From an uncultured Candidatus Peribacteria bacterium (GTDB lineage: Bacteria > Patescibacteriota > Gracilibacteria > UBA1369 > 2-02-FULL-48-14), in NCBI GenBank assembly GCA_964360635.1, contig CAYHXO010000006.1:438-64437 (forward strand): a stretch of 64,000 nucleotides of DNA. Reading direction: 5' to 3'. The notes under the pieces are model-generated. The model was not told the origin of the DNA. It did not search any database and saw only the letters and a list, made by a program, of their open reading frames with translations. A program made the position numbers and the translations under genes. Shown here piece after piece: positions 1 to 64,000 of this stretch; positions within the stretch are counted from its first letter, which is position 1; the number at the start of each line of letters is the position of its first letter.

Positions 1-2
1 CT

Positions 3-545
3 ATGAAAAAACAACAGAAATTGCCGGTGGTTTTAAGTAGAGAAGAGATTTTTGAGATTTTAGGGAAGATTGAAAATGAAAAACATAGAGCAATTTTGGC
101 ATTGAGTTATGGGGCTGGCCTTCGTGTTAGTGAAGTTTTAAAGTTAAGAATTTGCGACTTGGATTTTCAGGAGGGAATTGTGAAAATTCGAAATGGGAAA
201 GGCGGTAAAGATAGAATTAGTTTGCTTCCGGCAGTATTGAAAGATGAGTTGAAAGCAATGTGTGTTAGGCGTGGTGAAACGCGATATCTTTTTGAAAGTA
301 TTCGAGTTGGGAAATTAACAACGCGAACAGCACAGAAAGTTTTTGAAGTAGCGTTGAAGAAAAGTGGAGTCCGAAAAGAAGCTTCATTTCATTCATTGCG
401 GCATAGTTTTGCGACACATTTACTTGAGAATGGTGTGAACTTGAGGTGTATACAGGAGTTGCTTGGTCACAGCGATGTTCGAACAACAGAAAGATACACT
501 CATGTTTCTAAAAGTCTGATTCAGACGATTAAGAGTCCACTATAG
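3..545 (+). CDS. Tyrosine recombinase/integrase, catalytic C-terminal domain; probably 5'-truncated by the window edge
   Basis: The translation carries the Xer/phage-integrase catalytic signature: AGLRVSE (Arg), HSLRHSFATHLL (His-x-x-Arg) and LLGHSDVRTTERYTHV (His and Tyr nucleophile). Only ~180 aa are present, so the N-terminal core-binding domain is not inside the window. Confidence 0.8.
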   Translation: MKKQQKLPVVLSREEIFEILGKIENEKHRAILALSYGAGLRVSEVLKLRICDLDFQEGIVKIRNGKGGKDRISLLPAVLKDELKAMCVRRGETRYLFESIRVGKLTTRTAQKVFEVALKKSGVRKEASFHSLRHSFATHLLENGVNLRCIQELLGHSDVRTTERYTHVSKSLIQTIKSPL

Positions 546-740
546 TTTAATACCAGCGTCTTTCAAAATTGCATGAAGTGTACCGGTAGGAATATCTTTA
601 CTGTGTATAGGAACAACTACTTTTTTATCTTTTAATTCATTTTTAAATATTGCGTGACTTCCACTTTGACGTGCAAATACAAAACCATGTTGCCTTAGAA
701 ACTTTATAAGTTTGCTAGGAGTCATATTATATTTAGACAT
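540..740 (-). CDS. hicA: HicA-family mRNA interferase toxin
   Basis: 66 aa. The stretch LIKFLRQHGFVFARQSGSHAIFKN ... VVVPIHSKDIPTGTLHAILKDAGI is a typical HicA/YcfA pattern. It overlaps the upstream HicB-like gene by 8 nt. Confidence 0.8.
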   Translation of the reverse strand: MSKYNMTPSKLIKFLRQHGFVFARQSGSHAIFKNELKDKKVVVPIHSKDIPTGTLHAILKDAGIKL

Positions 741-954
741 GACTTGGCTTCTTTTTATTACGGACTTCTACAACTGTAATTACTGCCTTCATGGACTGAT
801 TCTCGATCTCATCTTCGAGATAAAGCATGACAGCATCCTTTAGATTTACTAATGCTTCTTCCTTAGTTTGTCCAAAAGTATGACATCCCTCTAATTGTGG
901 GCAAAAAGCATGCCATTTCTTCCCGTCCTTTTCTAACTTAAATGTGATTGGCAT
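733..954 (-). CDS. hicB: HicB-family antitoxin (UPF0150-like)
   Basis: 73 aa. The stretch WHAFCPQLEGCHTFGQTKEEALVNLKDAVMLYLED matches the HicB N-terminal fold motif. The gene sits immediately upstream of hicA. Confidence 0.7.
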   Translation of the reverse strand: MPITFKLEKDGKKWHAFCPQLEGCHTFGQTKEEALVNLKDAVMLYLEDEIENQSMKAVITVVEVRNKKKPSHV

Positions 955-1062
955 ATTTTTTTAATTATGCTCTAAATATACTCCTTATGTGAAGATTTTT
1001 CAATACTTGCAAGTTTCAAAGGGATCGAAATCGACCACTTTGCATTATGAATTAGGTATTCC

Positions 1063-1902
1063 CTAGTTTGCAATCCCAATCTCGTTCAACAAATACAATG
1101 TACCCTCTGGGCCTCTGAGTTTTTTGCCGGCTTCGTTGTAAACTGGGAGGGGGAAAGTGTTGTGAGTTTGATTGCCGACAGAGAATGCAGTACCGTAATT
1201 GCCGGAGAGAAATTCGGCGTCGTTTTTGCCGGGTTCGGGCATATCTCCGACAACAAGAAAATCGCGGAGGGGAATTTTGAGATATTGTGAAAGTCTTTTT
1301 ATAGCCTTACCCTTCCCGCTTTCTCTTGGAATTATGATTGTGCCAATGCCGGAATCTTCAACGTCGAAATAATTTTCGTAGCCTTCTTTTTTTATAATGC
1401 GGCGAGTGGCGGCCGCTAAAAATTTAGAAAGATGTATTATTAAAGTTGGGAAAACATAAAAAACCGGCGGGTAATAAAGTACAATGCTGTGATCGCGTGA
1501 TTTAACTTGAATCTTCCACGGGAGTTTTTTGTCGAGCACGAGCGCAAGCTCGCTTGCCGTTATTATTTTATCTGGCCATGGGATATTGAAAAGTTCCGTG
1601 TATGAATTTTTTTTTGAATCATATGAATGAGTTGCACCACCGTTTTCGGAAATTATAAAAAAGTTTTTACTGTCACTATTAATGTTCGCAGCCTTATTTT
1701 TGATGTGATCAATGTCGCGCCCGGAGCAAATCATAAATGGAATTTGCCTTGCAAGCTCACCGAGTTTTATAAGAAGCCTGCTTGGAATGGTAATTTTTGC
1801 GAGTTTTGTTAAAGTGCCATCAATGTCAAAGGCTGCTGCTTTGAATTTACGTTTTAAAGCCTGGTGGTAGGCTTTTTCTTGTTCTGGCGAATGGAATTTC
1901 AT
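1063..1902 (-). CDS. HAD-superfamily hydrolase (Cof/IIB-like phosphatase)
   Basis: HAD motif I is FDIDGTLT, a Ser/Thr motif is MICSGRD, and a distal acidic motif is VVGDMPEPGKNDAEF. The start overlaps the mutS stop by 4 nt. Confidence 0.7.
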   Translation of the reverse strand: MKFHSPEQEKAYHQALKRKFKAAAFDIDGTLTKLAKITIPSRLLIKLGELARQIPFMICSGRDIDHIKNKAANINSDSKNFFIISENGGATHSYDSKKNSYTELFNIPWPDKIITASELALVLDKKLPWKIQVKSRDHSIVLYYPPVFYVFPTLIIHLSKFLAAATRRIIKKEGYENYFDVEDSGIGTIIIPRESGKGKAIKRLSQYLKIPLRDFLVVGDMPEPGKNDAEFLSGNYGTAFSVGNQTHNTFPLPVYNEAGKKLRGPEGTLYLLNEIGIAN

Positions 1903-4469
1903 AATTTTTTGAGCTCGCTCAGTGCGATGAGTGCTTCAATCGGTGTCAGATCATTTATATCAATTCCCTTCAATCTTTCCAAGACAGGATGTCTGTCGGC
2001 AATATATTTTCCTGTGAAAAGTCCCATTTGATTTTCTGGAATTTTTGTTGGCTGTGATTCTATTTTTTCCGATTCAAGGTCAATGAGAATTTGCGCAGAG
2101 CGATCAATGACCGCAGTCGGCACTCCGGCAAGTTTTGCCACTTCAATGCCGTAACTTTTATCAATTCCACCTTCTATTATTTTGTGTAAAAATAAAACGC
2201 CTTTTGCGGATTCTTTAACGTCTACACAGTAATTTTTTGCTTTCGGTAAATTTTGCACTACATTAATTAACTCGTGGTAATGTGTCGCGAAAAGCGTGAA
2301 TGCTCCGATTTTGTCGTGGAGAAACTCAAGAATTGACCATGCGATACTTAGTCCATCATATGTACTTGTACCTCGCCCAATTTCATCAAGAATTACAAGA
2401 CTTTTTGCCGTGGCATGATTCAAAATATAAGCTGATTCCTGCATTTCAACCATGAAAGTTGATTGGCCGCGAACAAGATTATCGCTGGCTCCAACTCGTG
2501 TAAAAATTCTGTCGAAGAGAGGCAAAGTTGCAGCTTTAGCAGGTACAAAAGAGCCAATTTGGTTTAGTAATGCAATGAGTGCAATTTGACGAAGATAAGT
2601 AGATTTTCCACTCATATTTGGACCGGTAATTAACTTCAATTCTGTTTCACCTGCTTTGAAATTTGCATCATTCGGAACAAAAGAATTTTCAAAAGTTATG
2701 CTTTCAACAACTGGGTGTCGGCCGTCTTTAATAAACAATGATCGCTGCGCGACTGCGCCAAAAGTGGGTTTCACGTAATCACGTTTTATTGCAGTAATTG
2801 CAAAAGAAAGAAGCACATCTAGTTCGGCAATTATCTGTGCATTAAGTTTAATTTCTTTTATATATTCCAGAGTTTCACTTTTTAAATCTTGGAAAATTTC
2901 ATATTCAAGTTTGAAAGATTTTTCTTCGGCGCTGAGAACTTTTTCTTCGTACTCTTTTAGTTCCGGAGTAATGAAGCGTTCTGCATTCGCTAGAGTTTGT
3001 TTTCGAATGTATCTATCAGGAACTTTTTCCAAATTTATCCTGCTAATTTCAATGTAATAGCCAAAAACTCGGTTGTAAGAAACTTTCAAAGAGTTGATTT
3101 TTGTGGCTTCAATTTCTTTTTGTTCGATTTCTTTTAGCGCGGTTTTCCCATCCTTCATCAGTCGACGAAGTGAGTCGAGTTCGGCGTTGTATCCATCTTT
3201 AATTATATCTCCTTCGCTTGTTTTAAAACCGGGTTCGTCAGCAATTGAAGATGCGATCGTTTGACTGAGTTTTTCGAGTGGAAGTAGATCTTTTGCAAGT
3301 GAAATAAGCAGCGACGCAGTCGCAAATTCGATTGTTTTTTTTATTTTTGGAATTTGCGAAAGTGAATTTCCAAGTGACAGTAAATCGCGCGCGTTTGCCC
3401 CACTGGAAGAAAGCCGGCCAAGAATTCTTTCAATATCAGAAAGAGACGTTAAAATATCTTTGAAAGAATTTCTGAGATCTTCGTTTGAAATAAAATTTTC
3501 AACCGCATCGTGACGGCTTTGAATTGGCTCCTTGTGAATTAGCGGGCGAAGAAGCCATTTTCTGAGCATTCTTCCACCCATTGAAGAATTTGTATTATCA
3601 ATAACGCTGAGCAAACTTCCCTCTTCATCTTTGCCGCGCATTGTTGAAAAAAGTTCAAGATTTCTAATTGTACCTTCGTCTAAATACATCCAATTATTTC
3701 TATGATATGCGTGAATTCTATCGATGTGTTTTGCTTCATCTTTTTGAGTTTCTTGAATGTATTTCATTAAAATTCCGCTGGCTTCAATTGCAAAAGGCCA
3801 ACTCGCAATTCCAAATCCTTCAAGACTTTTCACATGAAAAGAGCCGAGCAAAAATTTATAGGCATCTTCGTAAAGTGCAACTGAAGAAATTGTTGCATCA
3901 GAAATTGAAATTGCTAAAGTCCGAATTGCGGGGTCGTCGTATTGATCACGTTCCAGAACTATTTCTGATGGATTTAATCTAAGAATTTCGTTGCGCAAAG
4001 CTTCGATTCCGCTGAGTTCAGCTGCATGAAATTCACCTGTACTTACATCACAAAATGCAATTCCAAAATAATCTTTTTTTGCATAAATTGAGAGAATGTA
4101 TCTATTTGATTTTTGATCTAAAACTTGATCAAGAATTGCTGTTCCCGGAGTAATAATTTTTACAATTTTTCTTTTAACAATTCCTGGAAGTGCAGGATCT
4201 GAAATTTGCTCACAAATGGCAACTTTTCTGCCGGATTTTACTAATTTTGCTATGTAATTTTCTGCGGCATGATAAGGAATTCCGCACATTGGAACGGCAT
4301 TTTCATCTTTACTACGAGACGTCAAAGTAATGTCCAAAATTTTCGATGCATCGTGCGCATCCTGACCGAACATTTCATAAAAATCGCCAAGTCGAAAGAA
4401 AAGAATTGCATCTTTGCACTCAGCTTTAATATCCTGATACTGTTCCATCATGGGCGTTAATTTCGCCAT
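1899..4469 (-). CDS. mutS: DNA mismatch repair protein MutS
   Basis: 856 aa. N-terminal TPMMEQYQDIK...FFRLGDFYEMF, Walker A GPNMSGKST, DEIGRGTSTYDG and FATHYHEL are all present. Confidence 0.95.
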   Translation of the reverse strand: MAKLTPMMEQYQDIKAECKDAILFFRLGDFYEMFGQDAHDASKILDITLTSRSKDENAVPMCGIPYHAAENYIAKLVKSGRKVAICEQISDPALPGIVKRKIVKIITPGTAILDQVLDQKSNRYILSIYAKKDYFGIAFCDVSTGEFHAAELSGIEALRNEILRLNPSEIVLERDQYDDPAIRTLAISISDATISSVALYEDAYKFLLGSFHVKSLEGFGIASWPFAIEASGILMKYIQETQKDEAKHIDRIHAYHRNNWMYLDEGTIRNLELFSTMRGKDEEGSLLSVIDNTNSSMGGRMLRKWLLRPLIHKEPIQSRHDAVENFISNEDLRNSFKDILTSLSDIERILGRLSSSGANARDLLSLGNSLSQIPKIKKTIEFATASLLISLAKDLLPLEKLSQTIASSIADEPGFKTSEGDIIKDGYNAELDSLRRLMKDGKTALKEIEQKEIEATKINSLKVSYNRVFGYYIEISRINLEKVPDRYIRKQTLANAERFITPELKEYEEKVLSAEEKSFKLEYEIFQDLKSETLEYIKEIKLNAQIIAELDVLLSFAITAIKRDYVKPTFGAVAQRSLFIKDGRHPVVESITFENSFVPNDANFKAGETELKLITGPNMSGKSTYLRQIALIALLNQIGSFVPAKAATLPLFDRIFTRVGASDNLVRGQSTFMVEMQESAYILNHATAKSLVILDEIGRGTSTYDGLSIAWSILEFLHDKIGAFTLFATHYHELINVVQNLPKAKNYCVDVKESAKGVLFLHKIIEGGIDKSYGIEVAKLAGVPTAVIDRSAQILIDLESEKIESQPTKIPENQMGLFTGKYIADRHPVLERLKGIDINDLTPIEALIALSELKKL

Positions 4470-4577
4470 AAGCCGCGAGGGTGAATCGTAGCTATTCTAA
4501 ACAAAATTTGGCTTTTTGCCACATTTAACTTAAAGTATGGCTCGCCAGCATCGACAAAAAGACATGTTGTGCATCTG

Positions 4578-4652
4578 GCCCTCGTAGTTCAATGGATAGA
4601 ACGACCCTCTCCTAAGGGGTAAATACAGGTTCGATTCCTGTCGAAGGCACCA
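4578..4652 (+). tRNA. tRNA-Arg (anticodon CCU), CCA encoded
   Basis: A hand-folded cloverleaf fits. The acceptor stem is GCCCTCG/CGAAGGC with one C-A mismatch, the D stem is GTTC/GAAC, and the anticodon stem is ACCCT/GGGGT with loop CTCCTAA (U33, then CCT). The T arm is ACAGG-TTCGATT-CCTGT, followed by discriminator A and CCA. Confidence 0.85.
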
Positions 4653-4806
4653 TTGTTAATAAAAGTGATTGCAAATTAGTCAATTAAGATGAAATCTCTT
4701 CGGTTAAGATTGGTAAATCTTCCATTGCTTTGTTTACTATAGATTGAGATTAGACCATGTGAATCTTTTTCGTCAATGCTTTACAGAAATGTGATAATAT
4801 GGCACT

Positions 4807-7800
4807 ATGCAGGTAATGACAATAGAGAATTTACAAATTAAAGGCAAACAATACCCTGCAGGGAGATTATTGAATGGCTTATTTAGCAAGAAAGAACTTG
4901 AGCTTGCTTGGGCTGAAACTTTAGAAATAATTGCTAATTCTAATGGCGATCCTAATCTTTTATTTAAGATTGGTAAATTGCCCTTTATTTTTAAAATGAA
5001 CGGCGACACGAGTCCTGAATATGCTTCGAAGCAGTTTGAAGAATATATTGAAGAGAATATTGAATCATTAAAAGAATTTAAACTTGCGGCCGTGAAAGAT
5101 AGTAGTGATGAGGCGGAAATTTGCAATGTTCCCGATTTTGAAATTGATAATCTAAAAGAAATAGGTATTGGAATTGATCGAGCTAATGAAATAATGATTT
5201 TCTTTAAATCATTAATGTTTAAAGAAGTGCGCAATAGGATTCAAGGTTTAAAAAATTGGAATTTTATTTTTGAGAATAAATCAGATTCTAATGATTTAAT
5301 CCCTGCAATTGGAAACGAATTTGATGTCAAAATAAATGAAAAAAACTTTGAGGATTTCGACAGACTTATCAAACGCGACATGAGTAGTGAAATGCAAATT
5401 GTAGATCTGAACAAAGAGGTCAATAGACTTTATGAAGAAGATGGAGAAAATTTTGAAAAGTTTAGTAAAAAGATGGAATTTTTTCTTTCTGCAACCTATG
5501 CATTTAATCCAAAAAATTGCACCCGCGGTCGCTCAATTAGATTACCGCATTCAATGGTGCATGAAGACCTATTTCGAGTTTTAGCTGGAAAAAGTTCTGA
5601 ATATCTTAAAATAATAAAAAGGTGTTTCCCAGATTTATATCCTAGCTTAATAATCGACATTGATAAGATACAATCTGGCGCACTTGAACCTTATCATGAC
5701 CCATTTCAAGTTGGTCAAGAGACATTGCGTGGAATAAGTTCTGCCGTTCAAGAAAATAATTTCATGAGTGATGATCGAATTGTGGATATGAATAATCTAT
5801 TAATGAAAATGGCAAAAGATATTCTCATTAAAAGAACAGCCGATGCGAAAATTAATGACCTCAAGAAAAGAAACCTTCCATATAAGGCAATTGAAGAAGA
5901 GATGAGAAAACAGATAAGTTTTATACCTGACTTTGATTTGATTTTTGATGCTTATCAGCCAAATATTTTGGATATATTTAGATCATTCGCTATTTTTGGG
6001 GAAAAACTTTCTGATGAAATTAATATAAGTAGTGTAGGAGAGATTACGGAGATTTATATAAAACTTAATGAAAGAGCTGAATATCTTGGAAAAACTAATA
6101 TAGCAAATATCTTTGGATTGAATAATGTATCAAGACCTATAAGTAGTAGATTAGCGGGCATGAAAAAAGATCTTAAGGAATATTTTGCAGCTGACCCTTG
6201 TGGATATACCTCTTCCAATCTAGGTCATTGTTTCCTAATGGATTCAAATTATAATGGTGATTTTTATCGTGCAATAAATGATGAAGAGATATTTTCAGGT
6301 CTGTTTAAAATAGCTAAAAATCTTAATAATTTGGGCTCGGCATATGCGATAAAAATACTTGCGAATTGGGCAAAAGATGACGAAAAGAAAATAGCTAGAG
6401 TTATTGAAAATCTGTTTAAGACAGATGTGGATTATGCGGACGTCGATGAAACTTTAAAAGTTAAACTTTTTCTTTTTGTGAAAGAAAGTAATGCAAATAT
6501 AGATTTAGTAATTGAAAAATTACTCTATAATTCTGAATCAATTGTAAATAATTTCAAAAGAGGTCATTCTGAACAATTTAAACTAGGGATATTTGATGCT
6601 TTTGAGAAAGAAGTTGTACAAAGAATTTTTAAAGAACTTTTTGATAGTCCGAGACAACTAACGGGTATTAAATCCTTTAAAAATCCGGAGAATTTCAACA
6701 AAATTCAATCATTAAAAGAAATAGAGGCTGAAGCATCAATTGCACTCGCAGAGCCGATATATGTTGATATGAGCGACTGCCTACCTGCGGGCTTTATGGT
6801 TAAACTTTTGCCAGTAAATAAAGCTTCTGAGAATGATTTTTCTTGGGCTGTAGAAATCAGCATCAGAGATTTTAAGGGTAAGCCGATATATGAAAAAGCT
6901 TCAGGAAGATTTGAAAATCTTAAGTTTAAATTTGGTTTTCAGGGTGCTTTTAGAGATATTTTCGAAGAGATTAGCGTATTAGCTTCACACAGATATTTCG
7001 TTAGAGATTGTGCAGAAGCAAATACTAGAAGAATTAGCGATAAAATTCGTGAGATTATTGATAAAAATAAAGCTAGTGAAACGGAGGAAGATAAGACTGT
7101 TGGGCCTAGATCTTCAGGCGCACTTTCTGTTGATATTAGCAGGCAAGATAAATCTGATGACACGGAAACAAAAAATCGCCTGAGTGAAAAAAATGTGAAA
7201 AGTAATATTATTATTAGAAAAATTATTAATGGAAAGATCATCACAGATGAAGAAGTTAAAGATTTATTAGTATTTAGATCTTCTAATTTAGGCGCTGGAA
7301 AGAATATTTACAGCAGGATTCCTGCAGAGGAATTAATTGAGTGGAATAATGTTGGAGACTTGAAAGCATTTATAATGCAGGATGAATGTTTTGTGATGAC
7401 AACTTTGGCTCATAGCCAAGCCGCAGGTTTTTACGTCAAAGGTTTTGAAAGCGATGCTGGTAACATTTTGTATGGCATTTCTCCGAAAAAACCTACCGAA
7501 TATTCAAAACTTGCCCACGAAGAATATTTAAATTCCGGCTTTAATCCGGTTTCAGTGAGTCCATATAAATCAAAACTTTCTGTGAGAGCAGATGGAAATG
7601 TAGAAGTCGGCACTGCTAAAATTAGTCTTGAAGGAAGTGATGAAATTATGGTTGAAACTATGGCTGTTAGAGAATCTCTAAATAGACAAATTGCCAAAAA
7701 AACTGCGAGTGCTGAATTTATTGACGATTGGGTTTCTGAACAGATTCGTGTGTTTAAAATAGAAAATCCTAATGCGAGTGACGCAGATCTTGATAATTTT

Positions 7801-7947
7801 ATTGAAGAACAAGTTAAGGTTTTGTCGGAGAACAAAGTTCTTGATTCTGAGACGGTTAAGTTATTTCTACCTGGAAAATATGAAACACAAAGGGTTTTTA
7901 ATCAGGGAGTATATAAGAAATTAAGTGAGGTGTTTGGAAAAGAATGA
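4807..7947 (+). CDS. Large hypothetical protein (1046 aa), no recognisable domain
   Basis: A long uninterrupted ORF encoding an acidic, Lys/Glu/Asn-rich protein. I see no signal peptide, TM segment or familiar motif. Confidence 0.6.
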   Translation: MQVMTIENLQIKGKQYPAGRLLNGLFSKKELELAWAETLEIIANSNGDPNLLFKIGKLPFIFKMNGDTSPEYASKQFEEYIEENIESLKEFKLAAVKDSSDEAEICNVPDFEIDNLKEIGIGIDRANEIMIFFKSLMFKEVRNRIQGLKNWNFIFENKSDSNDLIPAIGNEFDVKINEKNFEDFDRLIKRDMSSEMQIVDLNKEVNRLYEEDGENFEKFSKKMEFFLSATYAFNPKNCTRGRSIRLPHSMVHEDLFRVLAGKSSEYLKIIKRCFPDLYPSLIIDIDKIQSGALEPYHDPFQVGQETLRGISSAVQENNFMSDDRIVDMNNLLMKMAKDILIKRTADAKINDLKKRNLPYKAIEEEMRKQISFIPDFDLIFDAYQPNILDIFRSFAIFGEKLSDEINISSVGEITEIYIKLNERAEYLGKTNIANIFGLNNVSRPISSRLAGMKKDLKEYFAADPCGYTSSNLGHCFLMDSNYNGDFYRAINDEEIFSGLFKIAKNLNNLGSAYAIKILANWAKDDEKKIARVIENLFKTDVDYADVDETLKVKLFLFVKESNANIDLVIEKLLYNSESIVNNFKRGHSEQFKLGIFDAFEKEVVQRIFKELFDSPRQLTGIKSFKNPENFNKIQSLKEIEAEASIALAEPIYVDMSDCLPAGFMVKLLPVNKASENDFSWAVEISIRDFKGKPIYEKASGRFENLKFKFGFQGAFRDIFEEISVLASHRYFVRDCAEANTRRISDKIREIIDKNKASETEEDKTVGPRSSGALSVDISRQDKSDDTETKNRLSEKNVKSNIIIRKIINGKIITDEEVKDLLVFRSSNLGAGKNIYSRIPAEELIEWNNVGDLKAFIMQDECFVMTTLAHSQAAGFYVKGFESDAGNILYGISPKKPTEYSKLAHEEYLNSGFNPVSVSPYKSKLSVRADGNVEVGTAKISLEGSDEIMVETMAVRESLNRQIAKKTASAEFIDDWVSEQIRVFKIENPNASDADLDNFIEEQVKVLSENKVLDSETVKLFLPGKYETQRVFNQGVYKKLSEVFGKE

Positions 7948-7975
7948 TAGCATTTTTTGTAAACAAAAAATGTGC

Positions 7976-8004
7976 TTGACGGTGAGCAATGACTCACCTA
8001 GTAT
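7976..8004 (+). promoter_or_regulatory. Putative lexA promoter with an embedded palindrome (candidate LexA operator)
   Basis: TTGACG (7976-7981), a 17-nt spacer, then TAGTAT (7999-8004). The spacer is filled by the perfect inverted repeat GGTGAG-N6-CTCACC (7981-7998). The element lies 27 nt upstream of the lexA ATG. Confidence 0.45.
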
Positions 8005-8030
8005 GAGAGCGTTCATTCACCAAAAAATAT

Positions 8031-8648
8031 ATGGAAATACTTACAGACAAGCAAAAGGCCGTTCTTGATTTTATTGAAGATTACCAGATGGGCCATGGCT
8101 CATCGCCTACTTTGCGAGAAATGCGCGAACATTTTAAAGTAAAAAGTGACAACAGTGTGCTGAAACATGTGAAAGCACTTCACGAAAAAGGTTATATTAA
8201 AAAAGATGATACTCCTCGTGGAATCAAATTACTTAAAAGTGTGAAAGCAAAATTAGATGCGGCAACAAATATGTTTAGAATTCCGGTTTTGGGAACAATT
8301 CCAGCAGGTGGACCGGTTGTTTCTGAAGAATTTGTAATCGATTATTTTGAGATGGGAACAAGTATGTTGAAAAAACCTGATGGAACTTTTGCATTGAAAG
8401 TAACAGGATTAAGCATGATTGATGCAGGAATTTTGGAAGGTGACTTTGTTATTGCAAATAGATACTTAAAGGCTCGTGACGGAGATATTGTCATTGCACT
8501 GGTTGACGGAGCAAATACAGTAAAGCGATTTAGACAAAAAGGTCAGCATGTTTGGTTACAAGCTGAAAATAAAGACTACAAAGATATTGAAGCCAGTGAA
8601 TACCTTGAAGTTCAAGGTGTGGTAACAAATCTAATTAGGCAATATTAA
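8031..8648 (+). CDS. lexA: LexA repressor (S24 peptidase)
   Basis: 205 aa. The N-terminal wHTH is LTDKQKAVLDFIEDY...SPTLREMREHF. The C-terminal S24 domain has VTGLSMIDAGILEGD (Ser) and TVKRF (Lys). Confidence 0.9.
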   Translation: MEILTDKQKAVLDFIEDYQMGHGSSPTLREMREHFKVKSDNSVLKHVKALHEKGYIKKDDTPRGIKLLKSVKAKLDAATNMFRIPVLGTIPAGGPVVSEEFVIDYFEMGTSMLKKPDGTFALKVTGLSMIDAGILEGDFVIANRYLKARDGDIVIALVDGANTVKRFRQKGQHVWLQAENKDYKDIEASEYLEVQGVVTNLIRQY

Positions 8649-9201
8649 GCATAACGAATTCCGTTGTTGCTTCAGGTAATTCGCTCTTCAGTTTAACTGA
8701 GAATTTATCTTTAGTTGCGAGGTCACTTTTGCCTACTGCCTTCAGAAATTCGCTTGGAGCGCCTTCGTAACAAGAAAGAATTACAACTCGTGGATCGATT
8801 TCTTCAAATATTGTTTGAGCCTGTTTTGTGCTTAAAACTTCTTTTGTACCAACCGGTAAAATCAAAATATCAACATCACCAATTCTTTCAAACATGGCCT
8901 CTGTTATATCTGTTGAAAGTGTACCAAGTGAGCAAACACGAATATTGTCGATTGAGAATACAAAGATATTTATTGGCTTATCTTGAGGAGGAACACTTGG
9001 AATTGCTTCTATTGAAACATTTGAAACTTCATATTCTCCTGGCCAGCTTAAAATTTTTGCATTTTGAATACCTGATTCTGAATCTTGTTTGGTGAAAAGC
9101 ACAACATTTGCCTTAATGCTGTCATTCTGTGGATCAATTGTAACTGTTGCCTCTGAACCTTTAATTGTGAATGATGATTTACCTTGCCAGTTGATTTCCA
9201 T
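8635..9201 (-). CDS. Beta-lactamase-fold (Lactamase_B_3/UPF0173-like) protein lacking the HxHxDH motif
   Basis: 188 aa. The overall pattern resembles small MBL-fold hydrolases (ITWLGHSSF-like start INWQGKSSFTIKG, then DILILPVG). The metal-ligand motif position reads VVLFTKQDSES instead. Confidence 0.4.
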   Translation of the reverse strand: MEINWQGKSSFTIKGSEATVTIDPQNDSIKANVVLFTKQDSESGIQNAKILSWPGEYEVSNVSIEAIPSVPPQDKPINIFVFSIDNIRVCSLGTLSTDITEAMFERIGDVDILILPVGTKEVLSTKQAQTIFEEIDPRVVILSCYEGAPSEFLKAVGKSDLATKDKFSVKLKSELPEATTEFVMLNIA

Positions 9202-9269
9202 ATATTTTTTTAGATCGGGCGAATTCTAACAAAGCTTAGTGGATTAGGAAAGCGGGAGTTTTTTGGCAT

Positions 9270-10070
9270 TTAGGCTTTTGCTCTGAACATGGCACGGACG
9301 CCGCGCGAGTCTCCACCATTATTTACGAAGTCAAAATACGCCCAACGTTCCAGATAATACGGATCGTAGACCCCAACATACGCACCACCGATATTCTCAT
9401 TATTTTCTCCACTCTCAAACCATATTGATTTTTGGTACATAAGATTTTTAGAACTTACAATTTGTCCTCCAGTAAATCTTTCAAATTTAATAACTTCAAG
9501 AGATCTTTCAGGTGGAGCTATATGTGGGAAAAGAGCATAATCTTTTGAGATAAGGACTCTTCTTGATTTGTTATACCCCATTCCTGTCATGATTGGCTCA
9601 ACTCCTCCATTTGCCACAAGTGGATTGCCTTCTTTATCTAATCCAAAGAGTATACTTTCGGGAAGATTGACTGCTTTTTCAAGATTATTCCCGGTAAGAA
9701 GTCTATCCTGAACAAAATCCCATTTAGCTTTCTCTTTTTCCTCAGGCTGCCAATTCTCATACATGAATCTATATGAAGGCTGGCAGATGTCTACCAATTT
9801 GATTTCCTTTGCCAATCCTTTGAATAGTTTTTCATCTTTGACTCCTCTATAGAAAAAATCCATCATTACACTAACTCCGTCAAAATCTGTTCCATGAGGT
9901 ATTTTTTGAGATAATTTATCCAAAATTGCCTTTTTTGTTGATGTGTAAGGGGTTTCGACAACCTCATTTGCCCATGCCTTTAATAGCTCCTGTTGAGATA
10001 AGATGGTGCGTGCTGTTTCAACAGGTTGGGTTTCTATATCTTCGAGTTTTTGCTTTTCGGATTCGGACAT
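9270..10070 (-). CDS. Hypothetical protein (266 aa)
   Basis: An intact ORF with no recognised motif. Confidence 0.5.
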   Translation of the reverse strand: MSESEKQKLEDIETQPVETARTILSQQELLKAWANEVVETPYTSTKKAILDKLSQKIPHGTDFDGVSVMMDFFYRGVKDEKLFKGLAKEIKLVDICQPSYRFMYENWQPEEKEKAKWDFVQDRLLTGNNLEKAVNLPESILFGLDKEGNPLVANGGVEPIMTGMGYNKSRRVLISKDYALFPHIAPPERSLEVIKFERFTGGQIVSSKNLMYQKSIWFESGENNENIGGAYVGVYDPYYLERWAYFDFVNNGGDSRGVRAMFRAKA

Positions 10071-10134
10071 GTTTTTTAATTAGATGTGAATATACATCTA
10101 ATTCGAGGTTTGTCTAGGTGCTGTTAAAATTTAA

Positions 10135-11442
<1,308 letters not shown>

Positions 11443-11449
11443 AGGGAAG

Positions 11450-11468
11450 CTTGCCTTCGGCAAGTTTT
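11450..11468 (+). terminator. Rho-independent terminator after eno
   Basis: CTTGCC-TTC-GGCAAG hairpin followed by TTTT, 8 nt after the eno stop codon. Confidence 0.6.
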
Positions 11469-11589
11469 AAAAACCGACCCTAATTCCTGTTTGTAGAGAA
11501 TCTATATATAGTTCAATCAAACTTTTATGGGAGTAGAGTCGGTTTCGTGAATGGCGACGAACTCATTCTGTTTTTGTTTTTTTCTGCCT

Positions 11590-11820
11590 TATTTTGGTCG
11601 GGTTTATGGCCGGACCGGGGCTGCCCTTGGCGTGGAAGTGGCCGCTGTAACCGAAGTCAGGGAGCAGGAAACGCAAGTCCACAGAGCGATATGAGAGTCT
11701 GTCTCTCATGGGTTCCCTTGTCTAGAGAACCATCACAAAGCGAGAAAGAAAATTGTCGATGTTTATCGACCGCTTACCATCACGCTTAGTGCTGGGTAAT
11801 CCGCGTCAGGATTACTTTTT
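11590..11820 (+). ncRNA. Candidate structured non-coding RNA, class unresolved; the 5' boundary is uncertain and may begin near 11518
   Basis: A locally GC-enriched block in an AT-rich genome. Several perfect hairpins are present: ATGAGAG-tctgt-CTCTCAT, GTCGAT-gttt-ATCGAC and GGTTC-N11-GAACC. It ends in a strong intrinsic terminator, GTAATCC-gcgtca-GGATTAC + TTTTTGTTTTTGTTTTT (11796-11833). The only ORF here (11547-11789, GTG start) translates to an implausible Arg/Cys/Trp-rich peptide. Confidence 0.45.
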
Positions 11821-12035
11821 GTTTTTGTTTTTGTGTTTTCAATGTGCCTGGGTGAATCCAATGTTTGTCTTACTGAATTCATGTCATTATATCCCCCTTT
11901 GTTTTCTTTGCAACTAATATTACTCGACTAGTGCCGAAATATATTTCGTGGTGGTACATTTTCAGGTAGAGCATGTATCGCTTTCTATGGACTTTTCTTT
12001 TTTAAAAGCTATACTTTGGGCGATTAAATCCCCAA

Positions 12036-12722
12036 ATGACTAGCTTTTCAGTCTTCGACATTGCGGGTCCGGTAATGGTTGGGCCATCGAGCTCACATAC
12101 TGCAGGTGCGGCAAGGATCGGTCAGTTTGCGAGAGCTATTTTTGATGCGACTCCAACTAAAGTACACTTTTTGCTACACGGTTCTTTTGGCGAAGTATAT
12201 AAAGGCCACTCAACAGATAAGGCGCTACTTGGTGGCATTATGAAATTTCCACCTAATGATGAAAGAATTAAGATTGCATTCGAGGTTGCAAAAGAGAAAA
12301 ATATTGAATATGAATTTGAACCTGGAGATTTGGGCGGTGGATACCATCCTAACAGTGTAAAAATTACCCTTGAAAATGCTGAAAGGAAGATGACACTTAT
12401 TGGCTCTTCAATCGGTGGCGGGAATATAGAAATTTGTCAGATAGACGGCTTCGATATTTACCTAACCGGAAGTAGCGCGGAGCAATATTTTACGCTTGTG
12501 GTTGAAAATGAAAATATGCCCGGAATGTTGGCCAAGACAACAACTTTTCTCGGAGACAAAGGAATTAGAATTGTGAATATGCAAAGTTCATATCTTGCTG
12601 GTGAAAATAAGGTTTTGAGCGTTTTAAGTATAGATCAAAGTTTATCACTTGATGAAATTCTCACTCTGGAAATGGAGCCGGGAATTATTTTCGTTAGATC
12701 ACTTAACAAAATTGAGCAATGA
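12036..12722 (+). CDS. sdaAB: L-serine dehydratase, iron-sulfur-dependent, beta subunit (with ACT-like C-terminus)
   Basis: SVFDIAGPVMVGPSSSHTAGAARIG at the N-terminus. The stop overlaps the alpha-subunit start (ATGA). Confidence 0.85.
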   Translation: MTSFSVFDIAGPVMVGPSSSHTAGAARIGQFARAIFDATPTKVHFLLHGSFGEVYKGHSTDKALLGGIMKFPPNDERIKIAFEVAKEKNIEYEFEPGDLGGGYHPNSVKITLENAERKMTLIGSSIGGGNIEICQIDGFDIYLTGSSAEQYFTLVVENENMPGMLAKTTTFLGDKGIRIVNMQSSYLAGENKVLSVLSIDQSLSLDEILTLEMEPGIIFVRSLNKIEQ

Positions 12723-13648
12723 CAGCTTCATATATTTTCAGAAACGGTACTGAACTATTAGCAAGGTGTGTAGAGCATAAAATGACAATTTGGGAGGTAG
12801 TTTTAAATTATGAAATTCAGATGTCCGGTAATACGAAAGAGGAAATTTATAAAAAACTTTCCGATCGATTGCATGTTATTTTCAGAGGAATTGATGCCGC
12901 TATTGAAAACCCTGAGCTTTCTCCTAGTGGGATGGTCGGGAAATCGACCCCACTTCTTGCTACTGCCGTTAAAAATTGGAAAGAAGTTGCAGATGGATTG
13001 CTATTAAATGAGACTGCAGTGCGTGGAATGCTTGGTGCGATTGCAACAGGAGAAAATAATGCGAGAATGGGTGTTATTCTGGCCTTCCCAACTGCCGGTG
13101 CCGCCGGAGTTATTCCTGGAGCAATTTACGGCGCAATGAAAAAATTTAAGTTGAGCGAAGAACAATTGGTGCAAATGATGTTAACCGCTTCAGGAGTTGG
13201 AATTATTATCGCAAATACTGCCACACTTTCAGGTGCGGCAGGTGGATGTCAGGCAGAGGTTGGCAGTGCAACTGCAATGGCGGCTGCGGCTTTGACCGAA
13301 GTTAGAGGAAAATCACCTGAAACAACCTTACACGCTGCTTCATTGGCTTTGAAAAATATGCTTGGCTTGGCGTGCGACCCAATTGGTGGACTTGTGGAAG
13401 TTCCTTGTATTAAAAGAAATGGAATTGGTGCGGTTTTCTCGATGGCGGCTTCAGATATGGCCTGTATGGGAATTGAAAGTTTCGTTCCATTTGATGAAAT
13501 TGTTTCCGCAATGCGATCAATCGGCGACATGATGAGCCCAAAAATTCGTGAAACCGCTTTGGGTGGATTGGCCGTAACTCCAACAGGTCAAAAAGTTGCT
13601 AAGAAGATGGGGTTAATACAGTTGGGGAGTAATCCTTGTAGTAAGTAG
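12719..13648 (+). CDS. sdaAA: L-serine dehydratase, iron-sulfur-dependent, alpha subunit
   Basis: PTAGAAGVIPGA, SGAAGGCQAEVGSA and LGLACDPIGGLVEVPCIKRN are typical SDH_alpha blocks. Confidence 0.9.
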   Translation: MTASYIFRNGTELLARCVEHKMTIWEVVLNYEIQMSGNTKEEIYKKLSDRLHVIFRGIDAAIENPELSPSGMVGKSTPLLATAVKNWKEVADGLLLNETAVRGMLGAIATGENNARMGVILAFPTAGAAGVIPGAIYGAMKKFKLSEEQLVQMMLTASGVGIIIANTATLSGAAGGCQAEVGSATAMAAAALTEVRGKSPETTLHAASLALKNMLGLACDPIGGLVEVPCIKRNGIGAVFSMAASDMACMGIESFVPFDEIVSAMRSIGDMMSPKIRETALGGLAVTPTGQKVAKKMGLIQLGSNPCSK

Positions 13649-13713
13649 ATTGGAGATTTCGGGATTGTGACTCCGAATAATAAGTAAATTTTCGGGAATT
13701 GGATTCCGAATAA

Positions 13714-13742
13714 TTGACAGATTTTACGGAATTTGATAATAT
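13714..13742 (+). promoter_or_regulatory. Putative sigma70-type promoter of the AAA ATPase gene
   Basis: TTGACA (13714-13719), a 17-nt spacer, then TAATAT (13737-13742), 6 nt before the ATG at 13749. Confidence 0.4.
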
Positions 13743-13748
13743 AGAGCC

Positions 13749-14912
13749 ATGAATATTTGGAGAGCATATCAACCCATCAGTCACTTCTTGACTATAGGCA
13801 AAGTCTTAGTACTTTATGGGCCGAGACAAGCTGGTAAAACCACACTCATCAAAGAGAATGACCAGTTTTTTAGTACTAAAAAAATCCGTTGGGATACAGG
13901 AGATAATATCGAGACACGTGTACTTTTCGATGGTGAGAATTTAAAAGATATTTTAGCTTACGTAGAAGGTTATGATGTTCTCATCATTGATGAGGCTCAA
14001 AGAATTCCAAAGATTGGCCAAGGACTAAAAATGCTGGTTGACCATAGAAAAGATTTGTCTATTCTGGTAACTGGCTCATCCTCATTTGAATTAGCCGGAC
14101 AGGTAGGTGAGCCTCTTACGGGTCGTCATCGCACGCTTACGCTTTTCCCGATTTCTCAATATGAGCTTTTGGCTAAATCTTTTAGTGCATTTGATCTTCA
14201 AAAGAAACTGGATGAATTTTTAATTTATGGATCTTATCCGGAAATTTTAACGACAGATTCATCTGAAGAGAAACAAAGGAGAATTGAAGAAATAGCACAT
14301 TCATATTTGTTTAAAGACATACTTGAGCTCGATGCAATTCGTAACTCTAAAGTATTACTGGATTTGGTTAGATTACTCGCTTTCCAAATTGGAAATGAAG
14401 TTTCACTGTCTGAATTGGGTCAACAAATCGGCCTGGACAGTAAAACTGTAGCCAGATATTTAGATGTTTTGGAAAAAGCCTTTGTGATTTTTCAAGCCAG
14501 AGGATATGGCAATAATTTAAGAAAAGAAATTACTAAAAAAAGTAAATATTATTTTTATGATCTTGGCATTCGCAATGCGATTATTTCAAATTTTAATCCT
14601 GTAAATTTGAGAAATGATATCGGAGCATTATGGGAAAATTTTATTTTCATGGAACGAATTAAGTTCAGAAATTATGACAATATTTCAGCCAATGTTTTCT
14701 TTTGGAGAACATGGAATCAACAAGAAATTGATATTGTCGAAGAAAGAGGGGGAAAACTTTTTGGATATGAATGCAAGTGGTCAAAGAATTCTATAAAAAA
14801 AATTAATGCTCCAAGTGAATGGAAAAATAATTACAAAGATGCGAATTTTACAGTTATTACCCCTGATAATTATCTTGATTTTATTGCTAAGCCAAAAATA
14901 TATGCTAACTAA
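13749..14912 (+). CDS. AAA+ ATPase with DUF4143-like C-terminal domain (COG1373-type)
   Basis: Walker A is LYGPRQAGKTTL and Walker B is VLIIDEAQ. The C-terminal region is EIDIVEERGGKLFGYECKWS. Confidence 0.8.
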   Translation: MNIWRAYQPISHFLTIGKVLVLYGPRQAGKTTLIKENDQFFSTKKIRWDTGDNIETRVLFDGENLKDILAYVEGYDVLIIDEAQRIPKIGQGLKMLVDHRKDLSILVTGSSSFELAGQVGEPLTGRHRTLTLFPISQYELLAKSFSAFDLQKKLDEFLIYGSYPEILTTDSSEEKQRRIEEIAHSYLFKDILELDAIRNSKVLLDLVRLLAFQIGNEVSLSELGQQIGLDSKTVARYLDVLEKAFVIFQARGYGNNLRKEITKKSKYYFYDLGIRNAIISNFNPVNLRNDIGALWENFIFMERIKFRNYDNISANVFFWRTWNQQEIDIVEERGGKLFGYECKWSKNSIKKINAPSEWKNNYKDANFTVITPDNYLDFIAKPKIYAN

Positions 14913-15057
14913 GTCAATTAATATCAGTGATTTCAAAAGGAATTTTTATTCCTATGTAAGAAAGCCATTAAAAAATGTACGATACATTATTTTTCGTTAT
15001 AAAAAACCTATTTTAGAAATAAAACCTATTGATATAAATTCCTCTCATGACCTATAA
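14902..15057 (+). CDS. Possible orphan Phd/YefM-like antitoxin fragment (52 aa)
   Basis: Internal ATG of track ORF 14806-15057. The stretch INISDFKRNFYSYV...IIFRYKKPILEIKPI resembles the Phd/YefM N-terminal pattern. There is no partner toxin, and the ORF overlaps both neighbours. Confidence 0.25.
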   Translation: MLTKSINISDFKRNFYSYVRKPLKNVRYIIFRYKKPILEIKPIDINSSHDL

Positions 15058-15634
15058 AATTGCAGTTCTAGCGTCAACTCGTGGTACAGATTTAAAGGCT
15101 ATTTTTGATGAAATTGATGCGGGACTTTTAGCGAATGTAGAAGTTGCGATTGTCGTGAGTAATGTTGAGAATTGTGGAGCGCTTGATAAGGCAAAAGCGC
15201 ACAATGTGAAGGCGGTTTTTGTTGATCCTGCCGGTAAAAATAAAGAAGAATATGATGAGGAGCTCGCATCGCAAGTAGGCGAAGTAGACTTGGTTTGTTT
15301 GATCGGCTACATGAAAATTTTGACAGAGGGATTTGTGAAAAAATATGAAGGAAAAATTATAAATGTGCATCCGGCATTACTTCCAAAATATGGAGGAAAG
15401 GGTTTTTACGGGCAAAATGTGCATGAAGCGGTGATTGCAGCAGGTGAAAATGAAAGTGGAATGACAATTCATTTTGTTACTTCGGAAGTTGATGGCGGTG
15501 AGATTTTAATTCAAGAAAAAGTAGCAATTGAAGAAGGGGAAACTGCTGAAAGTTTGAGAGAGAAAGTTCAGGTGCTTGAGAAAAAATATTACCCTGAGGC
15601 AATAAGGTTGCTATCGAGGAAAAGGCATTTATAA
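15047..15634 (+). CDS. purN: Phosphoribosylglycinamide formyltransferase
   Basis: KIAVLASTRGTDL, INVHPALLPKYGG and GMTIHFVTSEVDGGEILIQ are present. Confidence 0.9.
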   Translation: MTYKIAVLASTRGTDLKAIFDEIDAGLLANVEVAIVVSNVENCGALDKAKAHNVKAVFVDPAGKNKEEYDEELASQVGEVDLVCLIGYMKILTEGFVKKYEGKIINVHPALLPKYGGKGFYGQNVHEAVIAAGENESGMTIHFVTSEVDGGEILIQEKVAIEEGETAESLREKVQVLEKKYYPEAIRLLSRKRHL

Positions 15635-15642
15635 TATGCCCG

Positions 15643-15894
15643 ATGTATAAAATAAGACATGATAGGCCGAATTGCATTGGCTGTAACGCCTGCGCTAACA
15701 TTGCGCCGAATTTTTGGACAATGAGTGCAATGGACGGAAAATCTGATATAATAGGTTCTCAATTGGGCGAAGATGGCTGGGAAGAGTTGGATATTACTGA
15801 TGCTGATTTTGATCTGAATCTGGCATCTGCAGAATCTTGCCCGGTAAACGTTATACATTTGATTCAAATTGGCACTGGAAAACAATTAATATGA
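15643..15894 (+). CDS. Small [4Fe-4S]/[3Fe-4S] ferredoxin
   Basis: 83 aa with CIGCNACANIAP ... SCPVNVI (CxxCxxC...CP). The stop overlaps the oxidoreductase alpha-subunit start (ATGA at 15891-15894). Confidence 0.75.
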   Translation: MYKIRHDRPNCIGCNACANIAPNFWTMSAMDGKSDIIGSQLGEDGWEELDITDADFDLNLASAESCPVNVIHLIQIGTGKQLI

Positions 15895-17660
15895 CAACAA
15901 AACATAATCATTTCACTTGGATGGTTGGAGGTGAAGCCGGATACGGAATCACCACGATGGGCCAAATGTTCTCACGTGCTTGCACGCAGAGCGGCTTATA
16001 CGCATTTGGTTATGTTGAATATCCGTCATTGATTCGTGGTGGGCATAATACTGCGATGGTTCGTGTTGGTAGCAATCCTGTTCACTCTCACAGCGATAAA
16101 GTTGATATGCTTTTGGCTTTGAATAAAGAAACTGTTGATTTGCATGTGAATGAAATGAGCATTGGTGGCGTGATTATTTATGACGGTGAAAATGTGATTT
16201 TGGATCAGGCGAGTTTACGAGCGGATGTTCTATATGCTTCTGTGCCACTTGGAAAAATTACAAAGGAATTGGGTGCGCAAGCACTAATGAGAAATACCGT
16301 GGCATTGGGTGCTTCATTTGGAATGATGAAATATGATTTTAAATATTTGGAAAAAGTTTTGGCTGATACTTTTGGAAGGAAAGGGCAGGAAGTTATGGAT
16401 TATAATGTGAAAGTGGCTAGAACAGGTTATGATTATGCAATTGCGAACTTTGGTGACAAGGTGAAAATTGGTGAGAATATTCAACCGATTGAAGGTGCAT
16501 CAACAAAAATTGTGCTTTCAGGAAATGAAGCAATTGCAATTGGAGCGATTAAAGCCGGCGTGAAATTTATGGCGGCTTATCCAATGACTCCAATAACAAC
16601 TGTGATGTTAGTGATTGCGAAATATGGAGTGAAATATGGAATTGTGATGAAGCATAGTGAAGATGAAATTGCCGCTGTGAATATGGCAATTGGAGCCGCA
16701 CACATGGGAGTTCGTTCGATGACTGCAACGTCCGGAGGTGGCTTCGCCCTAATGACGGAAGCATTGGGAATGGCAGGGATTACAGAAACTCCATTGGTAG
16801 TTATTGAGGGAATGCGACCAGGCCCATCAACAGGTTTACCAACATGGACTGATCAAGCGGATTTACGATTTGTAATGCATGCATCTCAGGGTGAATTTCC
16901 ACGAGTTTTATTTGCTCCGGGTGATGTTGATGAATGCTATAATATGACAATAAAAGCATTCGATTTAGCTGAAAAATATCAGATGCTTTGCATGATTATT
17001 ACAGATAAATATTTGGGTGAGTCAGTAATGACTACAGTTCCATTTGATCACAAAAATTATAAGCCAGATCGAGGACAATTAATTAGCCGAGCTGAAGCGG
17101 AAAAAATGGAAGATGGAAAATATAAAAGATTTGAATTTACTGAAACCGGAGTTTCAAAACGTGCTGTTCCCGGTACTCCAAATTGTGTTTATGCAGTTTC
17201 GACTGATGAACATAATGAAACTGGTGATTTGGATGAGGGCGCTGAAAATAGAAATAAAATGGTTGAAAAAAGAGATAGAAAATTACAAACGTTAAAGAAA
17301 GAATCTTTGAAGGAAATTGATATGTTGGAGCTTCATGGAGTCGCTGACGCGCCTCTGACTATTGTAAGTTGGGGTTCAACAAAAGGACCAATTTTGGAAG
17401 CACTCGATTTAGCGGAAGAACAGGGTAAAAAAGTCAATTTCTTACAAATAAAATGTGTGCTGCCATTCCCTACTGCAGAAGTTAAAAAAGTTTTGCTTGG
17501 GGCGAAAAAATTGCTAATGCTGGAGACTAATTTCGATTCACAAATGGCTGGTGTGATTGCTCAAAACACAGGTATTTTAATTCAAGATAAGTTATTACGT
17601 TACGATGGCCGTCCAATTCATCCTGCACAAATTTTAGAAAAAATATGTCAAACAATTTAA
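15891..17660 (+). CDS. 2-oxoacid:ferredoxin oxidoreductase, alpha subunit (fused gamma+alpha type)
   Basis: The start was trimmed to MTTKHNHFTWMVGGEAGYGI. GNEAIAIGAIKAGVKFMAAYPMTPIT and MTEALGMAGITETPLVV are present. Substrate (2-oxoglutarate versus pyruvate) cannot be decided by eye. Confidence 0.85.
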   Translation: MTTKHNHFTWMVGGEAGYGITTMGQMFSRACTQSGLYAFGYVEYPSLIRGGHNTAMVRVGSNPVHSHSDKVDMLLALNKETVDLHVNEMSIGGVIIYDGENVILDQASLRADVLYASVPLGKITKELGAQALMRNTVALGASFGMMKYDFKYLEKVLADTFGRKGQEVMDYNVKVARTGYDYAIANFGDKVKIGENIQPIEGASTKIVLSGNEAIAIGAIKAGVKFMAAYPMTPITTVMLVIAKYGVKYGIVMKHSEDEIAAVNMAIGAAHMGVRSMTATSGGGFALMTEALGMAGITETPLVVIEGMRPGPSTGLPTWTDQADLRFVMHASQGEFPRVLFAPGDVDECYNMTIKAFDLAEKYQMLCMIITDKYLGESVMTTVPFDHKNYKPDRGQLISRAEAEKMEDGKYKRFEFTETGVSKRAVPGTPNCVYAVSTDEHNETGDLDEGAENRNKMVEKRDRKLQTLKKESLKEIDMLELHGVADAPLTIVSWGSTKGPILEALDLAEEQGKKVNFLQIKCVLPFPTAEVKKVLLGAKKLLMLETNFDSQMAGVIAQNTGILIQDKLLRYDGRPIHPAQILEKICQTI

Positions 17661-18514
17661 AGTTATTAACGGACTTAGACACTGGCTCCAAATGTAATTG
17701 GTGCCCGGGTTGTGGTGATTTCGGAATTCTTGTTGCTCTTAAACAAGCCTTGTTTGAACTAAAAATAAATCCCGAAGAAACCATGATTGTTTCAGGAATT
17801 GGTTGTGGCTCACAGACTCCGCATTTAGTGAAAGTTTACGGGTTTCATTCGTTACACGGACGCGCTTTGCCTGTTGCGACCGCGATGAAAATGGCAAATC
17901 ACAAAATGAATGTGATAATTATTGGTGGAGATGGTGATGGATATGGAATTGGCATTGCACATTTAATTCATTCTTCACGTAGAAATTATAACGTGACTTA
18001 CATAGTGCAAAATAACCAAGTTTACGGCCTCACGAAAGGTCAAACTTCACCAACCAGCGATCATGGTTATGTATCAAAATCAACTCCGGAAGGAGTAATT
18101 GAAGTACCAATTCGTCCGCTTTCTATTGCACTTTCTGCCGGGGCAACTTTTATTGCTCGTGGTTACGCCGGAGACATAATGTATTTGAAAAAATTAATAA
18201 TGGATGGAATTCAGCATAAAGGATTTTCTTTGATTGATATTTTGCAGCCTTGTGTAACTTTCAATAAAATAAATACTTATCAATGGTATCAACAAAGAAT
18301 TCATAAATTGGATTCTGAAAATCATGATCCGACGGATAGGATGGCGGCCTTCAAATTAACAGAAGAATGGGGTGAGAAAATTCCTGTTGGTATTTATTAC
18401 AAAGAAGATCGTTGGCTTTATGAAGATGAACTTTTGATGTTAAAAGATAAAGCACTTGTTGACCATTCCATCGAGAATATCGATATCGATCCAATTATCA
18501 ATTCATACCTATAA
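17645..18514 (+). CDS. 2-oxoacid:ferredoxin oxidoreductase, beta subunit (TPP-binding)
   Basis: WCPGCGDFGIL, GIGCGSQ and GGDGDGYGIG are present. Confidence 0.9.
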   Translation: MSNNLKLLTDLDTGSKCNWCPGCGDFGILVALKQALFELKINPEETMIVSGIGCGSQTPHLVKVYGFHSLHGRALPVATAMKMANHKMNVIIIGGDGDGYGIGIAHLIHSSRRNYNVTYIVQNNQVYGLTKGQTSPTSDHGYVSKSTPEGVIEVPIRPLSIALSAGATFIARGYAGDIMYLKKLIMDGIQHKGFSLIDILQPCVTFNKINTYQWYQQRIHKLDSENHDPTDRMAAFKLTEEWGEKIPVGIYYKEDRWLYEDELLMLKDKALVDHSIENIDIDPIINSYL

Positions 18515-18515
18515 T

Positions 18516-18791
18516 ATGCCAAAAGTTACAAATAAAAGCCTATCAATGACAGTTGAATGTGAGGGCGGTGCCAAGTTAAGAGAAGTAGCCATGCAAAATA
18601 ATCTTGGAATCCCTTTCGGTTGTGAAAATGGAATTTGCTCAACTTGTTTGATTCAGATAAATACCGGAATGGAAAATATTACAGAGAGAACTGAACAAGA
18701 AGAAGCGACACTTTCAATTAGAAGCGCTGCACCAGAGCAAAGGCTAGCATGCCAGTGCAAGATCAATGGTGATGTAGAATTTGAATTTTAA
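18516..18791 (+). CDS. 2Fe-2S ferredoxin-like protein
   Basis: The start was trimmed to MPKVTNK, 1 nt after the beta-subunit stop. It carries the C-x4-C-x2-C motif (CENGICSTC) plus a distal ACQC. Confidence 0.7.
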   Translation: MPKVTNKSLSMTVECEGGAKLREVAMQNNLGIPFGCENGICSTCLIQINTGMENITERTEQEEATLSIRSAAPEQRLACQCKINGDVEFEF

Positions 18792-19465
18792 ACGGTTTCA
18801 CCGGTTCCTGAAGGTGCTGTTTTGATCTGCTCGAGTTCTTTTTGCTTTTCTGCCTCAGCATTTTGCTTCTTTATCTCCTCAAGATTAAGTAAAATTGCCT
18901 TCAATTCTTCAGGTGTGCCCTCATAGTGATCAAAAGTATAAGTACCAATTAATTGCTGATAATCGTTGTAACATTGTGCTTGATCTTGGCCGTCAGTTGG
19001 CAGATGCAACTCAAATAAGGAAGCTGGCATGCCTTCTCCATTGCTTGATGTTTCAAAAACACGCATCTCAATAACTCCTGTTACAGGATTCATGAATTCA
19101 TAATCAATACCAGACGTTCTATCACTTCTAAATGCCCATTGTGAGACTGTGTATTCCTTTTCTAGCTCGTAACCCTTCATTCCAGGTAGAACTATACAAG
19201 TACCATCTTCATAGCCCACGTGATCAAAATAAAAATTCGTAACATAATCACCTTTTGATTCTTTTATTTCCCAAAAAGTAGGGTCGAAACGCAATTTGAA
19301 ATATAAGTTTTCAGTTAAAACTGAATTCATTTTTACTACTGTCCATCCTGTTGCATCATCAGCAGGAAGAAGTTCATAATTTTGACCACTTGTTGCAAAT
19401 TTTTGTCCTCCACAAGATGTTAAAAGGAGTGCTAATAGTGAGATAATTGTTATAGATTTTTTCAT
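18788..19465 (-). CDS. Lipoprotein, function unknown
   Basis: Signal peptide with lipobox LLLTSCGG. Confidence 0.55.
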   Translation of the reverse strand: MKKSITIISLLALLLTSCGGQKFATSGQNYELLPADDATGWTVVKMNSVLTENLYFKLRFDPTFWEIKESKGDYVTNFYFDHVGYEDGTCIVLPGMKGYELEKEYTVSQWAFRSDRTSGIDYEFMNPVTGVIEMRVFETSSNGEGMPASLFELHLPTDGQDQAQCYNDYQQLIGTYTFDHYEGTPEELKAILLNLEEIKKQNAEAEKQKELEQIKTAPSGTGETV

Positions 19466-19470
19466 AAGTT

Positions 19471-20733
19471 TTATTTAAGCTTCAGCATCATAGCGTTTCT
19501 GGCTTCCGGGTCAATAGTGGCTTTATTGTCATCAATTTTGAGTTCAATTTTTCCACTCACATATTTCCCAGCTTCAATATCCTGAGCAATCACAAGTCCG
19601 GAAGTAATCATGGTGTTAGAACCAATTTTCACACCTGGCATTAAACTTGTATTTACTCCAATTCGAATATTATCACCGAGAATCGCTCCAAGTTTATTTG
19701 TTTCTTCAATTTTCTTTTCGTCTAAACGTAGATTTGCGCAAATTGCACCTGCTCCAAATCCACAATTATTTCCTATAATACTATCTCCAATATAGTTGGA
19801 ATGGAACCAAGTATCATCTCCAACATATGAACGAGCAACTTCTGTATTGAAGCCGATTACAGACCGTTTTCCAATAGATGACGCTCTAACAAGAGCATTA
19901 TTCCCCACGATAGAATTCTTTCCAATATATGCCGGCCCTTGAATCACCGCATGATCAAAAATCTTTACCCCACTTTCAATTACAACGTTTCCATTTATCA
20001 CAGCAGTTTTAGAAATCTGAGAATCTTCAGCAATACTTTTTTCCAATTTAGATAAGAAAAAAGCCGTCAAATTTAAAACATGCTGAGGGAATTTTAATGC
20101 CTGCCAGAAGCCACTATATGGAACTGCCTGAAATGTTCTTTCTTTCATTAAAATATCGAGTGCAATCTCATAACGATCATCTTTTTCTGAAGATACCTCT
20201 TTCAAAATCTCAAATAATCTTTTGGGATTTTTGTGCAAATGTAAAACTAAATTTATTAAATTTGAGGGTTCATTTCCCGCTCCGGGTTTTTCAATAATTC
20301 CGGTAATTTTTTCACCTTCTATTTTTAAATAACCTCCTGGAAAATATTCAAAAACTTCACGTGCCAACAGAAATGAATCGGCACCGGTGGCATTTTTCAT
20401 GGCATTATAAGCGCTTGTATCAACAACATCATTTCCACTTACAATAAATAAATCTTCTGCGCCGACTAAATCTTCTACAGATAGAACAGCTCCTGCCATT
20501 CCTTCATCCAAGTTTTTTTGTTCAACAACTTTTGCATCATATTTTTGAGCCACTTTTCTAAGCTTTTCTAAATTATGTGCTCCACCGACAATAATAATGT
20601 CATCAAAACCAGCTGATTTTAAAGCCTCAATTTGATGCTTAATTAAATATTTTCCACAGAATCTTAAGAAATTTTTATCTTCTATTGGTTTTGCCCTTTT
20701 ACTTCTACCAGCGGCTAACAGTAAAACTTTCAT
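19471..20733 (-). CDS. Bifunctional-type sugar-1-phosphate nucleotidyltransferase with hexapeptide-repeat (LbH) acyltransferase domain (GlmU-like)
   Basis: N-terminal MKVLLLAAGRSKR nucleotidyltransferase motif. The C-terminal half shows a hexapeptide periodicity of I/V/L-G-x-x (IGKNSIVGNNALV...IGNNCGFGAGAI...). The start was set to the ATG at 20733, because the track start is a TTG. Confidence 0.75.
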   Translation of the reverse strand: MKVLLLAAGRSKRAKPIEDKNFLRFCGKYLIKHQIEALKSAGFDDIIIVGGAHNLEKLRKVAQKYDAKVVEQKNLDEGMAGAVLSVEDLVGAEDLFIVSGNDVVDTSAYNAMKNATGADSFLLAREVFEYFPGGYLKIEGEKITGIIEKPGAGNEPSNLINLVLHLHKNPKRLFEILKEVSSEKDDRYEIALDILMKERTFQAVPYSGFWQALKFPQHVLNLTAFFLSKLEKSIAEDSQISKTAVINGNVVIESGVKIFDHAVIQGPAYIGKNSIVGNNALVRASSIGKRSVIGFNTEVARSYVGDDTWFHSNYIGDSIIGNNCGFGAGAICANLRLDEKKIEETNKLGAILGDNIRIGVNTSLMPGVKIGSNTMITSGLVIAQDIEAGKYVSGKIELKIDDNKATIDPEARNAMMLKLK

Positions 20734-20796
20734 AAATATCAATAAAGTGCTGGAATTTTACAGGTAAAAGGCTTTTCTTGCAATCTGACAGAATAG

Positions 20797-21576
20797 CTAT
20801 TTGTAATCCGGCAAAAAAGTCCAAAAAGACTGATGGATATTTCTCAAAGATTCTGCAATGTGAGGCTCTTCAATAATAATTCCAACAATGTCTCGGTAAA
20901 TTGAAACTATAGCGACTTTGTCACCATAAATATTTATTTCGACAGGAATATGTACATTATTTAACATTTTCAAAACCCGATTTTGTTCTTTACGATGCTT
21001 ATATGCCATATCTGAAGATTCTGACTTATTTAAAATTCCAAAATATTTAATTTTCTTTTTTGCACGACGAATTGTGTAATCCCAAAGCCAATTATTAAAA
21101 TCTTTTTGATTTGATACCGGAAAAAAATATTGAAAATCACCCATGCCATATATATTTACTCCCGGAGTTTTCAATGTATCTTCATAAATTTCTTTCATAC
21201 CTTCAAGCCCCTGAAAAAAGTGAATTTTTGGCTGAGCAAGAAGAGGATTTCTAATCTTTTCAAGATCCGGCAATATGCTGAGGAGTTTTTGTTTTTGGTT
21301 TTCTATTTCTTCTTTTCGATGATCCAAAATTGAAAGAATCGACTTGGGAGGGCGCGAATTAAAATATCTAACACTTCCCTTTGTGTACTCTTGCATTATT
21401 CTTTTTTCAATCAATGTGCCTAGAATATTGTAAGAATGACTTCTTTTAAGTCCACTTTTTTTGGCTAGTATTGATGCCGGCTGAGCACCTAATTCGAGAC
21501 AAGCCAGATAAAGTTTTGCTTCGAGGTCGCTGAGACCGAACTCAGTTAAAATGGAATTAATATCGAAATCTGCCAT
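20797..21576 (-). CDS. TrmB-family transcriptional regulator (copy a), divergent from the Cys-rich paralog array
   Basis: N-terminal wHTH FGLSDLEAKLYLACLELGAQPASILAKKSGLKRSHSYNILGTLIEKRIM. Length is ~255 aa, as in TrmB-like proteins. Confidence 0.8.
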   Translation of the reverse strand: MADFDINSILTEFGLSDLEAKLYLACLELGAQPASILAKKSGLKRSHSYNILGTLIEKRIMQEYTKGSVRYFNSRPPKSILSILDHRKEEIENQKQKLLSILPDLEKIRNPLLAQPKIHFFQGLEGMKEIYEDTLKTPGVNIYGMGDFQYFFPVSNQKDFNNWLWDYTIRRAKKKIKYFGILNKSESSDMAYKHRKEQNRVLKMLNNVHIPVEINIYGDKVAIVSIYRDIVGIIIEEPHIAESLRNIHQSFWTFLPDYK

Positions 21577-21658
21577 TATAAATAGCTATGAGAATTGAAA
21601 GAATATGAAATCATTTTTTAAATCAGATTGCAAGGCTTTTGTTGCAGGTATAAATATA

Positions 21659-21688
21659 TTGACATGAACTACATAATCAATATATTAT
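21659..21688 (+). promoter_or_regulatory. Putative promoter for the RHH gene and the paralog array
   Basis: TTGACA (21659-21664), then TATATT/TATTAT (21681-21688) after 16-18 nt. The TATGCATA palindrome and an ATCTAT...ATAGAC near-dyad lie just downstream. Confidence 0.4.
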
Positions 21689-21716
21689 CTATGCATATTA
21701 CATATAAGATAGACAT

Positions 21717-21875
21717 ATGCCCATTGTGAACTTTTCAATTCCAAAAAATCTTGATCTGCGAATTCAAGCAACAATTAAAGAAAAAGGCTTTGCTAGTAAG
21801 GCAGAATTTTTCCGTTACTGTGCTGTCCGCTATATTGACAGTGACAAAGATAGAAAGAATAATCTAGCAGGATGA
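21717..21875 (+). CDS. Small ribbon-helix-helix (CopG/Arc-like) protein, 52 aa; below the ORF-track cutoff
   Basis: Hand translation gives MPIVNFSIPKNLDLRIQATIKEKGFASKAEFFRYCAVRYIDSDKDRKNNLAG. The beta-strand (VNFSIP), helix, then GF-SKAEFFRY-helix arrangement is the RHH pattern. The ORF ends 13 nt before paralog 1. Confidence 0.55.
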   Translation: MPIVNFSIPKNLDLRIQATIKEKGFASKAEFFRYCAVRYIDSDKDRKNNLAG

Positions 21876-21888
21876 TCTCCCCAAACGG

Positions 21889-23478
21889 ATGATAAAAAAC
21901 TGCAAGAATTGCTCGGCTGAGTTTGAAATAACAAATGATGATTTGGATTTTTATGGGAAAATAAAAGTTCCTGAACCGACATTTTGTCCAGATTGTCGAT
22001 TACAGAGGAGATTGATGATGAGAAATGAAAAAAATCTTTATAAAAGGAGCTGTGATTTTTGTAAAAAATCCATAATTGCTTTTTTTGATTCAGATGTTAA
22101 CTTTCCGGTTTATTGTACTGATTGTTGGTGGAGTGATAAATGGGACCCTAGATCTTATGGACAAGATTTTAATTTCAATAGGCCATTTTTTGAGCAATTT
22201 AAAGAGTTAATAAATAAGGTTCCAAAAGCTAACCTACTTCAGCTTAATAATGAGAATTCTGAATATAATTCACTACTGGCATTTTCAAAAAATACATATA
22301 TGAGTCCAGGCTCATATTTATGTGAAGGATGTATTTATGTTAGAAAGAGTCAAAGCTGTAAAGACTGCATTAACAGCAATATAATTAATAAATGTGAACT
22401 TGTATCTAACTCTGTTAATTGTGATTCCTGTTATAGTTCGGACTATCTTTTAAACTGCCGTTCATGTTCATTCTCCTCATACTTGGATGATTGTTCAAAT
22501 ATGCAAAATTCGTTTATGTGCAGTGGAGTAAGAAATAAAAATTATTGTTTCAAAAATAAAGAATTAACTAAAGAAGAATTCGAGAAAATTCTTGCAGAAT
22601 ATAAAATGAAAAACCATGAAGATATATTTTCTGAATTTATGGGGTTCTCTTCATCCCTACCAAAACGTGCAGTAGTTCAATTTAATTGTGAAAATTCGAC
22701 TGGTGATTACTTGTATAACTCAAAAAATGCAGTCGAATGTTTTGATTCTTTTGATATTTTAGATTCAAAATATTTGGTTGAATGTTCGGGAATAAAAGAC
22801 TCAATGGATCTGTGCATGCATGATAAAGAAATTGAACTTTGCTATGAAATGAGTTCTGGTGGCGAAAAAAATTATATGTCTAAATTTTGCTATTGTTCAA
22901 TTGCCGCACCTTTTGGGGAATATTTATATTCATGTTTTTATTTATCAAATAGTTTTGGTTGCGATGGTTTTCATTCAAAAAATGAATACTGTATTTTGAA
23001 TAAACAGTATTCAAAAGAAGGGTACGAAGTTCTAGTCGCACGGGTTATTGAATATATGAAAACGGCTGGTGAATATGGTGAGTTTTTTCCTAATTTCATT
23101 TCAACATTTGCATATAATGAAAGTGCGGCTCAAGATTATTTCCCTCTAAGTAAAGAAGAAATCATATCGAAGGGATATGTATGGAAAGAAGCCGAGACTG
23201 CCAAAGCTCCAAGTGAAATCGCAGCCTTGGATTGTATAGTATGCAAAAAACAGTATCGAGTTATTAAACAAGAACAGGCACTTTACGACAAACTTAATTT
23301 AAAAATTCCAAAAAGATGCAGTGAATGTAGATATAAAGAACTATTAAAATGGAAAAATCCTCGAAAACTATGGACTCGTGCATGTGCAAAATGTGGAAAT
23401 AAAATCCACAGCAGCTATTCCCCGGAGCGAGCTGAGATTGTATACTGTGAAGCGTGCTATTTGGCTTCTGTATACTAA
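21889..23478 (+). CDS. Cys-rich multi-zinc-ribbon repeat protein, paralog 1 of 6 (unknown family)
   Basis: 529 aa with 38 Cys by my count. There are four terminal CxxC...CxxC ribbons and a duplicated Cys-ladder core. Shared family blocks include WWSDKWD, YCILNKQYSKE, GEYGEFFP and VYCEACYL. Confidence 0.85.
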   Translation: MIKNCKNCSAEFEITNDDLDFYGKIKVPEPTFCPDCRLQRRLMMRNEKNLYKRSCDFCKKSIIAFFDSDVNFPVYCTDCWWSDKWDPRSYGQDFNFNRPFFEQFKELINKVPKANLLQLNNENSEYNSLLAFSKNTYMSPGSYLCEGCIYVRKSQSCKDCINSNIINKCELVSNSVNCDSCYSSDYLLNCRSCSFSSYLDDCSNMQNSFMCSGVRNKNYCFKNKELTKEEFEKILAEYKMKNHEDIFSEFMGFSSSLPKRAVVQFNCENSTGDYLYNSKNAVECFDSFDILDSKYLVECSGIKDSMDLCMHDKEIELCYEMSSGGEKNYMSKFCYCSIAAPFGEYLYSCFYLSNSFGCDGFHSKNEYCILNKQYSKEGYEVLVARVIEYMKTAGEYGEFFPNFISTFAYNESAAQDYFPLSKEEIISKGYVWKEAETAKAPSEIAALDCIVCKKQYRVIKQEQALYDKLNLKIPKRCSECRYKELLKWKNPRKLWTRACAKCGNKIHSSYSPERAEIVYCEACYLASVY

Positions 23479-25101
23479 ATGTTAAATTGTAAAAAATGCG
23501 GACAAAACTTTGAACTTGAAGCCGAAGATTTTGAATTTTTAAAAAAGTTTGATGTTCCGGCGCCGACTCACTGCCCGGATTGCAGGAATCAAAGACGATT
23601 GGTTTTTCGAAATGACAGGAATTTTTACAAACGCGAATGTGATATGTGCAAGAAGATAATTATTTCGATTTATTCCGTGGACAGGCCATTCCCCGTCTAC
23701 TGCAAAGATTGTTTTTTAAGTGACAAATTCAATCCGCTCGATTACGGGAAAGATTTCAATTTCGACAAACCTTTTTTCGAACAATTTGAAGATATGAGAT
23801 CTAAAGTTCCTCGAATAGCGATTTATCAGACGCTTTGCGAAAACTCCGATTACATAGTGCATAGCGGAAAAAGTAAGAATTGTTACATGGGCAGTTCAAT
23901 GCGAGGTTGTGAAGATGTTTACTACTCGGATTTCGCACAAGTCAGCAGGGATTCACTCGATCTCTACATGTGCTCGCATATGGAAGAGTGCTATTTCTGC
24001 ACCGATTCAGACCAATGTTATCATTCATCGTATCTGGAGAATTGCCTAAGTTTAAATTTTTCCTATTTATGTTTTGACTGTCGCGCTTCCAATAATTTGA
24101 TCGGTTGCGTTGGACTTAGAAGAAAAGAATTTATGATTTTAAATCAGCCGTCGAATCAAAAAGATTTTGAGGAGACTTTAAAAAAATTAAATAATGATGC
24201 TGAGTTTAAGTGTGACTTTTTAGAAAAATTTGCGAAATTGAGACTCGAGATTCCGGTTAAATATTTTTGGGAGAAAAATTCTGAAAATTCTACCGGAAAT
24301 TATGTAGTTAATTCAAAAAATGCACGCGATTGTTATAATGTTTGGAATGTTGAAGACGGCAAATATATTTATGACAGTATGGACATGAAAGATTGCCTTG
24401 ATTCCACACGAATTGCAGGAGGAGAGATGCTTTATGAAACAAATGGTGGAATCGATCTGACTTTTAGCAAATTTTCCAATCTTTGTTACCAATGCAGTAA
24501 CATGGAATATTGCGACAATTCACAAAGTTCACATGATTGTTTCGGGTGCATGAGTTTAAAATCAAATCGTTTTTGCATTTTGAACAAACAATATAGCGAG
24601 GAAGAATGGAGAAAGCTCGCTACGCTCGTTATAGAACATATGAAAAAAACCGGTGAATATGGCGAATATTTCCCGGCGGGAATTACAGTTTTTGGATACA
24701 ATGAAACAAAGGCTTTTGACCACTTCCCACTTTCAAAAATAGAGGCAATTGCAAAAGGTTTTAAATGGAAGGATGTAGATTTGCGTCAATATTTACCGCA
24801 AACATATAAACTTACAAATGAAATAAATGATGATGTTTTAAATGAAATTTTGGCATGTTCATTATGCTCTAAAAACTACAAAATCATTCCGCAAGAATTA
24901 AAGTTCTATCGAAAAATGGGCCTTCCCATACCTGTTAAATGCTTTGAATGTAGGCATAAGGAGCGTCTGTCATATGAAAATCCACGAAAACTTTGGGATA
25001 GAAATTGTATGAAGTGTGGTGTCACGATTCAAACTACATATGCACCCGAATGTAGTGAAAAGGTGTATTGTGAGAAATGTTATTTAGCTGAAGTTCAATG
25101 A
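23479..25101 (+). CDS. Cys-rich multi-zinc-ribbon repeat protein, paralog 2 of 6
   Basis: 540 aa, homologous end to end with paralog 1. The ATG directly abuts the paralog 1 TAA. Confidence 0.85.
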   Translation: MLNCKKCGQNFELEAEDFEFLKKFDVPAPTHCPDCRNQRRLVFRNDRNFYKRECDMCKKIIISIYSVDRPFPVYCKDCFLSDKFNPLDYGKDFNFDKPFFEQFEDMRSKVPRIAIYQTLCENSDYIVHSGKSKNCYMGSSMRGCEDVYYSDFAQVSRDSLDLYMCSHMEECYFCTDSDQCYHSSYLENCLSLNFSYLCFDCRASNNLIGCVGLRRKEFMILNQPSNQKDFEETLKKLNNDAEFKCDFLEKFAKLRLEIPVKYFWEKNSENSTGNYVVNSKNARDCYNVWNVEDGKYIYDSMDMKDCLDSTRIAGGEMLYETNGGIDLTFSKFSNLCYQCSNMEYCDNSQSSHDCFGCMSLKSNRFCILNKQYSEEEWRKLATLVIEHMKKTGEYGEYFPAGITVFGYNETKAFDHFPLSKIEAIAKGFKWKDVDLRQYLPQTYKLTNEINDDVLNEILACSLCSKNYKIIPQELKFYRKMGLPIPVKCFECRHKERLSYENPRKLWDRNCMKCGVTIQTTYAPECSEKVYCEKCYLAEVQ

Positions 25102-26693
25102 TTAAAACTTGTAAAAATTGCTCGCAAAACTTTGAAATCAGGGAAGAAGATGTGGCAATTTATCAAAAATTGGATGTTCCTTATCCGAATTATTGCCCTA
25201 ACTGTAGAGCACAAAGAAGAACTTCATTTAGGAATGACTGGAATGTTTATAATAGAAAATGTGATTTGTGTAAAAAAAATATTGTGAGTGTTTATTCAAC
25301 GGATAAAAACGTAAAAGTATATTGTCAGGAATGTTATTGGAGTGACAAATGGGATGGCGGTCAATTTGCTAAAGATTTCGACTTTAACAGATCGTTTTTT
25401 GATCAAATGAAAGAATTAATTTCATCAGTTCCGCTCATTAATCTAACAATGATGAATTGTATAAACTGCGAATACAATACAAATGCGGTTAACTCAAAAG
25501 ATTGTTATTTGTCATCAAGATTGGGTGATAGCGAAGGAATTTTATATACATATTTGCCTGTGAAATCTTTGAATTGCGTTGACTGTTTCAACATAAATAC
25601 TTGCCAATATTGTTATGAATGTGTGGACTGTTGGAACTGTTATAACTCTATTTTTTGCGTTAGATGTAAAAGCACGAGTGATTCTTCTTTTTGTTTTGAG
25701 TGTATTAGTGTGAAAAATTGCTTTGGTTGTGTTGGGTTAAGAAACGTTGAATATTACTTTTTTAATCAAAAATGTACAAAAGAAGAATATGAAGAAAAAA
25801 TTAGAAATGTTGATATTTCCACACATGAAAAGCTCTTGGAAATGAAGAGAATATTTATTAAAAAGGTCAGCAAATATCCACACAGAGCTTCAGTTATTTT
25901 AAATTCAGAAAATGTCCTGGGTGACTATATTGCAGATTCAAAAAACGTATATAATTCATTCGACATCGAAAAAAGTGAAGATGTTGTTAACTCATGGGGT
26001 GTTGAATTTGCAAAGGATGTTTATGACGGATGTTTTATTTATATTGGCGAAAATGTTTACGATACAATTGGAAATTTTGATAGCCAGAATATAAGATTTT
26101 CTGCCTTCCCATATAATTGTCACGATAGTTACTACTTATTTTCTTGTTTCAATAACACCGGCAATTGCTTCGGTTGCGTTTCATTGAAACAAAAACAGTA
26201 CTGTATTTTAAATAAACAGTACACAAAAGAAGAGTATGAAGCTTTGCTTCCGCGAATTATTGAACATATGAAAAAAACCAGTGAATATGGTGAATTTTTC
26301 CCTGTTTCAATATCTCCATTTGCATATAATGAGACGGTTGCTTATGAATTTTTTCCAATGACAAAAGATGAAGTTTTAGCCTGTGGTTTAAAATGGAAAG
26401 ATTTTGAGCGAAAAAACTCATCCGGTCTAAGTGAAGATATTGTATCATGCATCCAATGTGAAAGAATTTTTAAATTAATTCCAAAAGAATTAGCCTTTTA
26501 TCGAGAGAAAAAGCTTCCAAATCCTAAAAAATGTCATATTTGCAGACATGCCGAAAGGTTAAATCAGAGAAATCCAAGACACCTTTGGACTCGAAATTGT
26601 GCTAAGTGCAAAGTCGAAATATCTACCGGCTATTCACCGGAAAGGTCGGAAACGGTATATTGTGAATCGTGTTACTTATCTGAAGTCTACTAA
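25098..26693 (+). CDS. Cys-rich multi-zinc-ribbon repeat protein, paralog 3 of 6
   Basis: 531 aa with the same blocks. It has an ATGA overlap with paralog 2. Confidence 0.85.
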   Translation: MIKTCKNCSQNFEIREEDVAIYQKLDVPYPNYCPNCRAQRRTSFRNDWNVYNRKCDLCKKNIVSVYSTDKNVKVYCQECYWSDKWDGGQFAKDFDFNRSFFDQMKELISSVPLINLTMMNCINCEYNTNAVNSKDCYLSSRLGDSEGILYTYLPVKSLNCVDCFNINTCQYCYECVDCWNCYNSIFCVRCKSTSDSSFCFECISVKNCFGCVGLRNVEYYFFNQKCTKEEYEEKIRNVDISTHEKLLEMKRIFIKKVSKYPHRASVILNSENVLGDYIADSKNVYNSFDIEKSEDVVNSWGVEFAKDVYDGCFIYIGENVYDTIGNFDSQNIRFSAFPYNCHDSYYLFSCFNNTGNCFGCVSLKQKQYCILNKQYTKEEYEALLPRIIEHMKKTSEYGEFFPVSISPFAYNETVAYEFFPMTKDEVLACGLKWKDFERKNSSGLSEDIVSCIQCERIFKLIPKELAFYREKKLPNPKKCHICRHAERLNQRNPRHLWTRNCAKCKVEISTGYSPERSETVYCESCYLSEVY

Positions 26694-28345
26694 TGCCTGA
26701 TATTAAACAGAACTGCCGAACTTGCTCAAAAGAATTCGTTGTGAATGAATGGGAACAAGCACATTTGCAAAAAATGGGTGGTTTTCCACTGCCAACTTTG
26801 TGTATAGATCACAGACATCAAAGAAGATTTGCCTATAGAAATGAGAGGAAATTATATAAAGATAAATGTGATTTTAGCGGAAAAGATATTATTTCAATTT
26901 ATTCGCCGGATAAAAATTTGAAAGTTTATTCCCAAGAAATTTGGTGGAGTGACAAATGGGATGGACGCGATTACGGAAGAGATTTTGACTTTAGTAGGCC
27001 ATTTTTTGATCAATTTCAAGAGCTAAGATTGTCGACTCCAAGAATGTCTCTTTTGAATTCAAATGGTGAAAATAGCGAATATTGCAATCTAACAACTGAT
27101 AATAAAAACTGCTATTTAGTTTTTGGGGGAGATTTTAATCAAGATGCTCTTTATTCAATATTTTGTTTTTATTCAAGAGATGTTGCGGATCTTTATTGGG
27201 TGAATAAATCGGAACTTATTTATGACTCAATTGATTGTTCGAATTGCTACAATATTAAGCATGCACAAAATACTTATAACTGTCGTGATGGGGCATTTTT
27301 ATTTGATTGTCGAAACTGTGAATATTGTATTGGATGTGTTGGTTTACGCGGTAAAAAATATCATATTTTCAACAAAGCATATTCGCCGGAAGATTATGCA
27401 AAAAAAATGCATGAATTAAGGTTAGATACTTGGAGCGGAGTACAAAAATTTAAAGTGGAGTTTAATAAATTTAAATTGAATTTTCCAATGCTTTTTGCAA
27501 GTATTGTGAATTGTGAAAACTGCAGTGGTGATAAAATTAAAGATGCTAAAAATTGTGAGAACTGCTTTGATATTTATGGCCCTGTTGAAGACTGTAAAGA
27601 TGTATTCTTAGGAGGCTGGAATTTAAAAGATGCTCTTAGCTCTAGTCACATTGGTCATAAATCAGAAATAGCATATGAATCAATTGGGATTCCCGGAGTT
27701 CACACAACTGCTTTTTCGTCATTTGTATGGTTTGGAAGCAATGTTTACTATTCAGATACAGTTGCTTATTGTAATAATATTTTTGGTTGTTCGAATATGA
27801 ATAAAGCCGAATATTGCATTTTGAACAAACAATACAGTAAAGAAGATTATGAAAGTTTACGTGCAAGAATTGTGGAGCATATGAAAAAAACCGGTGAATG
27901 GGGTGAGTTTATGCCAATCAAAAATTCTCTTTTTGCATACAATGAAACCGTTGCTCAAGATTTCTTTCCTAAAAGCAAGGATGAAGCTTTTTCCGAAGGC
28001 ATTAAATGGCTTGATGAAGAAGTTCGTGAGATAAAACCTCAAGATATTCCAGACTCAATTCACGATGCAAAAGATGATATTTTACAAGGAACATTCATAT
28101 GTGAAAAAACCGGAAGACCCTATCGGATTGTTCCTGCGGAATTAAAATTATATCGACAAATGGGAATCCCAATCCCTCATTTTGCTCCTGAAACTCGGAA
28201 TGAAATGCGCATTCAAGCTAGAAATCCTCATCATACCTGGTCAAGAAATTGCACAAAGTGTGGAATGAAGATTGAAACTAGTTATGCTCCTAATCGGCCA
28301 GAAAATGTATACTGTGAGCCTTGTTATTTGGCTGAGGTTTACTGA
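26693..28345 (+). CDS. Cys-rich multi-zinc-ribbon repeat protein, paralog 4 of 6 (degenerate N-terminal and third ribbons)
   Basis: 550 aa with a TAATG overlap with paralog 3. Ribbon 2 reads CDFSGK...VYSQEI instead of CDxCKK...VYCxxC. Confidence 0.85.
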   Translation: MPDIKQNCRTCSKEFVVNEWEQAHLQKMGGFPLPTLCIDHRHQRRFAYRNERKLYKDKCDFSGKDIISIYSPDKNLKVYSQEIWWSDKWDGRDYGRDFDFSRPFFDQFQELRLSTPRMSLLNSNGENSEYCNLTTDNKNCYLVFGGDFNQDALYSIFCFYSRDVADLYWVNKSELIYDSIDCSNCYNIKHAQNTYNCRDGAFLFDCRNCEYCIGCVGLRGKKYHIFNKAYSPEDYAKKMHELRLDTWSGVQKFKVEFNKFKLNFPMLFASIVNCENCSGDKIKDAKNCENCFDIYGPVEDCKDVFLGGWNLKDALSSSHIGHKSEIAYESIGIPGVHTTAFSSFVWFGSNVYYSDTVAYCNNIFGCSNMNKAEYCILNKQYSKEDYESLRARIVEHMKKTGEWGEFMPIKNSLFAYNETVAQDFFPKSKDEAFSEGIKWLDEEVREIKPQDIPDSIHDAKDDILQGTFICEKTGRPYRIVPAELKLYRQMGIPIPHFAPETRNEMRIQARNPHHTWSRNCTKCGMKIETSYAPNRPENVYCEPCYLAEVY

Positions 28346-29097
28346 GCCACGAAGGAAGTTGCGCCGAGCCAAGAAAGATCGAAAATTGCCTTTTGAGTGC
28401 GTGCATAAACAGCCGATTCGATTAAAACGCCGGTTAGTTCATCTGGATTGAGAGACATTATTGCAACAAAATTATCGTAAATTGAAATTTGGTTTTCAAA
28501 GGCAAATTCATTTGGATTCACGAAAAGAATTTCTACAAGTTCTTCCGGATATTTTTTTGGATAAAAGTTTTCAACAAAGTATCTGGCCTCCTTTGTTGAA
28601 GGGGTAAGTAGCCTGACTTTTATACCTTTCCTAACCAATTTCTGAAGATATCCTGGTAAATAATCTGGGAGTAAATTTCCGAGTGCTTCTAAATTTGTAT
28701 ATCCTAAAACATCTGATTTTGCTTCGAGAGTTTGTTCAAAAATAGTTTTAATTCCATCAATTCCCTCGTAAGAACGGATGATTGGTTTGAAGGCACTTGT
28801 ATTTGTTAGTGAAATTAATTCAGGTAAAAGTGATTTGGCTTTTTCAAATTTTTCTTCAATTTGATTCACGAGAACTTGTGGAGGTTCTGCAACAAAAAAT
28901 TTAACATTACCTTTCAAATTGGTCGTTATAAGTCCCTTATTTTTTAATGTATCAAGAATGTAATAACAGTTTACACGAGCTGTATTAGACTTTCTTGCAA
29001 TGGTACTGGCAAAAGATCCACCTAATTCCAATACAGTTATGTAAACTTGAGCTTCTTCTTTTGAAAGACCGAATTGTTCAAGCTGATTTACGAGCAT
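28339..29097 (-). CDS. TrmB-family transcriptional regulator (copy b), inside the array
   Basis: FGLSKEEAQVYITVLELGGSFASTIARKSNTARVNCYYILDTLKNKGLI. The gene is tail-to-tail with paralog 4 (7-nt overlap) and divergent from paralog 5. Confidence 0.8.
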   Translation of the reverse strand: MLVNQLEQFGLSKEEAQVYITVLELGGSFASTIARKSNTARVNCYYILDTLKNKGLITTNLKGNVKFFVAEPPQVLVNQIEEKFEKAKSLLPELISLTNTSAFKPIIRSYEGIDGIKTIFEQTLEAKSDVLGYTNLEALGNLLPDYLPGYLQKLVRKGIKVRLLTPSTKEARYFVENFYPKKYPEELVEILFVNPNEFAFENQISIYDNFVAIMSLNPDELTGVLIESAVYARTQKAIFDLSWLGATSFVAQ

Positions 29098-29193
29098 GTT
29101 GTAAGAATATTTCTACAAGAAATATACCCTGTTAAATGGCGGATTACAAGCTTATATTATGTACTTTTTTACAAGCTATGATAAAGTTTAAGC

Positions 29194-30846
29194 ATGGAAA
29201 TCAATAAAACATGTACATCGTGCGGCAAAAGTTTTGTAGTTAACGAACTAGACCAAAAATTTTATGAAAAAATGGTGGTTCCAATGCCAACATTATGTCC
29301 TGATGAAAGGGCAAAACGTAGGTTAGCATTCAGAAATGAAAAACACCTTTATCACAGGAAATGTGATTTAAGCGGGAAAAGTATTATTTCAAATTATTCC
29401 ATAGATAAAGTTAACAAAGTTTACGATCAGAAAGAGTGGTGGAGTGATAAATGGAGTGCAATGGATTATGGGCGTGATTTTGATTTTAATCGTTCATTTT
29501 TCGAACAATATTCTGAGCTTCAAAAAGAAGTGCCTCGCTTGAATTTGCTAAGTATAAATAATGAAAATAGTGATTACACAAATTGTGTTTCAAATTTGAA
29601 AAATTGTTACTTACTTTTTTCGTCCGATTTTAGTCAAGATTGTTATTACGGCGATTGGGTACAAAATTCAAAGAATTGCGTGGATAATTATTTAATAGTT
29701 AGAAGTGAATTGGCATACGAATGTTTCTATTCACAGAGCATTTACAGAGGTATTTATATCTTTAATTCATCAAATTGTACTGATAGCGCCTTTTTATATG
29801 ACTGTCGCGGCTGCAATGATTGTTTCATGTCATACGGCTTAAGAAATAAAAAATATTGCATCGAGAATAAGGAATATTCAAAAGAAGAGTATGAGAAATT
29901 GATGAAAGAAATTAAGATTAGTTCTAATGCGAATTTTTCAAAATTAAAGCAGAAGTTCTTTGAAATTATCAAAAATCATCCTCGACTTTACATGCAAAAA
30001 ATGGGGAGAGTTGAATCTTCAACGGGTGATCTTTTTATGGATAGTGAGAATTGTCTTGAATCATTTGAAGTTGTGAAAGGAAAAGACTGCAAGTTTGTAC
30101 AATCCGGATTTGAAATTAAGGATATTTATGATTCTTCTTATGTAAATGGCGAGCTGGGTTATGAAAACTGCGAATGTTTTCCAATGCCATATAATTCCGC
30201 CTTTAATGTAAACACATATACCGGCCAAAATCTTTTCTATACAGATAGTTGTATGAGCAATTGCTCAGATTGTTTTGGATGTATAAGTCTTCGCGCAAAT
30301 AAGTACTGTATTTTAAATAAACAATACACAAAAGAGGAATATGAAAATATGAAAGCTCGGATTATTGAGTATATGAAAAAAACCGGTGAATGGGGGGAGT
30401 TCTTCCCTATCGAACTTTCACCTTTTGGATACAATGAAACAAACGCTCAAGAGTTTTTCCCAATCACAAAAGAAGATGCTTTGAGTGAAAAATATAAGTG
30501 GAAGGAGGAAGATGAAAATTCGAGTTATTCAGGGCCTTATGTAAATATTCCGGATGATATTAAAGATGTGGATTCTGAAATTACGAAGCAGATTTTGAAA
30601 TGCGAAATTAGTGGAAAACTTTATAAAATAATTCCTCAGGAGTTAGAATGTTATAAAACTATGGGCATTCCAATTCCAAGGTGTTCGCCCGAACAAAGAT
30701 GGAAAGATAGATTTTCAAAGCAAAATCCTAGAACACTTTGGGATAGAAAATGTGAGAATTGTTCAAAAGGAATTAAAAGCACTTATTCTCCGGATAGACC
30801 TGAAAAAGTTTATTGTGAGGTGTGCTATTTAAAAATAGTCTATTAA
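29194..30846 (+). CDS. Cys-rich multi-zinc-ribbon repeat protein, paralog 5 of 6
   Basis: 550 aa with the same family blocks. The N-terminal ribbons are degenerate (CPDE, CDLSGK). Confidence 0.85.
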   Translation: MEINKTCTSCGKSFVVNELDQKFYEKMVVPMPTLCPDERAKRRLAFRNEKHLYHRKCDLSGKSIISNYSIDKVNKVYDQKEWWSDKWSAMDYGRDFDFNRSFFEQYSELQKEVPRLNLLSINNENSDYTNCVSNLKNCYLLFSSDFSQDCYYGDWVQNSKNCVDNYLIVRSELAYECFYSQSIYRGIYIFNSSNCTDSAFLYDCRGCNDCFMSYGLRNKKYCIENKEYSKEEYEKLMKEIKISSNANFSKLKQKFFEIIKNHPRLYMQKMGRVESSTGDLFMDSENCLESFEVVKGKDCKFVQSGFEIKDIYDSSYVNGELGYENCECFPMPYNSAFNVNTYTGQNLFYTDSCMSNCSDCFGCISLRANKYCILNKQYTKEEYENMKARIIEYMKKTGEWGEFFPIELSPFGYNETNAQEFFPITKEDALSEKYKWKEEDENSSYSGPYVNIPDDIKDVDSEITKQILKCEISGKLYKIIPQELECYKTMGIPIPRCSPEQRWKDRFSKQNPRTLWDRKCENCSKGIKSTYSPDRPEKVYCEVCYLKIVY

Positions 30847-32513
30847 TGACTGTGATTACTAAAACATGTCGGGTTAGTGGAAAAGAATTCATTGTCACAG
30901 ATGAAGATCAGCAGTTTTATGAAAAAATGGGAGTGCCGTTGCCAACTTTATGTCCCGAAGAACGAATGCGACGTAGATTGGCTTTTCGAAATGAAAGGAA
31001 TCTTTATCATAGAAAATGTGATTTAAGCGGAAAAGAGTTGATTTCAAATTTTTCACCTGATAAACCTAATAAAGTTTATGACCAAAAAGACTGGTGGAGT
31101 GATAAATGGGATGCACTTTCGTATGGAATGGACTTTGATTTTACCCGGCCTTTTTTTGACCAATTTGAGGAACTATTAAAAAAAGTTCCACTCCCACATG
31201 TCGTTGGCTCAATTGATATTGAGGAAAGCAATTGTAGATATACCAATTATGCTGGTGATAACAAAAATTGTTATTTAATTTTTGACTCAGATTTTAATGA
31301 AGATTGTCAGTATGGTGAAGTAATTAAACATTCAAAATCTTGCTTGGATTCTTCCTATTTGAAAAGCTGTGAATTGATGTATGGATGCCTAGATTGTCAT
31401 AGTTGTTATAATTTAAAATACTCACAAGATTGTACAAATAGTTTTGATTCTTTTTTTCTAAAAAATTGCATTTCGTGTAAGAATTGTTTTGGATGTGTTG
31501 GTCTTGTACAAAAAGAATACTACATTTTCAATAAGCCATTTAGCAGAGAGGAATATCAGAATTTTCTTAAAAAGTTCGTAGCAGGCAAAAGGAGTGCAGT
31601 ATTAGATATGCAGAAAAAATTTGAAGAATTCTCAACTTGTTTCCCAGTTAAATATTTCCATGGGATACAAATCGAAAATTCCGATGGTGATTATTTAAGC
31701 AATGTAAAAGATGTCCATAATTGTTTTGATGTAGGAAATTCTAGAGATCTGCATTATTGCGACTCACTATACACCGCAAATGACTGCATGGATGTTTCTT
31801 CATTTGGAGAGAAAATTGAACTCGTTTATGAATCAGGAACAGTTGGCATTAATTGTACAAACATTAAATTCTGCCATGGAATTGTAAACAATTGTTCCGA
31901 TATAAATTATTCAATGTACTGTAGATCATCACAAAATCTTTTCGGATGTGTGGGAATAAAAAGGGGTAATTATACTATTCTTAACAAGAAATATACGAAA
32001 GAAGAGTATGAATTTTTATTACCACGAGTTATAGAACATATGAAGAAAACAGGCGAATTGGGCGAGTATTTCCCAATGAAATTATCTCCGTATTGTTATA
32101 ATGAATGTATGTCACAGGAATATTTTCCAATTACTAAAGAAGAAACTTTAAAGTTGGGTTTAAAGTGGTTTGAACCTGAAACTCAAAGCCATTATCAAGG
32201 TCAAAAAATAGTGACTCCAGAAAATATCATAGATGTGGATGAATCGATTTTAAAACAAATTCTTACATGTAATAACTGTACAAAAAATTATAAAATAAAT
32301 AAAATGGAGCTGGATTTTTATAAAAATATGGGAATTCCTGTGCCGCAAATTTGCTCACATTGCAGGTATAAAGTGAGAATGAAACAAAAAAATCCTAGAC
32401 AATTATTAGAAAGGAACTGTAGCAATTGTTCAAAAGATATCCAAACTACATACTCAAATGAACGAGTTGAGAAAGTTTATTGTGAAGAGTGTTATTTAAA
32501 GCATGTTTACTAA
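30846..32513 (+). CDS. Cys-rich multi-zinc-ribbon repeat protein, paralog 6 of 6
   Basis: The start was moved to the ATG at 30846 (MTVITKTCRVSGKEF). This aligns with the other N-termini and gives the same TAATG junction seen between paralogs 3 and 4. Length is ~555 aa. Confidence 0.8.
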   Translation: MTVITKTCRVSGKEFIVTDEDQQFYEKMGVPLPTLCPEERMRRRLAFRNERNLYHRKCDLSGKELISNFSPDKPNKVYDQKDWWSDKWDALSYGMDFDFTRPFFDQFEELLKKVPLPHVVGSIDIEESNCRYTNYAGDNKNCYLIFDSDFNEDCQYGEVIKHSKSCLDSSYLKSCELMYGCLDCHSCYNLKYSQDCTNSFDSFFLKNCISCKNCFGCVGLVQKEYYIFNKPFSREEYQNFLKKFVAGKRSAVLDMQKKFEEFSTCFPVKYFHGIQIENSDGDYLSNVKDVHNCFDVGNSRDLHYCDSLYTANDCMDVSSFGEKIELVYESGTVGINCTNIKFCHGIVNNCSDINYSMYCRSSQNLFGCVGIKRGNYTILNKKYTKEEYEFLLPRVIEHMKKTGELGEYFPMKLSPYCYNECMSQEYFPITKEETLKLGLKWFEPETQSHYQGQKIVTPENIIDVDESILKQILTCNNCTKNYKINKMELDFYKNMGIPVPQICSHCRYKVRMKQKNPRQLLERNCSNCSKDIQTTYSNERVEKVYCEECYLKHVY

Positions 32514-32848
32514 AACATCAACGCCATTTGGATTTTGATTCTTTTCATTATTGTTTCATCTAGATTTGAGACGTGTTTTTGTATTCTAATTTTATCGATA
32601 GTTCTAATTTGAAATAAAAGAGCGACACTATCAAAATTTAGCTTTGAAATTCTTTTGTCTATAAAATATGTAGTGATGTGACCTTTTGCAGTGAGATTTT
32701 TTGTTAATGGAGCAACTATGACGGTGTTTAGATTTTTATTTAAAATATCATTTTGAAGAATTAGAATCGGTCGACAACCTGATTGTTCATGGACTTTAAC
32801 AGGGTCAAGATTTGCGAGATAAATTCCGGCTTGTTTAATTTCAATCAT
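32510..32848 (-). CDS. mazF: PemK/MazF-family toxin
   Basis: 112 aa. GIYLANLDPVKVHEQSGCRPILILQND...VIVAPLT is the PemK/MazF core pattern. Confidence 0.8.
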   Translation of the reverse strand: MIEIKQAGIYLANLDPVKVHEQSGCRPILILQNDILNKNLNTVIVAPLTKNLTAKGHITTYFIDKRISKLNFDSVALLFQIRTIDKIRIQKHVSNLDETIMKRIKIQMALMF

Positions 32849-33068
32849 TTTTTGGCATTATTGCTAACCATTCATCTTCACTAGGAAGATCATCGAATTT
32901 TATTTTTGAAAGTGCCTTAGCATCTTTTTCAAGTTGAGTGTTGAGCAAATCTTTAATTGCATGTTCAATTAATGAGCTTTTACTTACACCTGATGTTTCT
33001 GTGAGATTATCTAACATTTCGTTTATGACAGGGTTAATTGTAATGGAGATACGGGTTTTACTTTGCAT
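32841..33068 (-). CDS. Ribbon-helix-helix antitoxin (MazE/CopG-like) paired with the MazF-like toxin
   Basis: 75 aa. RISITINPVINEMLDNLTETSGVSKSSLIEHAIKDLL fits the RHH pattern. It overlaps the toxin gene by 8 nt. Confidence 0.7.
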   Translation of the reverse strand: MQSKTRISITINPVINEMLDNLTETSGVSKSSLIEHAIKDLLNTQLEKDAKALSKIKFDDLPSEDEWLAIMPKND

Positions 33069-33134
33069 AGTATGTAATATTAGTAATATTAATTATACAT
33101 ACTTATATCTTACTGAACAAGAATAATAAGCACT

Positions 33135-33163
33135 AAACCTGAAAAAGTCCTGAATTATTCCTG
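33135..33163 (+). repeat. Left copy of a ~29-bp imperfect direct repeat (26/29 identical to 38694-38722)
   Basis: The sequence is aaacctgaaaaagtcctgaattattcctg; the copy at 38694 is aaaactgacaaagtcctgaataattcctg. Confidence 0.7.
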
Positions 33164-33220
33164 CAATAATTCCACCCTCAACAGGTTGACGGAGCCGCTA
33201 TAATAAGGTATAATTACTCT

Positions 33221-35464
33221 ATGGATTTTTTACATGTAATAGTCCCACAGGGAACGGCTGAAAATCCGAAAAAAGAAGGACTTTTCCTTCAGTTTTTGCA
33301 GAATCTACATAAAACGGCACATCATAAACATTTGTCGTTTGAACTTTTTGGTTATAATCAATACACATATTTTTTTATTGGTTGCGAGCCGGATATTACA
33401 AAACTTGTAGAGGGTTTGATTTATTCAAGCTACCCGGATGCAGAAATTAGACCTGTAAAAGACTATACAACTGTCTATGATCCCAAAAAACATGTTTTGC
33501 TGGGAACTAGCGCAAAGTTTGCAATGAGCGATATTTATCCCTTCAAAGCTTACGATGAATTTGAGGTGGATTCCCTATCTTCGATTTTTTCAGTAATTTC
33601 GAAATTGGGAAGAAATGATCATGCTTGGGTACAAATTTTGACGGTACCGATTGATGAAGATTGGAAGTATCATTTTTTGAGAAAATTCAGAATGCGACTT
33701 AATAGATTTTTGCGAAGATTCCGTTTGAAGAATTATGTTCGAATGAAAGAAAAATCAGAATATTACAAAGAAGAAGAGGCACTTTTTATTCATAAATCAG
33801 AGCATGAACCATTTAAAGTTCAAATTCGATTTGGAGCAGTGTCTGACAAAGAAGATGAAGCACAGAAAAATTTATTAGCGCTTTCGAAGGCATTTTTTCA
33901 GTTTAATAAAACAGATGCAAATCATTTTGAATTGGAAAAAGTTAAAAAGGGCGCTGCATTTTTGCGTGAATATCAAAGTAGACATATTGATAACGGCGCG
34001 ATTGTTAGCGATCATGAATTGGCTACATTTTTCCATATTCCGAATGCAGATCACGTTCCACACGTTGTGCATGTGATGGCAAAAAAACATGAGCCACCAA
34101 AAGATTTACCAACCGGCGGCCCGGATGTTTGTATGTTTGGAATGACAAATTACCATAATAATTTTCAGCACTTTGGAATTAAACGTGATGATAGACGAAG
34201 GCATCTTTATCTTGTTGGAAAGAGCGGAACCGGTAAATCAAAAATGCTTGAGCTTTTGATTCAGGCAGATATAAATGCCGGGAAAGGTATTGGTGTTTTA
34301 GACCCGCACGGTGATCTTGTGGATAACATTTTGCGAATGATTCCTGAATCAAGAATGAAGGATGTAATTTTGTTCGATCCTTCTGATACTGAGTTCCCTA
34401 TCGCATTTAATCCGCTCGAAAAAGTTGATGAAAAATTCAAGATGCAAATCACAATTGGTTTCATTGATATTTTCAAAAAACTATTCGGCGGAAACTGGTC
34501 TGATCGTTTGGAACACGTTTTGCGATATACAACTTTAGCGCTTTTAGATTCCCCGAACACAACGGTACTTTCAATTTTGAAAATGCTTTCTGATAAAAAT
34601 TACCGTCAGAAAATTGTGGCAAGAATTGAAGATTCAGTGGTGAAAAATTTCTGGGTGAATGAATTTGCTGGATGGAGCGAGAAGTTTGATAGCGAGGCGA
34701 TTACTCCACTTTTGAATAAAGTTGGACAGTTGGTTTCAACAAATATGATTCGAAATATTATCGGTCAGCCGGTGAATACTTTCAATATTCGAGACATAAT
34801 GGACAATAAAAAAATCCTCTTAATGAAAGTCTCAAAAGGGCTTCTTGGAGAGGAAAATTCACAGTTAGTTGGAGCAATGATTATCACGAAAATTTATCAA
34901 GCAGCAATGGCTAGAGCAGACATGCGAGAAGACGATAGAAGTGATTTTTATTTCTATGTGGATGAGTTCCAAAACTTTGCAACAAATACATTTTCTGAGA
35001 TTTTATCTGAAGCGCGAAAATACAGATTGAACATGACTATTGCTCACCAATATATTGGACAGCTTTCAGACCTCGTTAGAAAAACAGTTTTTGGTAACGT
35101 TGGTACAATTGTAAACTTTCGTGTTGGTGCGGAAGATGCGGTGATTTTGGCAGAAGAATACACTCCGATTTTCAATGTTCGAGATATTATTAATCTTGGA
35201 GTTCGAGAATTTTATACAAAAATGTCCGTACAAGGTGAACTTTCAGAAGCTTTTTCAGGCCGAACTTTAGATATCAAATATAACCCTGTTGATAAGACTC
35301 GTGAAATTATTGATATTTCTCGTGCTGCTTATTGCCACCCTCGTGAAGAGGTTGAAGAAATGTTGAAAAAATGGGATGAAGGAAAAATTGAAGAACCCGG
35401 TGCTATTGCTCCAAAGAACGATGTTATTGAAGAAGCCGCGGAGTTTGAGATGCCTTTGATTTAA
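33221..35464 (+). CDS. TraD/VirD4-like (FtsK/HerA-superfamily) P-loop NTPase, no TM segment
   Basis: Walker A is LVGKSGTGKSK and Walker B is FYFYVDEFQNFAT. EARKYRLNMTIAHQYIGQL resembles coupling-protein C-terminal motifs. The ~300-aa N-terminal domain is unrecognised. Confidence 0.7.
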   Translation: MDFLHVIVPQGTAENPKKEGLFLQFLQNLHKTAHHKHLSFELFGYNQYTYFFIGCEPDITKLVEGLIYSSYPDAEIRPVKDYTTVYDPKKHVLLGTSAKFAMSDIYPFKAYDEFEVDSLSSIFSVISKLGRNDHAWVQILTVPIDEDWKYHFLRKFRMRLNRFLRRFRLKNYVRMKEKSEYYKEEEALFIHKSEHEPFKVQIRFGAVSDKEDEAQKNLLALSKAFFQFNKTDANHFELEKVKKGAAFLREYQSRHIDNGAIVSDHELATFFHIPNADHVPHVVHVMAKKHEPPKDLPTGGPDVCMFGMTNYHNNFQHFGIKRDDRRRHLYLVGKSGTGKSKMLELLIQADINAGKGIGVLDPHGDLVDNILRMIPESRMKDVILFDPSDTEFPIAFNPLEKVDEKFKMQITIGFIDIFKKLFGGNWSDRLEHVLRYTTLALLDSPNTTVLSILKMLSDKNYRQKIVARIEDSVVKNFWVNEFAGWSEKFDSEAITPLLNKVGQLVSTNMIRNIIGQPVNTFNIRDIMDNKKILLMKVSKGLLGEENSQLVGAMIITKIYQAAMARADMREDDRSDFYFYVDEFQNFATNTFSEILSEARKYRLNMTIAHQYIGQLSDLVRKTVFGNVGTIVNFRVGAEDAVILAEEYTPIFNVRDIINLGVREFYTKMSVQGELSEAFSGRTLDIKYNPVDKTREIIDISRAAYCHPREEVEEMLKKWDEGKIEEPGAIAPKNDVIEEAAEFEMPLI

Positions 35465-35467
35465 TTT

Positions 35468-36460
35468 ATGGAAGACCAAAAAAAATGGTGGGAGGATGCT
35501 CATGCGGAAATACCTAGACATGCAACGAAAATTGTCTGTGATACGGATAAAAATAAAATTCTTAAACTAAAATCAGGGGATGAGTTGAATGTAAATGTAA
35601 TTGATTCAAAAAATAAAAAGTTTGAGGTTAAGATATCTATAAAAACCATTGAGTTAATTGGAGAGATTTATTCAGTTGAAGGTTTTACAATCAATAAATA
35701 TCCGATTAATCTGGAGCTTAGTTTTAGTGATCCTGAATCTAGTTTAATTTGGTGGCATGGTCAAAAACCTAGAGAGCTAAAAACTGATGAAGATGAATTT
35801 ATAGACAATCCTGTTGTAAGAGAAATGTATCGAGCAAAATTGGAATTAATTCAAAATTATTCCGATAATTTTCCACATTCCGATGGGCCTGAAAATATAG
35901 ATTTACCAAAAAATAAAGCGGAATTTAGTACTAGTCAAAATCGATTTGAAAATGAGTTAAGTCCATATCAAACGAAATTCAGCAATCATGAACAAACACA
36001 GATTTTTTGGAGAGGGAATGAAAATATCGGTCATAAATTACATTTAAATGTGGCTCTAAATAACGTGAAGAAAGTGTCTGAATATCTCATAAGAAATCGG
36101 ATACTACATAAATATTTATCCGGAGGAGAAGTTGATGACGGGAAAATTTTTACTATATATGGCGGCTCAAAAAAAAATACTGATAAAATTGCTAAACAAA
36201 TTTCTGATGATCTAAAAAATGAGCTGTGCAAACCTCTTGCCAATGGCGAAGTGGAATATGCACCGAATGTTGTCGGTAGATTTTTCCCAAGAGGTGATGA
36301 TTTTGCACAGTATGGGCTTGGACTCAAAGGTATCACTCCAAAATATGAATTCGTTCACAATCTTGTTGATGGTAAAAATCCTCAACTTTTACCGATCGCT
36401 TTTAAAGCATCTTTTGATGAATTATCAGCAAGATATGGAGAATATTTTTATGGGAACTAA
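35468..36460 (+). CDS. Hypothetical protein (330 aa); the C-terminal half has an OspF/SpvC-lyase-like motif string (low confidence)
   Basis: The gene starts 3 nt after the ATPase gene. The motif string is GHKLHLNV ... LHKYLS ... GKIFTIYGG. Confidence 0.5.
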   Translation: MEDQKKWWEDAHAEIPRHATKIVCDTDKNKILKLKSGDELNVNVIDSKNKKFEVKISIKTIELIGEIYSVEGFTINKYPINLELSFSDPESSLIWWHGQKPRELKTDEDEFIDNPVVREMYRAKLELIQNYSDNFPHSDGPENIDLPKNKAEFSTSQNRFENELSPYQTKFSNHEQTQIFWRGNENIGHKLHLNVALNNVKKVSEYLIRNRILHKYLSGGEVDDGKIFTIYGGSKKNTDKIAKQISDDLKNELCKPLANGEVEYAPNVVGRFFPRGDDFAQYGLGLKGITPKYEFVHNLVDGKNPQLLPIAFKASFDELSARYGEYFYGN

Positions 36461-36469
36461 TACTTTTAT

Positions 36470-37042
36470 ATGTCTGAAACAAATCCTGAAAATCAAAAAA
36501 ATATAATTGCCGAACTTTATCAAACTGAAGTAATTGAAAATGACGAAAGATATTATGGAGCGCATGGAACTCCTACTAAAGAATTGGCTGATAAAATATT
36601 AGCAGAAGGAATAATAACTATGCACTCCGGAGATTTAGGCCGAACTTGTTTGGCAATACCTACTGATCCTGCCAAAGCCGGAAATATTTTGCTGAATTAT
36701 GAACATCGTCAGCCATTAAAATACATTGTGATTGTTTCATATAAATTAGGAATCCGTGATCACCAAATCATTCAAGAGGATGTGCCGGAGCTTATGGCTA
36801 AAGCTGTTCCTGGATATGAAAGTTATAATTCATATGTTCATAAAATTTCTCCTCAATTTATAAAGGGTTATTTTGATTGTATTGAGAATAAATTTGTGAA
36901 AAATCCGCTTTATGATTCAAATGCCGAACCTGTTACAACTAGGCGTTCGCAATTTCCTCAAGTTACCTTAGAAGAATTGTCTTCTCAATATGGAGAAACA
37001 GCTGTTAAAATAACAGAAACTAATCCTGACGATTGGGTATGA
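36470..37042 (+). CDS. Hypothetical protein (190 aa)
   Basis: An intact ORF 9 nt after the previous gene. It overlaps the MFS transporter gene by 10 nt and has no recognised motif. Confidence 0.5.
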   Translation: MSETNPENQKNIIAELYQTEVIENDERYYGAHGTPTKELADKILAEGIITMHSGDLGRTCLAIPTDPAKAGNILLNYEHRQPLKYIVIVSYKLGIRDHQIIQEDVPELMAKAVPGYESYNSYVHKISPQFIKGYFDCIENKFVKNPLYDSNAEPVTTRRSQFPQVTLEELSSQYGETAVKITETNPDDWV

Positions 37043-38211
37043 AATCCAAAATCCTTCAGAACATTCCGAAACTATATTTAATGCAGTTTTTTTCGGAGCT
37101 GATTTTCTTTATTCCTATAATGATCCCATTTTTTGGAGGGTTAGGATTTTCGATGAAAGAGATTTTGATGCTGGAAGGTGCTTTTGCCGCGATGTTGGTA
37201 CTTTTTGAAATTCCATCAGGATATTTTTCGGATAGAGTTGGTAGAAAAAAGACATTGATACTCGGTACATTAATTCAGCTGATTGGATTAATCTTATTTG
37301 TTTTCTCTAATGAGTATTTATGGTTTTTTATTGGCGAGTTAATAATTGGTATTGGTAGTAGTTTGGTTTCCGGAACTGTTGAGGCTTTGATTTTTGAAAG
37401 TCTTGCTGAGGCAAAACAAAGTTCAAAATATAAAAAAATCCAAGGAAATATTTTTTCATTTGCAAGAATCGGTTCGCTTTTCAGCAATATTTTAGGAGCA
37501 ATGTTGGCAATTATTTCAATCAGACTTCCTTTTCACTTAACTCTAATTACATGGACAATTTGGTTCTTAATTAATTTAACTTTAATTGAGCCAGAGAAAC
37601 ATGAGATGGAATCTGAGAAGTGGCAGCACTTTAAACGTATTTTTAGAGAAACTTTCGGCGGTAATAAAAAATTGGGATTATTCATTGTTTACTCATCAAT
37701 TCCATATGGTTTTTTCTTTATAACTTTCTGGCTTTATCAGAGATATATGGAGTTTATAGAATTGCCGATTTTTTATTTTGGATTCGTGATTGCAGCAATG
37801 AATATTGCGTCAATTATCGGTTCAAAATATGGTAAAGAGATTGAGGATTTTGTCGGCCAAAAACTTTGCATGATCTTACTACCTCTCGTTGCAGTTTTAG
37901 ATTGGATTTTGCTCGCGAATATTCAAACATTTTGGGCGATTCCTTTTTTAACAATTACAAGCCTGCTTTGGGGATTAACGATGCCATTATTTTATGACTA
38001 CATTCAACAAACAATAAGTAACGATAGACGAGCTACTGTTCTTTCAATTCGAAGCTTTTTCTCACGCGGAATTTATTTTGTATTCTCACCACTTTTAGGA
38101 ACCATAACGGATTTGTGGGGAATACAAGATGCACTATTAGCTTCTGCTATTTTGCTGTTTATTTTTAGCGGGGCGAGTTGGATTAGCCTAAGGAAAGTTG
38201 GGGTTTTATAA
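37033..38211 (+). CDS. MFS transporter
   Basis: About 12 hydrophobic segments. The MFS loop motif is GYFSDRVGRKKTLILG. Confidence 0.8.
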   Translation: MGMKSKILQNIPKLYLMQFFSELIFFIPIMIPFFGGLGFSMKEILMLEGAFAAMLVLFEIPSGYFSDRVGRKKTLILGTLIQLIGLILFVFSNEYLWFFIGELIIGIGSSLVSGTVEALIFESLAEAKQSSKYKKIQGNIFSFARIGSLFSNILGAMLAIISIRLPFHLTLITWTIWFLINLTLIEPEKHEMESEKWQHFKRIFRETFGGNKKLGLFIVYSSIPYGFFFITFWLYQRYMEFIELPIFYFGFVIAAMNIASIIGSKYGKEIEDFVGQKLCMILLPLVAVLDWILLANIQTFWAIPFLTITSLLWGLTMPLFYDYIQQTISNDRRATVLSIRSFFSRGIYFVFSPLLGTITDLWGIQDALLASAILLFIFSGASWISLRKVGVL

Positions 38212-38403
38212 GTCTGCATCTCTAAAAATCTGCTTTATTATTTTGGGATGTAGAGTTTTTGAGGTGTGAAATGGTATAGTTAAACGAATTCCGGATTCAT
38301 TTTTGTAGATTCTATGGCTTCCACTTTGTCGGATAAGTTTAAATCCACGCTTCTCGACCAAAGTAGCCAAATCCTTGGCATTTAATCTAGGTAATTTGAC
38401 CAT
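38206..38403 (-). CDS. hicA: HicA-family toxin (second copy)
   Basis: The start was trimmed to MVKLPRLNAKDLATLVEKRGFKLIRQSGSHRIYKN... The track start extends into hicB. Confidence 0.75.
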   Translation of the reverse strand: MVKLPRLNAKDLATLVEKRGFKLIRQSGSHRIYKNESGIRLTIPFHTSKTLHPKIIKQIFRDADL

Positions 38404-38405
38404 AA

Positions 38406-38654
38406 TTAAATGCTTACCTGAAGTGAAGTGACATTTATGGATTTGGGGCTTCTCCAAGTTTGCCCTTCCTCCATTCTGTCCTCAATGTGGAGTTTTATGA
38501 CATCTTTAATATTAAAAAGCGCCTGCTCATAAGTTTCGCCTTGAGTGTAACAGCCCTGTAACTGCGGACAGTAAGCAAAGAAACCACTATTGTCTTCTTC
38601 TATTATCACCGTAAAAAGTTGTTTCTTTTTCATGAAATCGATATATGTTTTCAT
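38406..38654 (-). CDS. hicB: HicB-family antitoxin (second copy)
   Basis: FTVIIEEDNSGFFAYCPQLQGCYTQGETYEQALFNIKDVIKLHIED is present. Confidence 0.7.
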   Translation of the reverse strand: MKTYIDFMKKKQLFTVIIEEDNSGFFAYCPQLQGCYTQGETYEQALFNIKDVIKLHIEDRMEEGQTWRSPKSINVTSLQVSI

Positions 38655-38693
38655 ATAGATTATATTATGGATTAAGTAATAAGGATAGCCTTC

Positions 38694-38722
38694 AAAACTG
38701 ACAAAGTCCTGAATAATTCCTG
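38694..38722 (+). repeat. Right copy of the ~29-bp imperfect direct repeat
   Basis: See the feature at 33135-33163. Confidence 0.7.
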
Positions 38723-38787
38723 AATTTTTCAGAAAGAACTTGACATATTAATCACAAAAAATGTTTAGCATAAAATTTACCTGAAAA

Positions 38788-38805
38788 AGTGTTCCCGGGA
38801 ACACT
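38788..38805 (-). terminator. Terminator of the purH-purP-purP operon
   Basis: A perfect 18-bp palindrome, AGTGTTCCCGGGAACACT, followed on the minus strand by TTTTT. It lies 26 nt past the purP stop codon. Confidence 0.6.
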
Positions 38806-38830
38806 TCTCAATCTATAAATTATAAAATAA

Positions 38831-39940
38831 TTAAGTCAGAATCTGGCTCAACTTCTTCGTCTTAATCGCCTCTTTAATTTCGATTGCGATTCTTTCACCG
38901 TAGCTCATTGGTTCGCCCCAGAGATAACTTGTGTAAGGTGTGAATTTTGTTCCTGGAGAACCTGGAATTCGCATTGAGACGTCGAAAATTACTAATTCTT
39001 CTCGGCCATTTTCAGAGGCAACGGCGCCTTGTAATGCGAAAGGACCGATTATGCCGGGCTTTGAGTGTTTCTGTGTGGCTGCAACGAATCTCTCACCAAT
39101 TTCATAGGCTTTTTCTACAAGTGATTCTTTGATTGTTACTGCGAAGTGACCGGTTTCAATCATGGTTGGGTTGTAGCCTGAGTTTAAAAGTTCTGATTGA
39201 ACATTTGAGTTTAGGCGAAGAAATCCATCAAGACTAGTTTGGCGTCGAGCATCAGTTCCCATTAATTCGAGTCGTTTTGAAAGTGGGGAATAGAAAAAGT
39301 TGAAGTTCACTTGAGCGCCAATTATGAATTCTTCGATTACTGCTTTTTCTAGCCCGGCTTTTGTGATTTGACCTTTTTTGATCATAGCAGATGATTTTTC
39401 TTCATAGTCTTTTTGGCTCACTGCAACAAAGAATGCGCGTTCGTAAGAACGAGTTGCTTCATTAACTTTCACAATGACAGGACGGTCAATTTTTGATGGA
39501 GAACTTATCATTTTTGGTATTCTTATTCCGGCTTGTTCAAGCAACCAGTACTGATTTTTTTCAACATCACGTTCTTCAAGACGAACCATATGACGAGTGC
39601 CGAAAATTGGAATTTCGAAGTTTTTTTCGATCTGGTCAAAGTCGCAATAAACCCAAAAATAACGATTGTGAATGAAAATTACATTTCGTTTTTTTAGTTC
39701 TTTTTGGACTTCTGGTTTTGTAATATCAGAAAATTTGTCTACTAAAATTACTTCATCAATGCAGCCTAGGCCATCACGAGTTTTGTAATATTCCGCGTAA
39801 GTTTTTTCACGACCTTTTTGGCAAACAGCGAGAGTTTTGAAGCCATGTTTTTTTGCTCCGGCGCAAACGTCTAGTGCGCTGTGACCTCCGAGAACTGCAA
39901 TTGTCACGTCCTTTGGAGTGATTTTATTGTTTGTTTTCAT
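38831..39940 (-). CDS. purP: PurP-family ATP-grasp enzyme (5-formaminoimidazole-4-carboxamide ribonucleotide synthetase-like), paralog 2
   Basis: 369 aa. VTIAVLGGHSALDVCAGAKKHGF, IFIHNRYFWVY and GPFALQG...LVIFDVSMRIPG are present. It is collinear with the adjacent paralog. Confidence 0.75.
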   Translation of the reverse strand: MKTNNKITPKDVTIAVLGGHSALDVCAGAKKHGFKTLAVCQKGREKTYAEYYKTRDGLGCIDEVILVDKFSDITKPEVQKELKKRNVIFIHNRYFWVYCDFDQIEKNFEIPIFGTRHMVRLEERDVEKNQYWLLEQAGIRIPKMISSPSKIDRPVIVKVNEATRSYERAFFVAVSQKDYEEKSSAMIKKGQITKAGLEKAVIEEFIIGAQVNFNFFYSPLSKRLELMGTDARRQTSLDGFLRLNSNVQSELLNSGYNPTMIETGHFAVTIKESLVEKAYEIGERFVAATQKHSKPGIIGPFALQGAVASENGREELVIFDVSMRIPGSPGTKFTPYTSYLWGEPMSYGERIAIEIKEAIKTKKLSQILT

Positions 39941-40965
39941 CCTAGAATATCTTGTAAACGGCCAGATTGAATTGCTGTTTTAATTTCGCGAGCTACACGA
40001 CGACCAGTAGACATTGGCTCGTTATATTTTAACCAAGTATATGGTGAACCATTTGTGTAAGGATTTGTTCCTGCGACAATTCTTGCAGATATTTCGAAAA
40101 CACGGAAATTTAAATTTGGATCAATAATTCCTTCGAGACAGAAAGGACCGTAAAGACCCTTTGGAACTCCGTCGAGTTTTTTTGAAGCCGCAACAACATC
40201 TTCACCAATTTTGAAAAACATCGGCAACATTGATTCACGCACAACAATCGGAATATTTCCTGTGATTGTGTAACTGGTTTGAATTCCGGCATCGAGCTGA
40301 TCTTTGGCGGCAATTCGACCGATTGAGTCTGCGTTTGATTCATAACGTTTATCGAAGCTCATGATTTCAAGTTCACCTGTGAGTGCCGATTGAAAGTAAT
40401 GAACATACATAGGAACTCCAACAATATATTCTTGAATAACATAATCATCAGGATCTTTAAATTTTTTAATTCTTTCGTAGAATTCTTCAGTTGAATTTGC
40501 AATAAAATAACCGAAGCCACCTTTTGCTCCGTGGAATTTCACGATTGCCGGACCGTCAATTTCTTCCGGAGTTTTATAAATTTTAGGCAGATTTAAACCC
40601 GCATCTTGAAGCCAAACTCTTTCCATTGATCGGTCTGATTCCCAGATCAAAATTCCTTTTGATCCGTAGTGCATTGCCTTTAGCGAATCTTTGATTTTCT
40701 GAGGACCAAGATAACTAACAAAACTTCCGTGCGGAATTACGATTGCATTTTTTCCCATCAGAATTTTCTCGATTTCAAAAAAATTCTCGAAAGAATCTAT
40801 TTCGATTATTTCATCGGCTACTCCATAACTATCGTATGGTTTGCGCGTTTCTTTAGTACAAATCGCTATTGCCTTCATGCCTTCATCACGAGCACCCTTG
40901 AGGATTTGGAGAGCCGTGTGGCTCCCTAGTGTGGCTATCGCAAAATCTTTAATATCGTTGCTCAT
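39937..40965 (-). CDS. purP: PurP (archaeal-type, formate/ATP-dependent FAICAR synthetase), paralog 1
   Basis: 342 aa. IATLGSHTALQILKGARDEGM, IVIPHGSFVSY, VKFHGAKGGFGYFIANSTEEFY, DKRYESN, ITGNIPIVVRESMLP and GPFCLEG...FEISARIVAGTN closely match my recollection of Methanocaldococcus PurP. Confidence 0.85.
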   Translation of the reverse strand: MSNDIKDFAIATLGSHTALQILKGARDEGMKAIAICTKETRKPYDSYGVADEIIEIDSFENFFEIEKILMGKNAIVIPHGSFVSYLGPQKIKDSLKAMHYGSKGILIWESDRSMERVWLQDAGLNLPKIYKTPEEIDGPAIVKFHGAKGGFGYFIANSTEEFYERIKKFKDPDDYVIQEYIVGVPMYVHYFQSALTGELEIMSFDKRYESNADSIGRIAAKDQLDAGIQTSYTITGNIPIVVRESMLPMFFKIGEDVVAASKKLDGVPKGLYGPFCLEGIIDPNLNFRVFEISARIVAGTNPYTNGSPYTWLKYNEPMSTGRRVAREIKTAIQSGRLQDILG

Positions 40966-41009
40966 TTGAGCTATTCTATCAATTTTTTGAGTTTTGTCGA
41001 GGGAAAATT

Positions 41010-42572
41010 TTAATGCCTAAAACTCCTTATTCCGGTTACCACCATCGCTATTCCAAGTTCATCAGCTTTTGCGATTACTTCCGCATCACGGATTGAACCA
41101 CCCGGTTGGATTATTGCCATGATTCCAGCGCTGTGGGCCTCTTCAACGCTGTCTGCAAACGGGAAAAATGCATCGGATGACATTACTGAACCCGGAATTC
41201 TGTCACCGCCTTTCATGCGGGCGAGCATAACTGCATCTACTCGAGACATTTGGCCGGCACCGATTCCGGTTGCAACACAGCCACCCTTTTCGTGAGTTTT
41301 TGCGAATACAACGGAGTTTGATTTTACGTGTTTAACAAGAACCCGAGCAAATAACATTGCCTCAATTTGATCTGCTGTCGCTTCTTTTTTTGTGACTGTT
41401 TTGAGATCTTTTTCAGTTACGATATATTGATCAGCTGTTTGTACAAGAATTCCACCGCTGACCGTTTTTATGTTTCTTTGATTTGGATTTTTTCGTAGTT
41501 CGCCGGTTTCAAGAAGTCGTAAGTTTTCTTTTTTTGACAAAATTTCGAGCGCGCCTTTTTCAAATTTTGTTGCCACAATTATTTCCACAAAAAGTTTGTG
41601 TTCTTGTATGTATTCCGCAATTTCTTTTGTACATTCACGGTTCAACGCAATCACGCAACCAAAAGCAGATTTTGGATCAACTTCGAATGCGAGAGTGAAA
41701 GCGTCGTTGATTTTTTCTGCAGTGGCACAACCACAAGGATTTGTATGTTTTATCACCGCAGCAGCTGCTTTATCAAAATCTTTCACAAGTTCTAATGCGG
41801 CATCTGTATCAATTATATTGTTGTAAGAAAGTTGTTTTCCTTGAAGTACTTTTGCGTTAGTTACATTTGGGAAATGATCTGTCGGATCACGGAAAAATGC
41901 AGCTTTTTGATGAGGATTTTCGCCGTAACGAAGACTCATTACTTTCTCATAATGAAGGTCGAGTAGTTCAACCGGCTCACCTTTATATCTCAAATACTCG
42001 GCAATTGCGGAATCATAATTTGAAGTTTTATCAAAGACTTCAATTGCGAGTTTTCTTCGTGTTGCCAATGTTATTCCATTAAATTTTTCGAGTTCTTCAA
42101 TAATTAATTTGTAATCATTTATTGCTGTGAGTGCGGTAACAAATTTGAAATTTTTTGCAGCAGAACGAAGCATTGCAGGACCGCCAATATCGATTTGTTC
42201 AATTGCTTCATCTTCAGTTGCACCTTCCTTAGCGATTGTTTCACGAAATGGGTACAGATTAATAACGACCATGTCGATTGGAAGAATTCCATTTTTCTCT
42301 GCTTCTACTTCGTCTAAACCTCTACGCTGTAAAATTCCTCCGTGAATTTTTGGGTGAAGTGTTTTTAATCGCCCACCCATCATTTCAGGAAATTCTGTGT
42401 AGTCAGAAACATCAGTCACTTCGAATCCGGCTTCTTTCAAGAATTTAGCAGTTCCACCGGTAGATAAAATTTCTGCACCATGAGCACGAAGTGCCTCAGC
42501 TAAAACACTAAGCTCAGATTTATCAGACACGCTGATTAAAACTCTAGCAATTTTTCTTGTATCTTCAGTCAT
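41010..42572 (-). CDS. purH: Bifunctional AICAR formyltransferase / IMP cyclohydrolase
   Basis: 520 aa. RVLISVSDKS (MGS-like), KTLHPKIHGGIL, KHTNPCG and IIQPGGSIRD are present. Confidence 0.95.
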   Translation of the reverse strand: MTEDTRKIARVLISVSDKSELSVLAEALRAHGAEILSTGGTAKFLKEAGFEVTDVSDYTEFPEMMGGRLKTLHPKIHGGILQRRGLDEVEAEKNGILPIDMVVINLYPFRETIAKEGATEDEAIEQIDIGGPAMLRSAAKNFKFVTALTAINDYKLIIEELEKFNGITLATRRKLAIEVFDKTSNYDSAIAEYLRYKGEPVELLDLHYEKVMSLRYGENPHQKAAFFRDPTDHFPNVTNAKVLQGKQLSYNNIIDTDAALELVKDFDKAAAAVIKHTNPCGCATAEKINDAFTLAFEVDPKSAFGCVIALNRECTKEIAEYIQEHKLFVEIIVATKFEKGALEILSKKENLRLLETGELRKNPNQRNIKTVSGGILVQTADQYIVTEKDLKTVTKKEATADQIEAMLFARVLVKHVKSNSVVFAKTHEKGGCVATGIGAGQMSRVDAVMLARMKGGDRIPGSVMSSDAFFPFADSVEEAHSAGIMAIIQPGGSIRDAEVIAKADELGIAMVVTGIRSFRH

Positions 42573-42652
42573 AATTTGGAAATCTTTGCGGCCCTTTTGG
42601 GCCTAATGCTTAGGCCTTCAGCCTAACTGCCCGGGAGACATTACACCTTATC

Positions 42653-42874
42653 TCATGGCAAATCAATACCCCCGCGCGACCAAGGATTACAACGAATAAC
42701 TCTCCAAATTCCCATTAAAATTCCCTTTATGTTGCCATGTTTTGTGATCGCTTCATGCGTGTAAGCACTACAGCTTGGCGTAAACTTGCAATAACCACCT
42801 GGAAAATAATGTCTCAGCCAAGAATGATCTGGTGAAAGTGTCTTTTGGTAAATACGAATTAGGAATCTTACCAT
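42653..42874 (-). CDS. yidD: Membrane protein insertion efficiency factor YidD
   Basis: 73 aa. YQKTLSP...CKFTPSCSAYTHEAI.KHG...G...RVIRCNPWSRGGIDLP is present. Confidence 0.85.
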   Translation of the reverse strand: MVRFLIRIYQKTLSPDHSWLRHYFPGGYCKFTPSCSAYTHEAITKHGNIKGILMGIWRVIRCNPWSRGGIDLP

Positions 42875-44061
42875 TTTGTTCCGTTACCCGTAAAATTTGA
42901 GCCTAATGCACTCGCAGGAAGCTTCTGACCTTTATATGAAACTTCAAAGTGAAGATGTATTCCGGTAGCACCTCGAACACGGCCGCTTTTTCCCATCTTT
43001 GCGATAACTTGTCCTTGTTTAACTGTATCTCCAACATTCACATAAAGTGCCTCAGCATGGGCATAAAGTGTCACATAACCATTTCCGTGATCAATAACAA
43101 TATGATTTCCATAACCACCACCGTAGTCACCTGAATGTGCTTTAACCACCGTGCCACCTGCCGCTGCAACAATTGCCGGCTGAGAACGATCTGCAATATC
43201 ATAAGCATAATGTCCGGAATGAAAACCTTGTGTCACAAGACCATGAGTAGGTAAAATCCACCCCTGAGGATTTGGCGGAATATCATATTGTAAGACAGTA
43301 GGTCTGATTGAAGATGTTCCAGATTTACCTGGCGAGCTTGCAATATATGTAACTTCAGGCTGACCATCTACAATTAGAAGATCAGTATCAGCAATTAATT
43401 CACCGTCCAAGCCATTAAATTCTTTGGTTTTATCAAGATTTCCTTTGTATTTTTCAATAAGTTTGGCAATTGAATCACCTGCTTTTGCCTTAACGTAATA
43501 ACCGTCTTTCGGTGGAATAGATAATTTTTGACCGATTTTGAGGTAATCGCCGCTTCCAATAGTAGGATTTGCATATTTAATTGTGCTACTTTTTAAACCA
43601 TATCTATATGCAATAACAGATAGAGTATCACCAGGCTGCACCTCATGTTCTACCTTATCGCTGCGATTTTGGCTAAAAAGGGCTTCACCTTCCAGTGGAG
43701 ACGATTTAACAATGTAGCCCTCTTCATCTGTTATTACATCGAACCCTTCCTCCAAACCAAGATTTTCATCAGTGTAATCAGCACCCTCATCATAGTTTGC
43801 GCTACTTATATTTACGGAAGTCATAACTAAAATAAGCATACTCCACGCAGTCACTGTCATATAAAGTCTTTTGGGAGCAGGCAGTCCATCAAGCGGATGC
43901 CTAAAAGACGGCAAAATTTTCCTTGAAGGAGTAATCAAATCCAAAACCTTCTTTATTGCTCTGATCAGGAGAAACCAAAGGTGGCCCAAACGGCTTTGAT
44001 AATGCCCTTCAAAGAGTTTTTTATGTCTCTCTTTTTTTGCATCTGAATTTATTTTGCTCAC
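42868..44061 (-). CDS. LysM-domain M23 metallopeptidase
   Basis: Two LysM-like units are present (HEVQPGDTLSVIAYRYGL and YVKAKAGDSIAKLIEKY). The M23 core is HSGHYAYDIA ... GYGNHIVIDHGNGYVTLYAH ... GIHLHFEV. Confidence 0.85.
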   Translation of the reverse strand: MSKINSDAKKERHKKLFEGHYQSRLGHLWFLLIRAIKKVLDLITPSRKILPSFRHPLDGLPAPKRLYMTVTAWSMLILVMTSVNISSANYDEGADYTDENLGLEEGFDVITDEEGYIVKSSPLEGEALFSQNRSDKVEHEVQPGDTLSVIAYRYGLKSSTIKYANPTIGSGDYLKIGQKLSIPPKDGYYVKAKAGDSIAKLIEKYKGNLDKTKEFNGLDGELIADTDLLIVDGQPEVTYIASSPGKSGTSSIRPTVLQYDIPPNPQGWILPTHGLVTQGFHSGHYAYDIADRSQPAIVAAAGGTVVKAHSGDYGGGYGNHIVIDHGNGYVTLYAHAEALYVNVGDTVKQGQVIAKMGKSGRVRGATGIHLHFEVSYKGQKLPASALGSNFTGNGTKW

Positions 44062-44102
44062 CGAGCCATTTTACTACTTTGTCTGTGATGGTCAATCCCC
44101 CC

Positions 44103-47100
44103 TCATTTAGCAGGTCTGCGTCTAAATAACGCAAGCGCAATCAAAGATAGAAGAACTAGTGCGCTTCCACCAATTGTTATAAGTGGTGAAATCTCTTCTG
44201 TTTGCCCTCCGGCGAAACCTGTTGTTGTTAATGTGAATTGTACTTGTACAGGCTTGCTTTGCGAATTATCAAGGTTACTAACAGAGTAGACTGTCGCTGT
44301 GTGCTCTCCGGCTTCCAAGCCTTCAGGTGCTGTTAGTTTAAAGTTCTGATCTGCAACGATTGTATTGGTTAGTACAAGACTTCTCCATGTTACAACGATG
44401 CTTGTATCTTCACTCTGACTTAGACCGTCGATTGTTGCATTATTACCGTCTACTTTTACTGCAATTTCAGGCGCTTTTATGCTTACTTCTTTTGATACAA
44501 TCAAATCCTGGGGATATGAAACTGATATTGTTTTGTTATCTTTGCTCAATACCGCCGCAACTGTGTATTTTCCCTCTCCAAGTTCAGATGTGCTCAAGGA
44601 ATATAATCCTTTTGCATCTGTTTTTGTTGTTCCGATAGTTGTTTGGTTTCCTTCAGCGTCAATTAGATAAATACTTACATCTGTATCAGGTGAATCTGTT
44701 CCTCCCATCATGTACTGCTCACCTACAGAATTAACCTGTCCTTTCTTCACGTTACCTATGCTGATTCCGGCAACTTTCGATGCCTTTGCAGGGTTAGTAT
44801 CGTAAAGGAGTACTTCTGTTCCATCTGTTAATCCGTCTGAATCAGAATCGTCATTTCTTGGGTCTGTTCCCATTTGTTGCTCCTGTCCATCTGAAAGACC
44901 ATCTTTATCTGTATCTATATTGCTGATTGTTTCATCTACAATTTTTGGATTGAATTTAGAAACTTCTTCCGGCTTTTCCATCTCATCTGCAATACCGTCA
45001 CCGTCTGTATCGTAACTTGCTGGGTTGCTTCCGTTTGCTAGTTCTACTGTATCTGCAACTCCATCTTTATCTGAATCGTTTGATTTTGGATCTGTTCCAT
45101 ACAAGAACTCTTTAATATCTGGTAGACCGTCTTTATCAGTATCAGTATCGACAGCCAATTCCAAACCACTTCCGAAATTTTGATCCTTCCACCAAAGTGG
45201 TATTCCGTCAGTTCCTTTCTCCCCCATGAAATCTGATTTTAATAGAATTGGCGAGAATGCTATGGGCTCTTGTTGTACTAAAATTTCTTCTGGCTTTTCG
45301 GCTGTTTCTTTCTGTACCGGAATTTCCGTTACTTCATTTGTATCTGGAGCATATAGATTTGAATATGTTTCTTTGACTACTTGTTCTGGCTCAACTTGAG
45401 TCATGTCAGTATTTGTTTCTTCAACAGGAGCTAGGTTGACTTCAGGTACTACAGTAATAGTTTCCTCTGTGCTTTCTGTACCGATCTCTGGTTCCCCTGC
45501 CATACTTTGTCCTTCATCTTCTTCTACTAGCGATGCGTTTGGGATGTATGTTGGTAGACCAGTATTCTGGCCTCCACCACTTGTTCCTCCAGAAGGTGCG
45601 ATTATTGCCGTAACAGTGCTTGATGTTCGCGCGAATGCGTCTACAGCTCTAATGTTAAATATATTTGCCCCTACTATTGTTGATACAGATAAAGTGAATG
45701 AACCGTCCCCTGCAACAGTTGTTGTATAAACATCATTAACATAAATTAGTGTCGCCACCTCACCTGAACCACTAATAATGGACGATTCTCCTGAATACAA
45801 TGGATCATAGACAAGTGTTGGGGGTGTTGGCGCTATTGTGTCTAAGGTTACATAATATGTTCCTGTCGTGGAAATGTTGTTTGATAAATCTCTTGAATCC
45901 AGTAGAAAAGTATTTAAACCTTCTATCAGTGTGAGCGGGCTAGCCGTCCAACTTGTTAATGAATCAGTAGCGATCACAAGACTACCTGCATTGTATACTG
46001 CAGAATAGGCTTCCTTTGTTCCGGCAAGTATATATGTCGGATTTATTGTTGTACCTGTTGCAGAGGTAAGTATTGGTTCACTTGGAGGAGTCAGATCTGC
46101 CACAAGCGTTCCGGTTCCTGTTGTTGCCGAGCTTCTTCTATTAGTAACGTCATAGCTGTATACCCAGTAGTTGTCATTTGTTAGCCCCAGCCCGGATACA
46201 ACAAAACTGAGATCTGGATCCACTGTATTGTAGTTCTCAAACATGGCGAGGCTTCCTGTTCCACTTAGATAAAAGATTTCAGTTGGTCCTGATGATCCAT
46301 AAGTTCCGGCAATACCCGAAGTATTTGCAGTTGTGATTGTCACGTCAGGAACTTTGCCGGCATTTGGGCTATTTGTGAAAATTATTGGAGCAAGTCCATT
46401 GTCAGGTAAATTATTTTCTAAAATTGCAATTCTGTCTGTTGACGCTCCATCAACTTTAATACCTGCAATTGCATTGTTTGCAATAGCCTGTGGAGTTCCG
46501 TTATGAGCACCGATATATACATCAGTAGCTCCACCATCAACTAAAATTCCTGAACCTCCATTACCTCTTGGAGATTGATCAGCTAGCCTTCCAATTTCAT
46601 TCAATTCAATAATTGAGTTTGATGCACCTGTTCCACTTATTAGAATTCCATTCCCGACGTTTGACCCAATTATATTTTTATTCACATCAACGTTGGCGGT
46701 ACCAATTTTAACAGTACCGTAAGCTTCAACTCCATGTGAGCCATTACCAAGAGCTTGACCTGAAGATCCTACTCCAATTCCATTATCATAAATCAATGTT
46801 CCGGTTGAAGTATTCGTAGTATAAATTCCTGATAGACTGTTAGAGGCAATTTGATTTGTGATAATTTGCGTGCCTGTAACCCATTCATCAATTTTGATAC
46901 CGTTCTGAATATTTGGCTTGGCAACGCTTCCTGATGCAGAAACACCAATGTAATTTTTAGAAATTAAGTTATTTGATGAAGCAGTTCCTGTCACATATAC
47001 TCCGCTCAATGTATTTCCTGAAATATAATTTCTTTGCGATGAAGTTGCCCCACCAACCGTGTGATTTCCACTATTTAGGTGAATTCCATTCTGAGCATTT

Positions 47101-48026
47101 CCGGCAATAAACCCAGTTGCGGATATACCAATATAGTTATTTCTAATTGTTGAAAATTGAGTGTTTGGGCCAATTAAAATTCCATTCTGAGCATTTCCCA
47201 AAATTTGATTTGCCGCTGTAACACCACCAATTATCAGTGAAGTTACCGAGCCATTATTTGCGTTAATTCCATTTTCTCCATTTCCTGCGATTGTGCCTGC
47301 AAATCGGGCTCCGATAACATTGCCTGCAAGAGCTACGCTGGTACCGCCTGTGATATTTATGCCATGTGTTGTACTCGATACAATTTCATTTCCCTGCATT
47401 GCGGAGTCACCACCAATGGCAATAGTATTACCTCCTGAAATAGTTATACCGACGTTATTGGCACTCAGCGTACCAATGCTGTTGAAATATGCGCGTAAGC
47501 TAGAACCTGCTTCGAAAGAAATTCCCGATGTTGTTGATCCATCAAAATAGCAACTTTGCCTTGCTCCGGTGCCACCAACTTGAAAGTTTGAAACGGCAGC
47601 ATTATCTACTTTTACTCCCTTTCTACATCCTGTGAAACCAATGCCATAAATTAATGTATTTGATCCGTTGCTGACAACCATACAATCTATCGAAGAACTT
47701 CCTGATAAAATTATGTCTGGACCGATTAAATCATCCGGTGCCGTTGTACCATCAATAATAGTTTCACCTGTAATTGCATTCATCGTTGAAGAAAGAGCAA
47801 TTGTTCCCGTTGTTGTGAAGTTTATTGTGTCACCTCCTGGATTTCCATTTGCATCTACAATCGCCTGTCTAAATGAGCCAGCTCCGGCATCTGCAGTAGT
47901 TGACACAGTGTACGTTGCCGCTTTTGTAAGCGGAATATTCGAAAGATATGTGAAAGGAAGCACTATACCTAGAGATAGGATTAATGTTACTAATCCTGAA
48001 ATATATTTTTTAAGTAGATTTGCCAT
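44103..48026 (-). CDS. Giant surface protein with parallel beta-helix repeats, TSP3-like Ca-binding repeats, Ig-like regions and a C-terminal TM anchor
   Basis: 1307 aa with an N-terminal signal/anchor. A long run of G-N/S-x-I-G/N repeats follows (NGI.I.., GN.I..). DxDxDG repeats are present (DTDKDGLPD, DSDKDGVAD, DTDGDGIAD, DTDKDGLSD, DSDSDGLTD). The C-terminus is LITIGGSALVLLSLIALALFRRRPAK. Confidence 0.75.
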   Translation of the reverse strand: MANLLKKYISGLVTLILSLGIVLPFTYLSNIPLTKAATYTVSTTADAGAGSFRQAIVDANGNPGGDTINFTTTGTIALSSTMNAITGETIIDGTTAPDDLIGPDIILSGSSSIDCMVVSNGSNTLIYGIGFTGCRKGVKVDNAAVSNFQVGGTGARQSCYFDGSTTSGISFEAGSSLRAYFNSIGTLSANNVGITISGGNTIAIGGDSAMQGNEIVSSTTHGINITGGTSVALAGNVIGARFAGTIAGNGENGINANNGSVTSLIIGGVTAANQILGNAQNGILIGPNTQFSTIRNNYIGISATGFIAGNAQNGIHLNSGNHTVGGATSSQRNYISGNTLSGVYVTGTASSNNLISKNYIGVSASGSVAKPNIQNGIKIDEWVTGTQIITNQIASNSLSGIYTTNTSTGTLIYDNGIGVGSSGQALGNGSHGVEAYGTVKIGTANVDVNKNIIGSNVGNGILISGTGASNSIIELNEIGRLADQSPRGNGGSGILVDGGATDVYIGAHNGTPQAIANNAIAGIKVDGASTDRIAILENNLPDNGLAPIIFTNSPNAGKVPDVTITTANTSGIAGTYGSSGPTEIFYLSGTGSLAMFENYNTVDPDLSFVVSGLGLTNDNYWVYSYDVTNRRSSATTGTGTLVADLTPPSEPILTSATGTTINPTYILAGTKEAYSAVYNAGSLVIATDSLTSWTASPLTLIEGLNTFLLDSRDLSNNISTTGTYYVTLDTIAPTPPTLVYDPLYSGESSIISGSGEVATLIYVNDVYTTTVAGDGSFTLSVSTIVGANIFNIRAVDAFARTSSTVTAIIAPSGGTSGGGQNTGLPTYIPNASLVEEDEGQSMAGEPEIGTESTEETITVVPEVNLAPVEETNTDMTQVEPEQVVKETYSNLYAPDTNEVTEIPVQKETAEKPEEILVQQEPIAFSPILLKSDFMGEKGTDGIPLWWKDQNFGSGLELAVDTDTDKDGLPDIKEFLYGTDPKSNDSDKDGVADTVELANGSNPASYDTDGDGIADEMEKPEEVSKFNPKIVDETISNIDTDKDGLSDGQEQQMGTDPRNDDSDSDGLTDGTEVLLYDTNPAKASKVAGISIGNVKKGQVNSVGEQYMMGGTDSPDTDVSIYLIDAEGNQTTIGTTKTDAKGLYSLSTSELGEGKYTVAAVLSKDNKTISVSYPQDLIVSKEVSIKAPEIAVKVDGNNATIDGLSQSEDTSIVVTWRSLVLTNTIVADQNFKLTAPEGLEAGEHTATVYSVSNLDNSQSKPVQVQFTLTTTGFAGGQTEEISPLITIGGSALVLLSLIALALFRRRPAK

Positions 48027-48095
48027 ACTTCCGGTATAAATTTTTATTTATCCTGATATTATAGCAAAATTCCGGTGATTTATCTAGTGCTTGCT

Positions 48096-48986
48096 CTATT
48101 TTAGAAGAGTGTTGATGTGATCTGCAACAGTCTGCATTAAATTCATATCAAAAGAGTCAGCCAACATTTTTGGCAGATTGCTTTCATCAACTGCAGATTT
48201 GATTTTTTCTTCATTTAAATAGACTTTTCGCAGTCCGCCGGAAAGTGCTGAGTTTATCATAACAACAGTATGCTTATAATCAGGCTGAGCGTGATCTTTT
48301 TCAGTTTGGATTCTCCAGTATGGAACTTTAATTTTTGCTATAAAAGTTGAAGCCTCACGTTCAGCCCAAAAAGTTTCATCATCACAATCTGCAACTTCAT
48401 CTAAATGACCGAGGCCGGAACCATCACAGCCGGCTGTATCATCTCTATTTGCAGGGCCTTCATAATCAGATAGAAATTTAATTGGCAAATCAGGATATCG
48501 AGATAAAACACCTGATGCCATTGTGACTCCAAAAGAGAACGAAGCAATTCCCATCTTATCCGAATCAACTTCTGGTAATTTTGCTACATATTCAATAATT
48601 GCCTTTAAACCATCCTGTTGAATAAAACCATCATGATCTTCCTTGCCAGCACTATTTCCCCTACCGTCAGGATCAAAAATAACAACCGTGAAGCCTTGAT
48701 CAGCCAAATCTTGTGCGGATGTTTTACGACTCAAGAACGCAGAACTGTCTCCCGTTGCACCCGGTACTAGGAAAACCGTTGGTAATTCACCTTGATTCCA
48801 ATCACTAGGGTGAATAATTTTTACATATAACTGAGCCGAGTCTGATGGGTTTTCGACATAATAAGTATCTTTTTCCTGATGGGCACTGGTCTCAGTTGAT
48901 ACTGTTGGCAATATTTTATTTTGGGTTTGAGTACAAGAAACAATAAAAATAAAACATAATATGAGAATTATATTTTTCTTAAGCAT
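48096..48986 (-). CDS. Alpha/beta-hydrolase-fold lipoprotein
   Basis: The start was trimmed to MLKKNIILILCFIFIVSC (lipobox). The nucleophile-elbow-like motif is GIASFSFG. Confidence 0.55.
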   Translation of the reverse strand: MLKKNIILILCFIFIVSCTQTQNKILPTVSTETSAHQEKDTYYVENPSDSAQLYVKIIHPSDWNQGELPTVFLVPGATGDSSAFLSRKTSAQDLADQGFTVVIFDPDGRGNSAGKEDHDGFIQQDGLKAIIEYVAKLPEVDSDKMGIASFSFGVTMASGVLSRYPDLPIKFLSDYEGPANRDDTAGCDGSGLGHLDEVADCDDETFWAEREASTFIAKIKVPYWRIQTEKDHAQPDYKHTVVMINSALSGGLRKVYLNEEKIKSAVDESNLPKMLADSFDMNLMQTVADHINTLLK

Positions 48987-49932
48987 TTGCATTAGTATTA
49001 ACATTCGCCTTGTTTTCATTTCTTGATTTCAAGAAGAAGTACACAATTGTGCCGATTGTTAGAATTGGAGAAAGCCATTCCGGAATAGGATAGTGGAATG
49101 CATGTCCAAGCATTACCAAAGACAAGAAGAAAACTGAATACATGGCACCGTTGCCCAAGTAGGCATATTTTTTGATCCTTTCGATGTTTCCGATTGTAAG
49201 CTCTCTTACCACGAATGCACCGATACCATTTCCTAATAAAATTAATGGCACTGAAAGTGTGAATGCAAATGCTCCCAAAACTCCATCAATAGAGAATGAA
49301 ATATCAATTATTTCAAGGAATAAAATCTTACTAACATCGGACATATTTCCCGTCATAAGTTTTTTCTCTGCCTGTTCGGCGTTTTGTTTGAAGCCATGAG
49401 TGATGAAAAATCCGGTTGAACCGACTACCGCCGCAAATCCCAAAACAGGATCGATTTTCATTCCATACCAAACAATTATACTTAATAAAATTGAAACAAT
49501 CGCATAAAACCAAACTCCGTGTTTCATGAAGAATTTTTCCCCATGCAATCCAAAGTTTTTTTCTTCTAAAAATAGCCAATGGAAAAATAAGAATAGTAAA
49601 AATACTCCGCCCCCCATCAACAAGATTGGTGCGGTTTTCTCTATTGATTCTGCTATCGCAGGATCGTTACTGAAAGTTGCCGTAAGTGCGCCGATTGGGC
49701 CAAGAACTGGGTTAACCATCCAAACAATAAACCATGGCAGAAGGCCTCTAACAACAAAAACTGCAAAGAAAAGTCCGTAAAATAAAAACCACTTCTTCGC
49801 TTTTTGTGACATTGTTGAAAGAACCTGTGCATTGATAATTGCGTTATCAATACTGCTGACTGTTTCAAATACAACGAGCCCGAGTACCGTCAAAATCATT
49901 CCTAATATGTTCATGATTTTTATTTTAGTCAT
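48979..49932 (-). CDS. DUF475/TerC-like integral membrane protein
   Basis: Multi-TM protein with ETVSSIDNAIINAQVL. The track ORF (to 50175) has an ~80-aa N-terminal extension that runs antisense into mutL, so I trimmed the start to the ATG at 49932 (an alternative ATG is at 49914). Confidence 0.6.
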   Translation of the reverse strand: MTKIKIMNILGMILTVLGLVVFETVSSIDNAIINAQVLSTMSQKAKKWFLFYGLFFAVFVVRGLLPWFIVWMVNPVLGPIGALTATFSNDPAIAESIEKTAPILLMGGGVFLLFLFFHWLFLEEKNFGLHGEKFFMKHGVWFYAIVSILLSIIVWYGMKIDPVLGFAAVVGSTGFFITHGFKQNAEQAEKKLMTGNMSDVSKILFLEIIDISFSIDGVLGAFAFTLSVPLILLGNGIGAFVVRELTIGNIERIKKYAYLGNGAMYSVFFLSLVMLGHAFHYPIPEWLSPILTIGTIVYFFLKSRNENKANVNTNANA

Positions 49933-49954
49933 AATTATGCTTAAATCAAGATGT

Positions 49955-51646
49955 ATGCAAAAAATCATTGTTCTAAGCGAAGAATTGATAAGCCAAATCG
50001 CCGCCGGTGAAGTTATTGAGAGACCGGCATCTGCTTTGAAGGAACTTTTGGAAAACAGTATTGATGCAGGTTCTGATAAAATTTCCGTTGAAATCGAAGA
50101 GGGTGGTTTGAAGAAAATTCGTGTTAGCGACAATGGAAGTGGTATGTGCGCCGAAGACGCACGTTTATCGTTCAAGAAACATGCAACAAGTAAAATTAAA
50201 TCGATTGAAGATTTATTTCACGTAAAAAGTTTGGGCTTTCGTGGGGAGGCACTCGCGAGCATTGCAAGTATTGCTCGTGTGGTTTTAGAAACTTGTTCAG
50301 AGAGAATTGGAACTTTGGTGGAAATTGATGGTGGAAAAGAAATTAGATTTGAAGAAAGTGCTTGTTCAAAAGGAACAGATATTTCGATTTTTGGACTTTT
50401 TCAGCACACGCCCGTTCGAAAAAAATATATGAAACAGGAAAGAACTGAGTATGGTCATATTTTTGAGGTGTTGGCGAATGTGGCTTTATCTCACCCGGAA
50501 ATTTCTTTCAAATTGAAAAATAATAATGAAGAAGTTTTTGATTTACCGGGACGTCAATCTTTGAAAGAAAGAATTCGCTCTTTATATGGTGAGGCTGCAA
50601 ATGCTTTGATTCCAATTAGTTATCAACAGTCGAATTTAATTCTGAGTGGCTTTGTTGGAAAACCCGAACTTTCACGTACAAGTAAAAAATATCAATTTTT
50701 GTTTGTGAACGGTCGGCCAATTGAAGATAGAATGATTTCACACGCGGTGAAAGATGCATTCCACTCCCTTCTGATGCATGAGAAATTTCCTTGGTATTTG
50801 ATAGATATGCAAATTGATCCGAATTTGATAGATGTTAATGTCCACCCACGAAAACTTGAAATCAGATTTCTGAATCAGCAGGAAGTTTTTAGAGTTGTTA
50901 TGTCTACAATTCATCACGCGCTTGAAGCCAACGTTTTGGCGCCGATAATTGGGCAGCCAAAAGTTGAGTTTACACGGGAGGCGGAAGCTGGCATTCGACC
51001 GGTGTTTGAACTTAATGCTGACCTTCGGTCAGTGCAATCAATTAGAGAAGCAATTCCGCAGAAACTTATTGAATTCGAAAAAGTTTATATGCGGCCGATT
51101 GCACAAGTCGCCAATTCTTATATTGTTGCAGAAAGCGAAGAAGGTCTGATTTTAATAGATCAACATGCGGCTCACGAAAGAGTACGCTATGCAGGATTGA
51201 TGGAGAATTTGGAGAGTAAAAAAATTGAAAAACAGGCCGTTTTGGTTCCGTTAGAATTAGAGTTGGGAAAAGATGGATTCAGAATTGTTAAGGATCATTT
51301 GGCAGATTTTGAACTTTTAGGATTTGACTTGGAGGAATTTGGCGGGCGAACTTTTTTGCTGAGGGCGACACCTTTTGGCGTGCGAAATCCGGATGCTTTT
51401 TTGAATGAAATTATTAGCGATTTGAGCTCGAATCCTGTTAAAGATTTTCGTGAAACTTTGCTGACTTACACCGCTTGCCGAGGTGCGATAAAATTTGGTG
51501 ATAATTTGACTATAAGTGAAATGGAAGCGCTGATTCGCGACATGGAAAAAACCAAGCACTGTAGCCATTGTCCACATGGACGTCCTGCTTTTGTGACTTT
51601 GACTTTTGATGGATTGGAGACCATGTTTAAGAGGAAGAATTTCTAG
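49955..51646 (+). CDS. mutL: DNA mismatch repair protein MutL
   Basis: The start was trimmed to MQKIIVLSEELISQIAAGEVIERPASALKELLENSIDAG. DNGSGM and FRGEALASI are present, and the C-terminal block is ACRGAIKFGD...CPHGRP. Confidence 0.9.
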   Translation: MQKIIVLSEELISQIAAGEVIERPASALKELLENSIDAGSDKISVEIEEGGLKKIRVSDNGSGMCAEDARLSFKKHATSKIKSIEDLFHVKSLGFRGEALASIASIARVVLETCSERIGTLVEIDGGKEIRFEESACSKGTDISIFGLFQHTPVRKKYMKQERTEYGHIFEVLANVALSHPEISFKLKNNNEEVFDLPGRQSLKERIRSLYGEAANALIPISYQQSNLILSGFVGKPELSRTSKKYQFLFVNGRPIEDRMISHAVKDAFHSLLMHEKFPWYLIDMQIDPNLIDVNVHPRKLEIRFLNQQEVFRVVMSTIHHALEANVLAPIIGQPKVEFTREAEAGIRPVFELNADLRSVQSIREAIPQKLIEFEKVYMRPIAQVANSYIVAESEEGLILIDQHAAHERVRYAGLMENLESKKIEKQAVLVPLELELGKDGFRIVKDHLADFELLGFDLEEFGGRTFLLRATPFGVRNPDAFLNEIISDLSSNPVKDFRETLLTYTACRGAIKFGDNLTISEMEALIRDMEKTKHCSHCPHGRPAFVTLTFDGLETMFKRKNF

Positions 51647-51768
51647 AGCTAAAGGTGGCGAAATACGAGTGCACACTCACCCAGCGAATTGTCCAGCTGA
51701 AGTGGGCGTTTTGATCTGTTAATCGCGTGGGTTTTTGCTATACTTTTTTTAATTTAACCCCACCTAAA

Positions 51769-52539
51769 ATGAACGATAAAGAACTACTAGAGATGGCTCT
51801 GACTTATGGTCGAAATGCTCTGCTTTGGCGGCAGAAATTTATTGGACTTTTGCCGGAGATTTACAAGAGGCGTTTGTTTGAACAGAAAGGTTGTAGTTCT
51901 ATCTTCGAGTTCGCAGCGAAATTCTGCGGTCTTTCTAATGATCAAGTTCGTTTGACGCTAAAGTTGGAGGAGAGATTTACTGAGATGCCAAGATTGCACG
52001 AACAACTTGTAACTGGCGAAGTAAGTATTAATAAGCTCGCCCGAATTGCATCAATTGCGACAAAAGAGAACGAAGTAGAGCTTTCTGAAATCGTTCAAAA
52101 TATGTCACAAAAAGCAGTAGAAACTTTAGTACGTGATGAAAAGTTTACAGGGATGCGCGCGCAGACTTTAAGCTTAAATGATGAAGTTCGGAGTAGACTT
52201 GTTGAACTTCAGGAGAAAGGAATCGATGTTAATGAGCTAATCAGCGCCGCGCTTAACAAACGAGAAGAAGAAATTGCAGAAGAGAAAGCTCAACCTGTTG
52301 AGACAGCAAAAAGTAGACCTGTTCCAGCCAAAACAGAAAGACTTCTCACAAAAGAACACGGCACCAAATGCTCCATTCCAACCTGTTATAAACCATCTGA
52401 AGTTATTCACCACACGCAAACATTCGCACTTTCACACAGGCACGACCCAAACTATCTCGCGCCACTCTGCAAAGAACACCACGAAATTGCGCATGCGATT
52501 AATTTGAAGGTGAGGGAAAAGAGAAAATACGTCGCTTGA
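51769..52539 (+). CDS. HNH endonuclease domain protein (DUF222-like architecture)
   Basis: C-terminal CSIPTCYKPSEVIHHTQ...NYLAPLCKEHHEIAH. The start was set to the first ATG, because the track start is a GTG. Confidence 0.6.
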   Translation: MNDKELLEMALTYGRNALLWRQKFIGLLPEIYKRRLFEQKGCSSIFEFAAKFCGLSNDQVRLTLKLEERFTEMPRLHEQLVTGEVSINKLARIASIATKENEVELSEIVQNMSQKAVETLVRDEKFTGMRAQTLSLNDEVRSRLVELQEKGIDVNELISAALNKREEEIAEEKAQPVETAKSRPVPAKTERLLTKEHGTKCSIPTCYKPSEVIHHTQTFALSHRHDPNYLAPLCKEHHEIAHAINLKVREKRKYVA

Positions 52540-52585
52540 CTTATTGTAGTTTTAATGTATAGTGTGGCTCTATTAACAAAAAATT

Positions 52586-53137
52586 ATGTCAAAAATTAGA
52601 CAATTTACAGCAGGGACAATGGCCGTAGGATTGGCTGCTTGTATAAGTGACAATGCACAACAAGAAGAATCACCAATTAAACCTAAAATTGTTGAGCAGA
52701 AAGCTCCTGAAGCCCATGAAGCGACTGAGATTTCAGATATTGCCAAATACACATCTGATCACGCGCTAAATCAAACTCTAGATATTGCTGGTGGCGACAG
52801 TTTTGATACAGAAGTTTCGGGTATGCTTTTGAACAAGAATGGCCTACTTTATTTAGACATAAGCAGCGTGGCTGATCCAAGGTTTGAAACAAGCGTACGG
52901 ACTATGATAGATGAAGGGAATACTCTGAATGCTAAAGGTGAAAATTCATTGTTGTTCAGATTAAGTTGTATTGAAAATGGGAAATTTGTATCTGATAGTG
53001 GGATAACTGGTCTATCAAATTTACCAAAAATTGACGGCGTTGTTCGCCCATTCACTCTTGGTTTTAAGCTTACTGAAGAAACAGGAATGGCTGATGGAAA
53101 ATGTGTAAGTTTGGCAGATTCAATTTCCTCAAAATAA
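52586..53137 (+). CDS. Lipoprotein, function unknown
   Basis: Lipobox MAVGLAACISD. Confidence 0.5.
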   Translation: MSKIRQFTAGTMAVGLAACISDNAQQEESPIKPKIVEQKAPEAHEATEISDIAKYTSDHALNQTLDIAGGDSFDTEVSGMLLNKNGLLYLDISSVADPRFETSVRTMIDEGNTLNAKGENSLLFRLSCIENGKFVSDSGITGLSNLPKIDGVVRPFTLGFKLTEETGMADGKCVSLADSISSK

Positions 53138-53139
53138 AT

Positions 53140-55224
53140 CTAACGATAAAGCAGCTTTATATCTAAATCAGATTCGAAGCTGTTTTTTAGTATATAATCA
53201 AAAGGTTCCTCTGGTGGATTTGGAAGCGGATAACTGGAAAGTAAGTCGCGTTCCGAAGTGAAGGTTTTTGTGAAGTCGATATTTTTTAGACCCGGCTGTT
53301 TGTAGACATGGAAATTGTATTCCGTGAAATTTCCGTTGAAAGACTTAGGAAGCGCGTATTGAATTGAAAATGATTTTGATTCGCCTGGATTTACGATTGA
53401 TTCAGTATAGAAATATGAAACTTCTTCAATTGGATCGTAGTAAAATTGAAGATCATCGCGAAGTACACCGGCAGTTGACAGTATTCTTGAACCCTCTGGT
53501 AAGTAGATTCGAATTCCTGTTTTGTTAGGAGCATTTCCAAGTACTTTTTCAAGATCGGGATTCCATTTTGTGAAACCATATTCTTCTGTGATTTTTTTTA
53601 TCCATGAAAGAGTTGAGGCGTTAAAAGTGTGTGTTCGAGTGATTGAAACTGTTCCAACTACCCCTCCGTCTGTCAGGATTTGTGTATCGTGATTTATTGA
53701 AGTCTGCATGTAACGATCACTTTTATTAGCTCCGATATTTGTGAAAATAGGCATAAAATAATCGTCGCTGAGAGTGAATGCACCGTCTAAGTGAAGCTGA
53801 GTAATGAGGCTCTGTACTTCCGGGAATTTGTGGTAAGCAAGAATTTGTTTTTTACCCGCCTCAAGCATCACTCGCGCAGCGAGCTTCCTATCAATTTCAG
53901 TATTTTTTAGTTTTTCTAGAAATGATTTTACTAGCTCGTTTAGAATTTGTTTTGGAGAGCCTACTCCGTAATATTTTGATTCAACAAGTGTGCTTAAAAG
54001 TGTTGGTAGAGTTTCTGCAGAAATTGCTTTGCCCAAAGACGGCACTGTTAATGGACCGGTTTCTTCAAGCATTGCCTGCATTGCTGATAAATTTACACCT
54101 ATTACTCCGTCAACTCCCGGGCCCCCTTCTTGCTCAAGAAACCAAGCTGCTTTTTGTGCAGAATATGTGAAATCGGGAGAAATATTGCTATCACGCATTC
54201 GCCAAAATCTGCTTAATGCTTTTAGTTCATGAATTGGCACTTCGATTGGATTTTGATAAATCCCATCATATTCATAAACGTCATGGAATTCGTAATTTGT
54301 CAGTCGTCCATCATTTAAATCTACTAAAACGAAACTACCAATGAAGCCGCCACCCGGGCGCATTTCATCATTGTTCATTAAAAGTACAAGATAGCGTTGA
54401 GGATAGCGATGTCCGAGTAGAGTTAAAACCGCATCTTTATTTTCTACCCACATTTGGAACATCGCAGAAAGTGCTTTCACTTTTTCGCGAAAGTCGATAA
54501 ATTTTGTTTCGTAATCAGTTGTACTGAGATCTACGTTTGCGAGAAGAGCATTAATTTGTGTAAGTTTCTCAGATGCAGGCTCGATATCTGAAATTGAAAT
54601 TTGATCGAGATATTCAGTTAATGAGCCTTCTTTCGGTAGATTTTCAAAAGATGTTTTTGCAGTAGAAATATGTTGACCGACTTCTGCGATCAATGTCCCT
54701 GCATCAAGAATATTTCTTAAACTTTTTACTTCTGCAGGTTCAGCGAGCCATTCGGACTGATGAACAAGTAGAAATTTACTTTTTTCTTCCGCTTCTGCAA
54801 AAAGTTTTTCGGCTTCTTCAAAAAGAATCAGATCTGACCCCTCTTCACCTGAGATTACTGACTGGCCAGCTCCTTTCAAAGATGTGAAGGCTTGTGCAGC
54901 TGATGCAAGGGCCTCTTTACCTTTCGTTTTTCCCAAAAATAAAACTTGGCCAAGGTTCAAAAGTACAATCAAAAATACTGCCGTGGCAATCATTCCAATT
55001 CTTCCCAGACCTTGTTTATCAGGTGAAATTTCTCCAACGATACATATCCTGCCGGAAGAAGTTCTTTGTGATTTGATTTCTTCTTTTGTGTTGATTGTGA
55101 CGTTTTCATGAGCTCGAGATTTTTTTCGACTATCAACAGATTTTAAATTCAATAAATGCTCGGAAACCGTAGGTGTTTCTTCTTCGCTCAAAATCTCCGG
55201 ACCAATGTCTAATTTGAGGTTCAT
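53140..55224 (-). CDS. DUF4012-domain membrane-anchored protein
   Basis: One N-terminal TM segment. RYLVLLMNNDEMRPGGGFIGSFVLVDLNDGRL matches the DUF4012 core as I recall it. Confidence 0.7.
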   Translation of the reverse strand: MNLKLDIGPEILSEEETPTVSEHLLNLKSVDSRKKSRAHENVTINTKEEIKSQRTSSGRICIVGEISPDKQGLGRIGMIATAVFLIVLLNLGQVLFLGKTKGKEALASAAQAFTSLKGAGQSVISGEEGSDLILFEEAEKLFAEAEEKSKFLLVHQSEWLAEPAEVKSLRNILDAGTLIAEVGQHISTAKTSFENLPKEGSLTEYLDQISISDIEPASEKLTQINALLANVDLSTTDYETKFIDFREKVKALSAMFQMWVENKDAVLTLLGHRYPQRYLVLLMNNDEMRPGGGFIGSFVLVDLNDGRLTNYEFHDVYEYDGIYQNPIEVPIHELKALSRFWRMRDSNISPDFTYSAQKAAWFLEQEGGPGVDGVIGVNLSAMQAMLEETGPLTVPSLGKAISAETLPTLLSTLVESKYYGVGSPKQILNELVKSFLEKLKNTEIDRKLAARVMLEAGKKQILAYHKFPEVQSLITQLHLDGAFTLSDDYFMPIFTNIGANKSDRYMQTSINHDTQILTDGGVVGTVSITRTHTFNASTLSWIKKITEEYGFTKWNPDLEKVLGNAPNKTGIRIYLPEGSRILSTAGVLRDDLQFYYDPIEEVSYFYTESIVNPGESKSFSIQYALPKSFNGNFTEYNFHVYKQPGLKNIDFTKTFTSERDLLSSYPLPNPPEEPFDYILKNSFESDLDIKLLYR

Positions 55225-56819
55225 TTGAACTGAAGTGAGTGTCTAGTGAATATACCGTCATCAAACACTTTACGTGTTGTTGCGAAATTTTTAAAGCCTT
55301 TTAACAGGTCTTTTAAGATATTCCCATCAGGAAGCAGTTCAATGTGCAGAATTGAGATCTCATCAGAGCCCGATAAAAGCTGACCGTAGTCACGAATTGA
55401 ACGCTTTTCGGCACGGCCGTCCATCTTGTCTAAAATGTCAAAAAGATCTTTCTCATTTGTCGCAAAAACTGCTTTATCATCTAAAATTGCGATGCTGGCA
55501 AAAGATTTATCTCCGGCTTTCCATTCAACATAAGTGTGACCTTCATAATTTTTATCTATCTGTGTTAATGGCACAAGTGTTGCTTGAGTTTCTGTCACTT
55601 TATTTCCATCTATTTCCACTTCGACCTGCCTTTCATTTTTATATTGATAAGTTCGTGCAAAAAGATCTCGAAGTTTGTAAATTTCACTGCTTTCTTCAAG
55701 AGTGATTTCAAGAATTAATACTACCGATTCAGGACTCATTGCAAAAAGATATTCACCATCTAGGATTGGGTAAATTTCTTTTTCGAGATCGATTCCTTCT
55801 CCTAAATACTGAAGTGCTGTCGCCTTAATTGAAGATTCAAAAATTAGTGCTGCGCTTGAGTGAAGTGCATTTAACAGATCAATCATTCTAAAAACCTGGG
55901 CTTTGATGTTATGGCCTCCCCATTCAAACAAAAAATTCTCAGGCAAATATGGTAAAAATTTCTGTTCATATTTTGTGTCATATCTGAAAAATGCCTCGTT
56001 TTCGATTCTACTTTTATCAACTGCTGTAAAAGTTTCAAGATTCCAACCTGAATCGCTCATTTTTATAGTGCCTCCAAAAGATGAAAAAATTTGAAAAAGT
56101 GATTCCATGAAGCCCAGTTCGTTTACGCCGATTTTTGCAAACGCTTGCGCGATGTACAACCTTGTTTTCGGTAGATTTGAGTAGAAAAATGCAGAAGAAA
56201 AATATTGTAAACGTGAGCGTAAATTTTGATAATTTTCCGTGTCTATGATTTTTTCGTTGTCATCTAGAATTTCTTTGAGAATCTCCGGTTTTGTAGAAAA
56301 AGCCAAAAGATTTTCAGTGAAAGCGAATGAAAAAGGGTGGGAAACAGGATAAGAATAAATATTATTTTCTTCTGATAATTCTTCATCAGGGATGAGAAGA
56401 GTTTTTAGATATTTAAGGGCTTTTTTTTCGGATTTAATTTTGAAAAATATCACAGGTTCTTCAGACACGAATGCAATTCCAATTTTGTCATCAATAAAAT
56501 CGAGTTTTTCAGGATTTGATCCAAGATAATATTCGAATGGAATTTGTAATTTCGAAGCTGCAAAAGGGCTATCATCTGGTAACGCATCTGCCGATGCCAA
56601 ATAATCTTCAATTGAAAATGTTGCGAACGCGAAAGTATCTTCCGCAGGTAAAATTGCCGCAAGATCGGGCAGTTTTTGAGTTCGCATATAAATGAAAAAA
56701 ACGAAAATCAGAGCCGCAAGCAAAAGGCTGGCAATCAGCAGACTTTCAGAAACGTAAAGCTGCATTTTATAGACAACTCTAACAAGTTTCTCCTTAAAAT
56801 TTGATATTTTCTCTTCCAT
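55221..56819 (-). CDS. Hypothetical membrane-anchored protein (532 aa)
   Basis: One N-terminal TM segment. It has an ATGA overlap with the DUF4012 gene, so the two are probably co-transcribed. Confidence 0.5.
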   Translation of the reverse strand: MEEKISNFKEKLVRVVYKMQLYVSESLLIASLLLAALIFVFFIYMRTQKLPDLAAILPAEDTFAFATFSIEDYLASADALPDDSPFAASKLQIPFEYYLGSNPEKLDFIDDKIGIAFVSEEPVIFFKIKSEKKALKYLKTLLIPDEELSEENNIYSYPVSHPFSFAFTENLLAFSTKPEILKEILDDNEKIIDTENYQNLRSRLQYFSSAFFYSNLPKTRLYIAQAFAKIGVNELGFMESLFQIFSSFGGTIKMSDSGWNLETFTAVDKSRIENEAFFRYDTKYEQKFLPYLPENFLFEWGGHNIKAQVFRMIDLLNALHSSAALIFESSIKATALQYLGEGIDLEKEIYPILDGEYLFAMSPESVVLILEITLEESSEIYKLRDLFARTYQYKNERQVEVEIDGNKVTETQATLVPLTQIDKNYEGHTYVEWKAGDKSFASIAILDDKAVFATNEKDLFDILDKMDGRAEKRSIRDYGQLLSGSDEISILHIELLPDGNILKDLLKGFKNFATTRKVFDDGIFTRHSLQFK

Positions 56820-56852
56820 AAGCGTTTAATGCCGCGTGATTATACCTGAATG

Positions 56853-56867
56853 TCTAGACAAAGAAAA
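56853..56867 (+). repeat. Left copy of the exact 15-bp direct repeat TCTAGACAAAGAAAA
   Basis: An identical 15-mer recurs at 58281-58295. The two copies bracket the AbiEi/AbiEii pair. Confidence 0.6.
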
Positions 56868-56976
56868 TGCATCGAGGAATTTGAGGGGGATTTCAATTGA
56901 GCTTGAAAAGAAATGACTAAAGTGATACAATGAGAGCTAAAGGTAAGAATAAATCTTACATTTAGCCTCCATATGT

Positions 56977-57543
56977 ATGAATGAGCTGCTAAGATCAAAA
57001 CAAACAGTATTCTCTTTTAAAGAACTTATTTTATTGTGGGGAAATCTCGAGGTAAAAACAGCAAAATCCAGGGTGAATTATTACGTTAGGAAAGGGCAAC
57101 TTTATCACATTCGTCGTGGCCTATATGGCAAAGATAAAAACTATGACAGATATGAATTAGCAAATAAAATTTTTTCGCCTTCTTACATAAGTTTTGAAAC
57201 TGTCTCCGGTGCCGCCGGACTAACTTTTCAATACTATAGTCAGATTTTTCTTGCATCGTATCAAACTAGAGAATTAATTTGTGATGATCAAAAATTTAGC
57301 TTTAAAACTATTAAAGACTCTATTCTACTCGATACAACTGGAATAGAAAAACGTGAGAGCTATTATATCGCAAGCCCTGAAAGAGCTTTTTTAGATATGA
57401 TTTATCTTCATCCAACTTACTATTTTGATAATCTTTCAACATTAAATTGGGAAAAAGTATATGCAATTTTACCGATATATAACTCCAGAAGAATGGAAAA
57501 AGCTGTCAAAGTATATCAAGATGAATACATGAAAAGTCTTTAA
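56977..57543 (+). CDS. AbiEi-like antitoxin/transcriptional regulator (type IV TA)
   Basis: 188 aa immediately upstream of an AbiEii-like gene. The N-terminal stretch is wHTH-like (FSFKELILLWG...VNYYVRKGQLYHIRRGLY). Confidence 0.6.
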   Translation: MNELLRSKQTVFSFKELILLWGNLEVKTAKSRVNYYVRKGQLYHIRRGLYGKDKNYDRYELANKIFSPSYISFETVSGAAGLTFQYYSQIFLASYQTRELICDDQKFSFKTIKDSILLDTTGIEKRESYYIASPERAFLDMIYLHPTYYFDNLSTLNWEKVYAILPIYNSRRMEKAVKVYQDEYMKSL

Positions 57544-57552
57544 TTTAATTTT

Positions 57553-58257
57553 ATGACTCTAAATCAGGCAACACATAGAACTATTTTCATAAAAATTCTG
57601 AGTGATATTTTTAAAGATCCTACTGTAGGTCCTGTTTTAGGCTTCAAAGGAGGTACAGCGGCTTACTTATTTTATGATTTAAATAGATTCTCTGTTGATC
57701 TTGATTTCGATTTATTAGATATAGAAAAAAAAGATTACGTTTTTGAGCGAGTAAAAAATATTCTTGAAACTTACGGAACTTTAAGAAATGCAGATGTAAA
57801 AAGTTATACCCTTTTTTATCTTCTTTCCTACCACGATAAGGAGAAAAATCATCAAAATATAAAGGTTGAAATAAGTCATCGTGAATGTGAGTCGAGATAT
57901 GAGGTTAAATCTTATATGGGAATTTCAATGAAAGTTATGGTTAAAGATGACATGGTAGCCAATAAATTACTAGCAATGAAAAATCGTATGGGACGAGCAA
58001 ATCGAGATATTTTTGATGTATATTTTTTCCTAAAAAATGATTGGCCGATAAATAAAGTACTGGTTGAAAAACGAAGCGGGCTAGCGTATATCAAATTTAT
58101 TGAGGAGTGCATTGAATCCCTAGAAAAAAGGGGTAGCAATGACATACTCTCGCGAATGGGTGAACTTCTAACTCAATCACAAAAAGAATGGGTTCGTTCA
58201 AAACTTGTTCCCGAAACAATTTTTTTGCTTAAACTTACTCTGGATAACGAAAGGTAA
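57553..58257 (+). CDS. AbiEii/AbiGii-family nucleotidyltransferase toxin (DUF1814)
   Basis: LGFKGGTAAYLFYDLNRFSVDLDFD is the characteristic NTase block. Confidence 0.8.
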   Translation: MTLNQATHRTIFIKILSDIFKDPTVGPVLGFKGGTAAYLFYDLNRFSVDLDFDLLDIEKKDYVFERVKNILETYGTLRNADVKSYTLFYLLSYHDKEKNHQNIKVEISHRECESRYEVKSYMGISMKVMVKDDMVANKLLAMKNRMGRANRDIFDVYFFLKNDWPINKVLVEKRSGLAYIKFIEECIESLEKRGSNDILSRMGELLTQSQKEWVRSKLVPETIFLLKLTLDNER

Positions 58258-58280
58258 CTTTATCTCTATGACACAAGTAA

Positions 58281-58295
58281 TCTAGACAAAGAAAA
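58281..58295 (+). repeat. Right copy of the exact 15-bp direct repeat TCTAGACAAAGAAAA
   Basis: See the feature at 56853-56867. Confidence 0.6.
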
Positions 58296-58397
58296 CTGCC
58301 GATGATAAGCACAAGTACTCTAATTTTATTTATGTCACTTGAATTCAGAAAATCATTAATTGACTCACGAATACTTTAGAATGACGGAGGTCAACTT

Positions 58398-58823
58398 TTG
58401 GTGACTTCACAATCGACTTTAAATTGGATGAATGAAGGCCTCGTGGAATATAATAGACAGATTTCGGATAGAGCATTTCGACCTAATATTTTACTTGATG
58501 GACTTCCGCCCAATGTGGAAGATTTAATTGATAGTGCTGTCATTAAACCCGGATACATGAAAGAAAGCGGTTTAAAACTAGTTAATGGAGTAAGGATGGA
58601 ATTCGGAAAAATGTGTGTGAGATGTGCTATTCCAAATATTGACCCTAAAACTGCTACTCATACTGCCGAACCGGGGAAATGGTTAGTAAAAAATAGACCG
58701 AGAAGACTTGATGTTCCCAAAGCAACTTTTGGTGTTAATGCGGAATTTGATGTTAGTGAAGGGAAACATCTTATTACCGATGATGACAAATTCATAATCA
58801 CTGGAGAAAAAACTTCATTATGA
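58398..58823 (+). pseudogene. MOSC-domain remnant (C-terminal part only)
   Basis: FRPNILLDGLPPNVEDLI ... CVRCAIPNIDPKT ... ATFGVNA are MOSC C-terminal blocks. The frame opens only with a TTG directly after an in-frame TAG, and the N-terminal beta-barrel part is absent. Confidence 0.55.
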
Positions 58824-58835
58824 TAAAATCGCCAC

Positions 58836-60887
58836 ATGAAAGCTTCTGAAGTAAGACAAAAATTCATCAAATTCTTCGTTGAGAGACACGAACACAAAGA
58901 GATTAAAGGCTCGAGTTTGATTCCTGAAAATGATCCTACCGTTTTATTTACAACTGCGGGAATGCATCCGCTTGTTCCATATTTATTGGGTGAAAAACAT
59001 CCGGAGGGGCGAAGGCTTGTGGATGTGCAAAAATGTATTCGAACCGGAGATGTTGATGAAGTTGGAGATGATTCACATCTTACTTTTTTCGAAATGTTGG
59101 GGAACTGGTCACTTGGAGATTATTTTAAAAAAGAAGCGATTAATTTTTCTTATGAATTTTTAACGAGTGAATTGGGAATTGATCCTGCACGAATTTTGGT
59201 TACTTGTTTTGAAGGTGATGAAAATGCTCCGAGAGATGAAGAGGCTGCGGAAATTTGGCGAGAGCTTGGAATGACTGTTTTCTTTTATGAAAAGAAAAAA
59301 AACTGGTGGGGTCCTGCTGGATTAACTGGGCCATGTGGTCCGGATACTGAAATGTTTTATGATAAACACCCGGAGCTTGCTGCAGGCAAACATAAGGAAG
59401 GCGCAAGTGAAGAGCTCATCAAGAAATATGCAATTGCGAGTGGCGAATGTCACCCAAATTGTGAATGTGGAAGATATGTGGAGATTTGGAATGATGTTTT
59501 CATGCAATATAATAAAAATGAAGATGGAACTTTCACCCCTCTTGTTCAGCAGAATGTTGATACTGGAATGGGTCTTGAGCGAGTTGCGGCACTTTTGCAG
59601 GAGAAAAAAACTCCTTTTGAAACTGAACTTTTTGAGCCGGTGATGAATAGAATTCGTGAGCTTGCAAAGGATTATAATGAGACTAGCGCGCGTGTTGTTG
59701 CAGATCATATACGTGCGGCTGTATTTATTTTAGGTGATGAGCGAAGTGTTTCGCCATCAAATAATGATCAAGGTTATGTTTTGAGAAAAATTATTCGCCG
59801 AGCTATAAGACACGGAAGAAAAATGGGAATCTCGGAAGGCTTTAGTGTTCAAATTGCACGTTTATTTTTGGGAATTAACGGAGAGTATTACAAAGAGCTG
59901 ATTAAGTATGAAAAAAGAATTTTGGATGAATTGAAAAAAGAAGAAGAACAGTTCCAAAATGCGCTGACTGCCGGTGAGATGGAAATTGAAAAAGATATTG
60001 AAAAAGTAAAAGAGTCTTTAGAAATTTTGAGCAGCGATAATGTTGTTTCACAGCTTGAAAAAGCTCTGAATGGCGTATCATCAATAATTTCTGCAGGAGG
60101 ATGTTTGGAGGTTTTTAATAAAACTTTGCGGCCTTTGATGGGAAAGTTGAGAGCTGAATTCAAGGGTGAAGCGGCAAGTAAAAAAATTGATGAAGAAGCG
60201 CTTGGCACGGTTAGAGAAAAAGCGAATTATTTGAAAACTGAAGGTTGGATTTTGCGTGGTGATCGAGCGTTTTTATACTATGAAAGCTTCGGATTTCCGC
60301 TAGAAATGACTGTTGAAATGATGAAGGAACGCGGCATTGAAGTTGATCGTGAAGGATTTGATAAAGCATATGAATTACATCAAGAAAAATCACGAGCCGG
60401 AGCTGAACAAAAATTCGCAGGAGGGCTTGTAGATCATAGTCATGAAAGCAAAAAACTTCACACTGCGACACATTTGATGCTTGAAAGTTTACGCAGACTT
60501 TTCGGGAATCACATCGAACAAAAAGGATCAAATATTACGCAAGAAAGATTACGATTTGATTTTAATTTTGATAGAAAATTAACTGTAGAGGAGCTGGCGA
60601 AAATTGAGAAGTTTGTGAACGATGCAATTAAGGCGGATTATAAGGTTCACTTTGAGGAAATGACTGTTGAAGAGGCGAAAAAATTAAATGCTACCGGGAT
60701 TTTCGTTGATAAATATGAAGGAGAGTTAGGTGGAAAAGTAAAAGTATATTTCATGGGAGATTTTTCAAAAGAAATTTGCGGCGGACCACACGTTGATCAC
60801 ACAGGCGAATTAGGTTCATTCAAGATTACTAAGGAGGAGGCAAGCTCAAGTGGAGTGAGAAGAATAAAAGCGGTTGTAGGCAAATAA
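58836..60887 (+). CDS. alaS: Alanine--tRNA ligase, shortened form without the C-Ala domain
   Basis: MKASEVRQKFIKFF..., TTAGMHP, FFEMLGNWSLGDYFK, the editing-site HTATHLM and ICGGPHV are present. The protein ends at GVRRIKAVVGK (683 aa). Confidence 0.9.
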   Translation: MKASEVRQKFIKFFVERHEHKEIKGSSLIPENDPTVLFTTAGMHPLVPYLLGEKHPEGRRLVDVQKCIRTGDVDEVGDDSHLTFFEMLGNWSLGDYFKKEAINFSYEFLTSELGIDPARILVTCFEGDENAPRDEEAAEIWRELGMTVFFYEKKKNWWGPAGLTGPCGPDTEMFYDKHPELAAGKHKEGASEELIKKYAIASGECHPNCECGRYVEIWNDVFMQYNKNEDGTFTPLVQQNVDTGMGLERVAALLQEKKTPFETELFEPVMNRIRELAKDYNETSARVVADHIRAAVFILGDERSVSPSNNDQGYVLRKIIRRAIRHGRKMGISEGFSVQIARLFLGINGEYYKELIKYEKRILDELKKEEEQFQNALTAGEMEIEKDIEKVKESLEILSSDNVVSQLEKALNGVSSIISAGGCLEVFNKTLRPLMGKLRAEFKGEAASKKIDEEALGTVREKANYLKTEGWILRGDRAFLYYESFGFPLEMTVEMMKERGIEVDREGFDKAYELHQEKSRAGAEQKFAGGLVDHSHESKKLHTATHLMLESLRRLFGNHIEQKGSNITQERLRFDFNFDRKLTVEELAKIEKFVNDAIKADYKVHFEEMTVEEAKKLNATGIFVDKYEGELGGKVKVYFMGDFSKEICGGPHVDHTGELGSFKITKEEASSSGVRRIKAVVGK

Positions 60888-60929
60888 ATATTACTCTAAA
60901 ATTTCATTACTTTAATTTATTTTCGTTTT

Positions 60930-61322
60930 ATGAAAAAGACTATTTCACTAAGTTTGTTAGGTTTTTTGGTTTTAACAGGATGTGGAGGTCCAACAAAGGT
61001 GGCATATCACAGCAGTGAATTCACTTATGACTCAAGCGTTTTTGAAAGTTTTTCAAATGACATAACAAGCGGAATCGGAGCAAAGGGTGATGAATCTTGC
61101 TGGATTGATCTTACCGGAGACTTATCAAGTCCATTGGACAGTGAAGAACTGCAAAATGCGACAGAAGGAAATATGACTCTAATGAGTGATTCAATGGGAG
61201 TTCCTCAATATATTTCATTCGGTATCGGTAATGAAATAGTTTACGCAAGAGTTAGTGTTGAAGACACTGATAACTGCACAGGGAAATTGGTAGCTTTGGC
61301 TGAGATGAATGCGACTAAATAA
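60930..61322 (+). CDS. Lipoprotein, function unknown
   Basis: Lipobox FLVLTGCGG. Confidence 0.5.
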   Translation: MKKTISLSLLGFLVLTGCGGPTKVAYHSSEFTYDSSVFESFSNDITSGIGAKGDESCWIDLTGDLSSPLDSEELQNATEGNMTLMSDSMGVPQYISFGIGNEIVYARVSVEDTDNCTGKLVALAEMNATK

Positions 61323-62673
61323 GCTCGCCGTCCAGATGCCAATCGCCGGAACTTGTGACTCGCACATTTGCTAGTTGGCCTAGCAATTTTCTGCCGGATT
61401 GAAAGTGAACTTCTTTGTTTTCACGTGAACGGCCTATGCAATGTTGACTAATTTGCTGTTCAACTAAAACCTCGACAATTCTATTGATGAATGCCTTGTG
61501 TTTTCTATTGGAAATTTCTTTAACAAGAGAGTTTAGTTCATGCCACCGTCGAGCTTTTTCTTGAGGAGAAACGCTATCTTCTAGTTTCTTATCTGAGTAA
61601 GTTCCCTTTCGTGGTGAATAGCGATTATTAAAACAAAAATCCCATTCCATTTCACGATACATGTTCAATGTATTTGTGAATTCTTCTTCAGTTTCGCCAC
61701 AAAATCCTACAATAATATCAGTTGAAATTGAAATGTCGGGAATGGCTTTTTTTAGCTTGTTCATTATGTCTTTATATTCGGCGGTTTTGTAATTTCTGTT
61801 CATGCGGCGGAGCACTCGGTCGTCACCTGCTTGAACCGGCATGTGAACATATGGGCACATAGTCCGAAGCTCTGACATTGCTTGAATTACTTCATCAAAA
61901 AAATCCCGTGGATGTGGTGATGTGAAACGAAGACGACGAAGGCCGAGGTCATAAAGCTTGTCGATTTCTCGGAGTAAAGCAGCAAAAGGGCTCAGGCCGA
62001 ATTCGACGAATTTGCCGGATTTCTTATCGTTAAAAGAAAGGCCATAAGAGTTCACCGTTTGGCCAACTAGTGTGATTTCTAAGGCGCCTTCAAGCACATG
62101 TTTTTTGCATTCTTCAAGTATCTCATTGAAATCTCTGCTGGCTTCACGGCCACGAGTGAATGGAACAATGCAGTAAGTACAAAATTTGTCGCAACCGTTT
62201 GAGATTGGAACAAATACAGCAAAATTTGAGGTTTTTTTGGGGTTTATTTTGAAGTAATTTTCGAGTGTTCCATCTTCAATGTCGTCTGTGAAAGTTAGGA
62301 GTGGATCTACTGTTTTTAATAGATCTGGTAATTTTGCAACATCTTCAATTCGAAAAACGAAATCTACTTCGGGCATTCTTTTTAGAATATCGTCGATTTT
62401 GGGGTCCGTTTGTGTTGAAGAACTACGAACCATGCAACCTGTTACAGTAACTTTCAGATTTTTGTTGGCTTTTTTTAAGGTGGCGATTTGCTTGCGGAGT
62501 CCGAAGAGTTTGTCTTCAGCTTTTTGTTTAATTTGGCATGTATTGTAAATAATAATATCAGCTGATTTTTCATCATCACCGAGCTCATAACCGATTCGTT
62601 CAAGAACACTGGCAACGCGCTCCGAATCAGAGTAATTCATGGCACAACCGAATGTTTTGATGTGATACTTCAT
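61315..62673 (-). CDS. miaB: Radical-SAM methylthiotransferase, MiaB-like
   Basis: N-terminal IKTFGCAMNYSDSE, the radical-SAM motif CDKFCTYCIVP, and a C-terminal TRAM-like region. Confidence 0.8.
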   Translation of the reverse strand: MKYHIKTFGCAMNYSDSERVASVLERIGYELGDDEKSADIIIYNTCQIKQKAEDKLFGLRKQIATLKKANKNLKVTVTGCMVRSSSTQTDPKIDDILKRMPEVDFVFRIEDVAKLPDLLKTVDPLLTFTDDIEDGTLENYFKINPKKTSNFAVFVPISNGCDKFCTYCIVPFTRGREASRDFNEILEECKKHVLEGALEITLVGQTVNSYGLSFNDKKSGKFVEFGLSPFAALLREIDKLYDLGLRRLRFTSPHPRDFFDEVIQAMSELRTMCPYVHMPVQAGDDRVLRRMNRNYKTAEYKDIMNKLKKAIPDISISTDIIVGFCGETEEEFTNTLNMYREMEWDFCFNNRYSPRKGTYSDKKLEDSVSPQEKARRWHELNSLVKEISNRKHKAFINRIVEVLVEQQISQHCIGRSRENKEVHFQSGRKLLGQLANVRVTSSGDWHLDGELI

Positions 62674-62675
62674 AT

Positions 62676-63143
62676 TTAGCTAAGTTCCGGGAGGGAAAAT
62701 ATAGCTGAAGCAAGCGAATAAGGAAATCTTTTTCGTAAGTCTGAGTATATCTCTGATTTTGCCTTTATTTCTATATTTGAGGCTTCGATGTGTTTATTTA
62801 GATCAGAAATATTTTTTTTTGCTTCATGAAAATTGATATTTTTTATGGATTGTGAGCTAGCGAAAAAACCCTGCAGGGTTTCAAGAATTTCTGTTTGGGA
62901 ACTGTCAGTGCGGCTTCTTAAATCAAGAAGTTTTCTCCAAAGATCTGTCGGTTCAGATGCTGCCTTATATGATTCAAGCAAATATGGAATTATGTCGCGT
63001 CGCTTAGCAAAATCGGTTTTTAAAATTGATTGAATTTGAGTAACTGCAATAAGATCTCTCATCAAAGAATTTCGCAACCAAAATAACCAAATAAAAATAA
63101 TTATTATTATTGCGCCTATTATTAGAAATAGATTTTCAATCAT
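62676..63143 (-). CDS. LemA-family protein
   Basis: One N-terminal TM segment. AKRRDIIPYLLESYK resembles the LemA RR.dLiPnLv block. Confidence 0.5.
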   Translation of the reverse strand: MIENLFLIIGAIIIIIFIWLFWLRNSLMRDLIAVTQIQSILKTDFAKRRDIIPYLLESYKAASEPTDLWRKLLDLRSRTDSSQTEILETLQGFFASSQSIKNINFHEAKKNISDLNKHIEASNIEIKAKSEIYSDLRKRFPYSLASAIFSLPELS

Positions 63144-63670
63144 TTTTTAATTCTTTTTAAAAATTTATCGCGAATATCAAGAATTTTTCTTGAATTCTCA
63201 AAAGGCTGCTCAGCGTCATGTAGACTAAAAATTACAACATCGGCTGCAGTTCGAAGCTCAATTTTACCGAAGTGGAAAATGGTCTCTATTAAGCCGACTT
63301 CTGTTCCACGAACATCTTGCAATTGATCTAGGTTGGCAGCAGAAACTTGTCTGTTAAGGAATGCAATTTGGTCATGATTTATAACTCTTTCATTTGTAAC
63401 AATAATCACGTCCAGCTCATGATTTAGCCATGAAATAAATGTAACTAATATGACTGTAAGCAGATAAAACGAAAAAAGAAAAAGTACTATCAAATGATTA
63501 TTCTCTATACGTCCTGGAAAATATTTTATTGCGCCAAAAATATATGCGATTATTGGAACAATTGCGAAAAAGAAAAGGCTTAATAGGACTTTTAAATCAC
63601 TTATCCAATGTTTTTTTAGAATCAATAATGCTTCTTCATGTGGTCTTTGACCTGGAAACTGTAATTTCAT
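63140..63670 (-). CDS. Membrane protein with bacterial PH-like (YdbS/YdbT-type) domain
   Basis: Two TM segments followed by VIIVTNERVI...FGKIELRTAA. The start was trimmed to the ATG at 63670, which forms an ATGA overlap with the upstream glycosyltransferase stop. Confidence 0.45.
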   Translation of the reverse strand: MKLQFPGQRPHEEALLILKKHWISDLKVLLSLFFFAIVPIIAYIFGAIKYFPGRIENNHLIVLFLFSFYLLTVILVTFISWLNHELDVIIVTNERVINHDQIAFLNRQVSAANLDQLQDVRGTEVGLIETIFHFGKIELRTAADVVIFSLHDAEQPFENSRKILDIRDKFLKRIKK

Positions 63671-64000
63671 TTTAATTCTTTTAAGAATATTTCTGCGGTC
63701 TTCTTCCAAGTATATTTCTTTGATACCAACTTTTCCGCTATCGCAACTTGCTTACGGAAATTTGCATCTTGTAGCTTTTTTATTATAGCAAGAGATGAGG
63801 CTTTTGGCGAAATAAAGAGTGCCGAATTTTGAGAGACTTCACGGTTGATTGCAATGTCTTTAACAATTGCCGGACAGCCAACAGACATTGCCTGTAAAAG
63901 TGGAATATTAAAGCCTTCTGAATCTGAAAAATGTAAAAATGCGAATGCCGAGGCAAGAAGTTCATAGACTTTTTTATCTGGAATATTTCCTAGTAAAGTT
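63667..64000 (-). CDS. Family-1 glycosyltransferase, C-terminal part (5' end outside the window)
   Basis: The hand-extended frame reads ...FLHFSDSEGFNIPLLQAMSVGCPAIVKDIAINREV..., which is the GT1 E-x-F-G...EAM..G.P motif region. The frame stays open to the window edge. Confidence 0.7.
   Translation of the reverse strand, partial: TLLGNIPDKKVYELLASAFAFLHFSDSEGFNIPLLQAMSVGCPAIVKDIAINREVSQNSALFISPKASSLAIIKKLQDANFRKQVAIAEKLVSKKYTWKKTAEIFLKELK

Follow-up and report, generated by a model that had tools for sequence, protein, structure and literature searches.

Six genes in the window, a 64,000-nucleotide stretch of one contig, encode full-length tandem paralogs (copies 1–6), all on the plus strand. 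They probably belong to a very large, as yet uncharacterised family in which zinc fingers are lost recurrently, in a stereotyped manner and partly in parallel, under selection. Four-cysteine (Cys4) sites are the ancestral state of this family, and the zinc sites of fingers 1–3 are dispensable and have been converted repeatedly, module by module. The finger states consequently observed in the six copies and their homologues form a mosaic, not two clean subfamilies. Birth and death of genes drives the evolution of the arrays, whose unit is one divergent TrmB-like regulator with one to six translationally coupled copies.

Table 1. Genes and sequence features of the array (positions in the window).
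Feature	Position	Strand	Description
TrmB-like regulator 1	20797..21576	-	Divergent from the first sub-operon; PF01978 33.3 bits (cut-off 25.6)
Top sigma-70-like promoter match	21659..21688	+	Upstream of the first sub-operon; TTGACA-16/18-TATATT/TATTAT, 11/12; a consensus match only, the regional match total being no higher than in shuffles
52-aa ORF	21717..21875	+	First in the first sub-operon; from ORF search
Copy 1	21889-23478	+	529 aa; lineage G1; Cys4 in fingers 1-4
Copy 2	23479-25101	+	540 aa; Cys4 in fingers 1-4; TAAATG junction, start directly after the copy 1 stop
Copy 3	25098-26693	+	531 aa; Cys4 in fingers 1-4; overlaps copy 2 by ATGA
Copy 4	26693-28345	+	550 aa; lineage G4
Copy 4, finger 1	26714-26812	+	
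Copy 4, finger 2	26867-26941	+	
Copy 4, finger 3	28100-28195	+	
Copy 4, finger 4	28250-28324	+	
TrmB-like regulator 2	28339..29097	-	PF01978 49.2 bits (cut-off 25.6); divergent from copies 5-6; overlaps copy 4 tail to tail (3' ends)
Copy 5	29194-30846	+	550 aa; lineage G5
Copy 5, finger 1	29212-29307	+	
Copy 5, finger 2	29362-29436	+	
Copy 5, finger 3	30601-30696	+	
Copy 5, finger 4	30751-30825	+	
Copy 6	30846-32513	+	555 aa from the ATG at 30846; group G6; overlaps copy 5 by TAATG
Copy 6, finger 1	30867-30962	+	
Copy 6, finger 2	31017-31091	+	
Copy 6, finger 3	32268-32363	+	
Copy 6, finger 4	32418-32492	+	
VirD4/TrwB/TraG-like ATPase	33221..35464	+	747 aa; at the array end; from Pfam matches

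The layout of the locus is given in Table 1. The source genome is that of a groundwater member of the Patescibacteria and is Peribacteria-like. The junctions between copies (TAAATG, ATGA, TAATG and TAATG) imply translational coupling. The first TrmB-like regulator has orthologues that are 99% identical in locus L080 and 91% identical in L083, and L080–L083 have a 52-aa gene call at the corresponding position. This small gene probably encodes a ribbon-helix-helix protein, an assignment made from its sequence pattern; a Pfam search with it returned no match. Orthologues of copy 1 (72–78% identity, in L001, L083 and L002), copy 2 (63–72%), copy 4 (75–91%, with the same ligand pattern) and copy 5 (79%, R4) were found, while the nearest relative of copy 6 is P0196 (61%). 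Copy 2 has no close representative in the 50% cluster library, where its top match is at 46%, and copy 3 has no orthologue in the four closest loci, its nearest collected relatives being G6-type proteins with 41–46% identity. The ATPase scores above the gathering thresholds of PF02534 (39.2 vs 20.1), PF10412 (29.4 vs 20.5) and PF12696 (23.7 vs 22). It is the only protein with a PADLOC match, to a generic HerA-like model ("mad8"); copies 1, 4 and 5 matched none of the PADLOC defence profiles.

Each protein contains fingers 1 and 2, followed by an acidic, Cys-rich β-solenoid and then by fingers 3 and 4. Finger 1 (CxxC-x24-CxxC) is zf_Tbcl-like and finger 2 has the spacing CxxC-x17-CxxC. The C-terminal pair is a homologous copy of the N-terminal pair, as indicated by secondary BLAST HSPs between the two. 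The solenoid consists of two internally duplicated halves, and DNA repeats lie ~450 nt apart inside each gene. An AF2 model of copy 5 (pLDDT 89, pTM 0.90) has strand ladders at 130–225 and 269–375; it is not independent evidence of a kept fold, because the underlying alignment mixes intact and degenerate forms.

The first-pass annotation described the four modules as zinc ribbons. Pfam and NCBIfam assign them instead, with weak scores, to treble-clef-type fingers: zf_Tbcl (PF13451) matches fingers 1 and 3, and zf_Tbcl_2 (PF23477)/TIGR04272 matches fingers 2 and 4, with the correct Cys spacing. Most scores lie under the curated cut-offs, and these are domain families without an assigned function. 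Copies 1 and 5 score 24.1 and 24.6 bits against zf_Tbcl, at its gathering score of 24 bits; copies 2, 4 and 6 score 17–18, and copy 3 has no match to this profile. Scores for PF23477 (14.5–21.2) and TIGR04272 (14–17.2, with no match for copy 5) are below the cut-offs of 27 and 36 bits. The four cysteines of zf_Tbcl are present in fingers 1 and 3 of copies 1–3 and finger 3 of copy 6, but not in finger 1 of copies 4–6 or finger 3 of copies 4 and 5. The CxxC-x17-CxxC spacing is found in finger 4 of all six copies (C499, C502, C520 and C523 in copy 1) and in finger 2 of copies 1–3 (C55, C58, C76 and C79). The central 350 residues have no match in Pfam, and the β-solenoid has none in the PDB.

All four fingers of copies 1–3 carry CCCC. 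The ligand positions of fingers 1–4 read CCCH/CSSI/CTAT/CCCC in copy 4, CCCE/CSDE/C-S-(S)-Q/CCCC in copy 5 and CSCE/CSDD/CCCC/CCCC in copy 6. The zinc-ligand losses claimed for copies 4–6 are thus borne out exactly at all 16 ligand columns, as is the constancy of the fourth module in the six copies; finger 4 is also intact in 344 of 353 and in 245 of 246 homologues. Finger 3 of copy 5, previously read as half lost, is counted here as lost because the Cys of RCSPEQR lies one residue before the canonical ligand column and the orthologue R4 has RRSPEQR. Finger 2 had been said to be lost in the same way in copies 4–6. They do share C-x-x-[ST]-G-K, but the losses are not identical, since the second knuckle is VYSQEI in copy 4 (VYSQEA is typical of its clade) and VYDQKE/D in copies 5 and 6. 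The CCCH set in finger 1 of copy 4 is a legitimate zinc ligand set, and A3 and C3, the orthologues nearest to copy 4, keep it.

Counts of retained Cys per finger are bimodal in hundreds of homologues, so the pattern of ligand loss is not due to chance. Finger 2, for example, has four Cys in 157 sequences, one in 183, none in 11 and two in 3, and three in no sequence. Intermediates are rare because site collapse, once begun, goes to completion. The replacement is stereotyped in all four modules: ligand 1 stays Cys in 94–98% of degenerate modules, ligand 2 becomes Thr/Ser, followed by Gly and then Lys/Arg, and ligands 3 and 4 become Ser/Asp/Glu/Ala/Thr/Gln. Glycine at +1 is present in 77–92% of degenerate modules vs 19–53% of intact ones. 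Of the degenerate finger 1 modules, 82% keep Cys at ligand 3 and 85% have Glu at ligand 4; in degenerate finger 2, ligands 3 and 4 vary between clades (Ser/Asp/Glu/Ala and Ala/Glu/Val/Tyr, respectively). Dispensability falls from finger 2 through finger 3 to finger 1, and finger 4 is by far the least dispensable. On a 355-sequence tree, Fitch parsimony gives 12–19 state changes per finger for fingers 1–3, and loss-only counting gives 21–46 independent losses; the trees were built by neighbour joining and are weak at their deep nodes, and tree error inflates the independent-loss counts. Between 3 and 7 disjoint clades with support of at least 80% each hold both intact and degenerate states, and even the trio that includes copy 6 (W6; 77–100% support) has three different finger-state combinations.

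The explanation that we favour for this pattern is that copies 4, 5 and 6 are today's representatives of three old lineages, which followed the same route partly in parallel. The fingers may be structural or interaction modules. In degenerate modules, hydrogen bonds, salt bridges or packing interactions would replace the metal, with the fold and binding surface kept, and each protein would need one or two zinc ions instead of four; the function of finger 4 would require its metal. The co-translated paralogs probably cooperate, perhaps by forming a hetero-oligomer or by serving the ATPase encoded nearby as alternative adaptors, as suggested by the gene neighbourhood. A more tentative extension, which we consider possible though unlikely, is that the family is a replicated natural switch between Cys4-zinc and metal-free or remodelled Cxx[ST]G[KR] modules and that its arrays form a new Patescibacteria-specific system. 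If so, the same Cxx[ST]G[KR] solution was reached independently in four modules and dozens of lineages, and paralogs of differing finger state would be alternative adaptors or substrates of the VirD4-like ATPase. Conceivable roles for it are host interaction, the translocation of DNA or protein, and defence. The hypervariable TrmB-cassette arrays of the family turn over by birth and death between genomes with 93% identical flanks.

Judged by their residues, degenerate modules are likely metal-free, while CCCH in copy 4 and the Cys-x-Cys-Glu form of finger 1 could still bind metal. A broader version of this idea holds that the altered sites are remodelled, not lost: CCCH and the finger 1 Cys-Thr/Ser-Cys-Glu of copies 5 and 6 would bind metal, perhaps in a labile or catalytic manner, or the lone Cys of Cxx[ST] would be a redox or sensing thiol. 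CxxS and CxxT motifs derived from CxxC are found in thiol oxidoreductases and offer a parallel. The retention of ligand 1, the Cys and Glu preferences at ligands 3 and 4 of finger 1, the conservation of CCCH among the nearest orthologues of copy 4, and dN/dS values as low as those of intact modules are all consistent with it. We nevertheless regard it as rather unlikely, as finger 2 keeps one Cys only and its ligands 3 and 4 are clade-variable, which fits packing better than a defined site.

The first-pass annotation proposed one ancient split into a complete (copies 1–3) and a degenerate (copies 4–6) subfamily, with the losses shared and derived, followed by local duplication. Part of this agrees with the data. 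For the zinc-free core domain, 181–184 of 200 bootstraps recover the quartet G1G2|G4G5, and hhalign scores G4 higher with G5 (866) and G6 (1037) than with G1 (735) and G2 (628), although part of this grouping could stem from long-branch attraction affecting G1 and G2. Copy 4 is therefore closer to copies 5 and 6 than to copies 1 and 2, as claimed, but the fully intact copy 3 also falls on that side. C-x-x-[ST]-G-K is, moreover, common to all degenerate finger-2 modules. The split {1,2,3}|{4,5,6} itself appears in only 39–49 of 200 bootstraps (~20–25%), with copy 3 tending to join the copy 6 group, and possession of all Cys cannot define a clade because it is ancestral. A single ancient loss is contradicted by intact members in both the copy 4 and copy 5 clades: the latter (68 members, 97% support) includes 20 that are fully intact, and the former (106 members, 92% support) includes 19 with an intact finger 2 and clade-specific flanking residues. 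Since each of the three old lineages still contains intact-finger members, the losses in copies 4, 5 and 6 are largely parallel. C-x-x-[ST]-G is a convergent solution, because it arises in each of four modules; the finger 2 second knuckle also differs between the copy 4 clade and those of copies 5 and 6. Nor are there two classes: proteins have 1, 2, 3 or 4 intact sites, a continuum represented in the GTDB loci by 18, 88, 76 and 64 proteins, respectively. The proposed sequence markers fail as well, as PTLC is the commonest form in every clade, that of copy 1 included, and the Trp of GEWGEF, a majority residue in G4–G6, also occurs in 34% of G1. Overall, an ancient split seems improbable.

The family is represented by more than 6000–7900 matches (3584 clusters at 50% identity), and the GTDB species-representative genomes contributed at least 587 matches that tblastn confirmed. 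It is Patescibacteria-wide (CPR bacteria) and, in these searches, found mainly in Patescibacteria. Its arrays comprise 2–12 tandem copies, usually with divergent TrmB-like regulators and often with a VirD4/TrwB-like ATPase, which adjoins them in 27 of 84 loci. A cassette of a divergent TrmB and 1–6 copies recurs in 37 of the 84. The second TrmB gene belongs to this conserved cassette and is not the later insertion that had been suggested; it is 29% identical to the first, and L001 and L002 have orthologues of 79–80% identity at the corresponding position. Copy number varies among syntenic loci (3, 4, 3+2, 3+2 or 4+2). L080 has flanks of 93–95% nucleotide identity, yet it lacks four copies, and its counterpart of copy 2 (W2-type) shows no more than 68% identity.

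Differences in finger state within arrays might be explained by zinc sparing, in which low-zinc copies, especially copies 5 and 6 under control of the second TrmB, would replace four-zinc copies when zinc is scarce. Paralogs with and without Cys ligands are indeed adjacent and have separate regulators, no array of three or more copies is made only of intact forms, and there is a precedent in C+/C− paralogs (PMC5912738, PMC6094098, PMC3087516). By analogy a swap of this kind is conceivable, but we would give it little weight. Translational coupling joins copy 4, which has one or two zinc sites, to the four-zinc copy 3 in the same sub-operon, no RNA run was found that contains the locus, the regulators are TrmB-like and not Zur/Fur, 17 of 39 arrays have degenerate forms only, and the states form a continuum in place of C+/C− pairs.

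The mosaic could also have arisen mainly by recombination or gene conversion that shuffled the N-terminal and the C-terminal finger pairs between the paralogs of an array. The tandem arrays have conserved termini, and finger 4 is 70% identical between copy 4 and A3 at the amino-acid level vs 91% for the whole protein. The loss-only counts also greatly exceed those from unconstrained parsimony, and intact forms therefore appear nested among degenerate ones; neighbour-joining error can account for this nesting. No recent gene conversion was seen among the six copies, which have no DNA stretch above ~82% identity and only short ones at that level, and intact finger-2 modules inside G4 bear G4-specific flanks (KD preceding ligand 1 and Q following ligand 3). 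We thus consider shuffling quite improbable as the main source.

NG86 dN/dS is 0.084 overall for copy 4 against A3 (0.03 in finger 2, 0.06 in finger 1 and 0.145 in finger 3) and 0.054 for the B3–C3 pair; intact modules of copy 1 and 2 orthologues range over 0.03–0.19. This strong purifying selection per module upholds the earlier view that copies 4–6 are retained. That they are decaying duplicates under relaxed selection, for which the loss of conserved Cys ligands is the one argument, is ruled out for practical purposes by dN/dS of 0.03–0.16 in the degenerate modules, and stands against full-length ORFs in every copy, 55–64% identical orthologues in many genomes with length kept at 549–551 aa, and the high-confidence AF2 model.

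Recurrent, selected finger loss, the reading preferred here, can be compared with several known systems. Both regulators match PF01978 above the cut-off and lie divergently upstream of the gene sets that they would control, but neither has a full-length match to sugar-sensing TrmB/TrmBL1 (scores of 25–40 vs cut-offs of 600–650). For the central domain, β-solenoids of the left-handed β-helix type (LpxD, GlmU, γ-carbonic anhydrase) are the nearest, insignificant structural neighbours; membership of the hexapeptide-repeat proteins was rejected (best Foldseek E of 0.34, TM 0.09–0.12; no Hexapep Pfam match in copies 1–6), and the repeats here are spaced ~9 residues apart and form Cys/Ser ladders. 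The LIM domain of CRP1/CRP2/MLP can be aligned, in its second half, to finger 4 (C-x2-C-x17-C-x2-C, "...YC..CY"; E = 0.002–0.07). The likeness is marginal and limited to a half-domain, PDB LIM chains match finger 4 alone, and LIM membership was rejected (PF00412 14–14.6 vs a cut-off of 22.9, profile positions 22–58 only). The tandem C2HC+C4 arrangement of LIM is absent from these bacterial proteins, and their context is also different.

The closest parallel is provided by the zinc-binding (C+) and zinc-free (C−) paralogs of ribosomal proteins L31, L33, L36, S14, S18 and S4 (PMC5912738, PMC6094098, PMC3087516). In both cases, the paralogs differ by the Cys ligands of structural zinc, both forms occur in one genome (here copies 1–3 vs 4–6), and the zinc-free form of the ribosomal proteins is functional and under selection. 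A zinc response of the present family is putative. The copies here are tandem and partly co-translated, and their adjacent regulators are TrmB-like and not Zur. In contrast to the C+/C− pairs, the four sites of each protein are lost independently of one another, which produces mosaics of one to four sites, and the losses recur many times within one family, the replacement being a stereotyped Cxx[ST]G.

The six tandem paralogs of the array (copies 1–6) belong to a family whose ancestral form had four Cys4 sites. Fingers 1–3 have since lost theirs time and again, each as a separate module and by a stereotyped route, and finger 4 was kept. The ligand residues, extracted column by column from a six-way alignment, reproduce exactly those listed for the six copies in a first-pass annotation. 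Copies 1–3 have CCCC in each of the four sites. The sites read CCCH, C-S-S-I, C-T-A-T and CCCC in copy 4, and C-S-C-E, C-S-D-D, CCCC and CCCC in copy 6; copy 5 has CCCE, C-S-D-E, a lost finger 3 and CCCC. The description of finger 3 of copy 5 as half lost is not borne out: its second-knuckle cysteine lies one residue off the ligand column and is missing in R4, the orthologue of this copy. Pfam and NCBIfam assign the modules, with weak scores, to treble-clef-type fingers (zf_Tbcl; zf_Tbcl_2 / CxxC-x17-CxxC) rather than to the ribbons named originally.

Each of three homology searches returned more than 6000 homologues, and all the named ones are from Patescibacteria (Peregrinibacteria/Peribacteria, Gracilibacteria, Abawacabacteria, Kerfeldbacteria and others); their annotations read hypothetical or "zinc-ribbon domain containing". 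An exhaustive HMMER scan gives 3584 clusters at 50% identity, and tblastn confirms at least 587 matches among GTDB species representatives; the closest representative among the matches listed is an uncultured Peribacteria genome (locus L002). The locus was found in DNA metagenomes of groundwater and drinking water only, and a search for RNA-seq runs holding it found none. No relevant paper on the family came up in literature searches with the Pfam/TIGR accessions or for Patescibacteria with treble clef or zinc ribbon, and PADLOC gave no match for the paralogs. Some contigs with family members (among L003, L043, L048, P0336 and P0281) are labelled Nitrospirota, Micrarchaeota, Gammaproteobacteria or Bdellovibrionota, and are probably mis-binned CPR contigs. 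P0281 bears the spurious annotation "Epidermal growth factor receptor" because of its Cys-rich repeats.

An AlphaFold (AF2) model of copy 5, based on a 150-sequence alignment, has a pLDDT of 89 and a pTM of 0.90. From the N-terminus it runs through a pair of small fingers, two strand ladders (at about 130–225 and 269–375) that are each capped by a helix, a helical linker and, at the C-terminus, a second pair of fingers. A model of copy 1 from the six-paralog alignment alone was poor (pLDDT 54) and was set aside. Every copy contains an internal DNA repeat, its units ∼450 nt apart, which matches the two ladders and encodes C[FI]GC.GL...Y.I.NK.YSKEEYE, indicating that the central β-solenoid is a tandem duplication of two halves. 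The C-terminal finger pair is homologous to the N-terminal pair, as secondary BLAST HSPs and a consensus comparison link the two. Charge differs between the parts, the fingers being mildly basic and the core acidic, and each protein contains 27–40 cysteines. This very large, uncharacterised CPR family has a fold without a structural neighbour found: Foldseek searches of the PDB and BFVD gave no significant match, the top insignificant ones being left-handed β-helix enzymes. In a sequence-profile search of the PDB, finger 4 alone matched, to LIM-domain halves.

Zinc-site loss was surveyed in 78 GTDB loci, which have 287 gene copies between them and as many as 12 in one array; nearly every array has mixed ligand states. 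Of the arrays, 39 have three or more complete copies; 22 of these combine fully intact with degenerate copies, 17 hold degenerate copies only, and none is intact only. Proteins with four, three, two and one intact sites number 64, 76, 88 and 18 in these loci, and the same 4-to-1-site continuum is present in a sample of 50%-identity representatives. Loss inside a finger is all-or-none (finger 2 has four cysteines or one, almost never two or three). It is most frequent in finger 2, followed by finger 3; finger 1 is lost mostly in proteins already without finger 2 (26/31), and finger 4 is almost never lost (9/353 and 1/246 homologues). The near-inviolability of finger 4 points to a single site that matters for function. 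One copy in L002 (C5, 17700–19337, a G6-type protein) is missing 17 residues, including the first knuckle of finger 4 (pattern --CC), possibly because the copy is damaged or the assembly faulty.

In each of the four modules the ligands are replaced in a stereotyped way. Ligand 1 is still Cys in 94–98% of degenerate modules, ligand 2 has become Thr or Ser in 78–98%, and Gly directly follows ligand 2 in 77–92% of degenerate, compared to 19–53% of intact, modules, with Lys or Arg next. The same replacement occurs at four different protein positions, which is evidence, independent of any tree, that one solution arose in parallel at least four times.

Neighbour-joining trees of 355 sequences, calculated from the whole protein or the finger-free core, contain lineages G1 with copy 1 (112 members, 100% support), G4 with copy 4 (106, 92%) and G5 with copy 5 (68, 97%), with G6, which holds copy 6, as a looser remainder. 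Orthologues of copy 2 occur in close relatives only, and copy 3 is an orphan. Intact fingers are nested within these lineages: G5 includes 20 fully intact proteins and 16 that are missing finger 2 and no other, and G4 includes 19 proteins with an intact finger 2, whose flanking residues are G4-specific. Copy 6, its sister and their next relative (supports 100% and 77%) have three different combinations of lost fingers. Parsimony on the 355-sequence tree requires 12–19 state changes per finger, and 3–7 disjoint clades with at least 80% support hold both states; loss-only counts exceed the parsimony counts, but are inflated by tree error. The nested intact members, the mixed-state clades and the number of changes indicate that copies 4, 5 and 6 lost their sites largely in parallel. 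Finger 2 agrees with this in its second knuckle, which reads VYSQEI in copy 4 and VYDQKE/D in copies 5/6.

Since the deep nodes of the whole-family trees are not resolved (supports 0–40%), the position of copy 4 was addressed by group-mean quartets (core domain only, 200 bootstraps, three distance corrections) and profile-profile scores. The quartet G1G2|G4G5 is recovered in 181–184 and G1G2|G4G6 in 155–169 of 200 replicates. Profile-profile scores are 866 for G4-G5, 1037 for G4-G6 and 1026 for G5-G6, compared to 735 for G4-G1 and 628 for G4-G2; G1, G2 and G3 are mutually dissimilar (382–525). Both approaches indicate that copy 4 is closer to copies 5 and 6 than to copies 1 and 2, a grouping to which long-branch attraction of G1 and G2 may contribute. 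An exclusive group of copies 4–6 is not obtained: the split {1,2,3}|{4,5,6} appears in only 39–49 of 200 replicates, and the intact copy 3 leans to G6 (G1G4|G3G6 in 124–140 of 200), its best BLAST relatives being G6-type proteins. The motifs PTLC and GEWGEF, previously offered as marks of such a group, are family-wide majority states and, thus, not shared derived characters. The proposed division into ribbon-complete copies 1–3 and ribbon-degenerate copies 4–6 therefore stands in part: copy 4 does lie near copies 5 and 6, but the 4-to-1-site continuum, the parallel losses and the intact nested members do not fit two subfamilies. Clades are not defined by ligand state.

Selection on the copies is purifying. 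NG86 dN/dS ratios against orthologues are usable only for the pairs W4-A3 (copy 4 and a closest orthologue) and B3-C3 and for some modules, dS being saturated in most pairs at 72–82% identity. For W4-A3 (dS 0.65), dN/dS is 0.084 overall and 0.06, 0.03, 0.145 and 0.06 for finger 1, finger 2, finger 3 and the core, respectively; B3-C3 gives 0.054 overall. The low ratios of degenerate modules resemble those of intact modules in copy 1/2 orthologues (0.03–0.19), and the earlier suggestion of retained function is borne out. Across many genomes, G4 orthologues are 55–64% identical and 549–551 aa long. Decay of copies 4–6 is excluded by the ratios together with the conserved length and identity.

Features of the array and its surroundings
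Feature	Position	Strand	Location or remark
TrmB-like regulator 1 (TrmB1)	20797-21576		divergent, upstream of copy 1
Conserved 52-aa ORF (MPIVNFSIPKNLDLRIQATIKEKGFASKAEFFRYCAVRYI...)	21717-21875	+	immediately 5' of copy 1
Six full-length paralogous ORFs (copies 1–6, 529–555 aa)	within 21889-32513	+	
Internal repeat pairs	22533/22977, 25742/26189, 27324/27777, 29844/30294, 31483/31936		
TrmB-like regulator 2 (TrmB2)	28339-29097	-	between copies 4 and 5
MazF/PemK-like toxin (112 aa, PF02452, E = 8e-26) and RHH antitoxin (75 aa)	32510-33068	-	between copy 6 and the ATPase
VirD4/TrwB/TraG-like ATPase	33221-35464		3' of the array

The genes abut or overlap at the junctions within copies 1–4 (TAAATG, ATGA, TAATG) and between copies 5 and 6 (TAATG), the signature of translational coupling; the copies are co-translated in their cassettes. 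The 52-aa ORF, with no match in a Pfam search, resembles a ribbon-helix-helix protein in sequence; just 5' of it sits the region's best promoter-like match, and L080–L083 have a called 52-aa gene at the corresponding position. The ATPase carries the N-terminal DUF8128 seen in relatives. The toxin-antitoxin pair is confined to the window, being absent from the corresponding position in the syntenic loci L001, L002, L080 and L083. An alternative genetic code (code 25, UGA = Gly), checked across all loci, is not required. Further along, two neighbouring DUF1246/DUF1297 genes (38831–40965, − strand), DUF1246/DUF1297 being the archaeal-type PurP-like ATP-grasp family, adjoin PurH (41010–42572); the pair is kept in L080 and L083.

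In relatives, the slot that the array occupies between a GlmU-like nucleotidyltransferase gene and the ATPase gene is filled by different copy sets: three in L080, four in L083, 3+2 in L001 and L002, and 4+2 in the window. The flanks of L080 are 93–95% identical to those of the window, and L080 is without copies 1, 3, 5 and 6 and has an unrelated paralog. Its copy-2-type gene (6782–8473) has only 68% nucleotide identity to that of the window (23496–25151), with saturated dS, and allelic replacement, or old paralogs lost differentially, seems more likely than fast protein evolution alone. L080 is also without TrmB2, except for a 161-nt stretch (12165–12325; 83% match to its 3' end, 28340–28500) that overlaps the start of a DUF1003 gene and resembles a scar left when a cassette was lost or rearranged. 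The arrays turn over by birth and death. TrmB2 and TrmB1 share 29% identity, and TrmB2 has 79–80% identical orthologues in L001 and L002; the cassette of a divergent TrmB and 1–6 copies recurs in 37 of 84 loci, in some arrays three or four times. TrmB2 is thus an old cassette component, not the late insertion originally envisaged. The ATPase adjoins family arrays in 27 of the 84 loci, which points to an undescribed functional link between the two.

We propose that degenerate modules hold their fold without zinc, the side-chain interactions of the Thr/Ser-Gly-Lys knuckle and of an acidic or polar second knuckle standing in for the metal. The zinc demand of a protein would drop, and paralogs with differing finger states could work together, possibly with the neighbouring ATPase. 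One alternative is a regulated zinc-sparing swap between paralogs. Another is remodelled metal or thiol chemistry (CCCH, Cys2-Glu, Cxx[ST]). Degenerate finger 1 still has Cys as ligand 3 in 82% and has Glu as ligand 4 in 85%, and the CCCH reading of finger 1 in copy 4 stands, but not as erosion: it is a plausible zinc site, kept in the nearest orthologues. A third alternative is recombinational shuffling of modules: finger 4 of W4 (28235–28345) is far more diverged from A3 than the rest (70% amino acid identity vs 91% for the orthologue) and may mark a local recombination tract; the G4-specific flanks of intact finger 2 argue against import by recombination, and a DNA-repeat check for gene conversion among the six copies was negative.

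The stereotyped Cxx[ST]G replacement provides a rule, concrete and testable, by which a treble-clef finger can do without its metal. The TrmB cassettes, translational coupling, VirD4-like ATPase and rapid copy turnover offer a handle on the role of a family that is abundant in organisms with very small genomes; interest in the finding, now moderate, would increase if the arrays and the ATPase prove to form one dedicated system. The ribosomal C+/C− proteins are a known case of paralogs that lose structural zinc ligands, and the losses described here are a multi-site, recurrent variant of that theme. Compared to the ribosomal case, loss in this family is modular, involves four sites and recurs, within one of the most expanded protein families of CPR bacteria.
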